The notes beneath the pieces are model-generated. The model worked only from the letters and a program-made list of their open reading frames with translations. It did no database searches and was not told where the DNA came from. From the NCBI GenBank assembly GCA_031402225.1, contig JANNSD010000023.1:11612-75611 (forward strand): 64,000 bases of DNA, in the 5' to 3' direction. Within the stretch, counting starts at the first letter, position 1; the number at the start of each line of letters is the position of its first letter. The stretch comes from Gemmatimonadota bacterium. GTDB lineage: Bacteria > Gemmatimonadota > Gemmatimonadetes > Gemmatimonadales > GWC2-71-9. A program made the position numbers and the translations under genes. Positions 1-64,000 of this stretch are shown piece by piece.

Positions 1-1378
1 AGAGCAGCACGGTCCGGCGAATGCCGACGCTCCGCAGCTGGGCCAGGAGTCGGTCGATGCCGGGTCGCAGAGCATCGGCATAGGTAATGACGCCCGCCAG
101 CGCTCCATCGACGGCGACGAATGCCCGGACCGCGCCACCGGCATCGCGGTGCTCATGCTCCAGGGCGTCGAGGTCGGTGACGATGGCGGGATGACGCTCG
201 CGGAGCAGGCTCGCCGCGCCCACCAGCACCCGTCGGCCATCCACCGTGCCTTCGATACCCCGTCCAGCCACCTCGGCCACGTCGATTGCCTTCGGCAGCG
301 CGCCACCCACAGCGCGGGCGGCCGAGACGACTGACCGGGCCAGCAGGTGTCCCGAAGTATCCTCCACCGCGCCGGCCAGCCGGAGCACGTCACCGGTCGC
401 GAATGGTGCGCGGGTCCACACCGCCATCACTTCGGGGCGGCCGAGCGTCAGCGTGCCGGTCTTGTCGAACACCGCCACCGTGGTGCGGCCGAGTTCCTCC
501 AGCGCCATGCCCGACCGGAAGATGACCTGCCGGCGTGCCGCCCGGTTGATCCCGCCGATCACTGCCACGGGCACCGCGAGGATGAGCGGGCATGGAGTGG
601 CGACCACCAGCACCGCGAGCACGCGCTGGGCGTCACCCGACGCGAGCCAGGCAACACCACAGACCGCCAGCGTCAGCGGTGTAAACCAGATGGCGTAGCG
701 ATCGGCAAGACGCTGCATGGGCGCCTTGCTCAGCTGCGCATGGCGCACCAGCTCCACGATGCGGGCGTACTGGCTTTGTGCGGCGGGAGCGGTGACGCGG
801 AAAACAACTGATCCCTCGAGGTTGGCCATGCCACTCATCACGGCCGTGCCCGGTTCCGCGAGCCGCGGCATCGGCTCCCCGGTGAGCGCTGCCGTGTCCA
901 GGTGCGACCGCCCGCTCACCACGATGCCGTCGCATGGGATCAGGTCACCGGGCCGAACGATCAGCAGGTCACCCGCCGCGATGACGGTCGCGCTGACTTC
1001 TTCTTCCCGGTCGCCGATGACTCGGTGCGCCAGCCGGGGCGCCGCTTCCTCGAGCGCGCGCACCGCCTCCGACGCGCGGCCCTCGGCATAGCGCTCGAGC
1101 GCCTCGCCGCCGGTCTGCATGAGCACCACGATGAGGCCGGGCAGGGGTGTGGCGAGGAGGGCGGCCGTGATGATGGCCAGCATGGCTACGAGATCGGCGG
1201 CGAAATGGCCCCGTAGCATGCCGCGTACGGTGTGGACGACCACCGGGGCACCGGTGAGGAGGAGCCCCGCCATCCAAATCCGATGGGCGGTCACCGGATC
1301 GCCGCCCAACTGCAGGCCGAGCCCCGCCAGGATCGCGACGAGGGCGGCCGCCGGGACGAGCGCCTGCCAGCGGCTCAC
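1..1378 (-). CDS. Heavy-metal-translocating P1B-type ATPase, N-terminal ~459 codons (3' end lies beyond the left window edge)
   Basis: Absent from the ORF track because it runs off the window. My own minus-strand translation from GTG at 1378 stays open to position 1. It reads ...LTGEPMP..., the TM motif VLVVATPCPLILAVP (about 560-620) and the phosphorylation site VFDKTGTLT (Asp codon 464-466, in frame with 1378). There is no N-terminal CxxC metal-binding domain. The start GTG overlaps the stop of the upstream regulator (GTGA, 1375-1378). Confidence 0.85.
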   Translation of the reverse strand, partial: MSRWQALVPAAALVAILAGLGLQLGGDPVTAHRIWMAGLLLTGAPVVVHTVRGMLRGHFAADLVAMLAIITAALLATPLPGLIVVLMQTGGEALERYAEGRASEAVRALEEAAPRLAHRVIGDREEEVSATVIAAGDLLIVRPGDLIPCDGIVVSGRSHLDTAALTGEPMPRLAEPGTAVMSGMANLEGSVVFRVTAPAAQSQYARIVELVRHAQLSKAPMQRLADRYAIWFTPLTLAVCGVAWLASGDAQRVLAVLVVATPCPLILAVPVAVIGGINRAARRQVIFRSGMALEELGRTTVAVFDKTGTLTLGRPEVMAVWTRAPFATGDVLRLAGAVEDTSGHLLARSVVSAARAVGGALPKAIDVAEVAGRGIEGTVDGRRVLVGAASLLRERHPAIVTDLDALEHEHRDAGGAVRAFVAVDGALAGVITYADALRPGIDRLLAQLRSVGIRRTVLL

Positions 1379-2079
1379 GCGCTCCGGCTGGTCCGCTCCT
1401 CTGCCTCCACGCCGTCGCGCAGGGAGAAGCCGACGCCGCGCACCGTTTGGATGAGCTGCCGGCCGCAGCTTGCATGCAGCTTCCGCCGGAGGTTGCCCAC
1501 ATGCACATCGACCACATTGCTCTCCGGGTCGAAATGCATGTCCCACACCTTCTCGAGCAGCTGAGTGCGCCGAACCACTTCCTCCGGGCGCAGGAGGAAG
1601 TGCTCGAGGAGCTGGAACTCCTTGTTGGTCAGGTCGAGCGGCTTGTCACCGGCCGTCGCCTGATGGCGCAGGCGGTCGAGAGCGATCGGTCCGTAACGAA
1701 GGACCTCGAGGCGCTCGGCGCCGCCGCGCCGCAGCAGCGCGCGCACCCGGGCGAGGAGTTCGTCGAACCGAAACGGCTTGGAGAGGTAGTCATCGGCGCC
1801 ACTGTCGAGCCCGCGCACGATATCCTCGACCGCGTCGCGCGAGGTCAGCATGAGGATCGGCGTGTTGCGCCCCTCGCGCCGGAGCTCCTGCGCCACCTGG
1901 AAGCCGGATTTCTTGGGCAACACGACGTCGAGCAGGATCACATCGTACTCGTAGACATGCGCGAGCATCGTGGCCTCGGCACCATCAGCCGCAATGTCCA
2001 CCACGTAGCCCTCTTCCTTGAGCCCCTGCTCGATGAAGCCTGCGACCTTCCGGTCGTCTTCTACCAGGAGAACTTTCAT
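1375..2079 (-). CDS. OmpR/PhoB-family response regulator (CusR/CopR-like)
   Basis: 234-aa ORF. Receiver domain (MKVLLVEDD, YDVILLDVVLP, LTSRD, GADDYLSKPF) plus a winged-helix output domain (LTNKEFQLLEHFL, VVDVHVGNLRRKL, IQTVRGVGF). Confidence 0.9.
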   Translation of the reverse strand: MKVLLVEDDRKVAGFIEQGLKEEGYVVDIAADGAEATMLAHVYEYDVILLDVVLPKKSGFQVAQELRREGRNTPILMLTSRDAVEDIVRGLDSGADDYLSKPFRFDELLARVRALLRRGGAERLEVLRYGPIALDRLRHQATAGDKPLDLTNKEFQLLEHFLLRPEEVVRRTQLLEKVWDMHFDPESNVVDVHVGNLRRKLHASCGRQLIQTVRGVGFSLRDGVEAEERTSRSA

Positions 2080-2144
2080 GTCGATTGCCGCCTCGGGTTG
2101 AGTCCTGGCCGTAAATCTCTGCTGGCGGGATGATCCGGTAGGGA

Positions 2145-2160
2145 ACTCTTCATGAAGAGT
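2145..2160. promoter_or_regulatory. 16-bp perfect palindrome ACTCTTCATGAAGAGT in the kinase-regulator spacer; candidate operator
   Basis: Read directly: ACTCTTCA|TGAAGAGT is its own reverse complement. It is AT-richer than its surroundings and is followed by ACTTCAC (2161-2167). The half-site ACTCTTCA recurs at 3422-3429. The function is inferred; the pattern is certain. Confidence 0.35.
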
Positions 2161-2163
2161 ACT

Positions 2164-3396
2164 TCACGCACCGGGTGTTTGGGGGAGGCGGAGGACAAAG
2201 CGGCCCCCGCCGCCCGGATTGGCCTCGGCGAACAGGTCACCCCCCAGGAGTCGCGCGAGCCGGCGTGACAGCGGGAGGCCCAGCCCGACCCCGCGCGCCT
2301 CCTCGCCCGCCTTGGTCTCATAGACGTCGAAGATCCGATCGAGGTCATCCTCCGGCACACCGGGGCCGCTGTCCTCCACCCGGAACAGGAGTGAGGTGCC
2401 CCCCTCGGGCCCGACCCGGAGCAGCACCAGGCCGCCGACCGGGGCATGTCGGACCGCGTTGTTGAGCACATTGCCGAGGATCTGTTCCACCCGCATTGCA
2501 TCGGTCATGCAGGTTGGCATGGCCGCCGCCAGTTCGCTGCGGAGCTCAATGCTGCGCTGGGCGGCGGCCGGTGTGGCGTGGCTGATGGCCCGCCGGGCTA
2601 CGGCGGCGGGATCGACCGCCTGCAGGTTGGGCCGGAGGCGATCTTCGTCCAGTCGGGACAGGTCGAGCAGGTCGTTGATGAGGTCCACCGCCTGGCCCGC
2701 CGAGTCGAGCACCTCGAACGCGGCGCGGGGCACGGTGGCGGGGTCCTTCTTCCGGACCATCATCTCCGCCCAGCCATAGACGCCCGCAATGGCATTGCGC
2801 AGCTCGTGGTTGACCATCGCGAAGAACCGTTCCCGCGCCCGCTGCAGTCCCTGCACTTCCTGGAGCAGTCGGGCGCTCTCGCCGTGCAGCCGCGCGTTCT
2901 CGACGGCGGCAGCGGTCTGGGCGGCCAGCAGCAGGCCCACGTACTCATCCTCGTCGGTGAAGAGGCCCCCGCCCAGCTTCTCGGTCATGTACAGGTTGCC
3001 GAAGACGCCCCGGCGTCCAACGATCGGCACGCCGAGAAAGGAGTGCATCGGCGGATGGTGCGGTGGGAAACCGAACGAATCGGGGTGCTTTTCGAGGTTG
3101 GGCAGGCGCACGACTGCGGCCTTGCGGATGACGAGCCCGAGGATGCCGTGGCCTCGGGGCAGGGCCCCGATCTGGTGGCGATGCTCGGGGGTGATGCCGG
3201 CGGTGGTGAAGCTCTCGAGGGCGCGGCCATCGGGTGCCAGCACGCCAAGCGCTGCATACCGGCAGTCGATGAGTTCAACCGCGACGTCGGTGACTTTCTG
3301 CAGTACGCGCTCGAGCGAGGTTTCTGTCGCGAGCGACAGGCTGGCATCGAGCAACCGCTCGAGCCTGAGCTGCGTGGTCGGTTTTGGCGGGGTCAT
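2164..3396 (-). CDS. Soluble GAF-domain sensor histidine kinase
   Basis: 410-aa ORF with no hydrophobic TM segment. N-terminal GAF-like region (HGILGLVIR..., HPDSFGFPPHHPPMHSFLGVPI, GNLYMTEK), H-box FFAMVNHELRNAIAGV, and ATPase boxes LGNVLNNAVRHAP, VEDSGPGVP, GVGLGLPLSRRLARLLGG. Confidence 0.85.
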   Translation of the reverse strand: MTPPKPTTQLRLERLLDASLSLATETSLERVLQKVTDVAVELIDCRYAALGVLAPDGRALESFTTAGITPEHRHQIGALPRGHGILGLVIRKAAVVRLPNLEKHPDSFGFPPHHPPMHSFLGVPIVGRRGVFGNLYMTEKLGGGLFTDEDEYVGLLLAAQTAAAVENARLHGESARLLQEVQGLQRARERFFAMVNHELRNAIAGVYGWAEMMVRKKDPATVPRAAFEVLDSAGQAVDLINDLLDLSRLDEDRLRPNLQAVDPAAVARRAISHATPAAAQRSIELRSELAAAMPTCMTDAMRVEQILGNVLNNAVRHAPVGGLVLLRVGPEGGTSLLFRVEDSGPGVPEDDLDRIFDVYETKAGEEARGVGLGLPLSRRLARLLGGDLFAEANPGGGGRFVLRLPQTPGA

Positions 3397-3422
3397 GCCG
3401 CAACCTAAGCGGCCCGGCTGGA

Positions 3423-3452
3423 CTCTTCACCCCCCCTTCACCGACCTTTCAC
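3423..3452. promoter_or_regulatory. Three direct repeats CYYTTCAC spaced exactly 11 bp apart in the divergent kinase/USP intergenic region
   Basis: CTCTTCAC (3423-3430), CCCTTCAC (3434-3441), CCTTTCAC (3445-3452). One-helical-turn phasing is typical of OmpR/PhoB-family binding arrays. The repeats share the CTCTTCA core with the palindrome at 2145-2160. Confidence 0.35.
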
Positions 3453-3476
3453 TGCCCGTCTGCCAAACTGGACGCA

Positions 3477-4058
3477 ATGACTCCGACCCGTCATTTCGTC
3501 GTCGCCGTTTCTCCGGAGGTTGCGGCCGAGAGTGCGCTGAGGGTGGCGCGCGCCTTGGCCAGTGCGACGCACGCGCGCCTGACCCTGTTCCCACTCAGCG
3601 ACCATGTGGCGCTCGGTGCCGGCGTGGCCGGTATCGAGATTTCCCGGTTTGCGGAAAGCGTCCAGGCTGACCTGCTGGTGCTGCCCCGGATGATGCTCGC
3701 CGGGGAGCAACTGACCGACGCCGTGACCCGGCGCAGTCGCGTGCCCTGCCTCGTGGTGTCTTCGGGGCAGGAAGACCTCCACCGATGGCTGGTCGCGCTG
3801 GACGGGTCGCCCCGTTGCACCTTGGTGCTGTCGATGGTTGCGCCTCTGGTGAAGGCGGTGGGCGGCACCGCCAGGCCACTCACGGTGCGGCACGGGGATG
3901 TCATGACGGAAGTGCTGCGGGAGCGGGAGGCGCTCCAGGCGGGCGTGCTTGCCATCGGGTCGCGACCGGGCGGGCCGCCTCCACCGATCCCGACGGGCAG
4001 CCTGGCGCGGCGCTTCGTGAACGACGCCCCCTGCATGGTGTTGACCGTGCCGCTCTGA
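3477..4058 (+). CDS. Universal stress protein (UspA-family), apparently tandem-domain
   Basis: In-frame ATG at 3477 within ORF 3384..4058. Two USP-like halves (HFVVAVSPE...ADLLVLP and RWLVALDGSP...VLAIGSRPGG...GSLARRFVNDAPCMVLTV, a G-x2-G-x9-GS type ATP-loop). The start choice is uncertain. Confidence 0.55.
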   Translation: MTPTRHFVVAVSPEVAAESALRVARALASATHARLTLFPLSDHVALGAGVAGIEISRFAESVQADLLVLPRMMLAGEQLTDAVTRRSRVPCLVVSSGQEDLHRWLVALDGSPRCTLVLSMVAPLVKAVGGTARPLTVRHGDVMTEVLREREALQAGVLAIGSRPGGPPPPIPTGSLARRFVNDAPCMVLTVPL

Positions 4059-4073
4059 CCGGCCATTCGCCGC

Positions 4074-5156
4074 GTGGCTACACTTGTCGCCATGCTGCCT
4101 TCACTCCTCCTGGCGACACCGTTCGTTCTTGCCGTTGCCGCATCGGTGCTGCCGCGTGGACCCGCCGTTCGCCACGCCGCGATCGGAACGGTCCTCGCTT
4201 CGCTCGCCACCGCCGCCGCGTCCCGTGCCGCTCTGGCGCCTCTGTCCTTTCATACCATCAACAACGCCATCTTGTGGTGCGGACTGTTGCTCGTCGTTGT
4301 CGCGGTGGCGGAGGGATGGCGGGCTGGCCATCGCGCCAGCAGCATACCGGCTGCCGTTGCCCTGCTGGTGGCGTTCGCTGGCTGTGGCGGCACCCTGCGC
4401 GAGGGACGCGTGCTCCTGTCCTTGCTCGCGGGCCTTGTGGGTGCCGCCGTACTCACCGTGCTGCGCGTCGGGACCGCGACACAGGCACCGCGTGAGCCCG
4501 GGGCCGTGAGCCGTGCGGGCGGCTTCCGCCGATGGGGAATGCCACTGCTGCTCTCCCTGCTCCTGCTCCCGGCGCTCTGGTTCTGGCTGACCGTCGCGGG
4601 GCCGGAGGGGGTGTCCCTGCAGGGGCTTCGCGAGGCGCCGTTCAGTCCGGCGGCTGAGACACTGCTGGCGGCGCTGCTCCTCCCAGCGTCGCTGGTACTC
4701 GCCGGGACCTGGCCCTTTGGCGGCCTGACGCGAGGACCGCGATACGCGCCGCTTGGCGCGATGCTGCTCCTTGTTGTCGTCCTGCCGCTGCTGGGCGAGG
4801 GAGTGGAACACTGGCGTTCGCTGTACGCTGGATGGATCGTACTGGGCGCCGTGGTCGCGGCCGTGGGTGCCCGGTGGCCGCACCTCATGGCGAGTGCCGG
4901 GCTGTTCGCGATCGTGTGCGGCGGGCCGTCAGCGTGGTGGGCGGGAATGTCGCTGACCCTGATCGCCAGCCTGATATCGCTGGTGCCAGGGGTGCGCGGC
5001 ATGCCCGTGCGGGTGGTGATGCTCGTGGCCGCCGGCTGCGGCATCGTGGCGCTCGGGGCGACACTCGGCAACGAAGTGGTCTACTCCGCGGCCATGCTGC
5101 TCGCGACCATCATCGGGATGCTGCGGACGCCGCTTCCCCTGGCCGCGAGCCGCTAG
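4074..5156 (+). CDS. Polytopic integral membrane protein, family not recognised
   Basis: 360-aa ORF, almost entirely hydrophobic Ala/Leu/Val/Gly-rich segments (about 9-10 predicted helices by eye). No motif I can assign. The start could be GTG 4074 or ATG 4092. Confidence 0.5.
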   Translation: MATLVAMLPSLLLATPFVLAVAASVLPRGPAVRHAAIGTVLASLATAAASRAALAPLSFHTINNAILWCGLLLVVVAVAEGWRAGHRASSIPAAVALLVAFAGCGGTLREGRVLLSLLAGLVGAAVLTVLRVGTATQAPREPGAVSRAGGFRRWGMPLLLSLLLLPALWFWLTVAGPEGVSLQGLREAPFSPAAETLLAALLLPASLVLAGTWPFGGLTRGPRYAPLGAMLLLVVVLPLLGEGVEHWRSLYAGWIVLGAVVAAVGARWPHLMASAGLFAIVCGGPSAWWAGMSLTLIASLISLVPGVRGMPVRVVMLVAAGCGIVALGATLGNEVVYSAAMLLATIIGMLRTPLPLAASR

Positions 5157-5611
5157 TACGTCGAGAACACCGTCGTCTTTCCCCTCGCATCGAAGGCCAG
5201 GACCTGGAAACGCTCTGGTGTGCCACCTTCCATGCCGGGAGAACCGGTGACCATCCCCGGCACGGTCAGGCCCACGATCTTCGGGTGCTCCTTGAGCAGG
5301 CGCTCGATGTCGGCGGCCGGTACGTGACCCTCGATGACATAGCCGCCGACGATGGCGGTGTGGCATGACCCCAGCGCGTCCGGCACGCCAAGGTCCGCCT
5401 TCACGGCCGTCATGTCGCTCGTGTCATGAGCCGCCACCGAGAAGCCCTGCTTCCGGAGGTAGTTGACCCACTTGTTGCAGCAGCCGCAGGTGGCCGCCTT
5501 GTAGACCACGACCTGGGTGACGGCGGCTGGCCGGGCGGCCACGGTGAACGTGACGACTGTCGCGGCGGCGAGGGCAATCCCCGTGAGTCGGCGCAGCAGG
5601 GCGGCCGTCAC
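5153..5611 (-). CDS. DUF411 / CopG-like periplasmic metal-binding protein
   Basis: 152-aa ORF with an N-terminal signal-like segment. It carries the cysteine motif ATCGCCNKW, SCHTAIVGGYVIEGHVP and the Met-rich GMVTGSPGME characteristic of the DUF411 family found in copper-resistance loci. Confidence 0.8.
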   Translation of the reverse strand: MTAALLRRLTGIALAAATVVTFTVAARPAAVTQVVVYKAATCGCCNKWVNYLRKQGFSVAAHDTSDMTAVKADLGVPDALGSCHTAIVGGYVIEGHVPAADIERLLKEHPKIVGLTVPGMVTGSPGMEGGTPERFQVLAFDARGKTTVFSTY

Positions 5612-5841
5612 GTGGCGTCCGCGGAGGCGGGATCTGGCAGTTCACGGAACTCCATCTGCTCTGCCGCTACTTCACGAAAGTCGCCAGCGACGCGCAACCG
5701 GGCCATGCGATCACCCATGAAGTTGAGCCGTCGCTCCCGCAGGCCCGGGAAGAGCGGCACCACATCGTACCACACGCCGATGTTGAGGTCAGGGTGCTTC
5801 AAGCGGAATTCGGGCTTGAGCCGGGCCTGATAACGGGCCAT
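5608..5841 (-). CDS. Hypothetical 77-aa protein translationally coupled to the DUF411 gene
   Basis: The track ORF starts at TTG 5865. An in-frame ATG at 5841 is preceded by a perfect AGGAGG (complement of 5846-5851) with a 4-nt spacer, giving MARYQARLKPEF.... Its stop overlaps the DUF411 start (ATGA). No recognisable domain. Confidence 0.5.
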   Translation of the reverse strand: MARYQARLKPEFRLKHPDLNIGVWYDVVPLFPGLRERRLNFMGDRMARLRVAGDFREVAAEQMEFRELPDPASADAT

Positions 5842-5944
5842 GGCACCTCCTATGGCTGCTTTCAAGGTCGCTCCGGGTGTAGGCGGTGAATCGTGCGTCG
5901 CCCGGAAGTGTATGCGCCACCGGCGTTACGTCAATTCACAAATG

Positions 5945-5973
5945 TTGACCGCCCTCTCGGGGGTGTCCATATT
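5945..5973 (+). promoter_or_regulatory. Putative sigma70-type promoter of the SOD gene (TTGACC-N17-CATATT)
   Basis: TTGACC at 5945-5950, a 17-nt spacer, then CATATT at 5968-5973, about 57 nt upstream of the ATG. The -35 element is the right arm of the inverted repeat GTCAA-N10-TTGAC (5930-5949). Confidence 0.3.
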
Positions 5974-6029
5974 TGGCCGCGCGTCCCGGCTCCCCTGACG
6001 GGCCGGCGCACCCTACAACGAGGCTTGCC

Positions 6030-6638
6030 ATGGCGTTCGCACTTCCTCCGCTTCCATACGACTACACCGCCCTGGAGCCGCATATCGACGAAATGACGAT
6101 GCGGATCCATCATGACAAGCATCATGCGGCATATGTCAACAACCTGAACACCGCGCTGGAACCCCACGCCGGCCTGCAGGGCAAGAGCCTCGATGCGCTC
6201 CTGGCCGACCTGTCCGCCGTCCCCGAGTCGATCCGGGGCGCGGTACGGAACAACGGTGGTGGCCACTGGAACCACACGATGTTCTGGGAAGTCATGGCGC
6301 CGGGTGGCGCGAAGGAACCGCATGGTGCGCTGGCGTCCGCCATCGACCAGGCGTTTGGCGGGTTCGCGCCGTTCAAGGAGCAGTTCCAGAAGGCGTGTAT
6401 CGGCCGCTTTGGCAGCGGCTGGGGTTGGCTCGTGGCCGACGGCAAGGGTGGCGTCAGCATCGAGAGCACCCCCAACCAGGACAGCCCGCTGATGGAAGGG
6501 CGGAAGGCAATTCTCGGTTGCGATGTGTGGGAGCACGCCTATTACCTCAAGTACCAGAACCGCCGCCCGGACTATGTGGGCGCGTGGTGGAACGTGGTGA
6601 ACTGGACCGAGGTCGGGAAGCGTTTCGAGCAGCGGTAA
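6030..6638 (+). CDS. sodA: Fe/Mn-family superoxide dismutase (Mn-type signature)
   Basis: Internal ATG of ORF 5973..6638 gives [32 protein letters not shown]..., [38 protein letters not shown]. These are classical SOD ligand and signature motifs. Confidence 0.92.
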
Positions 6639-6668
6639 CCAACCAGTCACCTGGATATCTCATAGCAC

Positions 6669-7127
6669 ATGGCGCTTCCCCCTGTTGGTTCGCCCGCCCC
6701 CGATTTCACGCTGTCGTCCACGTCGGGAGCGGACGTCACCCTGTCCGCGCTCCGCGGCAAGAACGTGCTCCTCGCGTTCTTCCCGATGGCGTTCACCAGT
6801 ACCTGCACCGCTGAGATGTGTGCGCTCACCGAGGATTACGACACGCTCGCCAACGCCGATACGATGGTGCTGCCGATCAGCACCGATGCGGTCCCGTCCC
6901 TGGTCGAATTCAAGCGCAAGGAAAGCCTCGGCGTGGACCTGCTGAGCGACTTCAAGCGCGAAGTCTCGCGGCAGTACGGCACGCTCATCGAGGAGCGTTT
7001 CTTCTCCAACCGCGCCTACGTGCTCATCGACCGCCAGGGCACGATCCGCTGGGCGTTCATGGAAGCGACGCCCGGATCCCGGCGGGAAAACGCCGAGATC
7101 TTCGAGCAGCTGGCGCAGCTCGGCTGA
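6669..7127 (+). CDS. Peroxiredoxin (AhpC/TSA family, AhpE/Bcp-like)
   Basis: 152-aa ORF: PAPDFTL...GKNVLLAFFPMAFTSTCTAEMC (peroxidatic Cys in the T-x-x-C context) in a thioredoxin-fold pattern. Confidence 0.85.
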   Translation: MALPPVGSPAPDFTLSSTSGADVTLSALRGKNVLLAFFPMAFTSTCTAEMCALTEDYDTLANADTMVLPISTDAVPSLVEFKRKESLGVDLLSDFKREVSRQYGTLIEERFFSNRAYVLIDRQGTIRWAFMEATPGSRRENAEIFEQLAQLG

Positions 7128-7147
7128 AAGGCCCCATCTCCCGCTTC

Positions 7148-7525
7148 ATGTCGCCCGGCCGGTCCGGGCTCGCATCGCTCCTGATCCTCGTGGCCCTGCT
7201 GCCAGCCTGTACGATCGAGGATCGCGCACCGACCGGGAGCCGGAAGGATCAGGCGGAGATCCAGCGGCTCATCTATGCCTATCACCGTTCCGCCAGCGTC
7301 GATCCGTCCGGGGATCCGAGCCCCGGCGCCATGCGCGTGACCCGGATCGACCTTCGACAGGAGGGCGACCTGGCGGCGGCATGGGTGACGGCCCGGCTTG
7401 CGGGGTCCGATGACGGTGAGGTGCTGGAGCATTTCGTCCTGCGGCGGAGCGGCACAGAGTGGCGCGTGGTGAACGTGGGCGTCGCCGCGGTGCGTCCGGC
7501 GGGCCCACGGCGCGCCTCGCCGTGA
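7148..7525 (+). CDS. Small putative lipoprotein (possibly NTF2/SnoaL-like), coupled to the downstream kinase
   Basis: Internal ATG 7148 of ORF 6818..7525 gives MSPGRSGLASLLILVALLPAC (signal plus lipobox-like LPAC). The upstream part of the track ORF overlaps the peroxiredoxin gene out of frame. The stop TGA (7523-7525) overlaps a GTG (7522) in the kinase frame. Confidence 0.55.
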   Translation: MSPGRSGLASLLILVALLPACTIEDRAPTGSRKDQAEIQRLIYAYHRSASVDPSGDPSPGAMRVTRIDLRQEGDLAAAWVTARLAGSDDGEVLEHFVLRRSGTEWRVVNVGVAAVRPAGPRRASP

Positions 7526-9060
7526 GCGATCCGGTGACCGGACTGCCGGCCGGGCGCGGGCTTGCCATCGTCGGGGCCGTCGCCCAGCGGCTCAACTCCG
7601 GCGCCCCGCAGGAAGAGACGGTCGCGGCCGTCGCGGAGGTGCTGCGAACCCAGCTGCCGGCCAGCGCGGTCGCGCTATGGGTGCACGAAGCCAACGCGAC
7701 GACCTTTGTGCGCATCGGGAGCGGCGGGGGCCTGGAGGGCGGCGCCCGTGTGCCGCGGCTCGACCAGCTTCCTGCCATGGACCCGGGGGCGGAGCGCCTG
7801 GCCCTGGTGCACGACAGCGAGACGCTCGGCGTGCTGGAGGTTCACGGGGCCGCGCCTGAGGCCGGCGTGGTGCTGCGGGTCGTGGCGCACGTGCTCTCCC
7901 CATTCCTCGCCGCGGTTGAGCTCTCGGAAGACCTCGCCTACGAGGTGGCGTCGCAGTCGCGCGAGATCGAGGAACAGCGCCGCTTCACCTCCCTGGTCAT
8001 TGACAGCCTTCCGGTTGGACTCTACGTCGTCGATCGCGATTACCGCATCCAGGTCTGGAATCGCAAGCGCGAGACCGGTACCCAGGGCCTCCCGCGCACG
8101 GAAACGGTCGGTCGCCGCCTGTTCGAGGTGCTGACCCGGCAGCCGGCGGCCGAGCTCAAGGCCGAGTTCGACCGGGTCTTCGAGACCGGTGCCATTGAAC
8201 AGGTGGAGTTGGAGGTGCCGCAGGGCGGGGACGTGCGCTACTTCCGCACCACCAAGCTCCCGATGCGGCTCGATGGCGAGGGCATCACGCACGTCATCAC
8301 CATCGGCGAGGACGTGACCGAGTGGCGCGCGATCCAGGTGCAGATCAACCAGAGCGAGAAGCTCGCCGCCATCGGCCAGCTCGCCGCCGGCATCATGCAC
8401 GAGATCAACAATCCGCTGGCCACCATCGGCGCGTGCGTGGCCGCCATGGACGGCCGCATCGCCGAGTTCGGCGCCCAGCAGGCCATCCCGCTGCGGGAGT
8501 ATCTCGACATCATCGAGAAGGAGGTCCATCGCTGCACCAGCATCGTGGACGGCCTGCTCGACTTCAGCCGTCCCAAGGGCAAGCGCAAGGCTGCCGTGCT
8601 GATCAACACCGTGGTGGAGGACGCGCTCTTCCTGTTCAAGCACCACGAGCGGTACAAGCAGTACGTGGTGGAGACGTCGCTGGCGGAGGGATTGCCTCCG
8701 GTGCACGCGAACGCGGAGCAGCTGATCCAGGTGCTCATGGCCCTCATGCTCAACGCGCTGGATGCCATGGAGCCGGGTGGCCGGCTGACCCTTCGCACGG
8801 CAGGCACGCGCTGGCGCTCCGACGAGGTGGTGGTGGAGGTCGAGGACACCGGGGAGGGGATCCCGTCCTTGGTGCGGCCCCGGATCTTCGAGCCGTTCTT
8901 CACCACCAAGCCGACCGGCCGCGGCACGGGACTCGGGCTTTCCATCTGCTATGGTATTGTGGAGGAACACCGCGGACGGATCGAGGTCGACGCGCAGGCC
9001 GGCGGCGGCAGTGTCTTCCGCGTGTTCCTGCCCACCCTGCCGCCGGGCACCGACGCATGA
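7459..9060 (+). CDS. Cytoplasmic GAF-like/PAS sensor histidine kinase
   Basis: 533-aa ORF (alternative coupled start GTG 7522). No TM segment. PAS region (LPVGLYVVDRDYRIQVWNRKRE...), H-box AAGIMHEINNPLATI, and ATPase boxes LMLNALDAM, VEDTGEGIP, GTGLGLSICYGIV. Confidence 0.85.
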   Translation: MARGERGRRRGASGGPTARLAVSDPVTGLPAGRGLAIVGAVAQRLNSGAPQEETVAAVAEVLRTQLPASAVALWVHEANATTFVRIGSGGGLEGGARVPRLDQLPAMDPGAERLALVHDSETLGVLEVHGAAPEAGVVLRVVAHVLSPFLAAVELSEDLAYEVASQSREIEEQRRFTSLVIDSLPVGLYVVDRDYRIQVWNRKRETGTQGLPRTETVGRRLFEVLTRQPAAELKAEFDRVFETGAIEQVELEVPQGGDVRYFRTTKLPMRLDGEGITHVITIGEDVTEWRAIQVQINQSEKLAAIGQLAAGIMHEINNPLATIGACVAAMDGRIAEFGAQQAIPLREYLDIIEKEVHRCTSIVDGLLDFSRPKGKRKAAVLINTVVEDALFLFKHHERYKQYVVETSLAEGLPPVHANAEQLIQVLMALMLNALDAMEPGGRLTLRTAGTRWRSDEVVVEVEDTGEGIPSLVRPRIFEPFFTTKPTGRGTGLGLSICYGIVEEHRGRIEVDAQAGGGSVFRVFLPTLPPGTDA

Positions 9061-9725
9061 AGATCCTGGCGATCGAGGACGACCACACCGTCGGCCAGTA
9101 CGTGAAGCGCGGGCTCGAGGAACAGCGCTTTCACGTGGACCTCGCCGTGGACGGGCTCGAGGGCCTGCGCCTGGCGTCCGGTGGGCAGTATGACCTCATC
9201 ATTCTCGACCTGCGCCTGCCGGAAATGTCCGGCCTCGAGGTGCTCCGCAACCTCCGCGATCGCGGACTCACGGTGCCGATCCTGGTCCTGACGGCCCAGG
9301 ATTCCGTCGACTTCAAGGTGCAGGCGCTGCGCACCGGCGCCGATGACTACGTCACCAAGCCCTTCTCGTTCGAGGAACTGCTGGCCCGGGTGGAGGCGCT
9401 GGGCCGGCGGCCGCAGCAGCTCCGCAGCCCGGTGTTCCGCGTGCTGGACCTCGAGCTGGACACCGCGACCCATGAGGCTCGGCGCGGCACCGAGCCCATC
9501 GAGCTTACGCCGAAGGAGTACACGGTGCTCGAATACCTGATGCGCCATGCCGGGCGCGTCATGTCCCGCACGCTCATCACGGAGTATGCCTGGGACTACC
9601 ACTTCGATCCCGGCACCAACATCGTCGACGTCGTGATCAACCGGCTGCGCAAGAAGATCGACTCCGGCCACGCGCGAAAGCTCATCCACACCGTGCGCGG
9701 GGTGGGGTACACGGTGAAGGGCTGA
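9057..9725 (+). CDS. OmpR/PhoB-family response regulator
   Basis: ATG 9057 overlaps the kinase stop (ATGA). MKILAIEDDH..., YDLIILDLRLPEMSG, LTAQD, GADDYVTKPF, then a winged helix (LTPKEYTVLEYLM, IVDVVINRLRKKI, IHTVRGVGY). The track ORF 8322..9725 carries an out-of-frame N-terminal shadow. Confidence 0.9.
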   Translation: MKILAIEDDHTVGQYVKRGLEEQRFHVDLAVDGLEGLRLASGGQYDLIILDLRLPEMSGLEVLRNLRDRGLTVPILVLTAQDSVDFKVQALRTGADDYVTKPFSFEELLARVEALGRRPQQLRSPVFRVLDLELDTATHEARRGTEPIELTPKEYTVLEYLMRHAGRVMSRTLITEYAWDYHFDPGTNIVDVVINRLRKKIDSGHARKLIHTVRGVGYTVKG

Positions 9726-9726
9726 C

Positions 9727-11190
9727 ATGAGCAGCATTCGCTCGCGGCTCGCCGTGGGCTATGCGGTGACGCTGCTGCTCACGCTGGGCGGGTTCTGTGC
9801 GGCGGTCTACTACGAGTTGCGCAAGCCGAGCATCTCCGGGCTGGACCAGGAGCTGGCCCGCGAGCGCGACCTGGCCATCCAGTACCTCACCGAAGCGCAC
9901 CGCGTGCTCGGTCCACTGGTGGAGCCGGGCGTGTCGCCGGTGCTCGCCCGCGGCATCGCCGCCGGGTTCCAGGGGCTGCGCGACTACCTGCTGCTGGTCG
10001 ACACCGCGGGCAGTATCCTGTTCACCTCGGATTCCCTGGCCGCGCTACCCTTCGGGGACCTGCAGATCCTCACCAACCTGCTGGCGCCGCCTCCCGCGGA
10101 GCGCCGGTCGGTGTCGCTGCGCCTGCAATCAGGTCGCGAGGTGCGCGCGATCGCCTCCCCGCTGGGCACGGCAGGCGAGCCGATCAGCGCCATCCTCGTG
10201 GCCGCTCCGGTCGACCGCGGTGCGCTCGATGCCAGCGTGTTCTTGCGCTCCATGCTGCTCGTCGCCCCACTCGTGCTGCTGGCCTCGGTGTTCGCCGGCT
10301 ACTGGCTGTCGGCCCGTGCCCTCCGGCCGGTGCAGGGCATCATCGATGAACTGGAGGCAATTACCGACGGACGGAGCCTCCACCGCCGCCTGGCGGTGCC
10401 GCTCGCCGCCGACGAGGTATCGCGCCTGGCGCAGACACTCAACGGGATGCTCGCCCGGCTGGAACAGAGCTTCTCCAGCCTGCACCGCTTTACCGCCGAT
10501 GCCAGCCATGAGCTCAAGACGCCGCTGATGGTGCTCCGTGCCGGCGTGGAGCGCTCGCTCACCAATCCCCGGACGCCGAACGAGGTGATGGCGTCCCTCG
10601 ACGAGACGCTGGGCGAGATCAACCGCATGACTGAGCTGGTCGAGAGCCTGCTCACCCTGGCGCGGGCCGACGACGGCCGGGCGCCGCTGCCGGTCGAGCG
10701 TACCGACCTGCGCGAACTGATGGCCGAAGCCTCGGAGACGGCGGGGATGCTGGCCGAGTCGGGGCGGCTCAAGGTGGTGACGAGCATGCCCGAGGCGCCG
10801 GTATGGGTCATGGTGGACCGGCGGCGCATTCGCGAGATGCTGCTCAACCTGGTGACCAACGCCATCAAGTACACCCCCGCAGCCGGCCGGGTGGATCTCT
10901 CACTGGGCATCCGCCGCGATGGGGCGGCCATCATCGTGCGGGACACGGGTATCGGTATCGCGTCCAATGACTTGCCGCATATCTTCGAGCGCTTCTGGCG
11001 GGCAGACCTGGCACGGACGCGCACCGGCGAGCGCCCAGGCAGTGGCCTTGGGCTGGCTATCACGAAATGGATCGCCGAGGCGCATGGGGGCTCGATTACT
11101 GCCTCGAGTCGCCCGGGCCGGGGGACAACCCTGACGGTCGTGCTTCCTCTGGCGGGGGAGCAATCGCCGACGAGTGCTGAAGTGTCGTGA
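9727..11190 (+). CDS. Membrane HAMP sensor histidine kinase with periplasmic loop (CusS/heavy-metal-sensor-like architecture)
   Basis: 487-aa ORF. Two hydrophobic segments (VGYAVTLLLTLGGFCAAVYY; MLLVAPLVLLASVFAGYWL) flank a loop of about 150 aa. These are followed by HAMP, H-box FTADASHELKTPL, LLNLVTNAIKYTP, VRDTGIGIA and GSGLGLAITKWIAEAHGG. Confidence 0.88.
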   Translation: MSSIRSRLAVGYAVTLLLTLGGFCAAVYYELRKPSISGLDQELARERDLAIQYLTEAHRVLGPLVEPGVSPVLARGIAAGFQGLRDYLLLVDTAGSILFTSDSLAALPFGDLQILTNLLAPPPAERRSVSLRLQSGREVRAIASPLGTAGEPISAILVAAPVDRGALDASVFLRSMLLVAPLVLLASVFAGYWLSARALRPVQGIIDELEAITDGRSLHRRLAVPLAADEVSRLAQTLNGMLARLEQSFSSLHRFTADASHELKTPLMVLRAGVERSLTNPRTPNEVMASLDETLGEINRMTELVESLLTLARADDGRAPLPVERTDLRELMAEASETAGMLAESGRLKVVTSMPEAPVWVMVDRRRIREMLLNLVTNAIKYTPAAGRVDLSLGIRRDGAAIIVRDTGIGIASNDLPHIFERFWRADLARTRTGERPGSGLGLAITKWIAEAHGGSITASSRPGRGTTLTVVLPLAGEQSPTSAEVS

Positions 11191-11207
11191 CAGCGACACT
11201 CTCAATG

Positions 11208-11255
11208 GTCACCCCGCGTCACCACCTGTAATTCAGTCGTCACCGATTTGTCATC
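11208..11255. promoter_or_regulatory. Four helically phased GTCAYC repeats upstream of tonB-exbBD; candidate response-regulator binding array
   Basis: GTCACC at 11208, 11218 and 11239, and GTCATC at 11250 (spacings 10, 21 and 11 bp). The distal pair CGTCACCGATTTGTCATC resembles a Pho-box-type arrangement of two direct repeats 11 bp apart. Function is inferred. Confidence 0.3.
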
Positions 11256-11333
11256 CCGCCCCCAGCACCAAGCCATTTCCGAGCGGTATGCTCCCCTGCA
11301 CTCGTTGACCATCATTGAGCGAGGAGGGCGGTA

Positions 11334-12038
11334 GTGTTCGAGAACCTGATCGAATCGTCCAACAAGGGCTCGAAGTCGTTGGGGCAGTCGATCCTGTCGG
11401 TGATCATTCACGGCCTGGTGATCTTCGCGGCCGTTGCGGCCACGAAGGGTGCCGCCGAGGAGATCAAGCAGCGGGTCATCGATACGACGCTCGTCTTCCT
11501 CAAGCCACCGGAGCCCAACCAGCCGCCGCCACCCCCGCCGCCACAGGATGTGGTGGTGTCGGCGAATCCGCCGCCCAAGGGGTTCCAGACGATCATCCCG
11601 CCGGACATCATTCCGAAGGACATTCCTCCGATCGACTTGAACGCGAAGCCGTTCGATCCGAAGGATTTCTCCGGCAAGGGCGTCGAGGGTGGCATCGCGA
11701 CCGGTATCGAGGGTGGCACCGGTCCGGTGGAACTGGGCCAGGTCTTCCTGACCTCGCAGCTGGATGATCCGGCGCAGCGCATTTCCGGACCGCCGCCGCG
11801 CTACCCGCCCGTCATGGCGAGCGCCGGCATCGCCGGGTCGGTGGACCTGCAGTTCATCATCGACACGACCGGGCACGTCGAGCCCGGCTCGCTCAAGGTG
11901 CTGGCGAAGACGCACGATGCCTTTGTGGAGCCGGCCAAGGAGGCCATCCAGAAGAGCATCTACAAGCCGGCGCGCTACAAGGGTGAGCCGGTGCGGCAGC
12001 AGGTGCAGCAGCGCGTGTCGTTTACGAGCCCGAATTGA
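11334..12038 (+). CDS. tonB: TonB-family energy transducer
   Basis: 234-aa ORF (GTG start). It has an N-terminal anchor ILSVIIHGLVIFAAVAA, a Pro-rich spacer PPEPNQPPPPPPPQ, and a C-terminal TonB_C-like domain (YPPVMASAGIAGSVDLQFIIDTTGHV...YKPARYKGEPV). Confidence 0.8.
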   Translation: MFENLIESSNKGSKSLGQSILSVIIHGLVIFAAVAATKGAAEEIKQRVIDTTLVFLKPPEPNQPPPPPPPQDVVVSANPPPKGFQTIIPPDIIPKDIPPIDLNAKPFDPKDFSGKGVEGGIATGIEGGTGPVELGQVFLTSQLDDPAQRISGPPPRYPPVMASAGIAGSVDLQFIIDTTGHVEPGSLKVLAKTHDAFVEPAKEAIQKSIYKPARYKGEPVRQQVQQRVSFTSPN

Positions 12039-12124
12039 TCGCCTGATTGCGGATTGCCTGATCATCGTACCGCGCGCCGGGCGCCGCGGTGGAGCCATTC
12101 AACCGTTGAACCGAGGAGTACACG

Positions 12125-12874
12125 ATGGGCGTCGATCTTCTGCACCTGTGGGCCCAGATGGGCATGTTCGCGAAGGGCATTGTCGTCATCATGGCGCTGA
12201 TGTCGGTGTTCTCGCTGACGATCATGATCACGAAACTGATCCAGATCAAGAAGAGCGAAGCGGCGACGCGCAAGTTCGCGCCGACCTTCTCTCGCGCTAT
12301 CCAGGAAGAGAATCTGGACCAGGCGATCGCGCTCGCCGAGAAGAACCGGGCCGGTCACCTGTCCCGCGTGGTCGGTGGGGCCCTGGGTGAAGTGAAGCCG
12401 CTGATCCGCGATCGCGCGACGATCACCGCGGCCGACATCAACTCCTCCGAGCGTGCCGTCGAGCGCCAGATGCTGATCACGCTGTCCGAGTTCAAGCGCG
12501 GCCTCCCGGTGCTCGCGACCGTCGGCGCTACGGCACCGTTCGTCGGCCTGCTTGGCACCACGATGGGTATCGTGAACGCCTTCACCGGCATGGCGCAGCA
12601 GGGCGCGTCCGGCGGCCTGGCCGGCATCTCGGCCGGTATCGCCGAGGCCCTGATCACCACTGCCTTCGGCCTCATGGTCGCCATCCCGGCGGTATGGGCC
12701 TACAACTACTTCCAGACCAAGATCGAGAACCTCACGGTCGAGATGACCTACGGCTCCAAGGAACTCATCGACTACCTCATCAAGAGCGTCGGCAGCGAGT
12801 TCGGCCGGTCGATCTTCACCAAGGAGTTCCAGGCCCAGAAGGCGGTCACCGGCGCGGGACAGATCAGCGGCTGA
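12125..12874 (+). CDS. exbB: MotA/TolQ/ExbB proton-channel protein
   Basis: 249-aa ORF with LATVGATAPFVGLLGTTMGIVNAF and GIAEALITTAFGLMVAIPAV, the conserved TM2/TM3 signature of the family. SD GAGGAG lies upstream. Confidence 0.88.
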   Translation: MGVDLLHLWAQMGMFAKGIVVIMALMSVFSLTIMITKLIQIKKSEAATRKFAPTFSRAIQEENLDQAIALAEKNRAGHLSRVVGGALGEVKPLIRDRATITAADINSSERAVERQMLITLSEFKRGLPVLATVGATAPFVGLLGTTMGIVNAFTGMAQQGASGGLAGISAGIAEALITTAFGLMVAIPAVWAYNYFQTKIENLTVEMTYGSKELIDYLIKSVGSEFGRSIFTKEFQAQKAVTGAGQISG

Positions 12875-12916
12875 TGGTGCTGATCGGCCCTCACACGCAC
12901 GGAAAGGCAGGCCAGT

Positions 12917-13378
12917 ATGGGTATGGCGATCGGATCGGCCGGGCAGTCACAGGTCAAGTCGGAGCCCAACGTGGTGCCGATGATCGATGTGATGCTCGTG
13001 CTGCTGATCATTTTCATGATCGTGACACCGCTCATCTCCGCCGGGTTCAAGGCGACGATGCCGAAGGGTGCCAACCTCGACCCTGATCCTGAGGGCGAGG
13101 GTGAGGTGATCCTCGGCATCGATGAGTCGGGCAACTACTACATCGACGCGCGCGCCGTGGCCAAGGGCGCGCTCGAAGACCAGTTGAGGGCGAAGTACAC
13201 CAACCGGGAAAAGGACAAGATCCTGTACCTCAAGGCCGACAACCAGTTGGCCTACGGGTCGGTGCAGGAGGCCATCGAGATCGCGCGGACCGCCGGCGTG
13301 CGGGTCATTGCCGCCGTGACGGATCGCGACGGCGGGGTCTTCGCCGCCGATGCCGCCAAGAAAAAGGAGGGCCAGTAA
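12917..13378 (+). CDS. exbD: ExbD/TolR biopolymer transport protein (copy 1)
   Basis: 153-aa ORF: SEPNVVPMIDVMLVLLIIFMIVTP, followed by the periplasmic ExbD fold pattern (ILYLKADNQLAYGSVQEAIEIARTAGV). Confidence 0.88.
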   Translation: MGMAIGSAGQSQVKSEPNVVPMIDVMLVLLIIFMIVTPLISAGFKATMPKGANLDPDPEGEGEVILGIDESGNYYIDARAVAKGALEDQLRAKYTNREKDKILYLKADNQLAYGSVQEAIEIARTAGVRVIAAVTDRDGGVFAADAAKKKEGQ

Positions 13379-13379
13379 C

Positions 13380-13799
13380 ATGGGCATGTCGGTGGGTGGT
13401 GGCTCGTCGACGCTGACGTCGGAGCCGAATGTCGTACCGATGATCGACATCCTGCTGGTGCTGTTGATCATCTTCATGATCACGCAGCCCCTGTCGCGCA
13501 CCACGATCAGTGTCCAGGTGGCCCCGCCCATCGAGGACAACCAGGTCAAGTCGGAAATCAACAACCAGATCGTGCTCGAACTGGGCGATGACGGCTCCTA
13601 CGCGATCAACCAGCAGCCGGTTCCCAAGGACCAGCTCGATACCCAGCTGCACGCCATTTTCGATGCGCGCCCGGCCAAGCTGCTGTTTCTCAAGCCGGGA
13701 CAGCGGCGGATCTACCAGGACGTTGTGGCCGCGATGGACGTAGCGAAGGGTGCGGGGATCCAGATCATCGGGTTTACGCCGAAGGAAGCGTACAGATAG
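13380..13799 (+). CDS. exbD: ExbD/TolR biopolymer transport protein (copy 2)
   Basis: ATG 13380 is preceded by AAAAAGGAGG and lies 1 nt after the stop of copy 1. MGMSVGGGSSTLTSEPNVVPMIDILLVLLIIFMITQP..., LLFLKPGQRRIYQDVVAAMDVAKGAGI. Confidence 0.85.
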   Translation: MGMSVGGGSSTLTSEPNVVPMIDILLVLLIIFMITQPLSRTTISVQVAPPIEDNQVKSEINNQIVLELGDDGSYAINQQPVPKDQLDTQLHAIFDARPAKLLFLKPGQRRIYQDVVAAMDVAKGAGIQIIGFTPKEAYR

Positions 13800-13802
13800 G
13801 CC

Positions 13803-13905
13803 GTGAGGACGTGAGGACGTGAGGCGAGGGAAGGGCGGAAATGGTGTCGGTTTCCGCCCTTCTTCCATTCCAGCCACCTCACGTCCTCACGTCCTCACGT
13901 CCTCA
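13803..13905. repeat. Nested inverted repeat: octamer arrays (GTGAGGAC)n / (CCTCACGT)n flanking a 12-bp GC hairpin
   Basis: Left arm: GTGAGGAC GTGAGGAC GTGAGG (13803-13824). Inner stem: GAAGGGCGGAAA (13830-13841), loop TGGTGTCGG, then TTTCCGCCCTTC (13851-13862). Right arm: CCTCACGT x3 plus CCTCA (13877-13905), complementary to the left arm. The element starts 4 nt after the exbD stop. Confidence 0.75.
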
Positions 13906-13948
13906 ATGTGCGCCCTCCCCCTTACGTTTCGTCATCTCTCTCACCGCC

Positions 13949-14731
13949 ATGGCTCCCTCGCGCTCACACCTCTTTGACATTGACCTGCCCGACAGCCCGG
14001 GCAGGCGCCGTGCGGCACGATGGGGTGTGGTGGCGGCGTTGCTGCTGCACGCGCTGGTCATTGGCCTGGTGCTCTGGCGTGGGCCCGAGTTCTGGCAGCT
14101 GACCCCGTCCAGCGGCACGCCAGCGCCCGCGCGCGGTGGGGGTGGTGGCGGTGGTGGCGGTGGTGGCACCCGGCCCAACGTCGTCTATATTCTCCCCCCG
14201 GCCGCCAAGGCTCCCGTGCCGGCGCCAGTTCCGCCCGTCAAGCCGCCACCACCCGTGCCACCCCCGCCGGTGCCTCCGGCGCGCACAGAAGTCGCCAGCG
14301 TCGTGGCCCCATCCGACTCGGTCGCGGCCTCGACCGGCGCGGCCGGCCCCGGGGAGGGACCCGGCACCGGCGGCGGTGCCGGTGGAGGCACCGGTGGCGG
14401 ACAGGGTACCGGCACAGGCACCGGAACCGGTCCCGGCGCCGGCGGTGGGGAGGGTGGCACCATTCGGCCCCCCGTCTGGAGCGCCGGAGCACTGCCATTC
14501 GGCGAGACGCCGAAGTCGCTTCGCGGCCGCTACATCGACGTCACCTTCTGGGTGGCCCTCGATGGCCGGGTCGAGCGGATCGGCATCGAGCCACCGATCG
14601 AGGACGCGAAGTACCGGGAGTACTTCAGCGAAGTGATGATGCGTACCTGGCGCTTCAGGCCGGCACGCGCTCCGTCCGGCGAAGCGGTGCCAGGCACGGT
14701 GACGATCGGCTTCAATCTGCCCAGCAAGTGA
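13949..14731 (+). CDS. Second TonB-like protein with Gly-rich and Pro-rich linkers
   Basis: Internal ATG 13949 of ORF 13841..14731; the 13841 ATG sits inside the hairpin loop. It has the anchor WGVVAALLLHALVIGLVLW, a G11 run, a PVPAPVPPVKPPPPVPPPPVPP spacer, a (G/T/P)-rich tract, and a C-terminal TonB_C-like segment (IDVTFWVALDGRVERIGIEPP...WRFRPARAPSGEAVPGTVTIGFNL). Confidence 0.65.
   Translation: MAPSRSHLFDIDLPDSPGRRRAARWGVVAALLLHALVIGLVLWRGPEFWQLTPSSGTPAPARGGGGGGGGGGGTRPNVVYILPPAAKAPVPAPVPPVKPPPPVPPPPVPPARTEVASVVAPSDSVAASTGAAGPGEGPGTGGGAGGGTGGGQGTGTGTGTGPGAGGGEGGTIRPPVWSAGALPFGETPKSLRGRYIDVTFWVALDGRVERIGIEPPIEDAKYREYFSEVMMRTWRFRPARAPSGEAVPGTVTIGFNLPSK
14135..14167 (+). repeat. Eleven consecutive Gly codons including (GGTGGTGGC)x3 inside the TonB-like gene
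   Basis: Read directly: GGT GGG GGT GGT GGC GGT GGT GGC GGT GGT GGC, in frame with 13949. Confidence 0.9.
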
Positions 14732-14756
14732 CCTGTTTCTCAGGCCGGAGCCACGC

Positions 14757-16250
14757 GTGAGCCAGTTGTTCCGTCGCAAGCCGATCGCCGAGCTCGTTCC
14801 CGAGAGCGACAACCTGCACGGCCTGAAGCGCATGCTCGGCGCCGGCGACCTGATCCTCCTGTCCATCGGCGCCGTCATCGGCGCCGGCATCTTCTCCTCG
14901 ATCGGCACCGCCGCCGCGGGCGAGGTGCTGCCTTCGGGCGAGGTGGTGCGCTACGGCGCCGGCCCGGCGCTCATCGTCTCCTTCGTGCTGCTGGGGGTGG
15001 TGTGCGGCCTCTGCGCACTCTGTTATGCCGAGCTGGCGGCGATGATCCCCCAGGCCGGCAGCGCCTATGCCTACTCCTACGCCACGCTGGGCGAGTTTGT
15101 CGCCTGGATCATCGGCTGGGACCTGATCCTGGAGTACGCGGTCGGCAATGTCGCCGTGGCGATCGCGTGGAGCGGCTACCTCAATTCGCTCCTCACCGGT
15201 TTCGGCATTCACTTGCCAGGATGGCTGACCCACGGCTATCGCACCGCGCTGAAGAGCCCTGATCCAGCCATTCACAGCCTCCTCGACACCGCCCCCCGCG
15301 TCTTCGGCCTGCCCATACTGCTCAACGTGCCGGCATTCCTCATCGTGATGTTCGTGACCTGCCTGCTGGTGTACGGGGTGAAGGAGAGCATCCGCGCCAA
15401 CAACGTCATGGTGCTGATCAAGCTGCTGGTGCTCAGCCTCTTCGTGATCGTGGGGGTGCAGCATATCGACCCGGCCAACTATGTCCCTTTCGCCCCGAAC
15501 GGCTGGACCGGCATCCACCAGGGCGCGGCGATCGTGTTCTTTGCCTACATCGGCTTCGACGCCATCTCGACCGCGGCCGAGGAAACGAAGGATCCGCAGC
15601 GCAACATGCCGATCGGCATTATTGGCGGCCTGGCCATCTGCACACTCATCTACGTAATCGTTGGCTGGGTGGCCACCGGCATCGTGCCGTATCAGGAGCT
15701 GCGCGCCGCCGACCCGCTGGCGCGCGCGCTGCAGGTGGCCGGGCTCACCCGCGTCAGCTGGATCGTGTCGGCGGGCGCGGTCGTGGCGCTCACCGCCGTG
15801 CTGCTCGTGTTCCAGTACGGCCAGCCGCGCATCTTCATGGCGATGGCGCGCGACGGCCTCCTGCCGCAGTGGGCGGCAAAGATCCATCCGAAGTACCGCA
15901 CGCCCGTGACGAGCACGATCGTGACCGGGTGCGTCGTTGGCCTGGGCGCGCTCTTCGCCGACGAGAACGAGATCTACGACCTGACCAACATCGGCACGCT
16001 GGCCGCCTTCGCCATCGTCTGTATCGGGGTGCTGGTGCTTCGCATCCGGGAGCCGGAGCGGCCCCGGCCATTCCGCGTTCCCATGGTGGGCGCGGTGGCG
16101 CTGCTGGGTGCGGCGGCCTGTGTCTACATCATGAAGGGGCTGCCGCCGCACGCCTGGGAACGGTTCGGGATCTGGCTGCTGCTCGGGCTGGTGCTCTACT
16201 TCGCCTACGGGATACGGCACAGCAGGCTGCGGAGACGCGCCCCGGAGTAG
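14757..16250 (+). CDS. APC-superfamily amino acid permease (cationic amino acid transporter-like)
   Basis: 497-aa ORF (GTG start): GLKRMLGAGDLILLSIGAVIGAGIFSSIG, about 12-14 hydrophobic segments, and a C-terminal basic tail. Confidence 0.85.
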   Translation: MSQLFRRKPIAELVPESDNLHGLKRMLGAGDLILLSIGAVIGAGIFSSIGTAAAGEVLPSGEVVRYGAGPALIVSFVLLGVVCGLCALCYAELAAMIPQAGSAYAYSYATLGEFVAWIIGWDLILEYAVGNVAVAIAWSGYLNSLLTGFGIHLPGWLTHGYRTALKSPDPAIHSLLDTAPRVFGLPILLNVPAFLIVMFVTCLLVYGVKESIRANNVMVLIKLLVLSLFVIVGVQHIDPANYVPFAPNGWTGIHQGAAIVFFAYIGFDAISTAAEETKDPQRNMPIGIIGGLAICTLIYVIVGWVATGIVPYQELRAADPLARALQVAGLTRVSWIVSAGAVVALTAVLLVFQYGQPRIFMAMARDGLLPQWAAKIHPKYRTPVTSTIVTGCVVGLGALFADENEIYDLTNIGTLAAFAIVCIGVLVLRIREPERPRPFRVPMVGAVALLGAAACVYIMKGLPPHAWERFGIWLLLGLVLYFAYGIRHSRLRRRAPE

Positions 16251-16251
16251 G

Positions 16252-17163
16252 TCAGGCTATCCGGAATGCCCTGCTGCTGCGCGCCGCCAGGTGCAGCGCG
16301 CCGTCGAGCGGGTCCACTGGCATCTGTTGCGCCCGCACCAGGGGCATCGCCGCCAGGCGCGCCAGTACCCGGTCACGGAGTGGGCTCCCGGGCCCGAGCA
16401 GGCTGCCGGCCAGTGCCACCGGCACCGGTTGCGGCTGCGTAATCTGGTCGGCCAGGCGGGCCACCAGCTCCGTGAGCTCCAGGGCAGCGTAGGCAGTGAT
16501 GCCCTCCGCGACCGCGTCTCCCGCGGCCGCCACCGCCAGCACCACCGATGCGAGGGCGGCGACCTCGCCCACCGCCGCCGTGGTGCTCCAGCGCACCAGG
16601 TCGTCCAGCCCCGCGCATCGCTGCACCCGGAGCAGCTCGGGGGTAAGCAACGTTTCCTCACCGCGCCCGTCGGCCGCGCGCCCCACCGCCACCAGCGCGA
16701 GGCGGGCAATGGCATAGCCGCTTCCCTCGTCGCTCATCTGCCAGCCGTAGCCGCCCTGCCGGAATGAATCACCCGTGGCGTCGCGGCCCACCGCGATGCT
16801 GCCGGTGCCAGCGCTCAGCACGATGCCCGGGCCATCGCCGAACGCGGCGGCCTCGGCCAGTTCGACATCGGTCACGACCACCACGCGCTCGGCGACTGCC
16901 TCGCCTCGCAGTGCCTGACCGAGCTCCCGTCGCTCCACCTCCCGCCCAACACCCGCGGCGCCCACCACGAGGGTCTCAGCGCGCAGTACGCCGGCGTTGG
17001 CGAGTACCCGTCGCGCCTGTTCCGCGATGACACCCGCCGCCGCGAGTGCGCGACCGGGGCGCACCGCCCCGGCACCACCCAGCGCCTGGCCCACGGCTTC
17101 CCCGTCCTTCCAGGCCACGGCCCGTGTCTTCGAACCGCCCGCATCGACTCCGACGATGATCAC
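16252..17163 (-). CDS. BadF/BadG/BcrA/BcrD-type ATPase (N-acetylglucosamine/MurNAc-kinase-like sugar kinase)
   Basis: C-terminal 303 codons of track ORF 16252..18528, starting at GTG 17163 (GTGA overlap with the symporter stop). VIIVGVDAGGSKTRAV..., GIVLSAGTGSIAVG, GGYGWQMSDEGSGYAIA. The upstream 450 codons of the track ORF are an out-of-frame shadow of the symporter. Confidence 0.75.
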   Translation of the reverse strand: MIIVGVDAGGSKTRAVAWKDGEAVGQALGGAGAVRPGRALAAAGVIAEQARRVLANAGVLRAETLVVGAAGVGREVERRELGQALRGEAVAERVVVVTDVELAEAAAFGDGPGIVLSAGTGSIAVGRDATGDSFRQGGYGWQMSDEGSGYAIARLALVAVGRAADGRGEETLLTPELLRVQRCAGLDDLVRWSTTAAVGEVAALASVVLAVAAAGDAVAEGITAYAALELTELVARLADQITQPQPVPVALAGSLLGPGSPLRDRVLARLAAMPLVRAQQMPVDPLDGALHLAARSSRAFRIA

Positions 17164-18653
17164 GAGGCGATCTCCGGCGTGCGTGGTGTGCTGCGCAGCA
17201 TGATACTCGATGCCACGCCCGTCCCGACGGCCAACAGCGTGCCGAGCGGCACGTACCACGGCCAGGCGAGGCGTCCCACCGGGGCGAGCCACTCGAGGCC
17301 GCCCATCGTCGCGATGCGTGACGCGAAGACTACCACGAGCATCACACTCACCGTCACGGTGACGGCCGCGATCACGTCGCGCGTGCGTGCCCGGGGCCAG
17401 CGACCCGCAAGCACATACGTGCCGAGCAGTGCGCCATAGGTGATCGACGCGATGGAGAGCGCCAGGACCACGGCAGGCGTGTCGGCCTTCGAGGCCGCGA
17501 CGTGAAAGCCGAGCGCCGCGATGATGAGGCCGATGCCCCACACCAGCGACACGAAGCGCCCGACGCGCAGGAGGTGCACCGGATCCCGGCGACCCGTGAT
17601 GGACGCGTAGAGATCGTACGTCACCGCCGAGGCGAGCGCGCTGATCGCCGAGCTGTGGCTGCTCATGGCGGCGGCGAGGATGCCCGCGATCACCAGGCCG
17701 GCAATGCCGCCCGGCAGGGCATGCACGATGAATCCGGAGAACACTTGGTCGCCCGGCATGCCATCGGGTGCCAGGCCCACCGACCAGATGGCGATACCCA
17801 CGAGCAGGAAGAGCGCGAACTGCAGCATCACGACGATGCCGGAGCCGACGAGCGCCACCTGCGCGTCGCGGAGCGAGCGCGTGGCGAGCAGGCGCTGCAC
17901 GATGAGCTGGTCGGTGCCATGCGATGCGGCGCTCAGGAGGGCGCCGCCCACGATGCCGCCGAGCAGCGTGTACGGAATGGTGAGCGAGAGGGCGGGGTTG
18001 ATGAGGGTGAGCTTGCCCGCCTCGGCCGCGCGCGCCAGCACGGGGCCGACCCCTCCGCCAAGGCGGGTCGCGATCCAGAGGGCCGCGATGCCGCCGGTGA
18101 CGTACACCGCGAGCTGCAGCACGTCGGCCCACACCACGGCCTTGAGCCCGCCGAACCAGGTGTAGATGAGTGTCGCGATCCCCATGACGATGATCGCAGC
18201 CGGAACGCTCCAGCCGGTGATGAGCGCCAGCGGCACCGCGCCGGCGAAGACACGCACGCCGTCCCCCAGGAAGCGCGTCACGAGGAACACGACCGAGGTG
18301 ATGCGCCGGGCCTCCGGGCCGAAGCGCCGTTCCAGGCGCTGGTAGGCGGTCTCCTGCTCCCCGCGGAAGTAGCCCGGCAACAGCCACGCGGCGACGCCGA
18401 CGCGGCCGATGAAGTAGCCGATGGTGAGCTGGAGAAAGGTGAGGTTGCCGCGGGCGCCGATCCCCGGCACCGAGATCACGGTGAGCGCGGACGTCTCCGT
18501 CGCCACGATGGAAAGCATGACCGCCCACGCCGGCAGGTCACGCGCACCGAGGAAGTAGTCGCCCGCTGACGACTGCCGCCGTGACACCCAGAGCCCGAGG
18601 GCGAGGGTGAAGACGAAATAGGCGGCAATGACCGCGAGGTCGAGGGGTCTCAT
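17160..18653 (-). CDS. Sodium:solute symporter (SSS) family transporter
   Basis: 497-aa ORF: MRPLDLAVIAAYFVFTLALGLWVSRRQSSAGDYFLGARDLPAWAVMLSIVATETSALT..., with about 13 hydrophobic segments. This is the typical SSS N-terminal signature. Confidence 0.85.
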   Translation of the reverse strand: MRPLDLAVIAAYFVFTLALGLWVSRRQSSAGDYFLGARDLPAWAVMLSIVATETSALTVISVPGIGARGNLTFLQLTIGYFIGRVGVAAWLLPGYFRGEQETAYQRLERRFGPEARRITSVVFLVTRFLGDGVRVFAGAVPLALITGWSVPAAIIVMGIATLIYTWFGGLKAVVWADVLQLAVYVTGGIAALWIATRLGGGVGPVLARAAEAGKLTLINPALSLTIPYTLLGGIVGGALLSAASHGTDQLIVQRLLATRSLRDAQVALVGSGIVVMLQFALFLLVGIAIWSVGLAPDGMPGDQVFSGFIVHALPGGIAGLVIAGILAAAMSSHSSAISALASAVTYDLYASITGRRDPVHLLRVGRFVSLVWGIGLIIAALGFHVAASKADTPAVVLALSIASITYGALLGTYVLAGRWPRARTRDVIAAVTVTVSVMLVVVFASRIATMGGLEWLAPVGRLAWPWYVPLGTLLAVGTGVASSIMLRSTPRTPEIAS

Positions 18654-18658
18654 TGAAA

Positions 18659-18683
18659 AGGGCTCCCCTTTTCAGGGAGCCCT
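18659..18683 (-). terminator. 9-bp GC hairpin between the IscA-like gene and the symporter; its 3' arm contains the symporter Shine-Dalgarno
   Basis: Minus strand reads AGGGCTCCC-TGAAAAG-GGGAGCCCT-TTTCA-ATG. The stem is perfect. GGGAG lies in the 3' arm 9 nt upstream of the symporter ATG (18653). Only a short T run follows. Confidence 0.45.
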
Positions 18684-18684
18684 C

Positions 18685-18715
18685 TCACGACCCACGACTC
18701 ACGACTCACGACTCA
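18685..18715 (-). repeat. Heptamer array (TGAGTCG)x3-TGGGTCG-TGAG starting at the IscA-like stop codon
   Basis: Plus strand: CTCACGAC CCACGAC TCACGAC TCACGAC TCA. On the minus strand, TGA top positions are 18715 (the gene stop), 18708, 18701 and 18687, so all three frames are covered. Confidence 0.8.
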
Positions 18716-19084
18716 AACAGTAAAGCTGCTCCCGCACCCGCACCCGCCGCTGGCGTTCGGGTTGGTGAACGTGAAGCCCGATCCCTGCATGGAGGTGACG
18801 TAGTCCACGACCACGCCGGACAGGTACTGGGCGCTGAAGCCATCGACAAAGACCCGGACGCCGTTCACTTCCTGCACCATGTCGTCGTCCAGCGAGGCTT
18901 CCTCGATGTTCAGGCTGTACTTGAACCCGGAACAGCCACCCGGCAGGACGCTGACCCGCAGGCCGGCCGTCTCTTCGGGAACCTGCTCGGCGGCGATGAA
19001 CTTCCTTACCTCGGTGACGGCGGCAGGCGTGAGGACCAGCTGAAATCCGCTGGGGGCCTGCGTCTGCTCACTGGTGCTGCTCAT
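18713..19084 (-). CDS. HesB/IscA/ErpA-family iron-sulfur cluster insertion protein
   Basis: Internal ATG 19084 of ORF 18713..19123 gives MSSTSEQ.... LRVSVLPGGCSGFKYSL and the C-terminal GGCGCGSSF are the three conserved Cys ligands of the A-type carrier family. Confidence 0.85.
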   Translation of the reverse strand: MSSTSEQTQAPSGFQLVLTPAAVTEVRKFIAAEQVPEETAGLRVSVLPGGCSGFKYSLNIEEASLDDDMVQEVNGVRVFVDGFSAQYLSGVVVDYVTSMQGSGFTFTNPNASGGCGCGSSFTV

Positions 19085-19192
19085 GTGGCCTCCTGATGCG
19101 CCGCGGAACCCCCGGCGCCACAATTTGTTAGGTCATCCTTCTGCATGCAGTCTACGTGCCACCGGAGACCATGTCAATTCAGCCGCCTGGAG

Positions 19193-20944
19193 TCACGGTT
19201 TGGCGGGCAGCGCCGGGACCATGAGACCCGCACCCAGCGGAATTCCAGGCGGAATCGGCACCGGCGTGCGGCCGGAGATGGCCGCGCCGGTGAGGGCGCC
19301 GGCAACCGCCCATTCGGTATTGGCATTGGACGCCCATCCCAGCAGGACGGTGCCCAGCCCTGGCACCTGCGCGCCCACGTACGGCGAGCCCAGCGAGACG
19401 AACACCGTGGGGCGCGTGCGCGCGGTGCTGTCCACCAGTCGGGCAAGCAGGTCGGGCATGCCGATCGTGCCGCGTCCGGCAAAGGCGCGGATCGCCACGG
19501 CAACGATCGCCACCGGTGCGGTGGCAAGCACGGTGCGCGCCGAGTCGTAGCTCGCGGGCCCGCTGGCCGGCGACAGCCGAAACATCGCGATCGTGTCGCC
19601 GCGGGCGCGCAGCTCGCTCAGCAGCGTGGTGCCCGCCGTGGGGTTCAGCTCATCACCGTAGACGATGACACCGCGGCTGCCACGCTGGCGCCTGACACCG
19701 TCGAGCGCCCCGTCGCGGTCACTCAGCAGCACCACCGAACGGGATGCTACCGCGCGCGCGGTATCGCGGAAGGCGGCGTTGCCGACGATGTCCATGACGT
19801 GGTCGAGTGGCACGGTGCGATGCTGGAACAGCCCGACCTTCGCCTTCATCTGCAGCACCCGCCGCACCGAGCGCTCCAGGCGGGCCTGGGTGAAGCGTCC
19901 CTGCTGCAGCGCGGCGGTCATGGCGTCGATGAGGACAGCCGGGTCGGCGGGCTGCAACAGGATGTCCGCCCCGGCGAGGAAGGCGAGTACGCCCGCCTCG
20001 CCGGCCCCGTATCCCGCCAGGAGGCCGCCCATGTTGAGTGCGTCGGTGACGATGACGCCCCTGAAGTGCAGCGAATCGCGCAGCACGCCCGTCAGTATGG
20101 AGGGCACCAGCGTGGCCGGGGTGGGGGAACCGGTGTCGAGCGCGGGCAGGGCCATGTGCGCTGACATCACCGCGGCCACACCCGACTCGATGGCACTGCG
20201 GAACGGCACCAGTTCCACGGTGTCGAGGCGCGACCACGGCACATTCAGCAGCGGCAGTGCCAGGTGCGAGTCGATTTCGACATCGCCGTGACCCGGGAAG
20301 TGCTTCGCGGTCGCCAGCATCCCGTGCTGCTGCAGGCCCTGTATCTCCGCCGACACGAACCGGGCCACCGCGCGCGGGTCCGCGCCGAACGAACGCGTGT
20401 TGATGATGGGGTTGGCCGGGTTGCTGTTCACGTCGGCGACCGGGGCGAGGGCGACGTGGATGCCCACCGCGCGACCCTCCAGCGCCGTGATGCGGCCCAT
20501 GGCGTACGCGTCCCCGTCCCGTCCGGTCGCTCCGATGCCCATATTGCTGGGGAAGGTGGTGCCGCCCGTCAGCCGCAGGGCGGTGCCCGCCTCGAGGTCC
20601 GATGCGATGAGAAGCGGCACGCGCGCTCGCCGCTGCAGGCTATTCAGCTTGGCGGCAATATCGAGCGGCGACCCGATCGACACGAGCAGCCCGCCGACGC
20701 GGAGGGAGTCGACCCACCCGATGATTTTCGCGAGCGCGGGATCATCGTCCGCCAGGTAGGTGCCGGCGATCCAGGGCATCACCAGTTGCGCGATCTGCTC
20801 GCGCGGCGTCATCCGGGCGAGCACTCGTTCCACCTGACCGCTCCGCCCGCCAGCGGTAGACTGGCTCGCGCACGGCGCCACGATCAGCGACAGGCAGGCC
20901 GCCACCAACAGGGGTACGGAGGAACGATGCGTCAGTGGCGCCAT
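19193..20944 (-). CDS. Secreted glycoside hydrolase family 3 (beta-N-acetylhexosaminidase/NagZ-like, with extra C-terminal domain)
   Basis: C-terminal 583 codons of track ORF 19193..22180, from ATG 20944. Signal-like MAPLTHRSSVPLLVAACLSLIVAPCASQ. GH3 motifs KHFPGHGDVEIDSH and RGVIVTDALNMGG. The upstream 412 codons of the track ORF are antisense to the DUF1343 gene. Confidence 0.85.
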   Translation of the reverse strand: MAPLTHRSSVPLLVAACLSLIVAPCASQSTAGGRSGQVERVLARMTPREQIAQLVMPWIAGTYLADDDPALAKIIGWVDSLRVGGLLVSIGSPLDIAAKLNSLQRRARVPLLIASDLEAGTALRLTGGTTFPSNMGIGATGRDGDAYAMGRITALEGRAVGIHVALAPVADVNSNPANPIINTRSFGADPRAVARFVSAEIQGLQQHGMLATAKHFPGHGDVEIDSHLALPLLNVPWSRLDTVELVPFRSAIESGVAAVMSAHMALPALDTGSPTPATLVPSILTGVLRDSLHFRGVIVTDALNMGGLLAGYGAGEAGVLAFLAGADILLQPADPAVLIDAMTAALQQGRFTQARLERSVRRVLQMKAKVGLFQHRTVPLDHVMDIVGNAAFRDTARAVASRSVVLLSDRDGALDGVRRQRGSRGVIVYGDELNPTAGTTLLSELRARGDTIAMFRLSPASGPASYDSARTVLATAPVAIVAVAIRAFAGRGTIGMPDLLARLVDSTARTRPTVFVSLGSPYVGAQVPGLGTVLLGWASNANTEWAVAGALTGAAISGRTPVPIPPGIPLGAGLMVPALPAKP

Positions 20945-22156
20945 GCCTTGGGTCTTTCGCTCGCGGGTCTGCTGGGATGGGGGTGCGTCGCGGCACAGGC
21001 GCCACCGGCCGCTGCCGTCGTCCGCCCCGGTATCGACGTGCTGGTCGAGGACAGCCTGCACCTGGTTGCCGGTCGCGCCGTTGGACTGCTTACCAACCAC
21101 ACTGGCGTGGACCGGCGCGGCATCTCCGATGGCGAGCGGCTGCGTGCCGCCGGGGTCAACGTCGTCGCACTCTTCACCCCGGAGCACGGCCTCCGCGGGG
21201 CCGCCGATCCCGGCGCCGCCGTGGCCTCGACCCGGGATCCCACCACCGGGATTCCAATCTACAGTCTCTACGGACCGAGCCTCGCGCCCACGCCGGCGAT
21301 GCTCACCGGGGTGCAGGTGGTCCTGGTGGACCTGCAGGATGTGGGCGCGCGCTACTTCACCTACATCTCGACCACCATCGAACTGATGCGAGCGGCGGCG
21401 GTCGCGGGCATCCCCGTTATCGTGCTCGATCGCCCGAACCCGGTTGGCGGTGCCGTGCAGGGCAACGTGCTCGACAGCGCCACCCGGTCGTTTGTTGGCA
21501 GCCTCTCGGTGCCGATGCGGCACGGACTGACACTGGGTGAACTCGCGTTGCTGGCGAAGCGCGAGCGTGGGCTCGCCACCGCACTCAGCGTGGTGCCGGT
21601 CTCGGGGTGGCAACGATGGCAGTACTTCGACGACACCGGGGTGCCGTTCGTGCCGCCGAGTCCCAACCTGCGTGACCTCGAAGGCCTGATCCACTATTCC
21701 GGCACCTGCCTCTTCGAGGGTACCAACCTGTCGTCGGGTCGCGGAAGCGATGCCGCGTTCTCTCAAGTGGGCGCGCTGTGGCTCGACCCCTTGGCGGTGC
21801 TGGCGCGGCTGGGGCCCGAGGCCGGGGTGACCCTGTCCCCAACCACCTTCACCCCCCGCCAGCCCGGCGACGGGAAGTACGCCGACACCCTGCTGCAGGG
21901 AATCCGGCTCCGGGTCACAGACCGTGCCATCTACGACCCCCCGGCCACGGCGCTCCGGCTCCTGGTCGCCATCCGGGCGGCGCACCCCGCTGAATTCGCC
22001 TGGATTGCCGCTCATTTCGACCGACTCGCCGGCCAGCCGGGGCTTCGAGAGGCGCTGGAACGCGGAGCTCCGATCGACTCGATCCTGAAGGCCTGGGCAG
22101 GGCAGCGCGCGGCCTTTGAGCCTCGGGCGGCCGGGATCCGCCTCTACCCGCAATAG
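20927..22156 (+). CDS. DUF1343-family protein (exo-beta-N-acetylmuramidase NamZ-like), secreted
   Basis: ATG 20927 within ORF 20264..22156, preceded by GGAGGA (20918-20923). Signal-like MRQWRHALGLSLAGLLGWGCVAAQA, then GLLTNHTGVD, FTPEHGLRG, VLVDLQDVGARYFTYISTT, VLDRPNP, PSPNL. This matches my recollection of DUF1343. Confidence 0.8.
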   Translation: MRQWRHALGLSLAGLLGWGCVAAQAPPAAAVVRPGIDVLVEDSLHLVAGRAVGLLTNHTGVDRRGISDGERLRAAGVNVVALFTPEHGLRGAADPGAAVASTRDPTTGIPIYSLYGPSLAPTPAMLTGVQVVLVDLQDVGARYFTYISTTIELMRAAAVAGIPVIVLDRPNPVGGAVQGNVLDSATRSFVGSLSVPMRHGLTLGELALLAKRERGLATALSVVPVSGWQRWQYFDDTGVPFVPPSPNLRDLEGLIHYSGTCLFEGTNLSSGRGSDAAFSQVGALWLDPLAVLARLGPEAGVTLSPTTFTPRQPGDGKYADTLLQGIRLRVTDRAIYDPPATALRLLVAIRAAHPAEFAWIAAHFDRLAGQPGLREALERGAPIDSILKAWAGQRAAFEPRAAGIRLYPQ

Positions 22157-22260
22157 GCCCTCGCCCATTTGCCCCTGCACGTTCCGGCCGTTATCCTTGG
22201 CCCCGTGCCGAAGGTGAATAATGACACAGAGATCCGGTCCCTTGCCCGAGGGCAGGGAGG

Positions 22261-22905
22261 GTGAAGGCGCTGAAGGCGCTGGAGCGGCCTTTTTTCGCCG
22301 TATTCCGGCCGCTCGTCGACTGGTTGATAGCGCACCGGGTGCATCCCAACACCATCACCACTGTTGGTACGGCGCTCGTGCTCGCCTCGGCGGTTTTCTT
22401 CGGGGCGGGCCACGTGCGACTGGGAGGGCTCTTTTACCTGCTCAGTGGCATCGTGGACACGATCGATGGACAGGTGGCGCGTAACGGTGCGATGGCCACC
22501 CGGTTCGGGGCGTTCTATGACTCAACGCTCGACCGGATCGGGGATGGTGCCATCTTCGCGGGCGTGGGCACCTACCTGATGTTTGCGCCCGGCGTGGCCT
22601 ACCGGGAGCTCAGTGTCATCGTCTGCATGGTGGGGATCATCGCGTCGCTGGTCGTGTCGTACGCGCGCGCGCGCGCTGAAGGGCTGGGCCTGGAGTGCAA
22701 GGTCGGTATAGCCCAGCGGGCCGAGCGCATCCTGCTGCTGGGCATCCCGCCGCTGCTGTTCGGGGCGGGTCCGGGCGGCATCTACCTGCAAGTCATCGTC
22801 GTCCTGCTGACCGCGCTGGGGCTCATCACCGTTGTCCAGCGCATCGTGTATGTGCACGGTGCGGCCAACGCCGCGGATCTGGCCGGGCTGCAGGACCGGG
22901 AGTAG
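22261..22905 (+). CDS. CDP-alcohol phosphatidyltransferase (candidate phosphatidylinositol-phosphate synthase)
   Basis: 214-aa ORF (GTG start) with the family motif D-x2-DG-x2-AR-x8-G-x3-D-x3-D, read as DTIDGQVARNGAMATRFGAFYDSTLDRIGD, plus about 6 hydrophobic segments. Substrate assignment rests on the adjacent MIPS gene. Confidence 0.85.
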   Translation: MKALKALERPFFAVFRPLVDWLIAHRVHPNTITTVGTALVLASAVFFGAGHVRLGGLFYLLSGIVDTIDGQVARNGAMATRFGAFYDSTLDRIGDGAIFAGVGTYLMFAPGVAYRELSVIVCMVGIIASLVVSYARARAEGLGLECKVGIAQRAERILLLGIPPLLFGAGPGGIYLQVIVVLLTALGLITVVQRIVYVHGAANAADLAGLQDRE

Positions 22906-22939
22906 GCCGGTCCGTCACACCAGCGGAAAGGAAGCACGC

Positions 22940-24268
22940 GTGGCAGACAAGGGCGCACGGTCGATCGCGAAGGCCGAGGGCAGGCTCGGAGTGCTCACGG
23001 TCGGACTCGGGGCGGTCGCAACGACGTTCATCGCCGGCGTGGAGCTGGCGCGGCGGGGCATTGCGAAGCCGTACGGCTCGCTGACGCAGCTCGCCACCAT
23101 CCGCCTGGGCAAGCGCACCGACGGGCGCACGCCGCTCATTCGCGATTTCGTGCCGCTGGCGTCGCTCGACGATCTCGTCTTCGGCGCCTGGGACCCAATT
23201 CCGGACAACGCCCACGAGGCCGCCCTCAAGTGTGGCGTGCTCGACAAGCATGAGCATGTGGCACCGATCGCCGACTTCCTGAAGGCCATCACGCCCATGC
23301 CCGCGGTGTTCGACCGGAGCTACGTCAAGCGACTCGAGGGCACCAACGTCAAGGGCGGGAAGACCAAGCGGGAGCAGGCGGAGGCGCTGCGGCAGGACAT
23401 CCGGGCCTTCAAGGCGAAGCACAACTGCAGCCGGCTCGTCATCGTCTGGTGCGCGTCCACCGAGATCTTCATCGCCCCGGGGGCGGCCCACCAGACCGTC
23501 GCGGCGCTGGAGAAGGCCATGGAGACAAACGACGCCACCATCGCGCCCTCGATGCTGTATGCCTGGGCCGCCATGATGGAGGGCGTGGCGTTCATGAACG
23601 GCGCGCCCAACCTCTGCTGCGACATTCCCGCCATTGAGCAGATGGCCCGTGACCGGAAGGTCCCGATCGGCGGCAAGGACTTCAAGACCGGCCAGACGAT
23701 GCTCAAGACGGTGCTGGCACCGATGTTCAAGGCGCGCATGCTCGGGGTGGCCGGCTGGTACTCCACCAACATCCTCGGCAATCGCGACGGCGAGGTCCTG
23801 GACGATCCCGAGAGCTTCAAGACGAAGGAAGAGTCGAAGCTCGGCGTGCTCGAGTACATCCTGCAGCCGCAGGTCTATCCCGAGCTGTACGGCAACATCT
23901 TTCACAAGGTGCGGATCAACTACTATCCGCCGCGGGGCGACAACAAGGAAGGCTGGGACAACATCGACATCTTCGGGTGGCTCGGCTACCCGATGCAGAT
24001 CAAGGTCGATTTCCTCTGCCGTGACTCCATCCTGGCCGCACCGCTGGTGCTCGACCTCGCCCTTTTCTCCGACCTGGCCCAGCGCGCCGGGATGTCGGGG
24101 GTGCAGGAGTGGCTCTCGTTCTACTTCAAGAGCCCGCAAGTGGCGCCGGGGCTGTACCCGGAGCATGACCTCTTCATCCAGCAGACCAAGCTCAAGAACA
24201 CGCTGCGGTGGATGATGGGCGAGGAACAGATCACTCACCTGGGCGTGGAGTACTACGGGGAAGCGTGA
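22940..24268 (+). CDS. ino1: myo-Inositol-1-phosphate (inositol-3-phosphate) synthase
   Basis: GTG 22940, preceded by GGAAAGGAAG, within ORF 22832..24268. Rossmann start LGVLTVGLGAVATTFIAG, then FMNGAPN, GKDFKTGQTMLKTVLAPMF, GWYSTNILGNRDG, and INYYPPRGDNKEGWDNIDI. This is the bacterial/archaeal MIPS pattern. Confidence 0.88.
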   Translation: MADKGARSIAKAEGRLGVLTVGLGAVATTFIAGVELARRGIAKPYGSLTQLATIRLGKRTDGRTPLIRDFVPLASLDDLVFGAWDPIPDNAHEAALKCGVLDKHEHVAPIADFLKAITPMPAVFDRSYVKRLEGTNVKGGKTKREQAEALRQDIRAFKAKHNCSRLVIVWCASTEIFIAPGAAHQTVAALEKAMETNDATIAPSMLYAWAAMMEGVAFMNGAPNLCCDIPAIEQMARDRKVPIGGKDFKTGQTMLKTVLAPMFKARMLGVAGWYSTNILGNRDGEVLDDPESFKTKEESKLGVLEYILQPQVYPELYGNIFHKVRINYYPPRGDNKEGWDNIDIFGWLGYPMQIKVDFLCRDSILAAPLVLDLALFSDLAQRAGMSGVQEWLSFYFKSPQVAPGLYPEHDLFIQQTKLKNTLRWMMGEEQITHLGVEYYGEA

Positions 24269-24290
24269 GGACGCCGCATCCGCCGCGCAC

Positions 24291-24581
24291 ATGAAGTATT
24301 TCCATCGGACCCACCAGGCGCCGGCCCTCGTGCTGGCGCAGTCAGCGGAGTTTTTCGGCGGACGCCTCGCGCCCACCGAGGAAGCGCCGAGCCGTCGCCG
24401 GTTCGGCGGTGCCATCGGGCATGTGAGCATCACGGCCGCCGCCGAGGGCGGGCATTACACCCTGGTCACGGTCGAGACGGACCAGCCGGGGGAGAGTGAA
24501 GTTGATCGTTTGGCCAAGCGGTTCCTTACACTGGTGCACGCGGCGACCGATCCCGGTCATGTCGTGCGCGGCGCCTACTAG
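24291..24581 (+). CDS. Hypothetical 96-aa protein
   Basis: ORF with coding-like codon bias between MIPS and the pyrophosphatase. No motif recognised (MKYFHRTHQAPALVLAQSAEFFGG...). Confidence 0.4.
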   Translation: MKYFHRTHQAPALVLAQSAEFFGGRLAPTEEAPSRRRFGGAIGHVSITAAAEGGHYTLVTVETDQPGESEVDRLAKRFLTLVHAATDPGHVVRGAY

Positions 24582-24606
24582 TTCCGACAACCCAGGAGAT
24601 GCCAAG

Positions 24607-27045
<2,439 letters not shown>

Positions 27046-27148
27046 ACGGGCCCGCAGTTCATCGACGCAGCTCGCCCGGAAGGCGCAAGAGTGGTGGCCA
27101 ATTCACGCTGAGTGCCCCTAGCTTGCGGTGTCCTTACCGGGACATCGA

Positions 27149-29491
27149 ATGACAAACGTTGGTTCCCCGTGGGCCGACGCGCTCGCCGACCGCTATCGCG
27201 TCGAGCGCGAGCTCGGGCGGGGCGGGATGGCGGTGGTATACCTCGCGCGCGACCTCAAGCACGACCGCGAGGTGGCGCTGAAGGTGTTGCGTCCCGAGCT
27301 GTCAGCCGCGCTCGGGCGCGACCGTTTCCTGCGTGAGATTCAGCTGACCGCCCGTCTGCAACACCCCCACATCCTGAGCGTCTTCGATTCCGGCGAGTCC
27401 GCTGGCCAGCTGTGGTACACGATGCCCTTCGTTGATGGCGAGACGCTTCGTGCCCGCGTCACCCGTGAAGGGCGGCTGCCCGTGGACACTGCCGTCCAGT
27501 TGGCGCGCGATGTGGCGTCGGCGCTCGCGTACGCGCACGATACCGGGGTGGTCCATCGGGATATCAAGCCCGAGAACATCCTGGTGTCGAAACAGGGTCT
27601 GGCCCTCGTCGCGGACTTCGGGATCGCCAAGGCCCTCGCATCGGACGAGGCGCTGACCGAGACCGGCCTGGCGCTTGGCACGCCTGCCTATATGGCGCCG
27701 GAACAGATCCTGGGCGAGCGGACGATGCGGCCGCAGGCGGACGTGTACGCGCTCGGCGTCGTCCTGTACGAAATGCTCGTTGGTAGTCGGCCGTTCGCCG
27801 ACTCAGCGCCGGCGGCGATGCTGGCGAAGCGGCTCACCGATGGCGCACCCCTCGTCACCGCGCAACGCCCCGAGGTTCCGTTGGGCCTCGCCGTACTGGT
27901 GCGGGACACCCTGGAGGTGGATCCCGCGCGCCGCCCGGCAACTGGAGCCGCCTTCGCCGAGCGTCTCCGGGAAGCGACAGGCGCTGTCACCACGCCGTCG
28001 GCGCCGATACCGTCGGCAACTGGCGGGGTCGGGCGGGGCCGAGTGTGGGTGCGTCTTGCGGCGGCGGTGGCGGTACTCGCCGCGGTGGCGGCGCTGCTGC
28101 TCAACGGGAGGGGAGCCCGCGACGAGCGGAGTATCGGAGTGCTGCCGTTTGAGAACCGCAGCGGCGACAGCGTGCAGGCCTACCTGAGTGAGGGCGTGTC
28201 GGACGAGCTCACGGCGCAGTTGTCGGCCGTGCCCGAGTTGAAGGTCTCGCCGCGCAGCTCCACGGTCCGCTTCCGCGGCAGCCAGGACGCGCCGGAAACC
28301 ATCGCCAGGGAACTCGGCGTGACCTACCTCCTGACCGGCGGCGTGTCACGACAGGGCGACACCGTGCGCATGAGCGTCGAACTCATCGATGCCCCGGGGA
28401 AGCGCCAGCGCTGGAGCCGGGTGCACGCGGGTCCCGCCCGTTCGCTGGCCGCCTTCGTGGACAGCGTGGCGCGCGAGGTGACCCGGTCGCTCGCGCCCAC
28501 GGCGCCGGGTCGCGTCGCGCGTACCGGTTCGGAGACGAGCGACTCGCTGGCGTACGACTACTACCTGCTGGCCCAGCATCACTACAATCGGTTTACCGAG
28601 CTGGACCTGCGCCGGTCGCTCGCGTATAGCGACAGTGCCATCGCCCGCGACCCCGCCTACGTGAACGCCTGGCTCGGGCGTGCGAATACTCTGCTCGCGC
28701 TCGCGTCGGGCATGGGAACAATTACCGGCCGCGAGGCACTCGGCCCAATACGGCAGGCGCTGGACACAATACTGGTACTGGATCCGGGGTCGGGGCGCGC
28801 CCACGGCATTCGCGGCATCGTGTACACCTGGTTCGAGTGGGACTGGGACGCGGCTGATCGCGAGTTCCGCCAGGCATTCGCTCTCGAGCCCACTGCGGCG
28901 ACGAACTACCTGCGCGCGGCCTTCCTTCAGGCGGCGCGCGGAAACACCGACTCGGCTCTGGCACTGGGCGCCGTGCTACAGCGGGCGGAACCGGCCAACA
29001 TCCGGGCGTACCCGGGCCAGTTCGGGTACTATGGCAAGCGCTACGAGCAGAGCCTCGCCACCGCCAGGCGAGCCTTGCAACTCGATCCCAACTTCTTCGG
29101 GGCGCTGCAATACGAGGCGCTCTCGCTCAGCATGCTGGGTCGCCATACGGAGGCCGTTGCTGCCGCACGACGCGCAAGTACCAACCCGGCTCCAGTTTTT
29201 GCGTCGACCCTCGCGATCGTGCTGGCACAGGCCGATAGTCTCGACGCGGCCCGGGAGGTCATGGATACTCTCGAGGCGCGGGTGTACCGAAAGCCGTTCG
29301 GAGCCGTACACATGTTCCGGGCGTACGCGGCGTTGGGTGACGCGGACCGGATGTTCGCCTGGCTCGATCGAGCGATCGCTGAGCGATCGCCCGGGGTCGC
29401 CTACCTGTATGTGGACCCGCTTCTCGACCGGTACCTCTCCGACCCCCGGTTCAAGGCCGCCATCGCGCGGGCGGGCCTGCCTCCTCCCTGA
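27149..29491 (+). CDS. Ser/Thr protein kinase with TM segment and C-terminal TolB-N-like/TPR region
   Basis: ATG 27149 within ORF 27128..29491. Hanks motifs GRGGMAVVYLA, ALKVL, HRDIKPENILV, DFGIAK and GTPAYMAPE. A hydrophobic segment VWVRLAAAVAVLAAVAALLL follows, then IGVLPFENRSGD... and TPR-like repeats. Confidence 0.88.
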   Translation: MTNVGSPWADALADRYRVERELGRGGMAVVYLARDLKHDREVALKVLRPELSAALGRDRFLREIQLTARLQHPHILSVFDSGESAGQLWYTMPFVDGETLRARVTREGRLPVDTAVQLARDVASALAYAHDTGVVHRDIKPENILVSKQGLALVADFGIAKALASDEALTETGLALGTPAYMAPEQILGERTMRPQADVYALGVVLYEMLVGSRPFADSAPAAMLAKRLTDGAPLVTAQRPEVPLGLAVLVRDTLEVDPARRPATGAAFAERLREATGAVTTPSAPIPSATGGVGRGRVWVRLAAAVAVLAAVAALLLNGRGARDERSIGVLPFENRSGDSVQAYLSEGVSDELTAQLSAVPELKVSPRSSTVRFRGSQDAPETIARELGVTYLLTGGVSRQGDTVRMSVELIDAPGKRQRWSRVHAGPARSLAAFVDSVAREVTRSLAPTAPGRVARTGSETSDSLAYDYYLLAQHHYNRFTELDLRRSLAYSDSAIARDPAYVNAWLGRANTLLALASGMGTITGREALGPIRQALDTILVLDPGSGRAHGIRGIVYTWFEWDWDAADREFRQAFALEPTAATNYLRAAFLQAARGNTDSALALGAVLQRAEPANIRAYPGQFGYYGKRYEQSLATARRALQLDPNFFGALQYEALSLSMLGRHTEAVAAARRASTNPAPVFASTLAIVLAQADSLDAAREVMDTLEARVYRKPFGAVHMFRAYAALGDADRMFAWLDRAIAERSPGVAYLYVDPLLDRYLSDPRFKAAIARAGLPPP

Positions 29492-29507
29492 TTATCTTAT
29501 CGACCCT

Positions 29508-30611
29508 ATGACTGCCACCGCCAAGGCCTCGAGCGGCACCCCGGCCGCGCCGCATGGCCTGACCCGCGAGCAACTGCTCGAGCTCTACCAGTGGATGCGG
29601 CTGACCCGGACGCTCGAGGAGCGCCTGGTCAACCTCTACCGCCAGACCAAGGTGGTGGGCGGCCTTTTCCGGTCGCTGGGACAGGAAGCGTGCGCGGTCG
29701 GTTCCGCCTTTGCGCTCGAACGGCGCGACATCATGTCGCCGCTCATTCGCAACCTTGGCTCCATGCTGGTGAAGGGCGCCACGCCGGTCGAGGTGCTGCG
29801 GCAGTACATGGCGAAGGCCGACAGCATGACCCGCGGCCGCGAGCTCAATATTCACATCGGCGACCTCGAGCGCGGATTCGTCGGGCAGATCTCGCACCTG
29901 GGTGACATGGTGCCGGTCATGGCGGGTATCACGCTCACGTTCAAGATGCGGAATGAGCCGCGCGTCGGGCTCGTGTACGTGGGCGATGGCGCCACGTCCA
30001 CGGGTGCCTTCCATGAGGGCATCAATTTCGCCGCCGTGCAGCACTGCCCGCTGGTGGTGATCGTGGAGAACAACGGCTACGCCTACTCGACCCCCACGTC
30101 GAAGCAGACGGCGGCGCGCAGCTTCGCCGACAAGGCGGTGGGCTACGGTATTCCGGGCGTGCGCGCCGACGGCAATGATGTCCTCGAGGCGTACCGCGTT
30201 ACGAAGGAAGCGGTGGCCCGGGCCCGCGGCGGGGAAGGGGTGACGCTCATCGAGCTGATGACCTATCGCCGGAAGGGTCACGCCGAGCACGACAACCAGA
30301 GCTATGTGCCGGCCGGCGAAATCGAGCACTGGGCCGCGACCAACGATCCACTGGATCGCTACGCGCAGGCGCTGACGGCCACCTGGGGCTTTGCCGCATC
30401 CGACCTGCAGGCGATCGACGCGCGGGTGCAGCAGGATGTCGATGCCGCCACGGACCTGGCGGAGCAGTCGCCGGCGCCGGACGCACGTGAAGCGCTCCTT
30501 GGCGTCTACGCCGATCCGGCGACCATGCCGACGCTCTGGTACCGCGAGGGCATCGACAAGGCGGTCGACAAGAACGAGCGGGCGCAGGGATGGGGCACCT
30601 TCAATGGCTGA
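29508..30611 (+). CDS. 2-oxoacid dehydrogenase E1 component, alpha subunit (branched-chain/pyruvate type)
   Basis: ATG 29508 within track ORF 28680..30611, whose first 276 codons are an out-of-frame shadow of the kinase gene. TPP motif GDGATSTGAFHEGINFAAVQHCPLVVIVENNGYA; also YRRKGHAEHD. Confidence 0.9.
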   Translation: MTATAKASSGTPAAPHGLTREQLLELYQWMRLTRTLEERLVNLYRQTKVVGGLFRSLGQEACAVGSAFALERRDIMSPLIRNLGSMLVKGATPVEVLRQYMAKADSMTRGRELNIHIGDLERGFVGQISHLGDMVPVMAGITLTFKMRNEPRVGLVYVGDGATSTGAFHEGINFAAVQHCPLVVIVENNGYAYSTPTSKQTAARSFADKAVGYGIPGVRADGNDVLEAYRVTKEAVARARGGEGVTLIELMTYRRKGHAEHDNQSYVPAGEIEHWAATNDPLDRYAQALTATWGFAASDLQAIDARVQQDVDAATDLAEQSPAPDAREALLGVYADPATMPTLWYREGIDKAVDKNERAQGWGTFNG

Positions 30612-31581
30612 GGTCACCTATCTCGAGGCGATTCGCGAGGGACTGTTCGAGGAAATGGAGCGGGACCCGAACGTCTTCTGCCTGGGCGAGGACATCGGGG
30701 CCTACGGCGGGGCGTTCAAGGTCACCGAGGGCCTGATGCAGAAGTTCGGCGAGCGGCGTGTCATTGACACGCCGATCTCCGAGGCGGCCATCGTGGGTGC
30801 GGCCGCGGGCGCGGCCCACATGGGCATGCGGCCGGTGTGCGAGATGCAGTTCATCGACTTCATCTCCTGCGCCTACGACATGCTCACCAATTACGTCGCC
30901 ACCGCGCGCTACCGCGCCTTCCTGCCCACGCCAATGGTGGTGCGGGGGCCGAGCGGCGGGTACGTGCGGGGCGGGCCGTTCCACTCCCAGAATCCCGAGG
31001 CGGCGTTCCTTCACACCCCGGGGCTCAAGATCGTGTATCCCGCCACCGCGCGGGACGCGAAGGGCCTCATCAAGTCCGCCATCCGCGATGACGATTGCGT
31101 GCTCTTCTTCGAGCACAAGTACCTGTACCGGCGCATCAAGGACACCATGCCGGCCGGCGATCATGTCGTGCCGATCGGCAAGGCACGGGTGGCGCGCGAG
31201 GGGCGCGACCTTTCGATCATCACCTACGCGGCCACGGTGTGGAAGGCGCTCGAGGCTGCGGAGCAGCTGGAGAAGGAGGACGGCCTCTCGGTCGAGGTCA
31301 TCGACCTGCGCTCCCTGCTGCCGATGGACGATGAGGCCATCGTGGCCACCGTGAAGAAGACCAACCGGGTGCTGGTGGTGCACGAGGACACGGTCACGGG
31401 TGGCATCGCCGGCGAGATCACGGCGCGCATCAACGAGCTCTGTTTCGAGTGGCTGGACGCGCCGGTGCGGCGCGTGGGCGCGCATGACGTGCCGCTGCCC
31501 TATGCACCACAACTGGAAGACTTCGTGTTGCCCCAAACCAGTGACATCGTGCGCGCGGCGCGGTGGATATCAGCGTACTAG
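30604..31581 (+). CDS. 2-oxoacid dehydrogenase E1 component, beta subunit
   Basis: ATG 30604 (8-nt overlap with the alpha subunit). MAEVTYLEAIREGLFEEMERDPNVFCLGEDIG..., RVIDTPISEAAIVGAAAGAA, FHSQNPEA, VIDLRSLLPMD. Confidence 0.92.
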   Translation: MAEVTYLEAIREGLFEEMERDPNVFCLGEDIGAYGGAFKVTEGLMQKFGERRVIDTPISEAAIVGAAAGAAHMGMRPVCEMQFIDFISCAYDMLTNYVATARYRAFLPTPMVVRGPSGGYVRGGPFHSQNPEAAFLHTPGLKIVYPATARDAKGLIKSAIRDDDCVLFFEHKYLYRRIKDTMPAGDHVVPIGKARVAREGRDLSIITYAATVWKALEAAEQLEKEDGLSVEVIDLRSLLPMDDEAIVATVKKTNRVLVVHEDTVTGGIAGEITARINELCFEWLDAPVRRVGAHDVPLPYAPQLEDFVLPQTSDIVRAARWISAY

Positions 31582-31596
31582 GGAGGACCTGAATAC

Positions 31597-32973
31597 ATGG
31601 CCCGCATCGACGTCATCATGCCCCAGATGGGTGAGTCCATCGCCGAGGGGACCATTTCGCGCTGGATGAAGAAGATCGGCGATCCGATCAAGCGCGATGA
31701 GCCGATTTTCGAGATCTCCACCGACAAGGTCGATGCGGAAATCCCCGCGCCCACCGCCGGGACGCTGGCCGAGATCCTGGTGCAGGAAGGGCAGACGGTG
31801 GCGGTCCAGACCATCGTGGCGCGCATCGAGACCGAGGCCGGTGCCCTGGTGGCGGCACCGACCCCGGCCCCGGCCGCTCCTGCCCCGGCCGCTCCTGCCC
31901 CGGCGTCGGCACCGGTAGCCGCTCCTGCCGCCGCGCCGGCGCGCGCCGCGGTATCTGCCGCGCCCGCGCCCGCGCCGGTCCCGCGGCCGTCCAACGGTGG
32001 TTCCGAGACGCTCGAGGAACGCCTTCGCCGGCGTTCCACCCCGCTCGTGCGGAAGATCGCCGCCGAGCATGGGCTCGACATCTCCACCATCGCCGGCAGC
32101 GGCATGGCGGGCCGGGTCACCAAGAACGACGTGCTCTCGTACATCGAAGCGCCCCCGGCCCCGGCCGCCGCGCCCGCACCGGCTGTCGTGCCGGCGTCGG
32201 TGCCGGCACTTGCCCCGGCCGCGGTCGGCGCGCCGACGGCCCAGCCGGGCTATCAGGCCGCCGATCCGTGGGAGGGCGACCGGAGCGAACCATGGTCGCG
32301 CATCCGCAAGCTCACGGCGGAACACATGATCATGTCGCGCCGGACGTCGGCGCACGTCGCCACCTTCTTCGACATCGACTACAGTCGCGTGGCGATCCTC
32401 CGTGCAAAGAAGAAGGCGGAGTACGCCGATCGCGGCGTCAACCTCACCTTCCTGGCGTTCATCGCGAAGGCGGTGGCCGACAGCCTTCGCAAGCACCCGG
32501 GCCTCAACGCGGCGGTGGGGCACGAGACCACCATCTTCCGGCGTGATATCAACCTCGGCTTCGCCGTGGCGCTCGACTGGGGCCTGATCGTGCCGGTCAT
32601 CAAGCATGCGGATGAACTGTCCATGCTCGGGCTGGCGCGGTCGATCAGCGACCTCGCCGACCGCGCGCGATCGAAGAAGCTGAGCCCCGACGAGGTCCAG
32701 AGGGGCACCTTCACGATCACGAACCCCGGCGTGTTCGGCTCGACCATTGGCATCCCGATCATCAACCAGCCGCAGGTGGCGATCCTCGCGGTCGGGTCCA
32801 TCACCAAGCAGCCGACCGTCATGACGGTGGATGGCGTGGACACCCTCGGCATCCGGACCAAGGGGATGCTGTCGCTCGCCTTCGACCATCGGGTCGTGGA
32901 CGGGTCGGACGCGGATCGCTTCATGGCGGACGTGAAGAAGTCCATCGAAACATTCGCGGAAGGCGCGGTATAG
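31597..32973 (+). CDS. Dihydrolipoamide acyltransferase (E2) of the 2-oxoacid dehydrogenase complex
   Basis: 458-aa ORF with a lipoyl domain (EISTDKVDAEIPAP), an Ala/Pro linker, a subunit-binding domain (TPLVRKIAAEHGLDISTIAGSG) and a catalytic domain with DHRVVDG. Confidence 0.92.
   Translation: MARIDVIMPQMGESIAEGTISRWMKKIGDPIKRDEPIFEISTDKVDAEIPAPTAGTLAEILVQEGQTVAVQTIVARIETEAGALVAAPTPAPAAPAPAAPAPASAPVAAPAAAPARAAVSAAPAPAPVPRPSNGGSETLEERLRRRSTPLVRKIAAEHGLDISTIAGSGMAGRVTKNDVLSYIEAPPAPAAAPAPAVVPASVPALAPAAVGAPTAQPGYQAADPWEGDRSEPWSRIRKLTAEHMIMSRRTSAHVATFFDIDYSRVAILRAKKKAEYADRGVNLTFLAFIAKAVADSLRKHPGLNAAVGHETTIFRRDINLGFAVALDWGLIVPVIKHADELSMLGLARSISDLADRARSKKLSPDEVQRGTFTITNPGVFGSTIGIPIINQPQVAILAVGSITKQPTVMTVDGVDTLGIRTKGMLSLAFDHRVVDGSDADRFMADVKKSIETFAEGAV
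31870..31899 (+). repeat. 15-bp tandem duplication (CCGGCCGCTCCTGCC x2) in the E2 Ala/Pro linker
   Basis: Read directly; encodes (PAAPA)2. Typical of a flexible E2 linker. Confidence 0.9.
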
Positions 32974-32975
32974 TC

Positions 32976-33284
32976 ATGCCACGCGCCCTGACGGTGGCGC
33001 GTGTTCGCGTCGCCGTGGCGCAGCAGCCGGCATACCTGGCGGTCCTGTCCGAGCTTGAGGCGATCGGACGCGCGCGAGGGCGCCACCTCTGGGTATTCCG
33101 GAGCGGCGCGGACCCGGACCTGTTCCTGGAATTCAGCGAAAGCGGCACCGTGGAGCACCATCGCGCGGTGGCCGTGGCCGCCGGGCACGAGGCGGCGCTC
33201 GAAGGCCGGCTCCGTGAGCTGGCGCCGCGCGACCCGTCCGAGGCCGTGTGGCACGAGTCGCCACTCCCGCTCCACCCCACCTGA
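32976..33284 (+). CDS. Hypothetical 102-aa protein
   Basis: ATG 2 nt after the E2 stop, with coding-like GC3 bias. No motif recognised (MPRALTVARVRVAVAQQPAYLAVLSELEAIG...). Confidence 0.4.
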   Translation: MPRALTVARVRVAVAQQPAYLAVLSELEAIGRARGRHLWVFRSGADPDLFLEFSESGTVEHHRAVAVAAGHEAALEGRLRELAPRDPSEAVWHESPLPLHPT

Positions 33285-33563
33285 TTGGAACGTTACGTGC
33301 CACGACGGATCATCGATGTGCGGGGCGAACGGTGGGAAGTCGCCGTGAACGGCGCCCGCACCCAGTCGACCAAGGATGAGTTCGGTCTTCGCTTCGTGCG
33401 GATTGCCGGGGGTCCTCCGGAGACGCGCTTCGCGCGCTACACACCGCTGGGCAGCAAGGCGCGCGAGAGTTCCCTCGCCACGCTGGGCGATGCCGACCTG
33501 GCGCGGTTCCTTACCCATTCGCAACCGGCGTGGACCGCGCCGGAGTCCGGGTACCACCGCTGA
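33285..33563 (+). CDS. Hypothetical 92-aa protein
   Basis: The ORF begins (TTG) immediately after the previous stop; an alternative GTG lies at 33297. No motif recognised. Its 3' end overlaps the PHP gene start by 34 nt. Confidence 0.35.
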   Translation: MERYVPRRIIDVRGERWEVAVNGARTQSTKDEFGLRFVRIAGGPPETRFARYTPLGSKARESSLATLGDADLARFLTHSQPAWTAPESGYHR

Positions 33564-34429
33564 CCGCCCCGGCAGAAGTCGGCGCCACCGGGCCCCTCGC
33601 TGACCTGCACATGCACTCGACGGCCTCCGACGGCTCCCTGGCCCCGGAGCACGTCATCGCGCGCGCCGCGGCTGCCGGGCTGGCCGCGGTCGCGCTGACC
33701 GATCACGATACCGTCGCCGGCGTACCCGCCGCCCTCGCGGCGGGGCAGAAGCTCGGTCTCCGGGTGGTCTCCGGCTGTGAGTTCTCGGTGCTGGCGCCAT
33801 GGGGCGAGATGCACGTGCTGGGGTATTTCCTCCCGGAAGGCGCGCCCGAACTCGAGGAGTTCCTCGCGCGCTGTCGCGCGGACCGGAACCGGCGCGGCAT
33901 GGAGATGGTGCGCCTGCTGCAGCAGCTTGGCGTGGCCATCGACGAGGACGCGGTACTGGCCGAGTCGGCCGGCGGCGCGCTCGGCCGCCCACATGTGGCC
34001 CGGGCGCTCCGGAAGGCAGGTGTCGTGCGCACACTCGACGAGGCGTTCGATCGCTTTCTTGGCCGTGGCCGGCCCGCCTTCGTGGACAAGTCGCTGCCGA
34101 CGTTTGCCAGCGTGGCGTCGCTGGTGCATCGGCTGGGCGGCGTGGTGTCCGCGGCGCACCTCAAGGATCGCGGTAATCGGGCGACCCTCGTGCGCCTCCG
34201 GGCGGAGGGCCTCGACGCCGTGGAGACCCGGCACCCGAGTCACGACGCCGATACCCGCGCCCGTCTCACTGACCTGGTGCTCGCGCTCGGACTCGGCCGC
34301 AGCGGCGGCAGCGACTGGCATGGCGAGGCGGAAGACGGATGGAACCACGGGGCGCTGGGCTCACAGCAGGTGCCGCTCGACTGGGTGGACCAGCTGGAGG
34401 CCCTGCGGCCCGCCATGACGAGGAGTTGA
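33530..34429 (+). CDS. PHP-domain phosphoesterase (TrpH/YciV-like)
   Basis: 299-aa ORF (GTG start): ADLHMHSTASDGS, LTDHDTVAG, GCEFS, EMHVLGY, GRPHVARAL, SAAH, ETRHPSH, GGSDWHG. This is the PHP metal-ligand series. Confidence 0.8.
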   Translation: MDRAGVRVPPLTAPAEVGATGPLADLHMHSTASDGSLAPEHVIARAAAAGLAAVALTDHDTVAGVPAALAAGQKLGLRVVSGCEFSVLAPWGEMHVLGYFLPEGAPELEEFLARCRADRNRRGMEMVRLLQQLGVAIDEDAVLAESAGGALGRPHVARALRKAGVVRTLDEAFDRFLGRGRPAFVDKSLPTFASVASLVHRLGGVVSAAHLKDRGNRATLVRLRAEGLDAVETRHPSHDADTRARLTDLVLALGLGRSGGSDWHGEAEDGWNHGALGSQQVPLDWVDQLEALRPAMTRS

Positions 34430-34432
34430 GCG

Positions 34433-35155
34433 ATGTTGACCTTCGACTACCGCGGCAAGGTCGTCATCGTGACCGGCGTGGGCCGGCCCGGCCAGATCGG
34501 GCACGCCGTGGCGATGGCGTTTGCCCGATCCGGCGCCCAACTGGTGCTGTGTGACGTGAATGCGACGGGTGTGGCGGAGCGCGCGAAGGAATTCCAGGCG
34601 CTCGGACTGGATGCCCGTCCGGCGGCCGGCGACCTCACCGAGCCGGACGTTGCCCGGCTCGCGGTCGAGACGGCGGTAAGGCACTATGGGCGCCTGGATG
34701 CCGTCATCAACATCGCGGGCGGGCTCACCACCTTTGGCCCGATTGACGGCCTCACGGTCAAGGCGTTCGATCGCGAGATCGGGATCAACCTCAAGACTGC
34801 GGTCGTGATGTCGCAGGCGGCCATCGATGAACTGGCGAAGTCCCACGGTTCGATCGTCAACGTCGCATCCATCGCCAGTTTCCAGCCGCAGGCCAGCATG
34901 GCGGTCTACGCGGCGGCCAAGGCCGGCGTGGCCGCGTTCACCCGCAGCCTCGCCGTCGAGTTGCAACCGCGTTTCGTGCGCGTCAACGCCATCGCACCGG
35001 CGATGGTACGCACCCCCGAGAACCTGGGCAGCGCCGGCGCCGATGCCACGTATGTCGAGATGGACCACATCACCCAGGCGGTGATGTTCCTGGCCAGTGC
35101 CGCGGCCGAGGCCATCAACGGGCTGGTGCTGCCGATTTCGCGAGGCGTCGTCTAG
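34433..35155 (+). CDS. Short-chain dehydrogenase/reductase (SDR)
   Basis: 240-aa ORF with a TGVGRPGQIG glycine-rich loop, NIAGG, and the catalytic YAAAKAGV (Y-x3-K). Confidence 0.85.
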   Translation: MLTFDYRGKVVIVTGVGRPGQIGHAVAMAFARSGAQLVLCDVNATGVAERAKEFQALGLDARPAAGDLTEPDVARLAVETAVRHYGRLDAVINIAGGLTTFGPIDGLTVKAFDREIGINLKTAVVMSQAAIDELAKSHGSIVNVASIASFQPQASMAVYAAAKAGVAAFTRSLAVELQPRFVRVNAIAPAMVRTPENLGSAGADATYVEMDHITQAVMFLASAAAEAINGLVLPISRGVV

Positions 35156-35157
35156 TC

Positions 35158-35889
35158 ATGGAACTGGCCGGCCGCGTTGCCCTGGTGACGGGCGCGGGGC
35201 GGCGGCTCGGGCGCGCGTTCGCCGAGGCACTCGCCGGGCGCGGCATGACAATGGCGCTCCATTACAACGCATCGCGCGATGGCGCCGAGTCGCTGCGCGC
35301 CGACATCGTGGTGCGCGGTGGCCGGGCCCTCTGCTTCCAGTCCGATCTCGCCGATGCCGAGTCCGCGCGCGCGCTGCCTGGTCGGGTCGCGGCGGAGTTC
35401 GGGCAGCTCGATGTCCTGGTCAATTCCGCCGCCGTCATGCATCACATCGGGTTCGAGGACACGACGCCCGACCTGTACGACCAGGTCCTCAACCTGAACC
35501 TCCGATCCCTCTTCTTCGTGTCGCAGGGCGCAGCCCCGTTCCTCCGCCGGGCCCGCGGCAAGATCGTGAACCTGGCCGACCTGGGCGGGCTCGAGCCGTG
35601 GCCGGGATACGCTGCGCATTCCGTCAGCAAGGCTGGGGTGGTCATGCTCACCCGGGTGCTGGCCCGCAGCCTTGCCCCCGAGGTGACGGTGAACGCCATC
35701 GCACCGGGGGCCGTGCTCGTGCCGGACGACTATTCCGACGCTGAGCGGACCCGCCTGGCGGACTCGACGCCGCTCCGGCGCCTGGGACAGCCGGACGATG
35801 CCGTCCAGGCGCTCCTGTACCTGCTGGAGCACGCCGACTTCGTGACGGGCGACGTGCTGGTCGTCGACGGCGGGCGGGTCCTGAGGTAG
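35158..35889 (+). CDS. Short-chain dehydrogenase/reductase (SDR, pteridine-reductase-like pattern)
   Basis: 243-aa ORF: VTGAGRRLG, NSAAV, YAAHSVSKAGV (Y-x3-K, shifted pattern), PGAV. Confidence 0.85.
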   Translation: MELAGRVALVTGAGRRLGRAFAEALAGRGMTMALHYNASRDGAESLRADIVVRGGRALCFQSDLADAESARALPGRVAAEFGQLDVLVNSAAVMHHIGFEDTTPDLYDQVLNLNLRSLFFVSQGAAPFLRRARGKIVNLADLGGLEPWPGYAAHSVSKAGVVMLTRVLARSLAPEVTVNAIAPGAVLVPDDYSDAERTRLADSTPLRRLGQPDDAVQALLYLLEHADFVTGDVLVVDGGRVLR

Positions 35890-35924
35890 CGCTATATTCC
35901 ACGCGGGCCTTTCGGGAGTGTTGC

Positions 35925-36902
35925 ATGGCAGGTCGAGAGCAATATGAAGTTGTCATTGTCGGCGGCGGGCCCGCTGGGCTCTGCGCCGCCATGTATGGCG
36001 GGCGCGGCATGCTCCGCACCGTGCTGCTGGAGCGTGGTGTGCCCGGCGGCGAACTGCTGAATACCGAGTGGATCGAGGACTATCCCGGTTTTCTCAAGGT
36101 GAAGGGCCGCGAGCTGGCCGACCTCATGACCCAGCACGCGCTGCAGTTCGGCGCCGAGATCCGGCAGGAGAACGCGGAGCACATCGTACGCCGTCCGGAC
36201 GGCATGTTCGAGGTCACCACGTCGCTGGGGACGATCTTCGAGGCGCCGGCGGTCATTATCACGGCGGGCGGGACGCCGCTCAAGCTGGAGGTCCCTGGCG
36301 AGCTGGAATACGCCGGGCGGGGTGTGTCCTACTGCGCGGTCTGCGACGGGGCGTTCTTCAAGGGCGAAACGATCGTGGTGATCGGTGGTGGCGACGCTGC
36401 CGTGGAGGAAGCCGACTACCTGACGCGTTATGCCGAGAAGGTGTACCTCATCCACCGGCGGAGCGAGCTCCGCGCGTCGAAGATCCTGCAGGAGCGGCTC
36501 TTCCGGAACCCGAAGATCGAGGTGGTCTGGAACAAGCGGGTCCTGGAACTGTTCGGCGACCCGTCCGGCCTCAAGACGGTCGCCCTGGAGGATACGGAGA
36601 CCGGTCTGCTCTCCGAGCTCAAGGCGACGGGCTGCTTCGTGTTCATCGGCTTCCGCCCGAACTCCGGGATCGTGCAGGGGCACTTCGCCCATGACGCCAA
36701 CGGCTACATGATCACCGACGACCGCATGATGACCTCCATTCCGGGGCTCTTCGCCGCCGGTGATCTCCGGGTGCAGCTCACCCGGCAGGTCACGACCGCG
36801 GTGGGCGATGCGACCACGGCCGCGATCGCCGTCGAGAAATACCTCACGGAGCGCCGCCAGTTGGCGGTCGGGGCAGGGGCGGGGGCCCACGCTGGTGTCT
36901 GA
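35925..36902 (+). CDS. trxB: Thioredoxin-disulfide reductase
   Basis: 325-aa ORF: VVIVGGGPAG, the redox-active GVSYCAVCDG, GGGDAAVEEADYL, and GLFAAGD. Confidence 0.92.
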   Translation: MAGREQYEVVIVGGGPAGLCAAMYGGRGMLRTVLLERGVPGGELLNTEWIEDYPGFLKVKGRELADLMTQHALQFGAEIRQENAEHIVRRPDGMFEVTTSLGTIFEAPAVIITAGGTPLKLEVPGELEYAGRGVSYCAVCDGAFFKGETIVVIGGGDAAVEEADYLTRYAEKVYLIHRRSELRASKILQERLFRNPKIEVVWNKRVLELFGDPSGLKTVALEDTETGLLSELKATGCFVFIGFRPNSGIVQGHFAHDANGYMITDDRMMTSIPGLFAAGDLRVQLTRQVTTAVGDATTAAIAVEKYLTERRQLAVGAGAGAHAGV

Positions 36903-37542
36903 GCTGGTGGTGCGGAAATTCACCAACGGGCGCTTCGCCCAGAACAGCTACCTGCTGGGCGACCAGCAATCGCGGGTCGCCGCGCTCGTCGATCCGGGCG
37001 AGGATCCGTCGGGCCTGCTCGCCGAGGTCACGCGTGGTGGATGGCGCGTCGAGGCCATCTGGCTGACGCACGCGCACATCGATCACGTCCTTGGCGTGCC
37101 GCAAGCGAGGCGGCTCACCTCGGCGCCGGTGCTCCTGCATGGCGACGATTTACCCCTGTACGCCAACGTGCCCCAGCAGGCCACCGCGATGGGCTTCAGC
37201 GCGACCGCGTTGCCGGCGCCGGATGGCGACCTGACGGAGGGCCAGTCGCTGGCGGTGGGGCCACACCGCTTCGTGGTGCGTCACACCCCGGGACATTCGC
37301 CGGGCAGCGTGAGCTTCGTGGGCCCCGGGCTGGTGCTTGCCGGCGACGTGCTGTTCAGCGGCTCGATTGGCCGTACCGACCTTCCGGGCGGCAACTTCTT
37401 CACGCTGATGCGCAGCATCCACGCGCACCTCCTGGCCCTCCCCGATGACACCGTGCTCTACGCCGGTCACGGCGACGATTCCACCATCGGAATCGAGCGT
37501 GCCACGAACCCCTTCATTACCGGCGAGGTTCGCGCCGGATGA
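36895..37542 (+). CDS. MBL-fold metallo-hydrolase (hydroxyacylglutathione-hydrolase-like)
   Basis: GTG 36895 (8-nt overlap with the trxB stop) within ORF 36760..37542. THAHIDHVLG (H-x-H-x-DH), HTPGHSPGS, GDVLFSGSIGRTD, GHG. Confidence 0.85.
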   Translation: MSELVVRKFTNGRFAQNSYLLGDQQSRVAALVDPGEDPSGLLAEVTRGGWRVEAIWLTHAHIDHVLGVPQARRLTSAPVLLHGDDLPLYANVPQQATAMGFSATALPAPDGDLTEGQSLAVGPHRFVVRHTPGHSPGSVSFVGPGLVLAGDVLFSGSIGRTDLPGGNFFTLMRSIHAHLLALPDDTVLYAGHGDDSTIGIERATNPFITGEVRAG

Positions 37543-37561
37543 CCGCGCGCCCGGGGTCCGA

Positions 37562-38815
37562 ATGACATCCGGCGCGCTCGTCGATCAGCAGATTTTCTCA
37601 TTGGCGGCGAGCACGCCGCTCGACATTGCAGGTTCTCCCCTCCCGCCACCGCTCCGGCCCGCCAGTACGCTCGGCGTGCTGGACATCTCCGAGTACGTCG
37701 GGGAGTTCACCGGGGGCGTGCGCACCTACCTGGCGGCAAAGGCCCGCTATGTGTCCCGGCGGCCGCACCTTCGGCAGGTGTTGCTCATTCCCGGGGCCCA
37801 GGATGCCATTGTGGAGTCCGATGGCGTCCGCTGCTACCGCCTGCGCGGACCGGCAATCCCCTTCAATCCTGCCTATCGCTTCATGCTGGCGACCCGGTCG
37901 ACCAGCCGGATCGTGGCACACGAGCGTCCTGACGTGATCGAGGTGGGCAGTGCCTACTTCGCGCCCTGGCTCATTTACCGGGCCCGTCGACAGTATCAGG
38001 CGCCCGTCGTCTGGTTCTACCACGCGAACCTGCCCAGGCTGGTCGCGCCCCGCTGGGAACGCGAGCCGGCGCCGCGCCGCGCCCTCGCGCGCGCCGTCGG
38101 ATGGTATGCGCGGCGGATCGCGGCGGCGGTTGACTGCACCATCGTGGCATCCGAGTTCGCCCGGCGCGACCTCGAACGCATCGGGGTGACCAACGTGGCG
38201 CACGTGCCCCTCGGCGTTGACCTCGAGCTCTTCCATCCGGCGCCCGCGAACCTGGACCCCGCCCGCCGCCAGCGCCTCGGCCTGCCCGACCGTCCGTTTG
38301 CGCTCTATGTCGGGCGCTTTACGTCCGAGAAGCAATCCGGCCGCCTCGTGTCCGAGTGGTCCGAGGTCTATCGTCGCACCGGTGTGACGCTCGTCATGGT
38401 TGGTGACGGGCCCCTTCGACCTCAGCTCGAGGCGCTCGCGGACCCGGGCGTCAGGCTGCTGCCCTACACCCGCGCGCGCGAGACAATCGCCGACCTGCAC
38501 GCCGCCGCCGACTTCTACGTGGCCCCGGGCCCCAACGAGACGTTCGGGCTTGCCGCGCTCGAGGCGCTCGCCAGCGGAACGCCGGTGCTGTCAGTCGATG
38601 AAGGCGGTGTATCGGAGCAGGTCACGCGTTCGGGTGCGGGATTCCTCTATCATGCCGACGAACCGGGCGCGATCCTGCGTGGCGTCGAGGCGATGATGGG
38701 TGCGGATCGCGCGGCCCTCGGCCGCCTCGGGCGCACGCACGCCGAGCGCGAGCATAGCTGGGACTGCGTGTTCGATCGCATCTTCGGCGTCTACGAGGGA
38801 CTGCTCGGCCGGTGA
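37562..38815 (+). CDS. GT4-family (GT-B, retaining) glycosyltransferase
   Basis: ATG 37562 within ORF 37445..38815. N-terminal GGVRTYL-type Glyco_trans_4 region. C-terminal YVGRFTSEK, and the E-x7-E motif read as ETFGLAALEALASGTPV. Confidence 0.85.
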   Translation: MTSGALVDQQIFSLAASTPLDIAGSPLPPPLRPASTLGVLDISEYVGEFTGGVRTYLAAKARYVSRRPHLRQVLLIPGAQDAIVESDGVRCYRLRGPAIPFNPAYRFMLATRSTSRIVAHERPDVIEVGSAYFAPWLIYRARRQYQAPVVWFYHANLPRLVAPRWEREPAPRRALARAVGWYARRIAAAVDCTIVASEFARRDLERIGVTNVAHVPLGVDLELFHPAPANLDPARRQRLGLPDRPFALYVGRFTSEKQSGRLVSEWSEVYRRTGVTLVMVGDGPLRPQLEALADPGVRLLPYTRARETIADLHAAADFYVAPGPNETFGLAALEALASGTPVLSVDEGGVSEQVTRSGAGFLYHADEPGAILRGVEAMMGADRAALGRLGRTHAEREHSWDCVFDRIFGVYEGLLGR

Positions 38816-39528
38816 CCCTGCTCGCTTCCATTCACGACGTGGCACCCCCGAACCTCCTCGCGGTCAAGCGCCTCTGGCAGCTCTGCCGGGAGGTCGGCGT
38901 GGTGCCGGCCCTCCTGGTGGTGCCCGACTGGCACGGGAGCGCGCCGATCGAGCATGACGCCGAGTTCATGGCGTGGTTGCGCGGCGCGGTGGCCGACGGC
39001 GCCGAGATCCTCCTGCACGGCGAGCGGCATGACGAAGTCGGGCGGCCGCGAGCACTGGGCGACGCGGTGCGCGCCGTGGGCAGGACCGCGCGGGAGGGCG
39101 AGTGCCTCACGCTCGACGCGCCGGGGCTCGAGGCCCTTGTGGCCCGCGGCCTCGCCCGGTTGCGGGCCCTCGGTCTTTCGGCGCTCGGCTTTGTGCCGCC
39201 CGCGTGGCTGATGCGGGCGGACGCACGACCGGGCATCTTTGCGGCCGGCCTCTCGTTCGCTGAAGATGCGCGCGCGATCTACCTCGCCGCTGGACGCCGC
39301 GTGGCGTCGCCGGCGTTGCGATGGAGCACGCGCACGGCCGTCCGGGCGCGTGCGTCCGTGTCGGTGGCCGACTGGCGCTGGCGCTTCCAGCGGGGTGCAC
39401 CCGTGATGCGCATCGCGCTGCATCCAGGTGACCTGCATCATCCTGCGGTTGCCCGGTCGGTGGTGCGCGCACTGGAGCGCTGGACCGCCGATCGCCACGT
39501 GAAACCGTACGCGTCGCTCATGGCCTGA
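38812..39528 (+). CDS. DUF2334-like protein (glycoside-hydrolase/deacetylase-fold, predicted deacetylase)
   Basis: GTG 38812 overlaps the GT4 stop (GTGA). The N-terminal LLASIHDVAP, LLVVPDWHG, ILLHGERH and GFVPPAW match my recollection of the DUF2334 pattern. The assignment is from memory, not a search. Confidence 0.5.
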   Translation: MTLLASIHDVAPPNLLAVKRLWQLCREVGVVPALLVVPDWHGSAPIEHDAEFMAWLRGAVADGAEILLHGERHDEVGRPRALGDAVRAVGRTAREGECLTLDAPGLEALVARGLARLRALGLSALGFVPPAWLMRADARPGIFAAGLSFAEDARAIYLAAGRRVASPALRWSTRTAVRARASVSVADWRWRFQRGAPVMRIALHPGDLHHPAVARSVVRALERWTADRHVKPYASLMA

Positions 39529-39530
39529 CG

Positions 39531-40409
39531 ATGCACCTCTCTCCGCTGGCGGCGCACGCCATCTGCCTCGCCCTCGTCATCGCCGACCTCGTCGCGCGCA
39601 CGTACCGGCTCCAATGGCTCACGCTCGGCGTCGGTTCGCGACTCACCTTTTCCGAGAGCCTCCGCATCAACGCCTTTGCTGACGCGGGCTCCACCCTCAC
39701 CCCGATGCGCGTCGGCGGAGAGCCGGCGCGACTGGCCGGGATGCTCGCCTGTGGCGTCCCGGCAACCGCCTCGTTCGTGGCCATTGCCTACGAGGTCATT
39801 ACCGCCTGGCCGGTCCTCATCGCGGTTGGCGCGTGGATCTTTCTCGGGTATGCGCCTGAATGGTGGGCCAGCGCCGGGCCGCAACTGACGGCCTCCGTGC
39901 GCAACGCCTGGCCGTGGGCACTCGCCATCGTCCTGGTCAGCGTCGCGGCATGGCTTGGCGCGCGCCGCGTGGCGCACGCCCTGCCGCGCCAGCTCAAGCG
40001 CCCGCTTGGGCGCATTCGCGTCTACTGGCGGCGCATGCCCACCTGGCCGCTCCTCGGGAGCCTGCCGCTGTCCCTGGTGAATGTCGTCACCCGGATCGCG
40101 TTGCTGCCGGTGCTGGCACTCACGCTCCCCGATCCGCCCGCGCTCCCGGTACTCGTGGTCGGCTCATTCGCCCTCATCTATGCGCAACTCATTCTGCCGA
40201 CGCCCGGCGGGGCGGGGGCGGTGGAGTTCGGGTTTCTCGGGGGCGCGGCGGGAGATCTCGGGAATGACGGTTCCCGGTTGCTGCTGGCCTGGCGCATCTA
40301 CGCAAACGGTATCGGCACCGTACTTGGCATCTGGCTGGCCATTCGGCACTATGGCTGGCCGGCAGTGAAGGACGGCGTCGCGAGGACGTTCGGCGCCCGG
40401 CCCGGCTGA
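39531..40409 (+). CDS. Flippase-like membrane protein (LPG_synthase_TM / UPF0104-type domain)
   Basis: 292-aa ORF starting 2 nt after the previous stop, with about 8 hydrophobic segments. It contains TPMRVGGEPARL and the C-terminal LILPTPGGAGAVEFGFLGG (the PGGxG-x-E motif of this family). Confidence 0.6.
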   Translation: MHLSPLAAHAICLALVIADLVARTYRLQWLTLGVGSRLTFSESLRINAFADAGSTLTPMRVGGEPARLAGMLACGVPATASFVAIAYEVITAWPVLIAVGAWIFLGYAPEWWASAGPQLTASVRNAWPWALAIVLVSVAAWLGARRVAHALPRQLKRPLGRIRVYWRRMPTWPLLGSLPLSLVNVVTRIALLPVLALTLPDPPALPVLVVGSFALIYAQLILPTPGGAGAVEFGFLGGAAGDLGNDGSRLLLAWRIYANGIGTVLGIWLAIRHYGWPAVKDGVARTFGARPG

Positions 40410-40411
40410 GT

Positions 40412-40735
40412 TCAGGCGGGAGGCGGTCCCATCGACACCAGCATCACGGTCTGCTCGAGCGCTTCATCCACGCCATGCCGCACGCCCGCGGGCGCCCACA
40501 CCAGCGTGCCGGCCTCTGCGATCACGGTTTCCTCACCCACCGTCATTCTCGCCTTTCCGGAGAGCACAAGGTAGAATTTGTCGGCGCCCTCGTGGGCATG
40601 CAGGTGCTGCGACTGTCCTGGCCCGAAACAGTTCAGGCCGGCAAAAAGCGTCGACCCACGGGCCAGGTCGGCCTTCGTCGCCTTGGCGGGGTCGAAGTGA
40701 ATCGCGTCAGAAATTCTGGAGAAATGACTCGGCAT
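40412..40735 (-). CDS. Cupin-domain protein
   Basis: 107-aa ORF with cupin motif 1 G-x5-HxH-x3-E read as GPGQSQHLHAHEGADKFYLVLSG, and motif 2 GTLVWAPAGVRHG. Confidence 0.75.
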   Translation of the reverse strand: MPSHFSRISDAIHFDPAKATKADLARGSTLFAGLNCFGPGQSQHLHAHEGADKFYLVLSGKARMTVGEETVIAEAGTLVWAPAGVRHGVDEALEQTVMLVSMGPPPA

Positions 40736-40800
40736 GCTGCTGCTCCCGTTCGCGACGTTCGCCCCGCAATGATGGTTCCCCGGCCATTGGCGCTCCTGGC

Positions 40801-42219
40801 ATGACCACGCGCATCGAGCACGACCCGCTGGGCGAAAAGGCCGTGCCGGCCGCCGCCCTCTACGGCATCCAGACCCTCCGCGCCGCCGAAAACTTCCCCA
40901 TTTCGGGGCTCCGGCCGCTGCCGGAGTTCGTGGATGCCGTGGTGTGGATCAAGCGCAGCGCGGCCCTGACCCACCGCGAGACGGGCCGGCTCGAAGCCCG
41001 CCTCGCCGACGCCATCGTGCAGGCCGCCGACGAGGTACTTGGCGGACAGCACCGCGACCAGTTCATCGTGGATGTGTACCAGGCGGGGGCCGGCACCAGT
41101 CACAACATGAACGTTAACGAGGTGCTGGCAAACCGGGCGAACGAGCTGCTGGGCTTCGAGCGGGGCACGTATGCGCCGGTGCACCCGAACGATCACGTGA
41201 ACATGGCGCAGAGCACGAACGACGTGATCCCGACCGCCATGCGGCTCGCGACCCTGGCCATGCTCCGTCCCTTCCTCGCCGCCGTCGACATCCTGGCCGA
41301 GTCCCTCCTGAAGAAGGGCCGCGAGTTCGATCACATCGTCAAGTCGGGCCGCACCCACCTCCAGGATGCCACGCCGATCCGTCTGGGCCAGGAGTTCACC
41401 GCGTTCGGCGCCACGGTTGCGCGACACCGCGAAAAGCTCACCCGCGCCGCGGAGTGGCTGCGCGACCTCAACATCGGGGGCACGGCGGTCGGCACCGGCC
41501 TCAATGCCGAACCGCAGTACCCCGAGTTGATGTGGAAGTACCTCGAGGAAGTGAGCGACCTGGACCTGCGGCTGGGAGAGGATCGCATCCAGCTCATGCA
41601 GTCGATGGGAGACATCGCGACCTTCAGCGGCGTGGTGCGGGCGTTCGTCCTCGACCTGAACAAGATCGCGAACGACATCCGCCTCCTCGCGTCCGGTCCC
41701 CGCACCGGACTCGCCGAGATCATCCTGCCGGCAGTGCAGCCGGGCTCCAGCATCATGCCCGGCAAGGTCAACCCGTCCATCGCTGAAATGGTGAACCAGG
41801 TCTGCTACCAGGCGCTCGGCCTGGATACCACGGTCGCCATGGCGTCGGAGGCCGGGCAACTCGAGCTCAACGTCATGATGCCGGTGATTACCCACAACGT
41901 CGTGTTCAGCCTCATGATCGTCGGCAACGCGTCCCGCGTGTTCGCCGAACGCTGCATCGACGGCATCGAGGCCGATGAAAAAGCCTGCGCCTACTGGCTG
42001 GAACGGAGCCCGGCGCTGGTCACCGCGCTGGCGCCCAAGCTTGGGTACGCGGAGGCCGCCAAGCTCGCCAAGGAGGCGATCGCCACCGGGCTCACGGTCC
42101 GGGAGCTCGTGGTCAAGAAGGGCCTCCTGGCAGGTTCCGAGCTCGACCAGATCCTTGACCTGCGGGCCATGACGGAGATCGGCATTCCGGGCGGCAAGCC
42201 GCTTCCCGGTGGCGGCTGA
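40801..42219 (+). CDS. aspA: Aspartate ammonia-lyase (class II fumarase/aspartase superfamily)
   Basis: 472-aa ORF with the superfamily signature GSSIMPGKVNP. YQAGAGTSHNMNVNEVLANRA and the N-terminal EHDPLGEKAVPAAALYGIQTLRAAENF resemble aspartases more than FumC. Assigning it to fumarase rather than aspartase cannot be excluded. Confidence 0.8.
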   Translation: MTTRIEHDPLGEKAVPAAALYGIQTLRAAENFPISGLRPLPEFVDAVVWIKRSAALTHRETGRLEARLADAIVQAADEVLGGQHRDQFIVDVYQAGAGTSHNMNVNEVLANRANELLGFERGTYAPVHPNDHVNMAQSTNDVIPTAMRLATLAMLRPFLAAVDILAESLLKKGREFDHIVKSGRTHLQDATPIRLGQEFTAFGATVARHREKLTRAAEWLRDLNIGGTAVGTGLNAEPQYPELMWKYLEEVSDLDLRLGEDRIQLMQSMGDIATFSGVVRAFVLDLNKIANDIRLLASGPRTGLAEIILPAVQPGSSIMPGKVNPSIAEMVNQVCYQALGLDTTVAMASEAGQLELNVMMPVITHNVVFSLMIVGNASRVFAERCIDGIEADEKACAYWLERSPALVTALAPKLGYAEAAKLAKEAIATGLTVRELVVKKGLLAGSELDQILDLRAMTEIGIPGGKPLPGGG

Positions 42220-42267
42220 GCCGCTCACAAGCTTGTCGGCCCCCCGGAATTCGGAGATATTGGCCTC

Positions 42268-42729
42268 ATGCGCGTTACCACCTGGACAGAGTACTCCCTG
42301 CTCATCTCGCTCCACCTCGCCAGGCGAGGCCGGAGCAGCCCGTCGCCGGTGGCCGCCCGCGAGCTGGCTGACACGGAGCGGCTGCCGCCGGACTATGTGG
42401 AGCAGATCCTCCTGCGGCTCAGGCGGGCCGGGCTGGTGGAGAGTGTGCGCGGCGCGCGCGGTGGGTACCTGCTGGCGCGGCAGCCGTCGGACATCTCGGT
42501 GCGCGATGTCATGCAGGCATCCGAGCACCAGACCTTCGAGGTGAACTGTGACACCCACCCGGTGGACAGCGAGCGTTGTGCCGGCGAGGCGCCCTGCAGC
42601 ATCCGGCCCGTCTGGTTCGCGCTCCAGCAGCGCATCGATGACTTCCTCACGAGTGTAAGCCTGGCCGACCTGCTGCACGACGAGGCCCGGGTGCAGGATC
42701 TGGTGACGCTCACGTCCAGCGCCAGCTGA
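42268..42729 (+). CDS. Rrf2-family transcriptional regulator (IscR/NsrR-like, three-Cys cluster)
   Basis: 153-aa ORF: MRVTTWTEYSLLISLHLA..., wHTH PPDYVEQILLRLRRAGLVESVRGARGGYLLA, and the Cys triad in NCDTHPVDSERCAGEAPCSIR. Confidence 0.85.
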   Translation: MRVTTWTEYSLLISLHLARRGRSSPSPVAARELADTERLPPDYVEQILLRLRRAGLVESVRGARGGYLLARQPSDISVRDVMQASEHQTFEVNCDTHPVDSERCAGEAPCSIRPVWFALQQRIDDFLTSVSLADLLHDEARVQDLVTLTSSAS

Positions 42730-42751
42730 CAGCCTCGCACCGCACGAAAAC

Positions 42752-42780
42752 GGGCCCGGTCGCTGGGTGCGACCGGGCCC
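42752..42780. terminator. Perfect 12-bp GC hairpin between the Rrf2 gene and tRNA-Leu (bidirectional terminator candidate)
   Basis: GGGCCCGGTCGC-TGGGT-GCGACCGGGCCC, flanked by AAAAC on the left and TTCTCG on the right. Confidence 0.6.
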
Positions 42781-42809
42781 TTCTCGCAACTGCTGCTTTG
42801 GGTATCCAG

Positions 42810-42893
42810 TGCCGAAGGGGGGACTCGAACCCCCACGGGCTTGCGCCCACTGCGCCCTGAACGCAGCGCGTCTACCAGTTCCACCACTCCGGC
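42810..42893 (-). tRNA. tRNA-Leu (anticodon CAG), long variable arm, no encoded CCA
   Basis: Reverse complement GCCGGAGTGGTGGAACTGGTAGACGCGCTGCGTTCAGGGCGCAGTGGGCGCAAGCCCGTGGGGGTTCGAGTCCCCCCTTCGGCA. It has a 7-bp acceptor stem, anticodon stem CTGCG/CGCAG with loop TTCAGGG, a long extra arm, and T-arm GGGGG-TTCGAGT-CCCCC. Confidence 0.9.
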
Positions 42894-42942
42894 GAAGGGC
42901 GGTAAACGTATCACGCAGTGTGAGACGCGGCAAGCAGTTTGG

Positions 42943-42971
42943 TTGACCATGCCGAAGTGGGGGCCTATCCT
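42943..42971 (+). promoter_or_regulatory. Putative sigma70-type promoter of smpB (TTGACC-N17-TATCCT)
   Basis: TTGACC at 42943-42948, a 17-nt spacer, then TATCCT at 42966-42971. The predicted start lies only about 6 nt upstream of ATG 42984, implying a very short leader. Confidence 0.35.
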
Positions 42972-42983
42972 TCACTCGCAACG

Positions 42984-43469
42984 ATGGTTACGCCTTCGAA
43001 GTCCCCCGCGGAAGACAAGCTCTTCGTGGCCCGGAATCCCCGGGCGTCCTACGACTATCACATCCTCGATACCTGGGAGGCGGGCCTCGTCCTGACCGGC
43101 ACCGAGGTGAAGTCGCTGCGGTCCGGCAAGGCGTCCATCAAGGAGGCCTACGGCCGGGTTCGCAACGGGGAAGTGTTCGTGGACGGGCTCAACATTACGC
43201 CGTACGCCCAGGGCGGGCACTACAACCACGACCCGATGCGGACCCGGAAGCTGCTGCTCCATCGCAAGGAGATCGAACGGCTGATCGGGGCAACCGAGCA
43301 GAAGGGCCTCACGCTGGTGCCGCTCGAGCTCTATTTCCGCCGCGGGCGAATCAAGCTGCTCGTGGGGCTTGGACGCGGCAAGAAGCACCACGACCGCCGT
43401 GAAGACGTGAAGAAGCGCATGGCAGAGCGCGACGTCGCCCGCGCCCTGTCCAACCGGAGCCGCGAATGA
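42984..43469 (+). CDS. smpB: SsrA-binding protein
   Basis: ATG 42984 within ORF 42939..43469: ARNPRASYDYHILDTWEAGLVLTGTEVKSLR, FVDGLNITPY, and RTRKLLLHRKEIERL with a C-terminal basic tail. Confidence 0.9.
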   Translation: MVTPSKSPAEDKLFVARNPRASYDYHILDTWEAGLVLTGTEVKSLRSGKASIKEAYGRVRNGEVFVDGLNITPYAQGGHYNHDPMRTRKLLLHRKEIERLIGATEQKGLTLVPLELYFRRGRIKLLVGLGRGKKHHDRREDVKKRMAERDVARALSNRSRE

Positions 43470-44674
43470 CCGGGCTGTGGCTTGCCCTCGCCCTGGCGGC
43501 CGGCGCCCCAAGCTCCATTACCATCGCGTCCGTCCGGGGTGAGCAGCGCGTGCCAGTCACCCTTGGCACCGACGGCATGCCACTGCTGCAGGCGCGCGCG
43601 CTGCTCGCGGCCCTCGGCGGCACGTTCAAGCAGGAGGGCGCCTGGCTCGATGTGTTCGTCGCCCGTCAGCAACTGCGCTTTCTCCTTGCCGCCCCGTTCG
43701 TCGTTTTCGATGGCAAGCCCCAGCCACTGGTCTCCGGTGCCCTCGTGCAGCGCGACACGGCGTATCTGCCCCTGCAGCTCGTGTCCGAGGTGCTGCCGCG
43801 CCTCTTTGCGGAGCGATACCGCTACGATGCCGACGCCGGTCGACTGATGGACGCGGGCTGGCAACTGGTCAAGGGTACCGGCGATGCCGCCGCGGCCCAG
43901 ACGCCCGCGCCCAGGCCGGCCACCAGCGGCACCGCCACGCCCGGTGGCACGCTCCGGCGCCAGCACGTAGTGACGGTGGATGCGGGGCACGGCGGGGTGG
44001 ACCCCGGGAACCCCGGTGTCTTCTTCCCGGCTGGCATGAAGGAGAAGGACGTCACGCTGCAGATGAGCCTGCTGCTGCGCGAGGAACTGCGCGCCCGGGG
44101 CGTCACCGTGCGCATGACCCGAACACGCGATACCCTCATCGCGCTGGGGGACCGTGGCGCCTATTGCACGGAGGAGTGCGACCTGTTTGTCAGCCTCCAC
44201 GTCAACTCGCTCCCCAGGCGCCGGGGCTACACCGAGGTGCGCGGGTACGAGACGTTCTTCCTGGCTGAGGCCAAGACGGAGGACGCCGAACGGGTCGCGA
44301 ACATGGAAAACGAGGCGGTTCGCTTCGAGCCTGAAACCGAGGCCACCGCGGAACGGCAGGGGCTCGATTTCATCCTCAAGGACCTCGCGACCAACGAGTA
44401 CCTGCGCGAGTCTGCCCGCCTCGCCGAATTGATCCAGGGCCAGCTCGGCAACGTGAATCCGGGTAACGATCGAGGCGTGAAGCAGGCGGGGTTCATGGTG
44501 CTCACCACCGCACGACGGCCGGCGGTGCTGGTGGAAATGGGGTACAGCACCAACCCGGCCGATGCGCGAATGCTCACCAGCAAGACAACGCAAAAGCGCA
44601 TGGCATCGGCCATCGCCGACGCCATCGTTGAATACCTGTCGGACTACGAACGGAAGCTGGGAGACGATTCGTGA
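43466..44674 (+). CDS. N-acetylmuramoyl-L-alanine amidase (Amidase_3, AmiC-like) with N-terminal targeting domain
   Basis: 402-aa ORF whose ATG overlaps the smpB stop (ATGA). Signal-like N-terminus. Catalytic domain VVTVDAGHGGVDPG, DLFVSLHVNS, and GFMVLTTARRPAVLVEMGYSTNP. Confidence 0.88.
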   Translation: MTGLWLALALAAGAPSSITIASVRGEQRVPVTLGTDGMPLLQARALLAALGGTFKQEGAWLDVFVARQQLRFLLAAPFVVFDGKPQPLVSGALVQRDTAYLPLQLVSEVLPRLFAERYRYDADAGRLMDAGWQLVKGTGDAAAAQTPAPRPATSGTATPGGTLRRQHVVTVDAGHGGVDPGNPGVFFPAGMKEKDVTLQMSLLLREELRARGVTVRMTRTRDTLIALGDRGAYCTEECDLFVSLHVNSLPRRRGYTEVRGYETFFLAEAKTEDAERVANMENEAVRFEPETEATAERQGLDFILKDLATNEYLRESARLAELIQGQLGNVNPGNDRGVKQAGFMVLTTARRPAVLVEMGYSTNPADARMLTSKTTQKRMASAIADAIVEYLSDYERKLGDDS

Positions 44675-46143
44675 GGCGCGCCCTGCTCGCGGCCGTCCTG
44701 CTGGTTCAGGGCTGTGCCTCATTTAACGCCAACTACAAGGCCAACAAGTACGCCAATGAGGCTCGCCGGCTCGACAGTGAGGGCCGGACGCTCGAGGCCG
44801 GCGGCTCCTGGGGCCGGGCATCGGTCAAGGCGGAGTCCCTGCTCGTCCACAGCCCCAATGGCAAGTACGCCCCCGGCGCGCTCGCCATTCGGGGTGAGGC
44901 CTATGCGGCGGTGGGTCAGTGTGGTCAGGCCACCCGCATTCTTCCTGAAGCGATCGACCGCTTGAAGGACGAGCCGAGCCGCGAGCGCGCCACGCTGGCG
45001 CTCGCGTCCTGCGAACTCCGGCTGGGCTCACCAGCCCTGGCCGCGACCACGGTCCTCCCCGTCACCGGGAGCAAGGACGCTTCCCGCCGGCGACAGGCGC
45101 TGCTGCTGCTCGGCTCCGCCGACCGGCAGGCGGGGCGCGATTCCTCCGCGCTCGTGGCCTTGTCCGGAATCCCCGGCACACCGGCGCTCGTGCAGCGCAC
45201 GCTGGCCCATGCCGGCCTGCACGACGAGGCGGCGGCGACCAGCGCCTTCGATTCGCTGGTGGCCCTTCGGGACTCGATGCTTCCCTGGGATTCGCTGCTG
45301 GCGATCAGCGGTCGCGCCGATCCCGAACTCGCGTTCCAGATGACGACCACGCTCGCGGACAGCAAGACCCTGTCGCTGGAGCGATCCGCGGCCCTGTCCT
45401 TTGCCGACGCGGCACGTCTGGCGACCGTGGATACCGCCCGGCAGCGGCAGCGATACGAGGACATCATTCGCCTGGTCGGGTCGGGCGGGCTGGCGGATCG
45501 CGCCCGGTTCGACTTGGCGCGAATGCGCATTCGTGCCGCCGACAGCATGCCGGACCTCGCGGCATCGCTCACCGAGATGCAGGCGCTTGCGGCGAGCGAC
45601 GGGTCGGTGGCGAGCACCCTGGTTCCGCTGCAAGGCCAGATCCAGCAACTGCAGCGCCTGATGGACTCGACGGCACCGGGCGAGCCGCGGGGTGACATGC
45701 GGCGCTTTCTGGCGGCGGAGTTTGCGCGCGACAGCCTCGATGCGCGCCAGCTGGCGGCGTCGATTTTCGCGAGTATCCCGCCGGGGTGGCCCGAGTCACC
45801 CTATGCCGCGAAGGCATGGCTCGCGGCGCGACAGCTGACGGGCGACACCACGAGTGCTGACGGCCAGTTCTCGTCCAGTGCGTACATGGCCGTGCTTCGG
45901 GGCGAAGACGCCGCCAGTTACGCCCAGCTTGAGGACTCACTCGCCACCTTTGCCCGCGCCCTGGCCAGCGCCTCCCGGCCGCAGCCCGCGCGCGGCGACG
46001 GGGCAAAGCGGGCCGATGGGACGATCATCGACGCCGACGATGCCGACGCGCCCGGCCGGCGCCGCCGGCAGCAGCAGCGATCCCGGTCCACGACGACCAC
46101 GCGGGGCACGACCGGTGCGCCGAGTACCGCACCGGTGCCGTAG
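44671..46143 (+). CDS. Putative lipoprotein, all-alpha/TPR-like, with basic low-complexity tail
   Basis: 490-aa ORF whose GTG overlaps the amidase stop (GTGA). Signal plus lipobox MRRALLAAVLLVQGC. Ala/Leu/Arg-rich helical repeats and the C-terminal PGRRRRQQQRSRSTTTTRGTTG. No family recognised. Confidence 0.55.
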   Translation: MRRALLAAVLLVQGCASFNANYKANKYANEARRLDSEGRTLEAGGSWGRASVKAESLLVHSPNGKYAPGALAIRGEAYAAVGQCGQATRILPEAIDRLKDEPSRERATLALASCELRLGSPALAATTVLPVTGSKDASRRRQALLLLGSADRQAGRDSSALVALSGIPGTPALVQRTLAHAGLHDEAAATSAFDSLVALRDSMLPWDSLLAISGRADPELAFQMTTTLADSKTLSLERSAALSFADAARLATVDTARQRQRYEDIIRLVGSGGLADRARFDLARMRIRAADSMPDLAASLTEMQALAASDGSVASTLVPLQGQIQQLQRLMDSTAPGEPRGDMRRFLAAEFARDSLDARQLAASIFASIPPGWPESPYAAKAWLAARQLTGDTTSADGQFSSSAYMAVLRGEDAASYAQLEDSLATFARALASASRPQPARGDGAKRADGTIIDADDADAPGRRRRQQQRSRSTTTTRGTTGAPSTAPVP

Positions 46144-47009
46144 TGTCGCCTGCACGCGAGGTTTTCGGCGTACGGTTTCAGAACCCGATCCTCCTGGCCG
46201 CCGGCACCGCTGGCTACGGTCGCGAACTCGCCGGGGTCATGGACCTGCGCCGCCTGGGAGGGATCGTCAGCAAGGCGGTATCGCTCGCCCCCCGCGTCGG
46301 CAATGCTCCGCCCAGGGTGGCAGAGTATCGTGGTGGCATGCTGAACTCGGTCGGGTTGGCGAATCCCGGCCTGGCCGCGGTGCGCGATGAGCACCTTCCC
46401 TGGCTGGTGGCCAACGCAGGCCCGGCCCGCATCATCGTCAACGTGGTCGGTTTTGAGACTGACGAGTACGCAGCGGTCATCGGGGGACTCGAGGCCGTGG
46501 GTGGTATTACGGCCTATGAACTCAACCTTTCATGTCCCAACACCAGTGCCGGTGGCATCGAGTTCGGTGCGGACCCGCACTGCGTGCGCCGGATCCTCGA
46601 AGGGTGCCGCGCGCGCACCCGTCGGCCGCTGATCGCCAAGTTGTCTCCCGTGCTCCCCGATATCGGGGGCATGGCCGTCGTGGCGCGCGATGCCGGTGCC
46701 GACGGGATCTCGGTCGTCAATACGGTGCCCGGCAGCCTTACCCACGACAACGGGCGCCCGCGGCTGGGCCACGGCGCCGGAGGGGTGAGCGGCCCCGCAC
46801 TGCTGGCCATCGGCGTCCGCGCCGTGAGTCGCGTGCTCGAGTGCACCGGTGGCATGCCGGTCGTGGGAGTCGGTGGGGTCTCCACGGCAGCGGATGCCCG
46901 GCAGTATCTCCGGGCGGGGGCGACACTTGTGGCCATCGGCACCGCCGGGCTCGCGGACCCCCGCGTGCCCGAGCGGGTCATTGCGCAGCTGGAGCGTGCC
47001 GGTGCCTGA
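46143..47009 (+). CDS. pyrD: Dihydroorotate dehydrogenase, class 1 catalytic subunit
   Basis: 288-aa ORF (GTG start): FQNPILLAAGT, MLNSVGLANPG, and ELNLSCPNT (Cys active-site base of class 1 enzymes). Confidence 0.88.
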   Translation: MSPAREVFGVRFQNPILLAAGTAGYGRELAGVMDLRRLGGIVSKAVSLAPRVGNAPPRVAEYRGGMLNSVGLANPGLAAVRDEHLPWLVANAGPARIIVNVVGFETDEYAAVIGGLEAVGGITAYELNLSCPNTSAGGIEFGADPHCVRRILEGCRARTRRPLIAKLSPVLPDIGGMAVVARDAGADGISVVNTVPGSLTHDNGRPRLGHGAGGVSGPALLAIGVRAVSRVLECTGGMPVVGVGGVSTAADARQYLRAGATLVAIGTAGLADPRVPERVIAQLERAGA

Positions 47010-47688
47010 AGTCATCGTTGCCCTCGATCTGCCCGATGCCGACGCCGCGCGGCGGCTCCTTGATCGCTTGCCGGCAGCCCGATGGGTGAAGGTTGGCTCG
47101 GTGCTGTTCACCGCGGCGGGTCCGGGTCTGGTGACGGAGTGCCGCGCCCGCGGGCTGGAGGTGTTCCTCGACCTCAAGTGGCATGATATCCCCAACACCG
47201 TGGCCGGGGCGGTGCGCGCTGCCAGGGATCTGCAAGTGTCCATGGCTACGGTACATACGCTCGGTGGTGCAGCGATGATGGCGGCGGCCTCCGAGGCCGC
47301 GGATGGCGCCATGCGCCTGGTTGGTGTCACGGTGCTCACCTCCCACGATGCGGGCTCATTCGCCGACGCCGTGGGACGAGGGTCGGTGGCACTGGACGAG
47401 GAGGTGACCCGGCTGGCTGGGGCGGCGGTCCGGGCTGGGCTCGCGGGGGTGGTCTGCTCACCGCACGAGGTGCGTGAGGTGGCCGCGCTCCTTGGCCCAG
47501 GCCGGTCCATCGTGGTGCCAGGCATCAGGCGCCCGGGTGACGCGGTGGGCGATCAGGCGCGGGCCGCCACCCCTGAGTCGGCGGCGCGAGCCGGTGCGAC
47601 GCATCTGGTGGTGGGTCGCCCCATCCTCCAGGCACCGGATCCGGCCGGGGTGCTGGCAGAGATAACGGCGGCTGCAGCGGCAGGCTAA
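46996..47688 (+). CDS. pyrF: Orotidine-5'-phosphate decarboxylase
   Basis: GTG 46996 (or 47002) within ORF 46849..47688, overlapping the pyrD stop. [35 protein letters not shown]. Confidence 0.88.
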
Positions 47689-47765
47689 CCCGTTCCCTTG
47701 CGTCGGGATGCGACGGGTGCTACTTTGCAAAGCTGCGGTCTAAACTGGCCTTTGGGAGATTGATC

Positions 47766-47882
47766 GTGAAGGTTCGTTCGAGTGTCAAACCGATCTGCGA
47801 GTTCTGCAAGGTCGTGAAGCGGCAAGGCGTGACGCGGATCATCTGCAAGCGCAATCCCAAGCACAAGCAGCGGCAAGGCTGA
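47766..47882 (+). CDS. rpmJ: 50S ribosomal protein L36 (zinc-ribbon form)
   Basis: Too short for the ORF track. My translation from GTG 47766 gives [38 protein letters not shown], stopping at 47880-47882. SD GGGAGA lies upstream. Confidence 0.9.
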
Positions 47883-47884
47883 TC

Positions 47885-48265
47885 ATGGCACGTATTGCTG
47901 GCGTCGATCTTCCGCGCGAAAAGCGCGTCGAAATCGCTCTGACGTACATCTTCGGCATTGGCCGCGCAACGAGCACCAAGCTCCTGGCCGAGACGGGCGT
48001 CAGCCCGGACACGCGGGTGCGCGACCTGACCGATGCGGATGTCGCGCGTTTGCGGCAGATGATCGAGCGCTCGGTGAAGGTGGAGGGCGCGCTTCGCACC
48101 GAAACGGCCATGAACATCAAGCGATTGATGGACATCGGCAGCTATCGCGGTGTCCGGCATCGCCGTGGGCTTCCCCTTCGTGGGCAGCGCACTCATACCA
48201 ATGCGCGGACCAAGAAGGGCCGTCGTGTTGCCATTGCGGGCAAGAAGAAGGCGACGAAGAAGTAA
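47885..48265 (+). CDS. rpsM: 30S ribosomal protein S13
   Basis: 126-aa ORF: [26 protein letters not shown]..., [18 protein letters not shown]. Confidence 0.95.
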
Positions 48266-48268
48266 TCC

Positions 48269-48712
48269 ATGACCATACCGACACCGCCGATCGATCAGGA
48301 ACCGGAAGCTGCCGCCCCTGCCGCCACCCCCAAGGCGTCGGGAGCCAAGCGCTCCAAGAAGGCCGTGGAGTCCGAGGGTATCGCGCACATCTCTGCGACC
48401 TTCAACAACGTGCTCATCACCCTCACGGACATGCGTGGCAACACGCTGGCGTGGGGCACCGCGGGCAAGGCCGGGTTCAAGGGCTCCAAGAAGTCCACCC
48501 CGTTCGCCGCCACCGTGGCCGCCGAGAACTGCGCGCGCGAGGCCATGAACATGGGCCTGCGCCGGGTGCATGTGCGGGTGCAGGGTCCCGGGAGTGGACG
48601 TGAGTCGGCCATTCAGGCGCTCGCGTCGGTCGGACTTCGGGTCGTATCCATCCGCGATGTCACGCCGATTCCGCACAACGGCTGTCGTCCCCCCAAGAAG
48701 CGTCGGGTCTGA
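48269..48712 (+). CDS. rpsK: 30S ribosomal protein S11
   Basis: 147-aa ORF: [30 protein letters not shown], and [16 protein letters not shown]. It has an N-terminal Ala/Pro-rich extension. Confidence 0.95.
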
Positions 48713-48715
48713 GCC

Positions 48716-49354
48716 ATGTCACGGTATACTGGAGCAAGCTGCAAGCTGTGCCGCCGCGAGGGAACCAAGCTGTTCCTCAAGGGCGCCAAGTGCCTCACCG
48801 AGAAGTGCCCGGTCGAGCGCCGCGCCTATCCGCCGGGCCAGCATGGTCAGCAGACGCAGGGTCGCGGTCGCAAGACGTCCGAGTATGCCAAGCAGCTGCG
48901 TGAGAAGCAGAAGGTGAAGCGGATCTACGGCCTGTCCGAGAGCCAGTTCCGCAACCTTTTCGATGGCGTGAGCCGCGAAGCTGGCGTGAAGGGCACCAAC
49001 CTGCTCATCGCGCTCGAAACACGACTCGACAACATCGTGTACCGACTGGGGTTTGCCTCCAGCCGCAAGGCCGCGCGCCAGCTTATTGGCCACGGCCACG
49101 TGGAAGTGAACGGGAAGCGGGTCGACATCCCGTCGTTCCATGTCATCCCCGGGCAGGAAGTCCGCGTCGCCCCGTCGAGCCGCGAACTGGTGTCGGTCCA
49201 CCTGGCGCAGGAATACGCCTCGCGTGGCCAGCCGGTCTCCTGGCTCAACATCGACACCGAGAAGGCCTCGGGCCGTCTCCTCGAGCGGCCAACGCGCGAG
49301 GCGATCCCGATCAACGCGCAGGAACAGCTGATCGTCGAGCTGTACTCCAAGTGA
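48716..49354 (+). CDS. rpsD: 30S ribosomal protein S4
   Basis: 212-aa ORF: MSRYTGASCKLCRREGTKLFLKGAKC..., and YGLSESQFRN, with an S4 RNA-binding domain. Confidence 0.95.
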   Translation: MSRYTGASCKLCRREGTKLFLKGAKCLTEKCPVERRAYPPGQHGQQTQGRGRKTSEYAKQLREKQKVKRIYGLSESQFRNLFDGVSREAGVKGTNLLIALETRLDNIVYRLGFASSRKAARQLIGHGHVEVNGKRVDIPSFHVIPGQEVRVAPSSRELVSVHLAQEYASRGQPVSWLNIDTEKASGRLLERPTREAIPINAQEQLIVELYSK

Positions 49355-49356
49355 CC

Positions 49357-50400
49357 ATGAGCATCGATCTTACGGGTCTGGTCCGTCCGCACCTCGTCGA
49401 AATGACGAAGCGCGAAGACAATCCCAACGTCGCCGAGTTCCGCCTGCAGCCGCTCGAGCGCGGCTTCGGGTACACCCTCGGTAACTCCCTCCGCCGCCTG
49501 CTCCTGAGTTCGCTGCGGGGCAGCGCCGTCTGGGCGTTCCGTCTCGATGGCGTGGTGCACGAGCACCAGACGGTGCTCGGCGTGCTTGAGGACGTGCACC
49601 AGATCATCCAACGCCTGAAGGCACTGACCCTCGTCCTCGATCCCGAGGTTGACGAGGCGGTGCTGCACATCAAGCGTACGGGGGCCGGCCCGGTCTACGC
49701 CCGCGACATTCAGCCCCATGGTTCGGTGCGCGTCATCAACCCGGACCACCTCCTGTTCACGCTGCAGGATGATCGCGACGTGAACGCCGAGCTGTATGTG
49801 GGCAAGGGCCGTGGCTACGTCGAGTCCGAAATGCACCCGGTCGACCGCTCGATGCCGGTCGACGTGGTGCGGATCGACGCGATCTACAACCCGGTGCGGC
49901 GGGCCAACTTCATGGTGGCCGAGACCCGCGTTGGCCAGCGCACGGACTACGACCGGCTGACCGTCACCGTCGAGACGAACGGCACCATTTCGCCCGAGGA
50001 CGCGCTGGCGTATTCAGCCGCCCTCGCGCAGCAGCACTTCCAGTACTTCGTCGATTTCGGCAAGGTGCCGGCCGCGCGCGAGCCGGTCGCCGAGGGGTCG
50101 GTGGCCAGCCAGAGCCTGAAGAATCTCCTGGGCCGGCTCATCGACGACTTCGGTCTCTCGGTGCGATCGCTCAACTCGCTCAAGAATTCGAACATTCGCA
50201 CCCTCCGCGACCTGGTGGCGTTCAGCGAAGATGAGCTGCTCAAGGTGAAGAACGTGGGCGAGAAGGCGCTCGCCGAGATTCGCGAGCTGCTCGAGCGCGA
50301 GGGCCTGACGTTCTCGCTCCAGTTCGATGACATCGAGGGTGAGCTGCGTGTCCGCAGCAAGTCCGAAGTGGTGGCCGCGACGGCCGGAGAGGGGGCGTAA
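49357..50400 (+). CDS. rpoA: DNA-directed RNA polymerase alpha subunit
   Basis: ATG 49357 (the track ORF starts at GTG 49351). [25 protein letters not shown], and the C-terminal domain [21 protein letters not shown]. Confidence 0.95.
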
Positions 50401-50756
50401 TGCGGCATCGCGCAAAAGGACGCCAGCTCTCCAGGACCGCCGAGCACCGCAAGGCGCTCCTGCGGAACATGGCGACCAGCCTGTTTACCCACGAACAGAT
50501 CGTCACGACCGAGGCGAAGGCCAAGGAGCTTCGGCCGTACGCCGAGCGGCTCATTACCCTGGCGCGCCGCGGTGACCTGCACGCGCGTCGCCAGGCCGAG
50601 CAGAAGCTGCGCGATCGCGAGTCGCTTGGCCGCCTGTTTTCCGAAATCGGCCCGCGCTTTGCCAGCCGTCCCGGCGGCTATACCCGCATCCTGAAGCTGG
50701 GGCATCGCCCCGGGGACGGTGCCGATCTGGCGCGGATCGAGTTGCTGGCCGAGTGA
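50400..50756 (+). CDS. rplQ: 50S ribosomal protein L17
   Basis: 118-aa ORF: [37 protein letters not shown]. Confidence 0.95.
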
Positions 50757-50789
50757 TGGCGCTCGTTGCGGCAGTGCTGGAAATGCAAA

Positions 50790-50815
50790 GGGGGACCCGA
50801 GGGTCCCCCTTTTTT
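50790..50815. terminator. Bidirectional rho-independent terminator between rplQ and rpmB
   Basis: AAA-GGGGGACCC-GA-GGGTCCCCC-TTTTTT. A GC stem with an A-tract on one side and a T-tract on the other serves both convergent genes. Confidence 0.7.
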
Positions 50816-50829
50816 CAGCCCCGCCGGGT

Positions 50830-51021
50830 CTATGATGCCTTCTTGACGCGATTACTCTTGAGGCACCGCGTGCAGACCCGCACCCGGCGCGGGGCGCCCT
50901 CGACCATGACCCGCACCGTCTGCAGGTTGGGATACCACCGACGCTTCGTCTTGTTCTTGGCGTGGCTGACATTGTTGCCAGTCACCGGACCCTTGGTGCA
51001 AACCGTGCAGACGCGAGCCAT
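50830..51021 (-). CDS. rpmB: 50S ribosomal protein L28 (CxxC...CxxC form)
   Basis: Last 63 codons of track ORF 50830..51582, from ATG 51021: [34 protein letters not shown]...CTRCLK. Confidence 0.9.
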
Positions 51022-51105
51022 CGGATACCCCTCAAACGTATTGGTCAATAGTCGGAAAGCCTTGAAACCTAGCAGCCTGCATGTAGCGCGACAAGAGGCC
51101 CGCTG

Positions 51106-52056
51106 ATGCGCGTTCTCGTGACCGGGGCTGGTGGGTTTGTGGGTGCCGCCCTGTGCCGGGAGCTGCTGGACCAGGGGCACCAGGTCGTTGGGGCCCTCCG
51201 GACGGCTGAGGTCCTCAGCCACGCGCAGCGGACGAGCCTCGCCGCCGTCCAGTGGATCGGCTTCGAGCTCGGGTCCACCGTGTCCATTGAAGCGGCGCTG
51301 GATCGCGGTCCCGATGCCGTGGTGCACCTGGCCGCGGTCGCGTCGGGCGCGGAGGCGCGGCGGGACCCCCTTACTGCCTGGGCCACCAATGCGATGGGCA
51401 CCTGCGCGCTGGTTTATGAGATCGAGCGTCTCCGTCCTGGCATCCGGGTCGTATTCGCATCCACGGGAGAGGTGTACGGTCGCGGGTATAGCCGCCCGAT
51501 CAGCGAAAGCGACCCCGCCGCGCCCTGCTCGCCCTACGCCGCATCCAAGCGGGCCGCGGAGCTGGCATTGGAGGAATCGCATCGCCGCTCCGGCTTCAAC
51601 GGTGTAATAGCGCGCTGCTTCCAGCAGACGGGGCCGGGCCAGCGGGATGCCTTCGTGGTTCCGGCGCTGGCACAGCGGGTGCTCGCGGCCCGGCGGTCGG
51701 GGGTTCGAACCATTCCGGCCGGCAACCTGACGCCGGTACGGGAACTGACGGATGTGCGCGACGTGGCACGCGCCCTGACGCTGCTGCTCAGCCGGGGCGA
51801 GCCCGGCGAGATCTACAACGTTGCCAGTGGCCGCGGCGTGTCGCTGCAGGAGCTGCTCAGGCGCATCGCGCGTGCGGCCGGGTGGGAGGTCGACTCCGTG
51901 GTCGACCCGGCGCTGTTCCGGCCGGCAGACCTCGAGTACCTGGTCGGCGATGGCAGTCGCCTGGCTGCGCTCGGCTGGACGCCGCGCTTTGAACTGGACC
52001 AGACCCTGGCTGACCTCGTGGAGGCCCTCGACAAGGGCGCGGAGGGGGGACGATGA
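51106..52056 (+). CDS. NAD-dependent epimerase/dehydratase, GDP-4-keto-6-deoxy-D-mannose reductase (Rmd)-like
   Basis: 316-aa ORF: [23 protein letters not shown] (Y-x3-K), [24 protein letters not shown]. The 4-nt overlap with gmd supports a GDP-sugar substrate. Calling it Rmd specifically is an inference. Confidence 0.7.
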
Positions 52057-53105
52057 CGGAGCGCGTGGCGCTGATCACCGGTGTAACCGGACAGGACGGG
52101 GCCCTGCTGGCCGAGCTCCTGCTGCGCAAGGGATACACGGTGCACGGGGTCAAGCGCCGGTCCTCACTCTTCAATACGCAGCGCGTCGATCACTTGTACG
52201 TGGACCCGCACATTGGGGGGCGGAACTTCACGCTGCACTTCGGGGACCTCACCGATTCCACCAACCTGATCCGGATCATCCAGGAGACCCAGCCCACCGA
52301 GATCTACAACCTCGCCGCCCAGAGTCATGTGCATGTGTCGTTCGAGACGCCGGAGTACACGGCGAACGCCGATGCACTCGGGACGCTACGCCTGCTGGAA
52401 GCTGTTCGCATCCTGGGCCTGCGCGACCGCACGCGCTTCTATCAGGCATCGACCAGCGAGATGTTCGGCCTGGTGCAGGAGACGCCCCAGACCGAGCGGA
52501 CGCCATTCTATCCGCGGAGCCCGTACGGCGTGGCCAAGCTGTACGCGCACTGGATCACGGTGAACTATCGCGAGGCGTACGGCCTGTTTGCGTGCTCCGG
52601 TATCCTCTTCAATCATGAGTCGCCGACGCGCGGTGAGACCTTTGTCACCCGGAAGATCGCGCGGGCGGCCGCACGCATCGCCGCTGGCAGCGAATCGGCG
52701 CTGTTTCTGGGCAACCTGAACGCGCAGCGCGACTGGGGCTATGCCGGGGACTATGTCGAGGCGATGTGGCGGATGCTGCAGCACACCTCTCCCGAGGACT
52801 TCGTCATCGCGACCGGGGAGACGCACTCCGTGCGCGAGTTTGCCGAGCGCGCCTTTGGACACGTCGGCATCGAGCTCGAGTGGGGAGGGGACGGTGTGGA
52901 GGAGGTGGGACGCGACCGCCGTACCGGAGCCGTACTCATCCGGGTTGACCCGCGCTACTTCCGTCCTACGGAGGTCGAGCAGCTGCTGGGCGACGCAACC
53001 CGCGCCCGCACTGAGCTCGGATGGAAGCCCACCGTGGACTTCGGGCAGCTGGTGCGGATGATGGTCGATGCCGAGGTGGTGGCGGTTCGGGGGCCGAAGG
53101 GATGA
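52053..53105 (+). CDS. gmd: GDP-mannose 4,6-dehydratase
   Basis: 350-aa ORF: [80 protein letters not shown]. Confidence 0.93.
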
Positions 53106-54041
53106 TGCCGGCGGGGGCACGCATCTATGTGGCGGGCCACCGGGGCATGGTGGGCAGCGCGCTTGTCCGGGCACTCGCGCTACGAGGCCACGACTCGGTC
53201 ATCGTCGCTTCCCGGCAGGAGCTCGACCTGACCGATGCGGGTGCCGTGGACCGGTATTTCCGCGCGACCAGGCCCGAGTTCGTGTTCCTCGCCGCGGCGA
53301 AGGTCGGCGGGATCCTCGCGAACATGGAGTCGCCGGTCGACTTCCTGGACGTCAACCTTCGCATTGCCCTGCACGTGCTGTCCGCCTCGCACCGGCACGG
53401 GGTACGCAAGCTGCTCAACCTGGGCAGCTCCTGTATCTACCCGCGCCTCGCGCCCCAGCCGCTGCAGGAGGCGTCACTGCTGACCGGCCTGCTCGAGCCG
53501 ACGAACGAGCCCTACGCCATCGCGAAGATTGCGGCGATCAAGCTCTGCGATGCCTACCGGTCGCAATACGGGTCGGACTTCATCTCGGCGATGCCGTGCA
53601 ACCTGTACGGCCCGAACGACAACTTCGACCTGCATACGTCGCATGTGCTGCCGGCACTCATCCGGAAATGCCATGAAGCGCGCCTGGCAGGCGACGACGA
53701 GGTCGTCCTGTGGGGCAGCGGGGAGCCGCGCCGCGAGTTTCTCCACGTCGATGATCTCGCAGACGCCGCCTGTTTCCTCATGGACAACGTGAGCCAGCCC
53801 GGCTTCCTCAATGTCGGCTCCGGGACGGACGTGTCGATTCATGAACTGGCCGGTATCGTGGCCGGGGCGACCGGCTACCAGGGGCGCTTCACCTATGACG
53901 CCGGGAAGCCCGATGGGACACCCCGCAAGGTGATGGATGTGTCGAAGCTCGCGGCGCTGGGCTGGCGCGCGCGTGTGCCCCTTGAAGCAGGGATCAGGTC
54001 AACCTATGAGTGGTACGTCGAGCATGTCGAGCGGGGGGTGA

Positions 54042-54058
<17 letters not shown>
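53102..54058 (+). CDS. fcl: GDP-L-fucose synthase (GDP-4-keto-6-deoxymannose 3,5-epimerase/4-reductase)
   Basis: ATG 53102 (ATGA overlap with gmd) within ORF 53021..54058. [58 protein letters not shown], and [16 protein letters not shown]. Confidence 0.9.
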
Positions 54059-57295
<3,237 letters not shown>

Positions 57296-57308
<13 letters not shown>

Positions 57309-58258
57309 CCGCGCGCGACCCGGGATTCGCCGCGTCCCTTCGCGCGCAGGTCCGTGGTGAGGTGCGGGAGGACGAAGCGCTTGCGCGATACTCGACGTAC
57401 CGCATTGGAGGCCCGGCTACGGTGCTGTTGCCATCCAGCGCCGAGGACGTTGCCATGGCACTCCGGGCGGCCCAGCAGGCGGGTATCCCCTGGTTCGCCG
57501 TCGGGCTGGGTTCCAACCTCCTCTTTCCCGATAGTGGCCTGGAGGCGCTCGTGATCCGGCTGGGCAAGGGCCTCGATCGCATTGAGTCGTCTGGCGAGAG
57601 GTGGACCCTGGGCGCCGGTCTGCCCGGGCCCCTCGCGGCGCGACGCACCGCGGAGGCGGGATGGGCCGGACTGCACAAGTTCGTCGGCGTTCCCGGTTCG
57701 GTGGGCGGCGGGGTGTACATGAATGCCGGCTGCCACGGCGGGGAATGGGCCGAGGTGGTGACTCGCGTGCTGGTGGTCGATGGGGCGGGGCAGGAACAGT
57801 GGCTCATGCGGGCTGACGTTCCATTCAGCTATCGGCGCAGCGGACTCGATGGCGTGGTGGTGCTGGAGACCGACGTGACGCTGCGCGCCGAGGAGAAAGA
57901 CCGTCTCGCCGACGAAGTGGCTGAACTATTCCGCTGGCGCCAGGAGGGTACGCCCTTCAACCAGCCTTGCTGCGGCAGCGTGTTCAAGAATCCGGGTGGC
58001 CCCAGTTGGGAGCACCGGGAGGGACCACGGACGGCAGGGCAGTTCATCGAGGCGGCCGGGCTCAAGGGGTCGCGGATCGGTGGCGGGGAAATTTCACCGA
58101 TGCACGCCAACTACTTCGTGAACACCGGGGGCGCGTCTGCCGCCGACATCCGCGGCCTCATCGCGCTGGCGCAGGCCCGGGTGCGGGAGCAGTTCGGTGT
58201 GATGCTGGAGACGGAAGTGAAGCTCATCGGAATCCGGGGGGAGTACCTGCATGCCTGA
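57296..58258 (+). CDS. murB: UDP-N-acetylenolpyruvoylglucosamine reductase
   Basis: 320-aa ORF overlapping carB by 13 nt: [51 protein letters not shown], and [10 protein letters not shown]. Confidence 0.88.
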
Positions 58259-58820
58259 CTACTTCGTGCATCAGTCGAGCTATGTGGACGACGGCGCCGT
58301 GATCGGGACCGGTTCGAAGATCTGGCACTTTTCGCACATCATGGCCGGGGCGGTGATCGGCGAGCGCTGCAACCTTGGCCAGAACGTGGTGGTGATGCCG
58401 AGGACTCGGCTCGGCAACGACGTAAAGGTCCAGAACAACGTGTCGATCTACGAGGGGGTGACCCTGGAGGACGACGTGTTCTGCGGCCCAAGCTGCGTGT
58501 TCACCAACGTGATCAACCCCCGCAGCCATGTGTCGCGGAAGGCCGAGTACAAGCCGACGCTGGTGCGAAGGGGTGCCACCATCGGGGCCAACGCCACGGT
58601 GGTCTGTGGGGTGACCCTGGGCGAGTACGCCTTTGTCGGGGCCGGGGCGGTGATCACCACTGACGTGCCCGCGTTCGGCCTGATGGTTGGCGTCCCGGCC
58701 CGGCGCGTTGGCTGGATGTGCCAGTGCGGGGTGAGGCTCAAGGTGGAGGGCGGACGCGCCGTGTGTGGTGCGTGCGGGTCGAAGTACTCTGAAACGAGCG
58801 GCATTCTCGCCCCCGATTGA
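58251..58820 (+). CDS. Left-handed beta-helix sugar N-acetyltransferase (WbpD/WlbB-like)
   Basis: 189-aa ORF overlapping murB by 8 nt. It has hexapeptide repeats (IGTGSKIWHFSHIMAGAVIGERCNLGQNVVV..., VQNNVSIYEGVTLEDDVFCGPSCVFTNV) and a C-terminal Cys-rich tail CQCG...CGACG. Confidence 0.8.
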   Translation: MPDYFVHQSSYVDDGAVIGTGSKIWHFSHIMAGAVIGERCNLGQNVVVMPRTRLGNDVKVQNNVSIYEGVTLEDDVFCGPSCVFTNVINPRSHVSRKAEYKPTLVRRGATIGANATVVCGVTLGEYAFVGAGAVITTDVPAFGLMVGVPARRVGWMCQCGVRLKVEGGRAVCGACGSKYSETSGILAPD

Positions 58821-58940
58821 CCACCTCGGCGGCATCGGCTAACTTCAAGACTTGTCAAAACTTAGCCGTATCCTGCCGGGGCTTCGCAACAGGCCGCGAA
58901 ACACCGGCTCGGTCTTTGCCAACACACGCGAGACGTGCCG

Positions 58941-60056
58941 ATGAGCGTCCCCCTCCTCGATCTGGTTGCCCAGTATCACTCGATCCGCGACGAGATCGAG
59001 CCGGCTCTCCGTTCCGTCATTGAGCGGCAGGCCTTCATCATGGGCCCAGAGATCCCCGCCCTCGAGCAGGCGATCGCGGCACTCTCGCACGTCCGTCACG
59101 CAATTGCTTGCGCGAGCGGCACGGACGCCCTGCTCCTGCCGATCCGCGCCCTCGACCTGGCCCCGGGCGATGAGATCATCGCCCCGGCATTCACCTTCTT
59201 CGCCACGGCGGGGGCCATCCACAATGCCGGCGGCACGCCGGTGTTCGTCGATATCGACCCCGCCACGTTCAACGTGTCACCCGAGGCCATCGAGGCGGCC
59301 ATCACGCCGCGGACTCGGGCCATCGTCGTGGTGCACCTGTTCGGGCAGATGGTACCGATGGAGCGGATCGTTCCCCTGGCACAGAAGCACGGGCTGACCA
59401 TCATCGAGGATGGGGCCCAGGCCATCGGGGCGCGCCGGCGCATCGACGGCACGTGGCGACTGGCGGGCGAGCTCGGTACGGTTGGCACGCTGTCGTTCTT
59501 TCCCAGCAAGAATCTCGGCGGCTGGGGCGACGGCGGCATGATGCTGACCCAGGACGATGCGCTGGGGGGCCGGCTCGCGCGGCTCCGGCTGCACGGCGGG
59601 TCGCGGCAGTACTACCACGAAGAGGTGGGGTACAACAGCCGCCTGGATGCGCTGCAGGCGGCGGTGCTCCTGGTCAAGCTGAGGCACCTGCAGTCGTGGA
59701 ATGAGGCGCGGCGGGCACGGGCCGCGTGGTACGAGCAGGCGCTGGCCGGGCTGCCAGCGGTGTGCCCCCCGCGTACCGACCCGGCCAACGAGCACACGTT
59801 CCACCAGTACACCATCCGGGCGGAGCGGCGCGACGCCCTGCTCGCGCACCTCAAGGCCGGCGGGATCGGCTGCGCCGTCTACTACCCGGTGCCGCTGCAC
59901 CTGCAGCCGTGCTTCGCTCACCTCGGGTACCAGCGGGGTCGGCTTCCGGTTACCGAGCACGCCATGGACACGGTGCTTTCGCTGCCGATCTATCCTGAAC
60001 TCACCGAGGCGCAACAGGCGCTGGTGGTCGACGCGATCCGGAGGTTCTACTCGTGA
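58941..60056 (+). CDS. DegT/DnrJ/EryC1/StrS-family PLP aminotransferase (WbpE/WlbC-like)
   Basis: ATG 58941 (the track ORF starts at GTG 58935): MSVPLLDLVAQYHSIRDEIEPAL, GTDALLL, and the PLP-Lys context SFFPSKNLGGWGDGG. Confidence 0.88.
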   Translation: MSVPLLDLVAQYHSIRDEIEPALRSVIERQAFIMGPEIPALEQAIAALSHVRHAIACASGTDALLLPIRALDLAPGDEIIAPAFTFFATAGAIHNAGGTPVFVDIDPATFNVSPEAIEAAITPRTRAIVVVHLFGQMVPMERIVPLAQKHGLTIIEDGAQAIGARRRIDGTWRLAGELGTVGTLSFFPSKNLGGWGDGGMMLTQDDALGGRLARLRLHGGSRQYYHEEVGYNSRLDALQAAVLLVKLRHLQSWNEARRARAAWYEQALAGLPAVCPPRTDPANEHTFHQYTIRAERRDALLAHLKAGGIGCAVYYPVPLHLQPCFAHLGYQRGRLPVTEHAMDTVLSLPIYPELTEAQQALVVDAIRRFYS

Positions 60057-61147
60057 CAGGATCCACCTCCCCGGCCGGCGGGCCGATGTTCGTGACGAAG
60101 CCGGTGGTTGCCGATCGCCGGATCCGGTTTGCCCTCGTCGGGTGCGGCCGCATCTCGGCCAATCATTTCGATTCGATCGCGGCGCACGGCTCCGAGTGCG
60201 AGCTCGTCGGGGTGTGCGACGTCGATCCGGTGGCACTCGCCGCGGCCCAGCAGAAGACCGGCGCCCCCGGTTTCCGATCGCTGGACGCGATGCTCGCGGG
60301 CACGGAGGCCGATTGCGTCATCCTGGCGACACCGAGCGGCCTGCACGCGGAGCAGGCCATCCGCGTCGCGGCGGCGGGACGCCACGTCATGACCGAGAAG
60401 CCGATGGCCACGCACTGGCAGGACGGCAAGCGAATGGTGGCGGCCTGCGACAACGCCGGCGTGCACCTGTTTGTCGTCAAGCAGAACCGGCGTAACCCCA
60501 CGCTCCAGCTGCTCAAGCGTGCGGTGACGCGGGGACGGTTCGGGCGGATCTACATGGTCAACGTGAACGTGTTCTGGTCGCGGCCCCAGTCCTACTACGA
60601 CAGCGCCGCCTGGCGCGGCACCTGGGAGTTCGACGGCGGTGCGTTCATGAACCAGGCGAGCCACTACGTCGACCTCCTGGACTGGCTGATCGGGCCGGTC
60701 GAGAGCGTGCAGGCCTACACCGCCACCCTGGAGCGCAACATCCAGGTGGAGGATACGGGGGTTGTCGCCGTGCGCTGGCGCACCGGCGCGCTGGGCACGA
60801 TGAGCGTCACGATGCTGGCATACCCGAAGAACTTCGAGGGGTCGATCACGATCCTGGGCGAGAAGGGTACCGTGCGCATCGGGGGGGTCGCCGTGAACCA
60901 GATCGACCACTGGGAGTTCGCCGAACCCGATGCCGACGACGAACAGGTTCAGCAGGCCAGCTACCAGACCACATCGGTGTACGGGCACGGGCACAAGCCT
61001 TACTACGAAAACGTGATCCAGTCGCTGCGCGGGCAGGCCTCGCCGGAGACGGATGGGCGTGAGGGACTGCATTCGCTGGAGATTCTCGTCGCAACCTACC
61101 TCTCGGCGCGCGATGGGCGCCGGGTGGCACTTCCGCTGGAGTACTGA
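60053..61147 (+). CDS. Gfo/Idh/MocA-family NAD-dependent oxidoreductase (WbpB/WlbA-like)
   Basis: 364-aa ORF (GTG start overlapping the previous stop; an alternative ATG lies at about 60086): IRFALVGCGRISANH, and VMTEKPMA (EKP motif). Confidence 0.85.
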   Translation: MTGSTSPAGGPMFVTKPVVADRRIRFALVGCGRISANHFDSIAAHGSECELVGVCDVDPVALAAAQQKTGAPGFRSLDAMLAGTEADCVILATPSGLHAEQAIRVAAAGRHVMTEKPMATHWQDGKRMVAACDNAGVHLFVVKQNRRNPTLQLLKRAVTRGRFGRIYMVNVNVFWSRPQSYYDSAAWRGTWEFDGGAFMNQASHYVDLLDWLIGPVESVQAYTATLERNIQVEDTGVVAVRWRTGALGTMSVTMLAYPKNFEGSITILGEKGTVRIGGVAVNQIDHWEFAEPDADDEQVQQASYQTTSVYGHGHKPYYENVIQSLRGQASPETDGREGLHSLEILVATYLSARDGRRVALPLEY

Positions 61148-61152
61148 GTCAC

Positions 61153-62442
61153 ATGAGCATTGCGAAGGATCTGATCGCGAAGGCCGAGCGCCGCGAGGCG
61201 CTCTTCGGCATCATCGGGCTCGGCTATGTCGGGCTTCCGCTGGCGGTGGAGCTGGCGAAGGCGGGCTTCAAGGTGCTCGGCTACGACGTCAACCAGGGCG
61301 TGGTCGACGGACTCAACCAGGGGCGCTCGCACATCAAGGATGTGAGCCACGCGGAACTGGCGGAGCAGGTCAAGGCTGGCCGATTCTCGGCCACCACTGA
61401 CCCGAAGCGCCTGAAGGAACCCGACGCGATCTCGATCTGCGTGCCCACGCCGCTGTCGAAGTTCAAGGACCCCGACGTCAGCTTCATCGTCGCCGCCACC
61501 GAAGCGGTCAAGGCCTCGCTCCGCCGCGGCCAGGCCATCATCCTCGAGAGCACCACCTATCCCGGCACCACCCGGGAGATCATGCTGCCGGCGCTGCAGG
61601 CCACCGGCCTCAAGGTGGGTGAGGACTTCTTCCTTGCCTTCAGCCCCGAGCGGGTCGACCCGGGCAACTCGACCTACCAGACCCGCAACACGCCCAAGGT
61701 GGTCGGCGGCATCACGCCGGCGTGCCTTGAGGTGGCGGTAGCGCTCTACCAGCCCGCCATCGACCAGCTGGTGCCGGTGTCCACCACGGAAGCGGCCGAG
61801 CTGGTGAAGCTGCTGGAGAACACCTTTCGCAGCGTCAATATCGGCTTGGTGAACGAGATGGCGATCGTCTGCGACAAGCTGGGCGTCAACGTCTGGGAGG
61901 TCATCGACGCTGCCGCGACGAAGCCCTTCGGCTTCATGAAATTCACCCCGGGACCCGGACTCGGCGGGCACTGCATCCCGATCGATCCGCACTACCTCGC
62001 GTGGAAGATGCGCGCGCTCAACTACAAGACCCGCTTCATCGACCTCGCGGGCGAGCTCAACTCGGAGATGCCCCTGTTCTGGGTACGGAAGCTGGCGGAC
62101 GCGCTCAATGATCGTGGCAAGTCGGTCAAGGGATCGAAGGTGCTGGTCATCGGCGTGGCATACAAGAAGGACATCAATGACCTTCGCGAAAGCCCGGCGC
62201 TGGATATCCTGCGCCTGCTGGAGGAGCGGGGGGCCGATGTCAGCTACCACGATCCGTACGTGAAGGAGTTCACGGAGGAAGGGCATACCCGCCGCTCCGT
62301 GCCGCTGACCGCCGAGACGCTGCGCGCGGCCGACGCGGCAATGATTGTCACCGATCACACCAGTCTCGACTACGACCTCATCCGTCGTGAGGCGAAGGCG
62401 GTCACCGACACGCGCAACGCGCTCGCGTCCCGGAAGGCCTGA
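61153..62442 (+). CDS. Nucleotide-sugar 6-dehydrogenase (WbpA/TviB-like UDP-N-acetylhexosamine dehydrogenase)
   Basis: 429-aa ORF: FGIIGLGYVGLPLA, ICVPTPL, and the catalytic Cys in GPGLGGHCIPIDP, plus a C-terminal UDPG_MGDP_dh_C region. Confidence 0.88.
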   Translation: MSIAKDLIAKAERREALFGIIGLGYVGLPLAVELAKAGFKVLGYDVNQGVVDGLNQGRSHIKDVSHAELAEQVKAGRFSATTDPKRLKEPDAISICVPTPLSKFKDPDVSFIVAATEAVKASLRRGQAIILESTTYPGTTREIMLPALQATGLKVGEDFFLAFSPERVDPGNSTYQTRNTPKVVGGITPACLEVAVALYQPAIDQLVPVSTTEAAELVKLLENTFRSVNIGLVNEMAIVCDKLGVNVWEVIDAAATKPFGFMKFTPGPGLGGHCIPIDPHYLAWKMRALNYKTRFIDLAGELNSEMPLFWVRKLADALNDRGKSVKGSKVLVIGVAYKKDINDLRESPALDILRLLEERGADVSYHDPYVKEFTEEGHTRRSVPLTAETLRAADAAMIVTDHTSLDYDLIRREAKAVTDTRNALASRKA

Positions 62443-62446
62443 TCGC

Positions 62447-64000
<1,554 letters not shown>

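Follow-up and report, generated by a model that had tools for sequence, protein, structure and literature searches.

In the excludons of Listeria and Staphylococcus, a long untranslated region runs antisense to the divergent neighbour and represses it with no overlap of the coding sequences; the pairing is usually of genes with opposing functions, and experiments have shown the transcripts. In IS10, RNA-IN and RNA-OUT arise from face-to-face promoters and have 5' ends complementary over a ribosome-binding site and start codon, with one of the two RNAs being coding. Same-strand overlaps of 4 nt or 1 nt (ATGA, GTGA) provide translational coupling on a single mRNA (PMC10666635). Divergent overlaps of 5' ends are rare, as an earlier note on this DNA had held, making up 457 of 42,055 annotated overlaps (PMC2478687) and being strongly under-represented (PMC2174442). 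Every divergent overlap longer than 60 bp was judged in one survey to be a 5' misannotation (PMC2478687), and the exact-antisense phase (123:321) makes up 25-30% of the divergent overlaps that have been catalogued (Lillo and Krakauer 2007, PMC2174442; Palleja et al. 2008, PMC2478687). In B. subtilis, the peptidoglycan-degrading enzymes NagZ and NamZ are co-expressed and act sequentially, and it is only for the NamZ of this species that exo-muramidase activity on MurNAc at the non-reducing end has been biochemically established (PMC8054146).

Analysis of a 64-kb stretch of Gemmatimonadales DNA (the window) and of related loci argues with good confidence for a genuine, evolutionarily conserved 5'-5' overlap of two divergent genes for exported peptidoglycan exo-glycosidases, with no intergenic DNA between them.

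Genes and geometry of the junction

The features of the junction and its flank are listed below by position in the window; the last three were taken from gene calls and Pfam matches on the identical contig L081.

20927-22156, plus strand: NamZ-family gene (predicted exo-beta-N-acetylmuramidase; Pfam NamZ_N and NamZ_C), 409 aa, start ATG 20927
19193-20944, minus strand: NagZ-type two-domain GH3 gene (predicted beta-N-acetylglucosaminidase; Pfam PF00933), 583 aa, start ATG 20944
20927-20944: 18-nt head-to-head overlap ATGCGTCAGTGGCGCCAT, codons exactly antisense (positions 1-3, 2-2, 3-1)
20918-20923, plus strand: NamZ Shine-Dalgarno sequence GGAGGA, read as TCC TCC (Ser8-Ser9) in GH3
20924-20926, minus strand: GH3 Arg7 codon CGT, between the NamZ Shine-Dalgarno sequence and the NamZ ATG
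20927-20986, plus strand: predicted NamZ export signal MRQWRHALGLSLAGLLGWGC, with n-region, hydrophobic core and conserved Cys20
20864-20944, minus strand: predicted GH3 export signal MAPLTHRSSVPLLVAACLSLIVAPCAS, with n-region THR, hydrophobic core and probable cleavage between CAS and QS
20831-20833, minus strand: GTG (Val38), the GH3 start in the gene call on the window-identical contig
18713-19084, minus strand: HesB/IscA-like gene, downstream of GH3
17160-18653, minus strand: sodium:solute symporter gene, downstream of GH3
16252-17163, minus strand: BadF/BcrAD-type sugar-kinase-like ATPase gene, downstream of GH3

The plus-strand ATG at 20927 opens the NamZ reading frame MRQWRHALGLSLAGLLGWGC, and the minus-strand ATG at 20944 (CAT 20942-20944 on the plus strand) opens the GH3 reading frame MAPLTHRSSVPLLVAACLSL; the start codon of either gene is read as CAT, His-6, in the partner frame. 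Both starts, the 18-nt overlap and the reciprocal His-6 had been described in the earlier note and were confirmed in the sequence, as was the reading of GGAGGA as two GH3 serines. The further point that later starts would delete the charged n-region holds for the next in-frame candidates, TTG 20948 in NamZ and TTG 20908 or GTG 20905 in GH3.

Downstream of GH3, the symporter gene and the kinase gene share GTGA (17160-17163) in a same-strand overlap. A genome-wide habit of overlapping divergent genes was considered and set aside: the sole other clear divergent pair within the window has an ordinary 82-nt spacer, and such pairs are too few to decide. An Rfam scan of the whole window returned one tRNA and nothing else.

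Family assignment

The plus-strand product matched NamZ_N (PF07075) at 248.9 bits (cut-off 26.9, E 4e-74) and NamZ_C (PF20732) at 124.9 bits (cut-off 25, E 6e-36), the two domains together spanning residues 52-407, and its PDB relatives are 4k05 and 4jja. With both Pfam domains above the gathering score, it is a member of the NamZ exo-beta-N-acetylmuramidase family (the former DUF1343), and that activity is predicted for it. The minus-strand product matched Glyco_hydro_3 (PF00933) at 270.9 bits (E 2e-80); its top PDB matches were 3sql, 6k5j (a GH3 beta-N-acetylglucosaminidase) and 3bmx/4gyj (B. subtilis YbbD/NagZ), with an E value of 8e-62 against the B. subtilis lipoprotein YbbD/NagZ (3bmx). 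The stretch KHFPGHGDVEIDSH in its translation matches the NagZ signature, KH(F/I)PG(H/L)Gx4D(S/T)H. By domain, structural relatives and signature it is a NagZ-type GH3 protein with predicted beta-N-acetylglucosaminidase activity.

Conservation among Gemmatimonadales loci

The comparison comprised 56 loci, 28 from species-representative genomes (27 relatives and the window-identical L081) and 28 from metagenomes, with start codons chosen by heuristic rules. Clade loci were counted where the junction reads through in frame and GH3 has a canonical start, and a reciprocal head-to-head start pair was present in all 56 of these, across genome scan and metagenomes; the same search found such a pair in 0 of 23 distant metagenome loci. 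Exceptions are three loci with apparently frameshifted genes (L015, L020 and L075) and one, L028, that lacks a canonical GH3 start at the corresponding position. The divergent GH3/NamZ pair was found in every Gemmatimonadales-type locus with upstream flank available, and distant relatives have 44-217 nt spacers between the genes and assorted relative frames, split 24/12/11 among the distant loci.

Within the clade the overlap is 6 nt (13 loci), 9 nt (15), 12 nt (6), 15 nt (1), 18 nt (15) or 21 nt (6), and on a neighbour-joining tree of NamZ its length shifts at least 11 times, the spacer never having reopened; under the strictest start rule the genes of L006 and L011 abut, with a 0-nt overlap. 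One of the 18-nt overlaps, in L023, belongs to a Gemmatimonas metagenome-assembled genome. The two conserved enzyme cores lie 195 to 348 nt apart, at 21 different spacings, and in 55 of 55 measured cases the spacing is a multiple of 3, from which it follows that the whole junction is coding. Across loci the start codon becomes CAT or CAC (His) or CAA (Gln) in the partner frame, and a His lies within residues 2-7 in 50 of 56 NamZ and all 56 GH3 proteins, compared with about 2% His elsewhere in these proteins. One relative's NCBI record, JAEKKZ010000036.1, already annotates both genes with a 6-nt 5'-5' overlap, GTGCAC, and the N-termini of relatives' GH3 products in databases read MTQQTHR..., MRQQTHR... 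and MHAKLL....

An alignment of the 18-nt form (14 loci, 12 distinct sequences) has invariant (A/G)TG, CAT, the CG ahead of the ATG and, within the Shine-Dalgarno sequence, the GGA; variation in this subclade falls at GH3 third codon positions, including the third base of Arg7. In such an alignment, the invariant CG together with the free third base at Arg7 indicates selection on the GH3 frame upstream of the alternative downstream starts. The earlier note had named an alignment of orthologues as a check on its claim, and across the 56 loci the overlap and both signals proved to be conserved. Judged by this comparison the overlap is more than chance, being conserved in the clade while its length varies, and this pairing of varying length with clade-wide retention is the main point gained beyond the earlier note.

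Export signals

That both proteins begin with export signals was upheld for the window and its relatives at the level of sequence features, with a positive charge near the N-terminus and, after it, a hydrophobic run of 8 residues or more, as in Sec-type signals. All 56 GH3 proteins have K/R in the first 10 residues and a hydrophobic core (best 8-residue Kyte-Doolittle mean of at least 2.0), and GC3 of the GH3 signal stretch across loci is 0.83, next to 0.87 in the coding core. Among NamZ proteins, 47 of 56 have K/R in the first 8 residues, 51 of 56 reach an 8-residue mean of at least 2.0, and 53 of 56 have a Cys preceded by 7 or more uncharged residues. The window values are 2.70 for GH3 and 1.92, just below the 2.0 threshold, for NamZ.

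The PROSITE lipobox (PS51257: {DERK}(6)-[LIVMFWSTAG](2)-[LIVMFYSTAGCQ]-[AGS]-C, with Cys at 15-35 and K/R in the first 7 residues) is present in 34 of 56 NamZ and 29 of 56 GH3 proteins, and in neither window copy. The window NamZ departs from it solely by a Trp at -2, and the window GH3 by an Arg at -10 of Cys17 and a Pro at -1 of Cys25; for this reason the two are classed here as exported proteins, not proven lipoproteins. The window N-termini are best called predicted export signals with a conserved Cys, just short of a canonical lipoprotein signal, and that of GH3 is probably a type I signal, with predicted cleavage after CAS.

Translation starts

The NamZ Shine-Dalgarno sequence sits 4 nt upstream of ATG 20927 and forms an anti-SD duplex of dG -9.5 kcal/mol. 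Over 28 related loci the median energy upstream of NamZ is -6.9 kcal/mol, against -2.8 kcal/mol at internal start-like codons (p 7e-12, a value that overstates independence because the loci share phylogeny). For GH3 no significant Shine-Dalgarno site was found, and ATG 20944 has a duplex of only -1.9 kcal/mol. On these energies, NamZ translation is predicted to be Shine-Dalgarno-led and GH3 to have at most a weak site. Like GH3, genes in this genome commonly start without a strong Shine-Dalgarno sequence.

Five loci (L007, L009, L022, L023 and L026) have in-frame stops 6-15 nt ahead of the GH3 start chosen, and several orthologous loci have them shortly before the NamZ start; upstream extension of either frame is ruled out by these stops. 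A start codon is conserved at the homologous GH3 position in the 56 loci, and the 409-aa NamZ product is also called on L081, a Logan contig. The conserved N-terminal Cys of NamZ, and the charged n-region and hydrophobic core of GH3, likewise speak for the chosen starts. Taken together, the comparative evidence makes both start codons very probably real.

Promoters, RNA structure and antisense geometry

With no intergenic DNA available, there is no place for the NamZ 5' untranslated region or for either promoter except within the reading frame of the partner or further out, and the face-to-face geometry makes the 5' transcript ends complementary; the earlier note had argued both points, and they hold by geometry. 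The stretch of complementarity between the two mRNAs would thus take in the overlap and the NamZ leader at the least.

A sigma-70 promoter and terminator scan of 20300-21600 gave no match, and in 31 lineages TANNNT hexamers did not pile up at any position in the 300 nt preceding either start. The few GTAGTT-type matches ahead of NamZ reflect a conserved Asn-Tyr motif of GH3 read on the opposite strand and do not occur generally. NamZ codons ~32-90, a possible GH3 promoter zone, contained no constrained synonymous patches or conserved A/T third positions. A rise in A/T at -26 to -3 of both starts was rejected as a promoter signal, since it is the antisense of hydrophobic signal-peptide codons. 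An inverted repeat (20892-20905 / 20935-20948) that would place the GH3 AUG in a stem was likewise rejected, folding no better than shuffles (z +1.4 and +0.2) and being missing in relatives. Junction RNA folding in 31 loci gave mean z of +0.2 to +0.3, with no excess structure, and no conserved RNA structure or operator-like repeat was found at the junction among the compared loci. A literature search found no transcription-start data for Gemmatimonas.

Interpretation and alternative readings

In the favored reading, that of a genuine and conserved overlap, the translation start region of either gene doubles as the first signal-peptide codons of its partner, the CG before the NamZ ATG providing the Arg of the GH3 n-region. 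Such an arrangement may be tolerated because signal-peptide n-regions need little besides a start codon and a positive charge. The spacer may have been lost at the base of this Gemmatimonadales clade, leaving a state that is hard to leave, since an in-frame insertion lengthens both proteins and a downstream start deletes the n-region. By this ratchet the overlap would slide between 6 and 21 nt and never reopen. As a best guess, reciprocal interference from the complementarity is modest at most, and the overlap persists for other reasons.

It could instead be that a start, likeliest that of GH3, has been misassigned, with GH3 beginning at TTG 20908, GTG 20905 or GTG 20833, the overlap being a long-ORF artefact of a 70% G+C genome and a short spacer taking its place; this is quite improbable. 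The fate of the longer annotated divergent overlaps in the survey cited above (PMC2478687) speaks for it, as does the gene call on L081, which shortens GH3 to 546 aa with a start at GTG 20833, where GGAG lies 7 nt upstream and the signal peptide is gone. Many database GH3 products also begin downstream, the duplex at ATG 20944 is weak, and in every member of the 18-nt subclade the hydrophobic core of GH3 opens with a GTG or TTG, where a start would give an 18-nt spacer. However, Prodigal bars 5'-5' overlaps by rule (PMC2848648), and its truncated calls, where it was used, are therefore not independent evidence. A start at GTG 20833 was rejected, as it would leave 93 nt non-coding that nonetheless retain, in frame and in all 56 loci, an n-region, a hydrophobic core and either a Cys or an AxA motif, with coding-like GC3 and junction lengths that, in all their variety, are only multiples of 3. 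Starts at 20908 or 20905 would leave unexplained the NamZ His-6 (CAT), the third-position-only variation at GH3 Arg7 and the K/R n-region found in 56 of 56 loci, and NCBI itself annotates the overlap in one relative. Also considered was leaderless initiation of one or both mRNAs, with transcription from the A or G of the start codon, a -10 element in the partner's first codons and only 6-21 nt of antisense, which is very unlikely. Leaderless genes are frequent in several high-G+C phyla, where they bear TANNNT ~10-12 bp upstream of the start codon (PMC3160421), and GH3 has no significant Shine-Dalgarno site; yet TANNNT occurs at that position in 0 of 31 representative loci for either gene, the nearest ending 22 nt upstream, and the strong, conserved Shine-Dalgarno sequence means that the NamZ mRNA is leadered. 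On these two grounds leaderless initiation was rejected. GTG and TTG, which are poorer codons for leaderless initiation in model organisms, are moreover frequent at the GH3 start.

A selected regulatory device, in which face-to-face promoters and complementary 5' mRNA ends over both ribosome-binding regions couple the genes through transcriptional interference, or through cleavage of the double strand formed when the two mRNAs pair (excludon-like or cis-antisense), is an unlikely explanation, although the antisense 5' overlap is unavoidable by geometry and has survived the repeated length changes. The enzymes are functionally linked and are co-regulated in B. subtilis (PMC8054146), and overlapping genes on opposite strands have been proposed to regulate each other (PMC2174442). 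However, the opposing functions that mark an excludon, a comparison raised in the earlier note, are not found here: NagZ and NamZ work one after the other in a single pathway (PMC8054146), and mutual exclusion would bring no obvious benefit. Overlap length and sequence are conserved no further than coding and start signals demand, a promoter motif, constrained synonymous patch, conserved inverted repeat and excess RNA structure were all looked for and not found, and a functionless ratchet explains the persistence equally well. The bolder version, that the overlap is an ancient, selected mRNA-pairing coupling device and, more broadly, that conserved 5'-5' overlaps are perhaps common and hidden by Prodigal, is rather doubtful; were it true, mutual titration or co-degradation would set NagZ and NamZ output, and Prodigal would be truncating one partner of such pairs, often deleting its signal peptide.

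Comparison with known systems

Read as a genuine overlap, the junction would be a divergent coding overlap with comparative support in a class usually dismissed as annotation error, and would suggest that bacteria can dispense with intergenic DNA between divergent genes through long divergence. It also points to a systematic blind spot, since Prodigal disallows overlapping 5' ends (PMC2848648) and one partner here is often called too short, with its export signal lost, which would mislead any prediction of a cytoplasmic or periplasmic site of action for the enzyme. With promoters within coding sequence and complementary ribosome-binding regions, the locus may serve as a natural test bed in which antisense effects or interference on cooperating enzymes could be measured directly.

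Like the catalogued short 5'-5' overlaps, this one covers a few codons, places a start codon and Shine-Dalgarno sequence in the partner frame and has phase 123:321; unlike those, which come from single-genome annotation with widely suspected start errors, both of its starts are backed by 56 loci. Excludons share with it divergent neighbours and antisense 5' transcript ends, deduced here from the geometry, and differ in that here the coding sequences themselves overlap and the functions are cooperative. In IS10 RNA-IN/RNA-OUT a single RNA is coding, whereas both RNAs of the window pair encode proteins, their promoters being placed by geometry. The same-strand ATGA/GTGA overlaps, of which the symporter-kinase pair of this locus is a GTGA example, are likewise very short and involve a start codon, but the head-to-head overlap involves two separate mRNAs and ribosome coupling of that kind is therefore impossible. 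The closest counterpart in gene content is B. subtilis nagZ (ybbD)-namZ (ybbC), an adjacent pair of the same two families whose products are exported and act sequentially on peptidoglycan fragments (PMC8054146). There the genes run in the same direction within the murQ-murR-murP-amiE-nagZ-namZ operon (PMC8054146), whereas those of the window are divergent with overlapping 5' ends, an arrangement in which no shared transcript is possible.

Arrangement of the NamZ/GH3 junction

In the window, which has a G+C content of about 70%, the gene for a NamZ-family exo-beta-N-acetylmuramidase (NamZ, formerly DUF1343) and that for a NagZ-type beta-N-acetylglucosaminidase (GH3) overlap head to head, with the following features at the junction:

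20927, plus strand: ATG start of NamZ (409 aa, both Pfam NamZ domains)
20944, minus strand: ATG start of GH3 (583 aa)
20918-20923, plus strand: NamZ Shine-Dalgarno GGAGGA, 3-4 nt ahead of the NamZ ATG and read as Ser8-Ser9 (TCC TCC) of GH3

The overlap comprises 18 bases, ATGCGTCAGTGGCGCCAT, in which the codons are exactly antisense, and the ATG of each gene is read as His-6 in its partner. An earlier note had described this arrangement; all of its features were found where it placed them, and the observation of a head-to-head overlap is confirmed. Upstream of NamZ the plus strand runs antisense to the GH3 gene string for 4.7 kb, and upstream of GH3 the minus strand runs antisense to NamZ and to the genes that follow it; each promoter must therefore sit within oppositely oriented coding sequence, the two facing each other. 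Geometry also forces the two transcripts to be complementary across at least the overlap and the NamZ leader, in support of the structural inference made in that note.

GH3 is most similar to beta-N-acetylglucosaminidases of the two-domain GH3 type, among them YbbD/NagZ, a lipoprotein of B. subtilis, and contains KHFPGHGDVEIDSH, the NagZ signature. Among solved structures, NamZ matches the DUF1343 proteins 4k05 and 4jja. B. subtilis secretes NagZ and NamZ, which are co-expressed from one operon and by turns take GlcNAc and then MurNAc off peptidoglycan fragments (PMC8054146). Three genes come after GH3 on the minus strand, encoding a HesB-like protein, a sodium:solute symporter and a kinase-like ATPase of BadF type, a set that fits an amino-sugar salvage locus. 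Such a string is an odd place for the HesB/IscA-like Fe-S biogenesis gene (PF01521; 18713-19084, minus strand), which separates GH3 from the symporter gene. The same string has an ordinary same-strand 4-nt overlap at 17160-17163 (minus strand), where the symporter stop and the start of the BadF-type gene share GTGA. Directly 3' of NamZ (22261-24268, plus strand) lie genes for a CDP-alcohol phosphatidyltransferase and then a myo-inositol-1-phosphate synthase, suggesting inositol-lipid synthesis; they also adjoin NamZ in locus L162. A long membrane-protein ORF comes next, at 24496-27045; by its sequence it is presumably a proton-pumping pyrophosphatase.

Occurrence in orthologous loci

Scans of species-representative genomes and of metagenome contigs yielded 160 loci. 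All Gemmatimonadales-type loci that included the upstream flank have the divergent GH3/NamZ pair, and wherever such a locus has an in-frame junction and a canonical GH3 start the two starts overlap head to head, counting ATG or GTG for NamZ and ATG, GTG or TTG for GH3. These overlapping loci number 28 from the genome scan (27 relatives and L081, a contig identical to the window) and 28 from metagenomes, with overlaps of 6, 9, 12, 15, 18 or 21 nt (6-nt examples are GTGCAC, ATGCAT and ATGCAC). The same search found a reciprocal start pair in none of 23 distant metagenome loci. Spacers of 44-217 nt separate the genes in distant loci (Longimicrobiales-type, other Gemmatimonadota, Acidobacteriota) that allowed automatic picking of both starts.

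The exceptions are L015, L020 and L075, metagenome-assembled genomes of the MFD series in which NamZ and GH3 both lie in out-of-frame pieces. Reciprocal codons are retained once the frame is followed; these are probably long-read assemblies, and their frame breaks are probably assembly indel errors, not biology. L028 (3916-3940) is the only locus of the clade without ATG, GTG or TTG at the homologous GH3 position, where the frame reads ...GGRHRPLLGALVILLAAC; this may reflect a non-canonical start, a sequencing error or a degraded signal.

Evidence for the two start codons

Several lines of comparative evidence make it quite probable that both starts are real. Measured from the NamZ RPG(I/L)(E/D)VL motif to the GH3 AQL(V/I)MP motif, the core-to-core distance takes 21 distinct values between 195 and 348 nt, multiples of three in 55 of 55 loci measured; in distant loci the relative frames divide 24/12/11 among the three. 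At least 20 whole-codon length changes imply that the cores are not separated by any sizeable non-coding stretch, the frame lock being compatible with a spacer just a few bases long. The lock rules out the 93-nt gap that follows from the GH3 gene call in L081. In L007, L009, L022, L023 and L026 a stop codon in the GH3 frame precedes the chosen start by 6-15 nt, and several loci have an in-frame stop shortly before the NamZ start, so that neither reading frame can be extended further.

Among the 56 loci with both starts fixed, every GH3 N-terminus carries a hydrophobic core and has Lys or Arg among residues 1-10, and in 53 of the NamZ N-termini a run of 7 or more uncharged residues leads up to a Cys. 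Of these proteins, 34 NamZ and 29 GH3 obey the PROSITE lipobox rule; both window proteins narrowly miss it, and the GH3 proteins outside it resemble type I signals ending AxA|Q. Histidine, the mark left by the partner's start codon, occurs in residues 2-7 of 50/56 NamZ and 56/56 GH3 proteins, against about 2% His in the rest of these proteins. The six NamZ proteins lacking it have GH3 partners picked with a TTG start, except L113, where GH3 starts with a GTG that falls outside residues 2-7 of NamZ. GC3 in the non-overlapping N-terminal stretches is 0.77 for NamZ and 0.83 for GH3, near the values of the cores (0.82 and 0.87).

The main residual doubt is that GH3 may instead start where its hydrophobic core begins. 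Bearing on this are 14 loci (12 distinct sequences) that form a subclade with the 18-nt overlap, in which no variation occurs in the Shine-Dalgarno GGA, the CG that immediately precedes the NamZ ATG, the start codon or CAT, and the base before CG, the third position of GH3 Arg7, is free to vary; such a pattern would be expected of a translated GH3 n-region, not of a plain NamZ leader. The database GH3 products of relatives (P0001-P0028) are inconsistent, some having a full n-region (MTQQTHR..., MHAKLL...), some a start within the hydrophobic core (MILGLAAC..., MVLVLAGC...) and some no signal at all (MEANPSAILDS...), a mixture expected if gene callers avoid overlap. In L081 itself NamZ is called at full length and GH3 is shortened to 546 aa, starting at GTG 20833 without a signal peptide. 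Assemblies of this kind are usually called with Prodigal. Because the rules of that program bar 5' end overlap between opposite strands (PMC2848648), the short call, if Prodigal's, is not independent evidence, and since it is possibly rule-bound the orthologous loci were compared. NCBI annotation of JAEKKZ010000036.1 (L163, 1476-1481) does give NamZ and GH3 a 6-nt 5'-5' overlap, GTGCAC; JBOHSE010000278.1 (L162, 3001-3006) also has GTGCAC, but there NamZ is called as 387 aa, from a start 72 nt away and without a signal peptide.

Initiation signals and regulation

NamZ is Shine-Dalgarno-led, with an anti-Shine-Dalgarno duplex energy of -9.5 kcal/mol in the window and a median of -6.9 over 28 loci versus -2.8 for internal start-like codons (p 7e-12, a value that ignores relatedness). 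The antisense of hydrophobic codons and of Ser, Leu and Phe codons is purine-rich, and such a site is thus easily written within the partner's signal peptide. GH3 lacks a significant Shine-Dalgarno site (median -3.45, window -1.9), which is not unusual here, since only about half of window genes have a strong-site candidate start, compared with 18% of internal control windows. Leaderless GH3 or NamZ mRNA is rejected on sequence, as TANNNT shows no pile-up within 300 nt and is absent from the expected position (criterion of PMC3160421).

No sigma-70-like promoter was found within 650 nt of the junction, nor were constrained synonymous sites. The junction likewise yielded no Rfam family, no inverted repeat that is conserved and no RNA structure beyond that of shuffled sequence. 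The sole Rfam or ARAGORN match in the window is a tRNA-Leu (anticodon CAG; 42809-42893, minus strand). A 14-nt, 86% complementary inverted repeat (20892-20905/20935-20948), which would put the GH3 AUG in a stem and the NamZ Shine-Dalgarno and AUG in the loop, folds no better than shuffles, is absent in relatives and was rejected. As the two enzymes cooperate and conservation extends to nothing but coding and start signals, a neutral architecture appears more probable than an antisense switch under selection; the excludon-like regulation raised in the earlier note is speculative.

Evolution of the overlap

On a neighbor-joining tree of 53 full-length NamZ proteins, overlap length changed at least 11 times from an inferred ancestral 9 nt, and no lineage on it has a spacer. 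The overlapping state is old, as NamZ identity within the clade drops to about 47-50%. Signal-peptide n-regions, accepting nearly any sequence, could host the partner's start signals, and after loss of the spacer the overlap would act as a ratchet: in-frame insertions would extend both proteins and not separate them, and a shift to a downstream start would remove the charged n-region.

Longimicrobiales-type and other Gemmatimonadota loci (L030-L046; e.g., L030, 48-1700 and 1894-3540) have a tandem GH3 pair upstream of NamZ and a real GH3-NamZ spacer, 44-106 nt where both starts are pickable. The distal GH3 scores slightly higher against the window GH3 in eight of nine two-copy loci (about 41-45% versus 38-41% identity). 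The head-to-head junction might have been created by loss of the proximal copy. On a tiny sample, overlap is not obviously a habit of the whole genome: apart from NamZ/GH3, the window has one clear divergent gene pair, in which a normal, less G+C-rich spacer of 82 nt separates a histidine kinase gene ending at 3396 from a universal-stress-like gene that begins at 3479.

Comparison with known systems

The overlap matters through its conservation and its consequence for gene calling and localization prediction, as predictions from the mixed GH3 calls would conflict. The locus also offers a natural system for promoters embedded in coding sequence and for reciprocal antisense effects. Annotation surveys find divergent overlaps less often than any other class (457 of 42,055 in one, 331 of about 15,000 in another), those above 60 bp were all judged 5' misannotations, and the accepted reason for rarity is the difficulty of fitting transcription and translation start signals into the partner's frame (PMC2478687, PMC2174442). 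The NamZ/GH3 junction belongs to this class, in exact-antisense phase, but differs in its broad comparative support and its retention across a large clade in one order. On functional grounds the pair does not count as an excludon. The NagZ/NamZ pairing was already known from B. subtilis, where it is co-directional, whereas it is divergent here. The overlap is new and well-supported, and of a rare but known kind.

Follow-up and report, generated by a model that had tools for sequence, protein, structure and literature searches.

A three-gene locus of Gemmatimonadota probably related to the gpgSDF genes for amino-sugar modification of membrane phospholipid

Which lipid would receive the amino sugar made by a glycosyltransferase, a deacetylase and a flippase-like protein encoded side by side is the question raised by a gene triad spanning positions 37562-40409 of the DNA analysed here, a stretch of 64,000 nucleotides from a Gemmatimonadota bacterium (henceforth, the window). 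A preliminary description of the locus had outlined a pathway in which a GT4 enzyme places HexNAc on a lipid, the amine is then exposed by a deacetylase and the resulting lipid is moved across the membrane, with an inositol lipid as the possible acceptor. The general logic of that outline is upheld by the analyses presented here; the proposed acceptor is not.

The three genes lie on the + strand and encode a GpgS-like GT4 glycosyltransferase of 417 aa (37562..38815), a GpgD-like DUF2334/COG3233 de-N-acetylase of 238 aa (38812..39528) and a flippase-like polytopic membrane protein of 292 aa from the UPF0104/YbhN/MprF-flippase superfamily (39531..40409). The glycosyltransferase gene starts with an ATG at 37562, 19 nt past the stop codon (TGA, 37540-42) of an upstream gene for an MBL-fold protein, and its own stop overlaps the deacetylase start by 4 nt in a GTGA (38812-38815). 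The deacetylase gene stops at a TGA (39526-28), and a gap of 2 nt (39529-30) separates it from the ATG of the third gene (39531), which ends at 40409. Translation and a boundary check reproduced the open reading frames, coordinates, overlap and gap given in the preliminary description, and products of the same three lengths are predicted by independent gene calls on public contigs harboring an identical third protein.

The family assignments made in that description also stood, with every Pfam score above the gathering threshold. The anticipated hmmscan matches were obtained for the glycosyltransferase (Glyco_transf_4, 72.9 bits; Glycos_transf_1, 73.4 bits), the middle protein (DUF2334, PF10096, 74.2 bits) and the third protein (LPG_synthase_TM, PF03706, 59.5 bits against a cut-off of 33.4). 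Translation of the first gene presents the expected E-x7-E motif (NETFGLAALEA), and that of the second contains the reported IHDVAP and LLHGERH patterns, as SIHDVAP and LLHGERHDE. The motif of the third protein had been read as PGGxG-x-E; it is present (PTPGGAGAVEF), but with two residues instead of one before the Glu (PGGxGxxE), and in relatives of this protein its first Gly is usually Ser.

The same three families occur in the gpgSDF genes of Pseudomonas aeruginosa (PA14_56030/40/50, PA4311-4313), which encode, in that order, a GT4 enzyme, a COG3233/DUF2334 protein and a UPF0104 flippase, and which are responsible for making GlcNAc-PG and then GlcN-PG (Khan, Palmer, Guan, J Bacteriol 2025, PMC12713373). 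That assignment is based on gpgS and gpgD transposon mutants and on gpgD complementation; Escherichia coli expressing gpgSDF produces GlcNAc-PG as well as GlcN-PG, and flipping by GpgF was not demonstrated in the P. aeruginosa work (PMC12713373). The statement in the preliminary description that no characterised system has this exact triad is hence out of date. NCBIfam provides models for the three proteins (NF053787 for GpgS, NF053788 for GpgD and NF053789 for GpgF), against which the window proteins were compared.

The glycosyltransferase matched the GlcN_PG_synth model (NF053787) with 239 bits over model positions 3-360 of 361, the runner-up family scoring 76 bits. Its N-terminal acceptor domain alone matched NF053787 with 129 bits, against 16.6 bits for the runner-up family. 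The homology to GpgS covers the full length of the protein, including the N-terminal acceptor domain, at a score below the equivalog threshold of the model (239 vs 480 bits). In a pairwise comparison, the protein showed 33% identity over 379 aa (E 9e-39) with the glycosyltransferase of a Pseudomonadota contig (L085), a reference sequence that reaches the GpgS cut-off. No segment attains a 19-residue Kyte-Doolittle mean of 1.5, and the prediction is of a soluble or peripheral enzyme that moves HexNAc to a membrane phospholipid, with UDP-GlcNAc as the presumed donor.

For the middle protein, the GlcNAc_PG_deac model (NF053788) was the sole family match, with 143 bits over model positions 3-229 of 241, again below the equivalog threshold (280 bits). 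The protein is homologous to the COG3233/DUF2334 GpgD family and shares 38% identity with a reference deacetylase (P0141) that passes the GpgD cut-off with 289.7 bits. The preliminary description had assigned it a deacetylase fold and suggested structural searches, and these agreed: an AlphaFold model (pLDDT 89.8) had Salmonella ArnD as its best Foldseek match in the PDB (8t0j, E 1.3e-5, TM 0.62, 17% identity), followed by CE4 deacetylases and esterases, and the 14 PDB matches with E <= 1e-3 were mostly CE4 enzymes or ArnD. A set of 20 homologues shows no variation at H8, D9, H69, E71, H73, D74, H204 and D207. The predicted fold is CE4-like, the model and the invariant residues placing the protein among the metal-dependent de-N-acetylases of the CE4/NodB fold, a class with a distorted (beta/alpha) barrel and conserved Asp/His metal and catalytic residues; at the sequence level, the Pfam scan returned no match to PF01522. 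Hydropathy analysis detected no signal peptide, membrane anchor or hydrophobic segment, and the enzyme is predicted to be cytoplasmic.

A CE4-like fold, together with the label 'polysaccharide deacetylase family protein' borne by some homologues in public records, would also suit an exopolysaccharide module, in which the GT4 enzyme builds a HexNAc polymer that the deacetylase partly deacetylates, as in PNAG or Pel systems. Known exopolysaccharide deacetylases work outside the cytoplasm, however, and the window enzyme has no signal peptide or membrane anchor; polymerase, export and Wzx/Wzy genes do not adjoin the triad, the neighbours of which are housekeeping genes. We regard such a module as extremely improbable.

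The third protein presents about 6-8 hydrophobic segments, and its only meaningful PDB matches, obtained with an AlphaFold model of pLDDT 81, were MprF proteins of P. aeruginosa and Rhizobium (9goe, 9j8s, 9j8q and 7duw; TMq 0.54-0.59 and prob 1.00 for these top four). The PF03706 domain and the MprF flippase-domain fold place it in the MprF-type/UPF0104 superfamily, in keeping with its earlier description as flippase-like; against the NCBIfam flippase-like model TIGR00374 it scored 25.7 bits, below the cut-off of 43.2. Its assignment as a GpgF-type flippase was considered and rejected: neither this protein nor 15 relatives (16 family members in all) matched NF053789 at E <= 1, and comparison with a GpgF-like protein yielded a BLASTP E of 0.15 and an hhalign probability of 31%. 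The third protein of L085, which is 40 aa longer, matched NF053789 with 264 bits. The window protein is therefore outside the GpgF subfamily, though it has the MprF flippase fold, and the flippase partner has probably been recruited more than once.

Taken as a whole, we consider that the triad is probably, if with appreciable reserve, a distant Gemmatimonadota relative of gpgSDF, dedicated to the amino-sugar modification of a membrane phospholipid. Under this model, the GpgS-like GT4 enzyme would put an N-acetylhexosamine, presumably GlcNAc from UDP-GlcNAc, on the head group of a phospholipid, most probably phosphatidylglycerol, at the cytoplasmic face of the inner membrane. The cytoplasmic, metal-dependent GpgD-like DUF2334 enzyme of CE4 fold would then strip the N-acetyl group to give a zwitterionic glucosaminyl phospholipid (GlcN-PG), and the MprF-flippase-like protein would carry it to the outer leaflet, lowering the net negative surface charge. 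The end product is most likely GlcN-PG or a close analogue, which would be formed at the cytoplasmic side before being flipped. What was computed here comprises homology, fold and gene order, together with the conservation of the glycosyltransferase-deacetylase pair and the absence of signal peptides; the chemistry of the first two steps is taken from P. aeruginosa only, and for this organism we infer both donor and acceptor, as well as flipping and a physiological role. Because both enzymes score about half of the model cut-offs and share only 33-38% identity with proteins that pass them, the acceptor or the sugar could differ from those of gpgSDF. The proposed acceptor, PG, is among the major lipids reported for cultured Gemmatimonadota (PMC11651109). 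There is no report of GlcN-PG from this phylum, for which species descriptions give only an unidentified 'aminolipid'.

The conservation of the locus was assessed in related loci. The glycosyltransferase gene lies directly upstream of the deacetylase gene in 70 of the 73 Gemmatimonadota loci with room for this neighbour, and the adjacency of the two genes is more than chance because the pairing recurs to this extent. A flippase gene adjoins in only 36 of 78 loci. GpgS-like glycosyltransferases (190-235 bits) accompany DUF2334 proteins also in unrelated lineages (L081, L083 and L088), and in L085, which has the S-D-F order, the cut-off for GpgS is reached by the GT4 protein and that for GpgD by the DUF2334 protein, with a GpgF-like gene coming next; these L085 enzymes share 33% (S) and 38% (D) identity with those of the window. 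DUF2334 homologues of similar distance occur with no adjoining glycosyltransferase (L082, L089 and L091), and the deacetylase alone therefore does not fix function. The GpgS-like/GpgD-like pair is a conserved feature of Gemmatimonadota, and the two-gene module recurs in further lineages, accompanied by third genes that differ.

The inositol genes that had motivated the earlier proposal are real: an inositol-1-phosphate synthase and a CDP-alcohol phosphatidyltransferase gene adjoin each other at 22261-24268 of the same window, the latter product being PIP-synthase-like (NF045883, 155 bits against a cut-off of 170). Their juxtaposition speaks for a reading in which the GT4 enzyme glycosylates an inositol phospholipid made by these two window-encoded enzymes and the deacetylase then yields GlcN-PI, which would parallel, in a bacterium and with enzymes other than PIG-A and PIG-L, the opening two steps of GPI-anchor synthesis. 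With at least 81% identity in more than 120 protein clusters, the named ones all from Gemmatimonadota, the synthase is moreover conserved enough for an inositol lipid to be plausibly at hand wherever the pair occurs, and the scores of both enzymes below the GpgS and GpgD equivalog cut-offs leave room for a shift in specificity. By the same token, a synthase conserved across the phylum does not discriminate through its co-occurrence with the triad. The inositol genes lie 13 kb from the triad, with unrelated genes between, and in 80 related loci they never come within 10 kb. The acceptor domain of the glycosyltransferase matches GpgS only, and the models of the inositol-linked GT4 enzymes MshA, PimA and PimB match it weakly and in the C-terminal donor domain only. 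Furthermore, PG is the acceptor in the homologous system, which is functional in E. coli, a host that, to our knowledge, makes no inositol lipid. No link between the triad and the inositol genes emerged, and a GlcN-PI pathway of this kind is improbable. A combined scheme, in which the acceptor of the pair shifted to the predicted inositol phospholipid of the phylum, again yielding GlcN-PI, and an MprF-like flippase was separately recruited, is likewise quite improbable; if true, it would make GlcN-PI synthesis a bacterial counterpart of the start of the GPI pathway, carried out by enzymes unrelated to the PIG-A acceptor domain and to PIG-L.

The likeness to PIG-A/PIG-L and to MshA/MshB lies in the order of events, a GT4 enzyme moving GlcNAc and de-N-acetylation coming next. 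The window differs in that the PIGA (PF08288) and LmbE/PIG-L (PF02585) domains were absent from all three proteins (Pfam scan, E <= 0.1), and membership in GPI-anchor initiation was rejected on these grounds. The deacetylase is DUF2334/CE4-like and, as the preliminary description had correctly held, not of the PIG-L/LmbE family. The same succession of a GT4 enzyme and a deacetylase, known from BshA/BshB and MshA/MshB, could also serve a soluble GlcN conjugate, the core of a bacillithiol- or mycothiol-type thiol. The genes directly upstream of the triad fit this idea, encoding a thioredoxin reductase and the aforementioned MBL-fold protein, which is glyoxalase-II-like (top NCBIfam match hydroxyacylglutathione hydrolase, 81 bits against a cut-off of 200.8), in an arrangement kept throughout the clade of the window. 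Gemmatimonadaceae loci, however, present the glycosyltransferase-deacetylase pair without either neighbour, no cysteine-ligase gene adjoins the triad, and the gene that comes next, after a 2-nt gap, has a lipid flippase fold. The MshA and BshA models match the glycosyltransferase in the C-terminal domain only, with 65.6 bits (cut-off 462.5) and 60.1 bits (cut-off 273.7), against 239 for GpgS. With the deacetylase outside the LmbE family, membership in either thiol pathway was rejected, and a thiol core as the product is highly improbable.

The triad probably represents a diverged version of the route reported in 2025 rather than a novel system for inositol lipids. Although GlcN-PG has been known as a lipid since the 1960s, the genes responsible were found only in 2025, in P. 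aeruginosa alone, and the finding extends the record of related genes to Gemmatimonadota, a major soil phylum with few cultured members. The resulting prediction is that these bacteria make an amino-sugar-modified phospholipid that would lower membrane surface charge and bear on tolerance to cationic antimicrobials, acid or stationary-phase stress. Genes that so far go by 'hypothetical', 'polysaccharide deacetylase' or 'YbhN' also gain a concrete annotation; only a different acceptor would make this a new kind of biology.

Comparison with other systems that modify envelope lipids helps to place the triad. In the ArnC/ArnD/ArnEF system, which yields undecaprenyl-phosphate-L-Ara4N, a lipid-linked N-acyl amino sugar is likewise unmasked at the cytoplasmic face and then flipped. 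The systems differ in that ArnD acts as a deformylase, ArnE/F are of the small SMR type, unlike the PF03706 flippase of the window, and ArnC-type transferases, like the Lgm-type ones, are GT2 enzymes, ArnC acting on polyprenyl phosphate, whereas the window transferase belongs to GT4. No ArnT-like GT-C gene was found among the neighbours examined. Membership in the Arn system was rejected, only the fold of the middle protein being ArnD-like. The hexSDF genes of Clostridioides difficile direct the synthesis of aminohexosyl-hexosyl-diradylglycerol and lower susceptibility to cationic antibiotics (PMC10128005). They share with the window the synthase-deacetylase-flippase outline, a HexF that is also MprF-flippase-like without an aminoacylation domain, and, by prediction, the role in lowering susceptibility to cationic antibiotics, but HexS resembles MGDG synthases and not GpgS, HexD carries the annotation of a classical polysaccharide deacetylase and not DUF2334, and the acceptor is a glycolipid instead of a phospholipid.

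Both systems bear on whether the same chemistry might here act on another lipid: a glycosyl-diacylglycerol, as with HexSDF, cardiolipin, or a polyprenyl phosphate, following the Arn/Lgm outline. In the polyprenyl variant, lipid A or some other target in the envelope would later receive the amino sugar. HexSDF shows that an S-D-F outline functions on glycolipids, ArnD, the best solved match of the deacetylase, works on an undecaprenyl-phosphate-linked sugar, the window sequences are far from the Pseudomonas family and the third gene belongs to a different flippase subfamily. Given a GT4 transferase, no ArnT-like neighbour and enzymes that are specifically GpgS-like and GpgD-like, we nonetheless deem another acceptor of this sort unlikely.

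MprF, an aminoacyl-PG synthase and flippase, shares with the third protein the flippase-domain fold and PF03706, and with the predicted pathway the purpose of masking PG charge and flipping the product. It differs in its tRNA-dependent aminoacyl-transferase domain, which is lacking in the triad, where the modification would be a sugar amine introduced by two separate soluble enzymes. Relative to gpgSDF, the window is distinguished by its Gemmatimonadota host, by S and D proteins scoring at about half of the equivalog cut-offs, by a 38-aa N-terminal extension of the glycosyltransferase and by a third protein without any match to the GpgF model. Both loci nevertheless present the same three families in the same order, encoded by tightly packed, co-directional genes, with a soluble glycosyltransferase and deacetylase and a polytopic third protein, and the S and D proteins of the window are full-length homologues for which the GpgS and GpgD models are the best NCBIfam matches by a wide margin.

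The triad consists of three ORFs, all on the forward strand, in the compact arrangement put forward in the preliminary description. A GpgS-like GT4 glycosyltransferase (37562-38815, ATG start, 417 aa) is followed by a GpgD-like DUF2334 deacetylase (38812-39528, GTG start, 238 aa) and a flippase-like protein of the PF03706 family (39531-40409, ATG start, 292 aa). The glycosyltransferase stop and the deacetylase GTG start share a GTGA overlap at 38812-38815, and a 2-nt gap separates the end of the deacetylase gene from the ATG of the third. Proteins of these lengths are also called in public assemblies with an identical third protein, and the named closest homologues are all from the Gemmatimonadota, mostly Gemmatimonadales MAGs. 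A co-directional gene string (33530-37542), encoding a PHP-domain protein, two SDRs (one pteridine-reductase-like), a thioredoxin reductase and a glyoxalase-II-like MBL-fold hydrolase, leads straight into the triad, with a final gap of 19 nt between the stop of the MBL-fold gene and the glycosyltransferase ATG, and this arrangement is kept throughout the window's clade. Promoter and terminator scans returned nothing informative, as expected for the G+C content of the window (about 68%) and non-sigma-70-like promoters. Beyond the triad, a tRNA-Leu(CAG) gene on the reverse strand (42809-42893), the sole Rfam/ARAGORN match within the 64-kb window, adjoins smpB on the forward strand (42939-43469).

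Pfam searches identified, above gathering scores, the families anticipated in the preliminary description: Glyco_transf_4 and Glycos_transf_1 in the glycosyltransferase, DUF2334 (PF10096) in the middle protein and LPG_synthase_TM (PF03706) in the third. The sequence motifs it quoted were all found in the translations, except for a spacing in the third protein. The best NCBIfam match of the glycosyltransferase was to N-acetylglucosaminyl phosphatidylglycerol synthase (GpgS, NF053787; 239 bits over the whole model, against 76 bits for the runner-up family), and the sole match of the middle protein was to N-acetylglucosaminyl phosphatidylglycerol deacetylase (GpgD, NF053788; 143 bits). Both models originate from P. 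aeruginosa gpgSDF, an operon whose first gene codes for a GT4, the second for a COG3233 deacetylase and the third for a UPF0104 flippase-like protein (PMC12713373). In a gpgD mutant GlcNAc-PG builds up, and complementation brings GlcN-PG back; both lipids are produced when gpgSDF is introduced into E. coli, and for GpgF the flippase role is a prediction only (PMC12713373). The preliminary description knew of no characterised system with this exact gene triad; since gpgSDF encodes the same three families in the same order (PMC12713373), the triad has a characterised architecture, and constitutes a divergent relative of the gpgSDF operon, the pathway of which was identified in 2025.

The extent of this divergence is apparent in the scores of the glycosyltransferase and the deacetylase, which amount to about half of the NCBIfam equivalog cut-offs (239 vs 480 bits for GpgS; 143 vs 280 bits for GpgD) and hence define these proteins as distant gpg relatives, not equivalogs. 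A full HMMER scan over 1.84 billion representatives yielded 927 DUF2334-type clusters, one of which (P0141, from Pseudomonadota metagenome bins) scores 289.7 bits, above the GpgD cut-off. In the corresponding Pseudomonadota locus, L085, a GT4 gene (480 bits to GpgS) is followed first by the gene for P0141 and then by one for a PF03706 protein, which scores 264 bits against NF053789, the GpgF model; with its first two proteins reaching the NCBIfam cut-offs, the locus was used as the reference, standing in for the P. aeruginosa proteins. The window glycosyltransferase shares 33% identity with the L085 GpgS over 379 aa (E 9e-39), and the window deacetylase 38% identity with P0141.

Comparison of the deacetylase profile with the PDB by sequence gave chance-level matches only, and a fold search was needed. 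The AlphaFold model (20 homologues as input; pLDDT 89.8) returned Salmonella ArnD (8t0j) as the top Foldseek match against the PDB (E 1.3e-5, TM 0.62), followed by CE4 esterases and deacetylases, in agreement with the deacetylase fold ascribed to this protein from sequence alone. ArnD removes the formyl group from undecaprenyl-phosphate-linked Ara4N. The family invariants (H8, D9, H69, E71, H73, D74, H204 and D207) fit a putative metal-dependent active site of the NodB type. Furthermore, the chain opens with the first beta strand and lacks any hydrophobic segment, so that the protein should act in the cytoplasm, as predicted for GpgD.

In GT-B enzymes the acceptor-binding domain is the N-terminal half, and this half of the window glycosyltransferase alone scored 129 bits to GpgS, compared with 16.6 bits for the next family. 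The inositol-linked GT4s MshA, PimA and PimB aligned only to its C-terminal donor domain, and no PIGA domain was detected in the protein by Pfam scan. These results bear on the proposal in the preliminary description that the GT4 acts on an inositol phospholipid to yield GlcN-PI. Positions 22261-24268 indeed encode a PIP-synthase-like CDP-alcohol phosphatidyltransferase (155 bits to NF045883, cut-off 170) directly adjoining an inositol-1-phosphate synthase, the ORF of which is listed from 22832 and probably starts near 22940, given homologues of about 442 aa. At least 81% identity across more than 120 protein clusters, the named ones from the Gemmatimonadota, marks the synthase as strongly conserved within the phylum and suggests an uncharacterised, phylum-wide synthesis of inositol phospholipids. 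Both the synthase and the glycosyltransferase-deacetylase pair are phylum-wide, however, so their co-occurrence does not discriminate. The inositol genes lie 13 kb from the triad, with an H+-pyrophosphatase gene among the unrelated ones in between, and tblastn searches with both genes against 82 loci, with flanks to 10 kb, detected neither near related loci. Moreover, the acceptor domain is GpgS-specific, and in the homologous pathway the acceptor is PG; that pathway is functional in E. coli, a species that to our knowledge lacks inositol lipids. An inositol-lipid acceptor is hence unsupported, and GlcN-PI an improbable product. The intervening pyrophosphatase is a membrane H+-translocating enzyme (PF03030, 611 bits; 24496-27045). 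On the other side of the inositol genes, a divergent peptidoglycan-recycling pair (19193-22180) is formed by a reverse-strand GH3 (NagZ-like) gene and a forward-strand gene for the exo-beta-N-acetylmuramidase NamZ; their long ORFs overlap, but the Pfam-matched parts do not.

The third protein presents about 6-8 hydrophobic segments and does contain the motif described for it, but with a different spacing: it reads PGGAGAVE (PGGxGxxE, not PGGxGxE), and its first Gly is replaced by Ser in most relatives. Sequence searches against the PDB returned nothing; in the fold search, the only meaningful matches of the model (pLDDT 81) were MprF flippase domains (TMq 0.54-0.59). Neither this protein nor 15 relatives matched NF053789 at E <= 1, and comparison with the L085 GpgF-like protein gave a BLASTP E-value of 0.15 and a profile comparison probability of 31%. 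By sequence, the third protein thus falls outside the GpgF subfamily, and the flippase was probably recruited separately in the window's clade.

Across the 80 genome loci considered, from a genome-contig scan whose matches were all from the Gemmatimonadota, the glycosyltransferase gene lies directly upstream of the deacetylase gene in 70 of the 73 with room for it, whereas the deacetylase gene has a flippase gene as its immediate downstream neighbour in only 36 of 78. Loci with the pair include L010, L015, L030 and L042, from MAGs placed in the genus Gemmatimonas. The flippase-less loci examined carry an unrelated next gene, such as the asparaginase of L018, or a second GT4. The latter, in the Gemmatimonadaceae locus L070 (10672-11895), takes the flippase's place and matches GpgS partially (129 bits), which hints at a diglycosylated product. 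In addition, full-length GpgS-like GT4s (190-235 bits to NF053787) adjoin DUF2334 genes in several unrelated lineages: at loci L083 (4857-6753), L088 (2159-4744), L018 (8664-10714), L070 (8757-10735) and, with the glycosyltransferase on the opposite strand, L081 (4992-7045), a Sphingomonas plasmid. Taken together, these counts and the recurrence of the pair in unrelated lineages identify the GpgS-like/GpgD-like pair as the conserved functional unit, a two-gene module characterised only in Pseudomonas, to which the flippase is accessory. Some other DUF2334 homologues of similar distance have no adjacent glycosyltransferase. In a plasmid collection, replicons of Ralstonia and of sphingomonads carried homologues of 31-34% identity; the Ralstonia one has no adjacent glycosyltransferase, and the Ralstonia and Sphingomonas plasmid loci were rejected as triads, informing family breadth only. 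The L088 pair lies in a larger cluster (678-8347) holding the DUF2334 gene, two GT4 genes and acetyltransferase-like, phosphodiesterase, DHQ-synthase-like and AP_endonuc_2 (TIM-barrel) genes, which may specify another amino-sugar or cyclitol pathway.

We consider it reasonably likely, from the combined analyses, that the triad encodes a pathway from GlcNAc-PG to GlcN-PG and its flipping. The GT4 would place GlcNAc on PG at the cytoplasmic face, the DUF2334 enzyme would take off the acetyl group, and the MprF-like protein would flip the zwitterionic GlcN-PG outward, lowering surface charge. PG has been reported among the major lipids of cultured Gemmatimonadota (PMC11651109), and the lipids listed for the phylum in the literature are PE, PG, DPG and an unidentified "aminolipid", a list that speaks neither for nor against GlcN-PG. 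Equal chemistry on another lipid acceptor is unlikely, and low-molecular-weight thiol and exopolysaccharide readings, each very improbable, were considered and rejected. The chemistry of the GlcN-PG pathway has been demonstrated for P. aeruginosa only, and we infer its donor, acceptor, flipping and physiological role here. The triad extends the gpg-type pathway to the Gemmatimonadota, a major uncultured soil phylum, and the third gene of this pathway appears interchangeable. Compared with gpgSDF, the window triad agrees in families and gene order, but its glycosyltransferase and deacetylase have diverged and its third protein is placed outside the GpgF subfamily.
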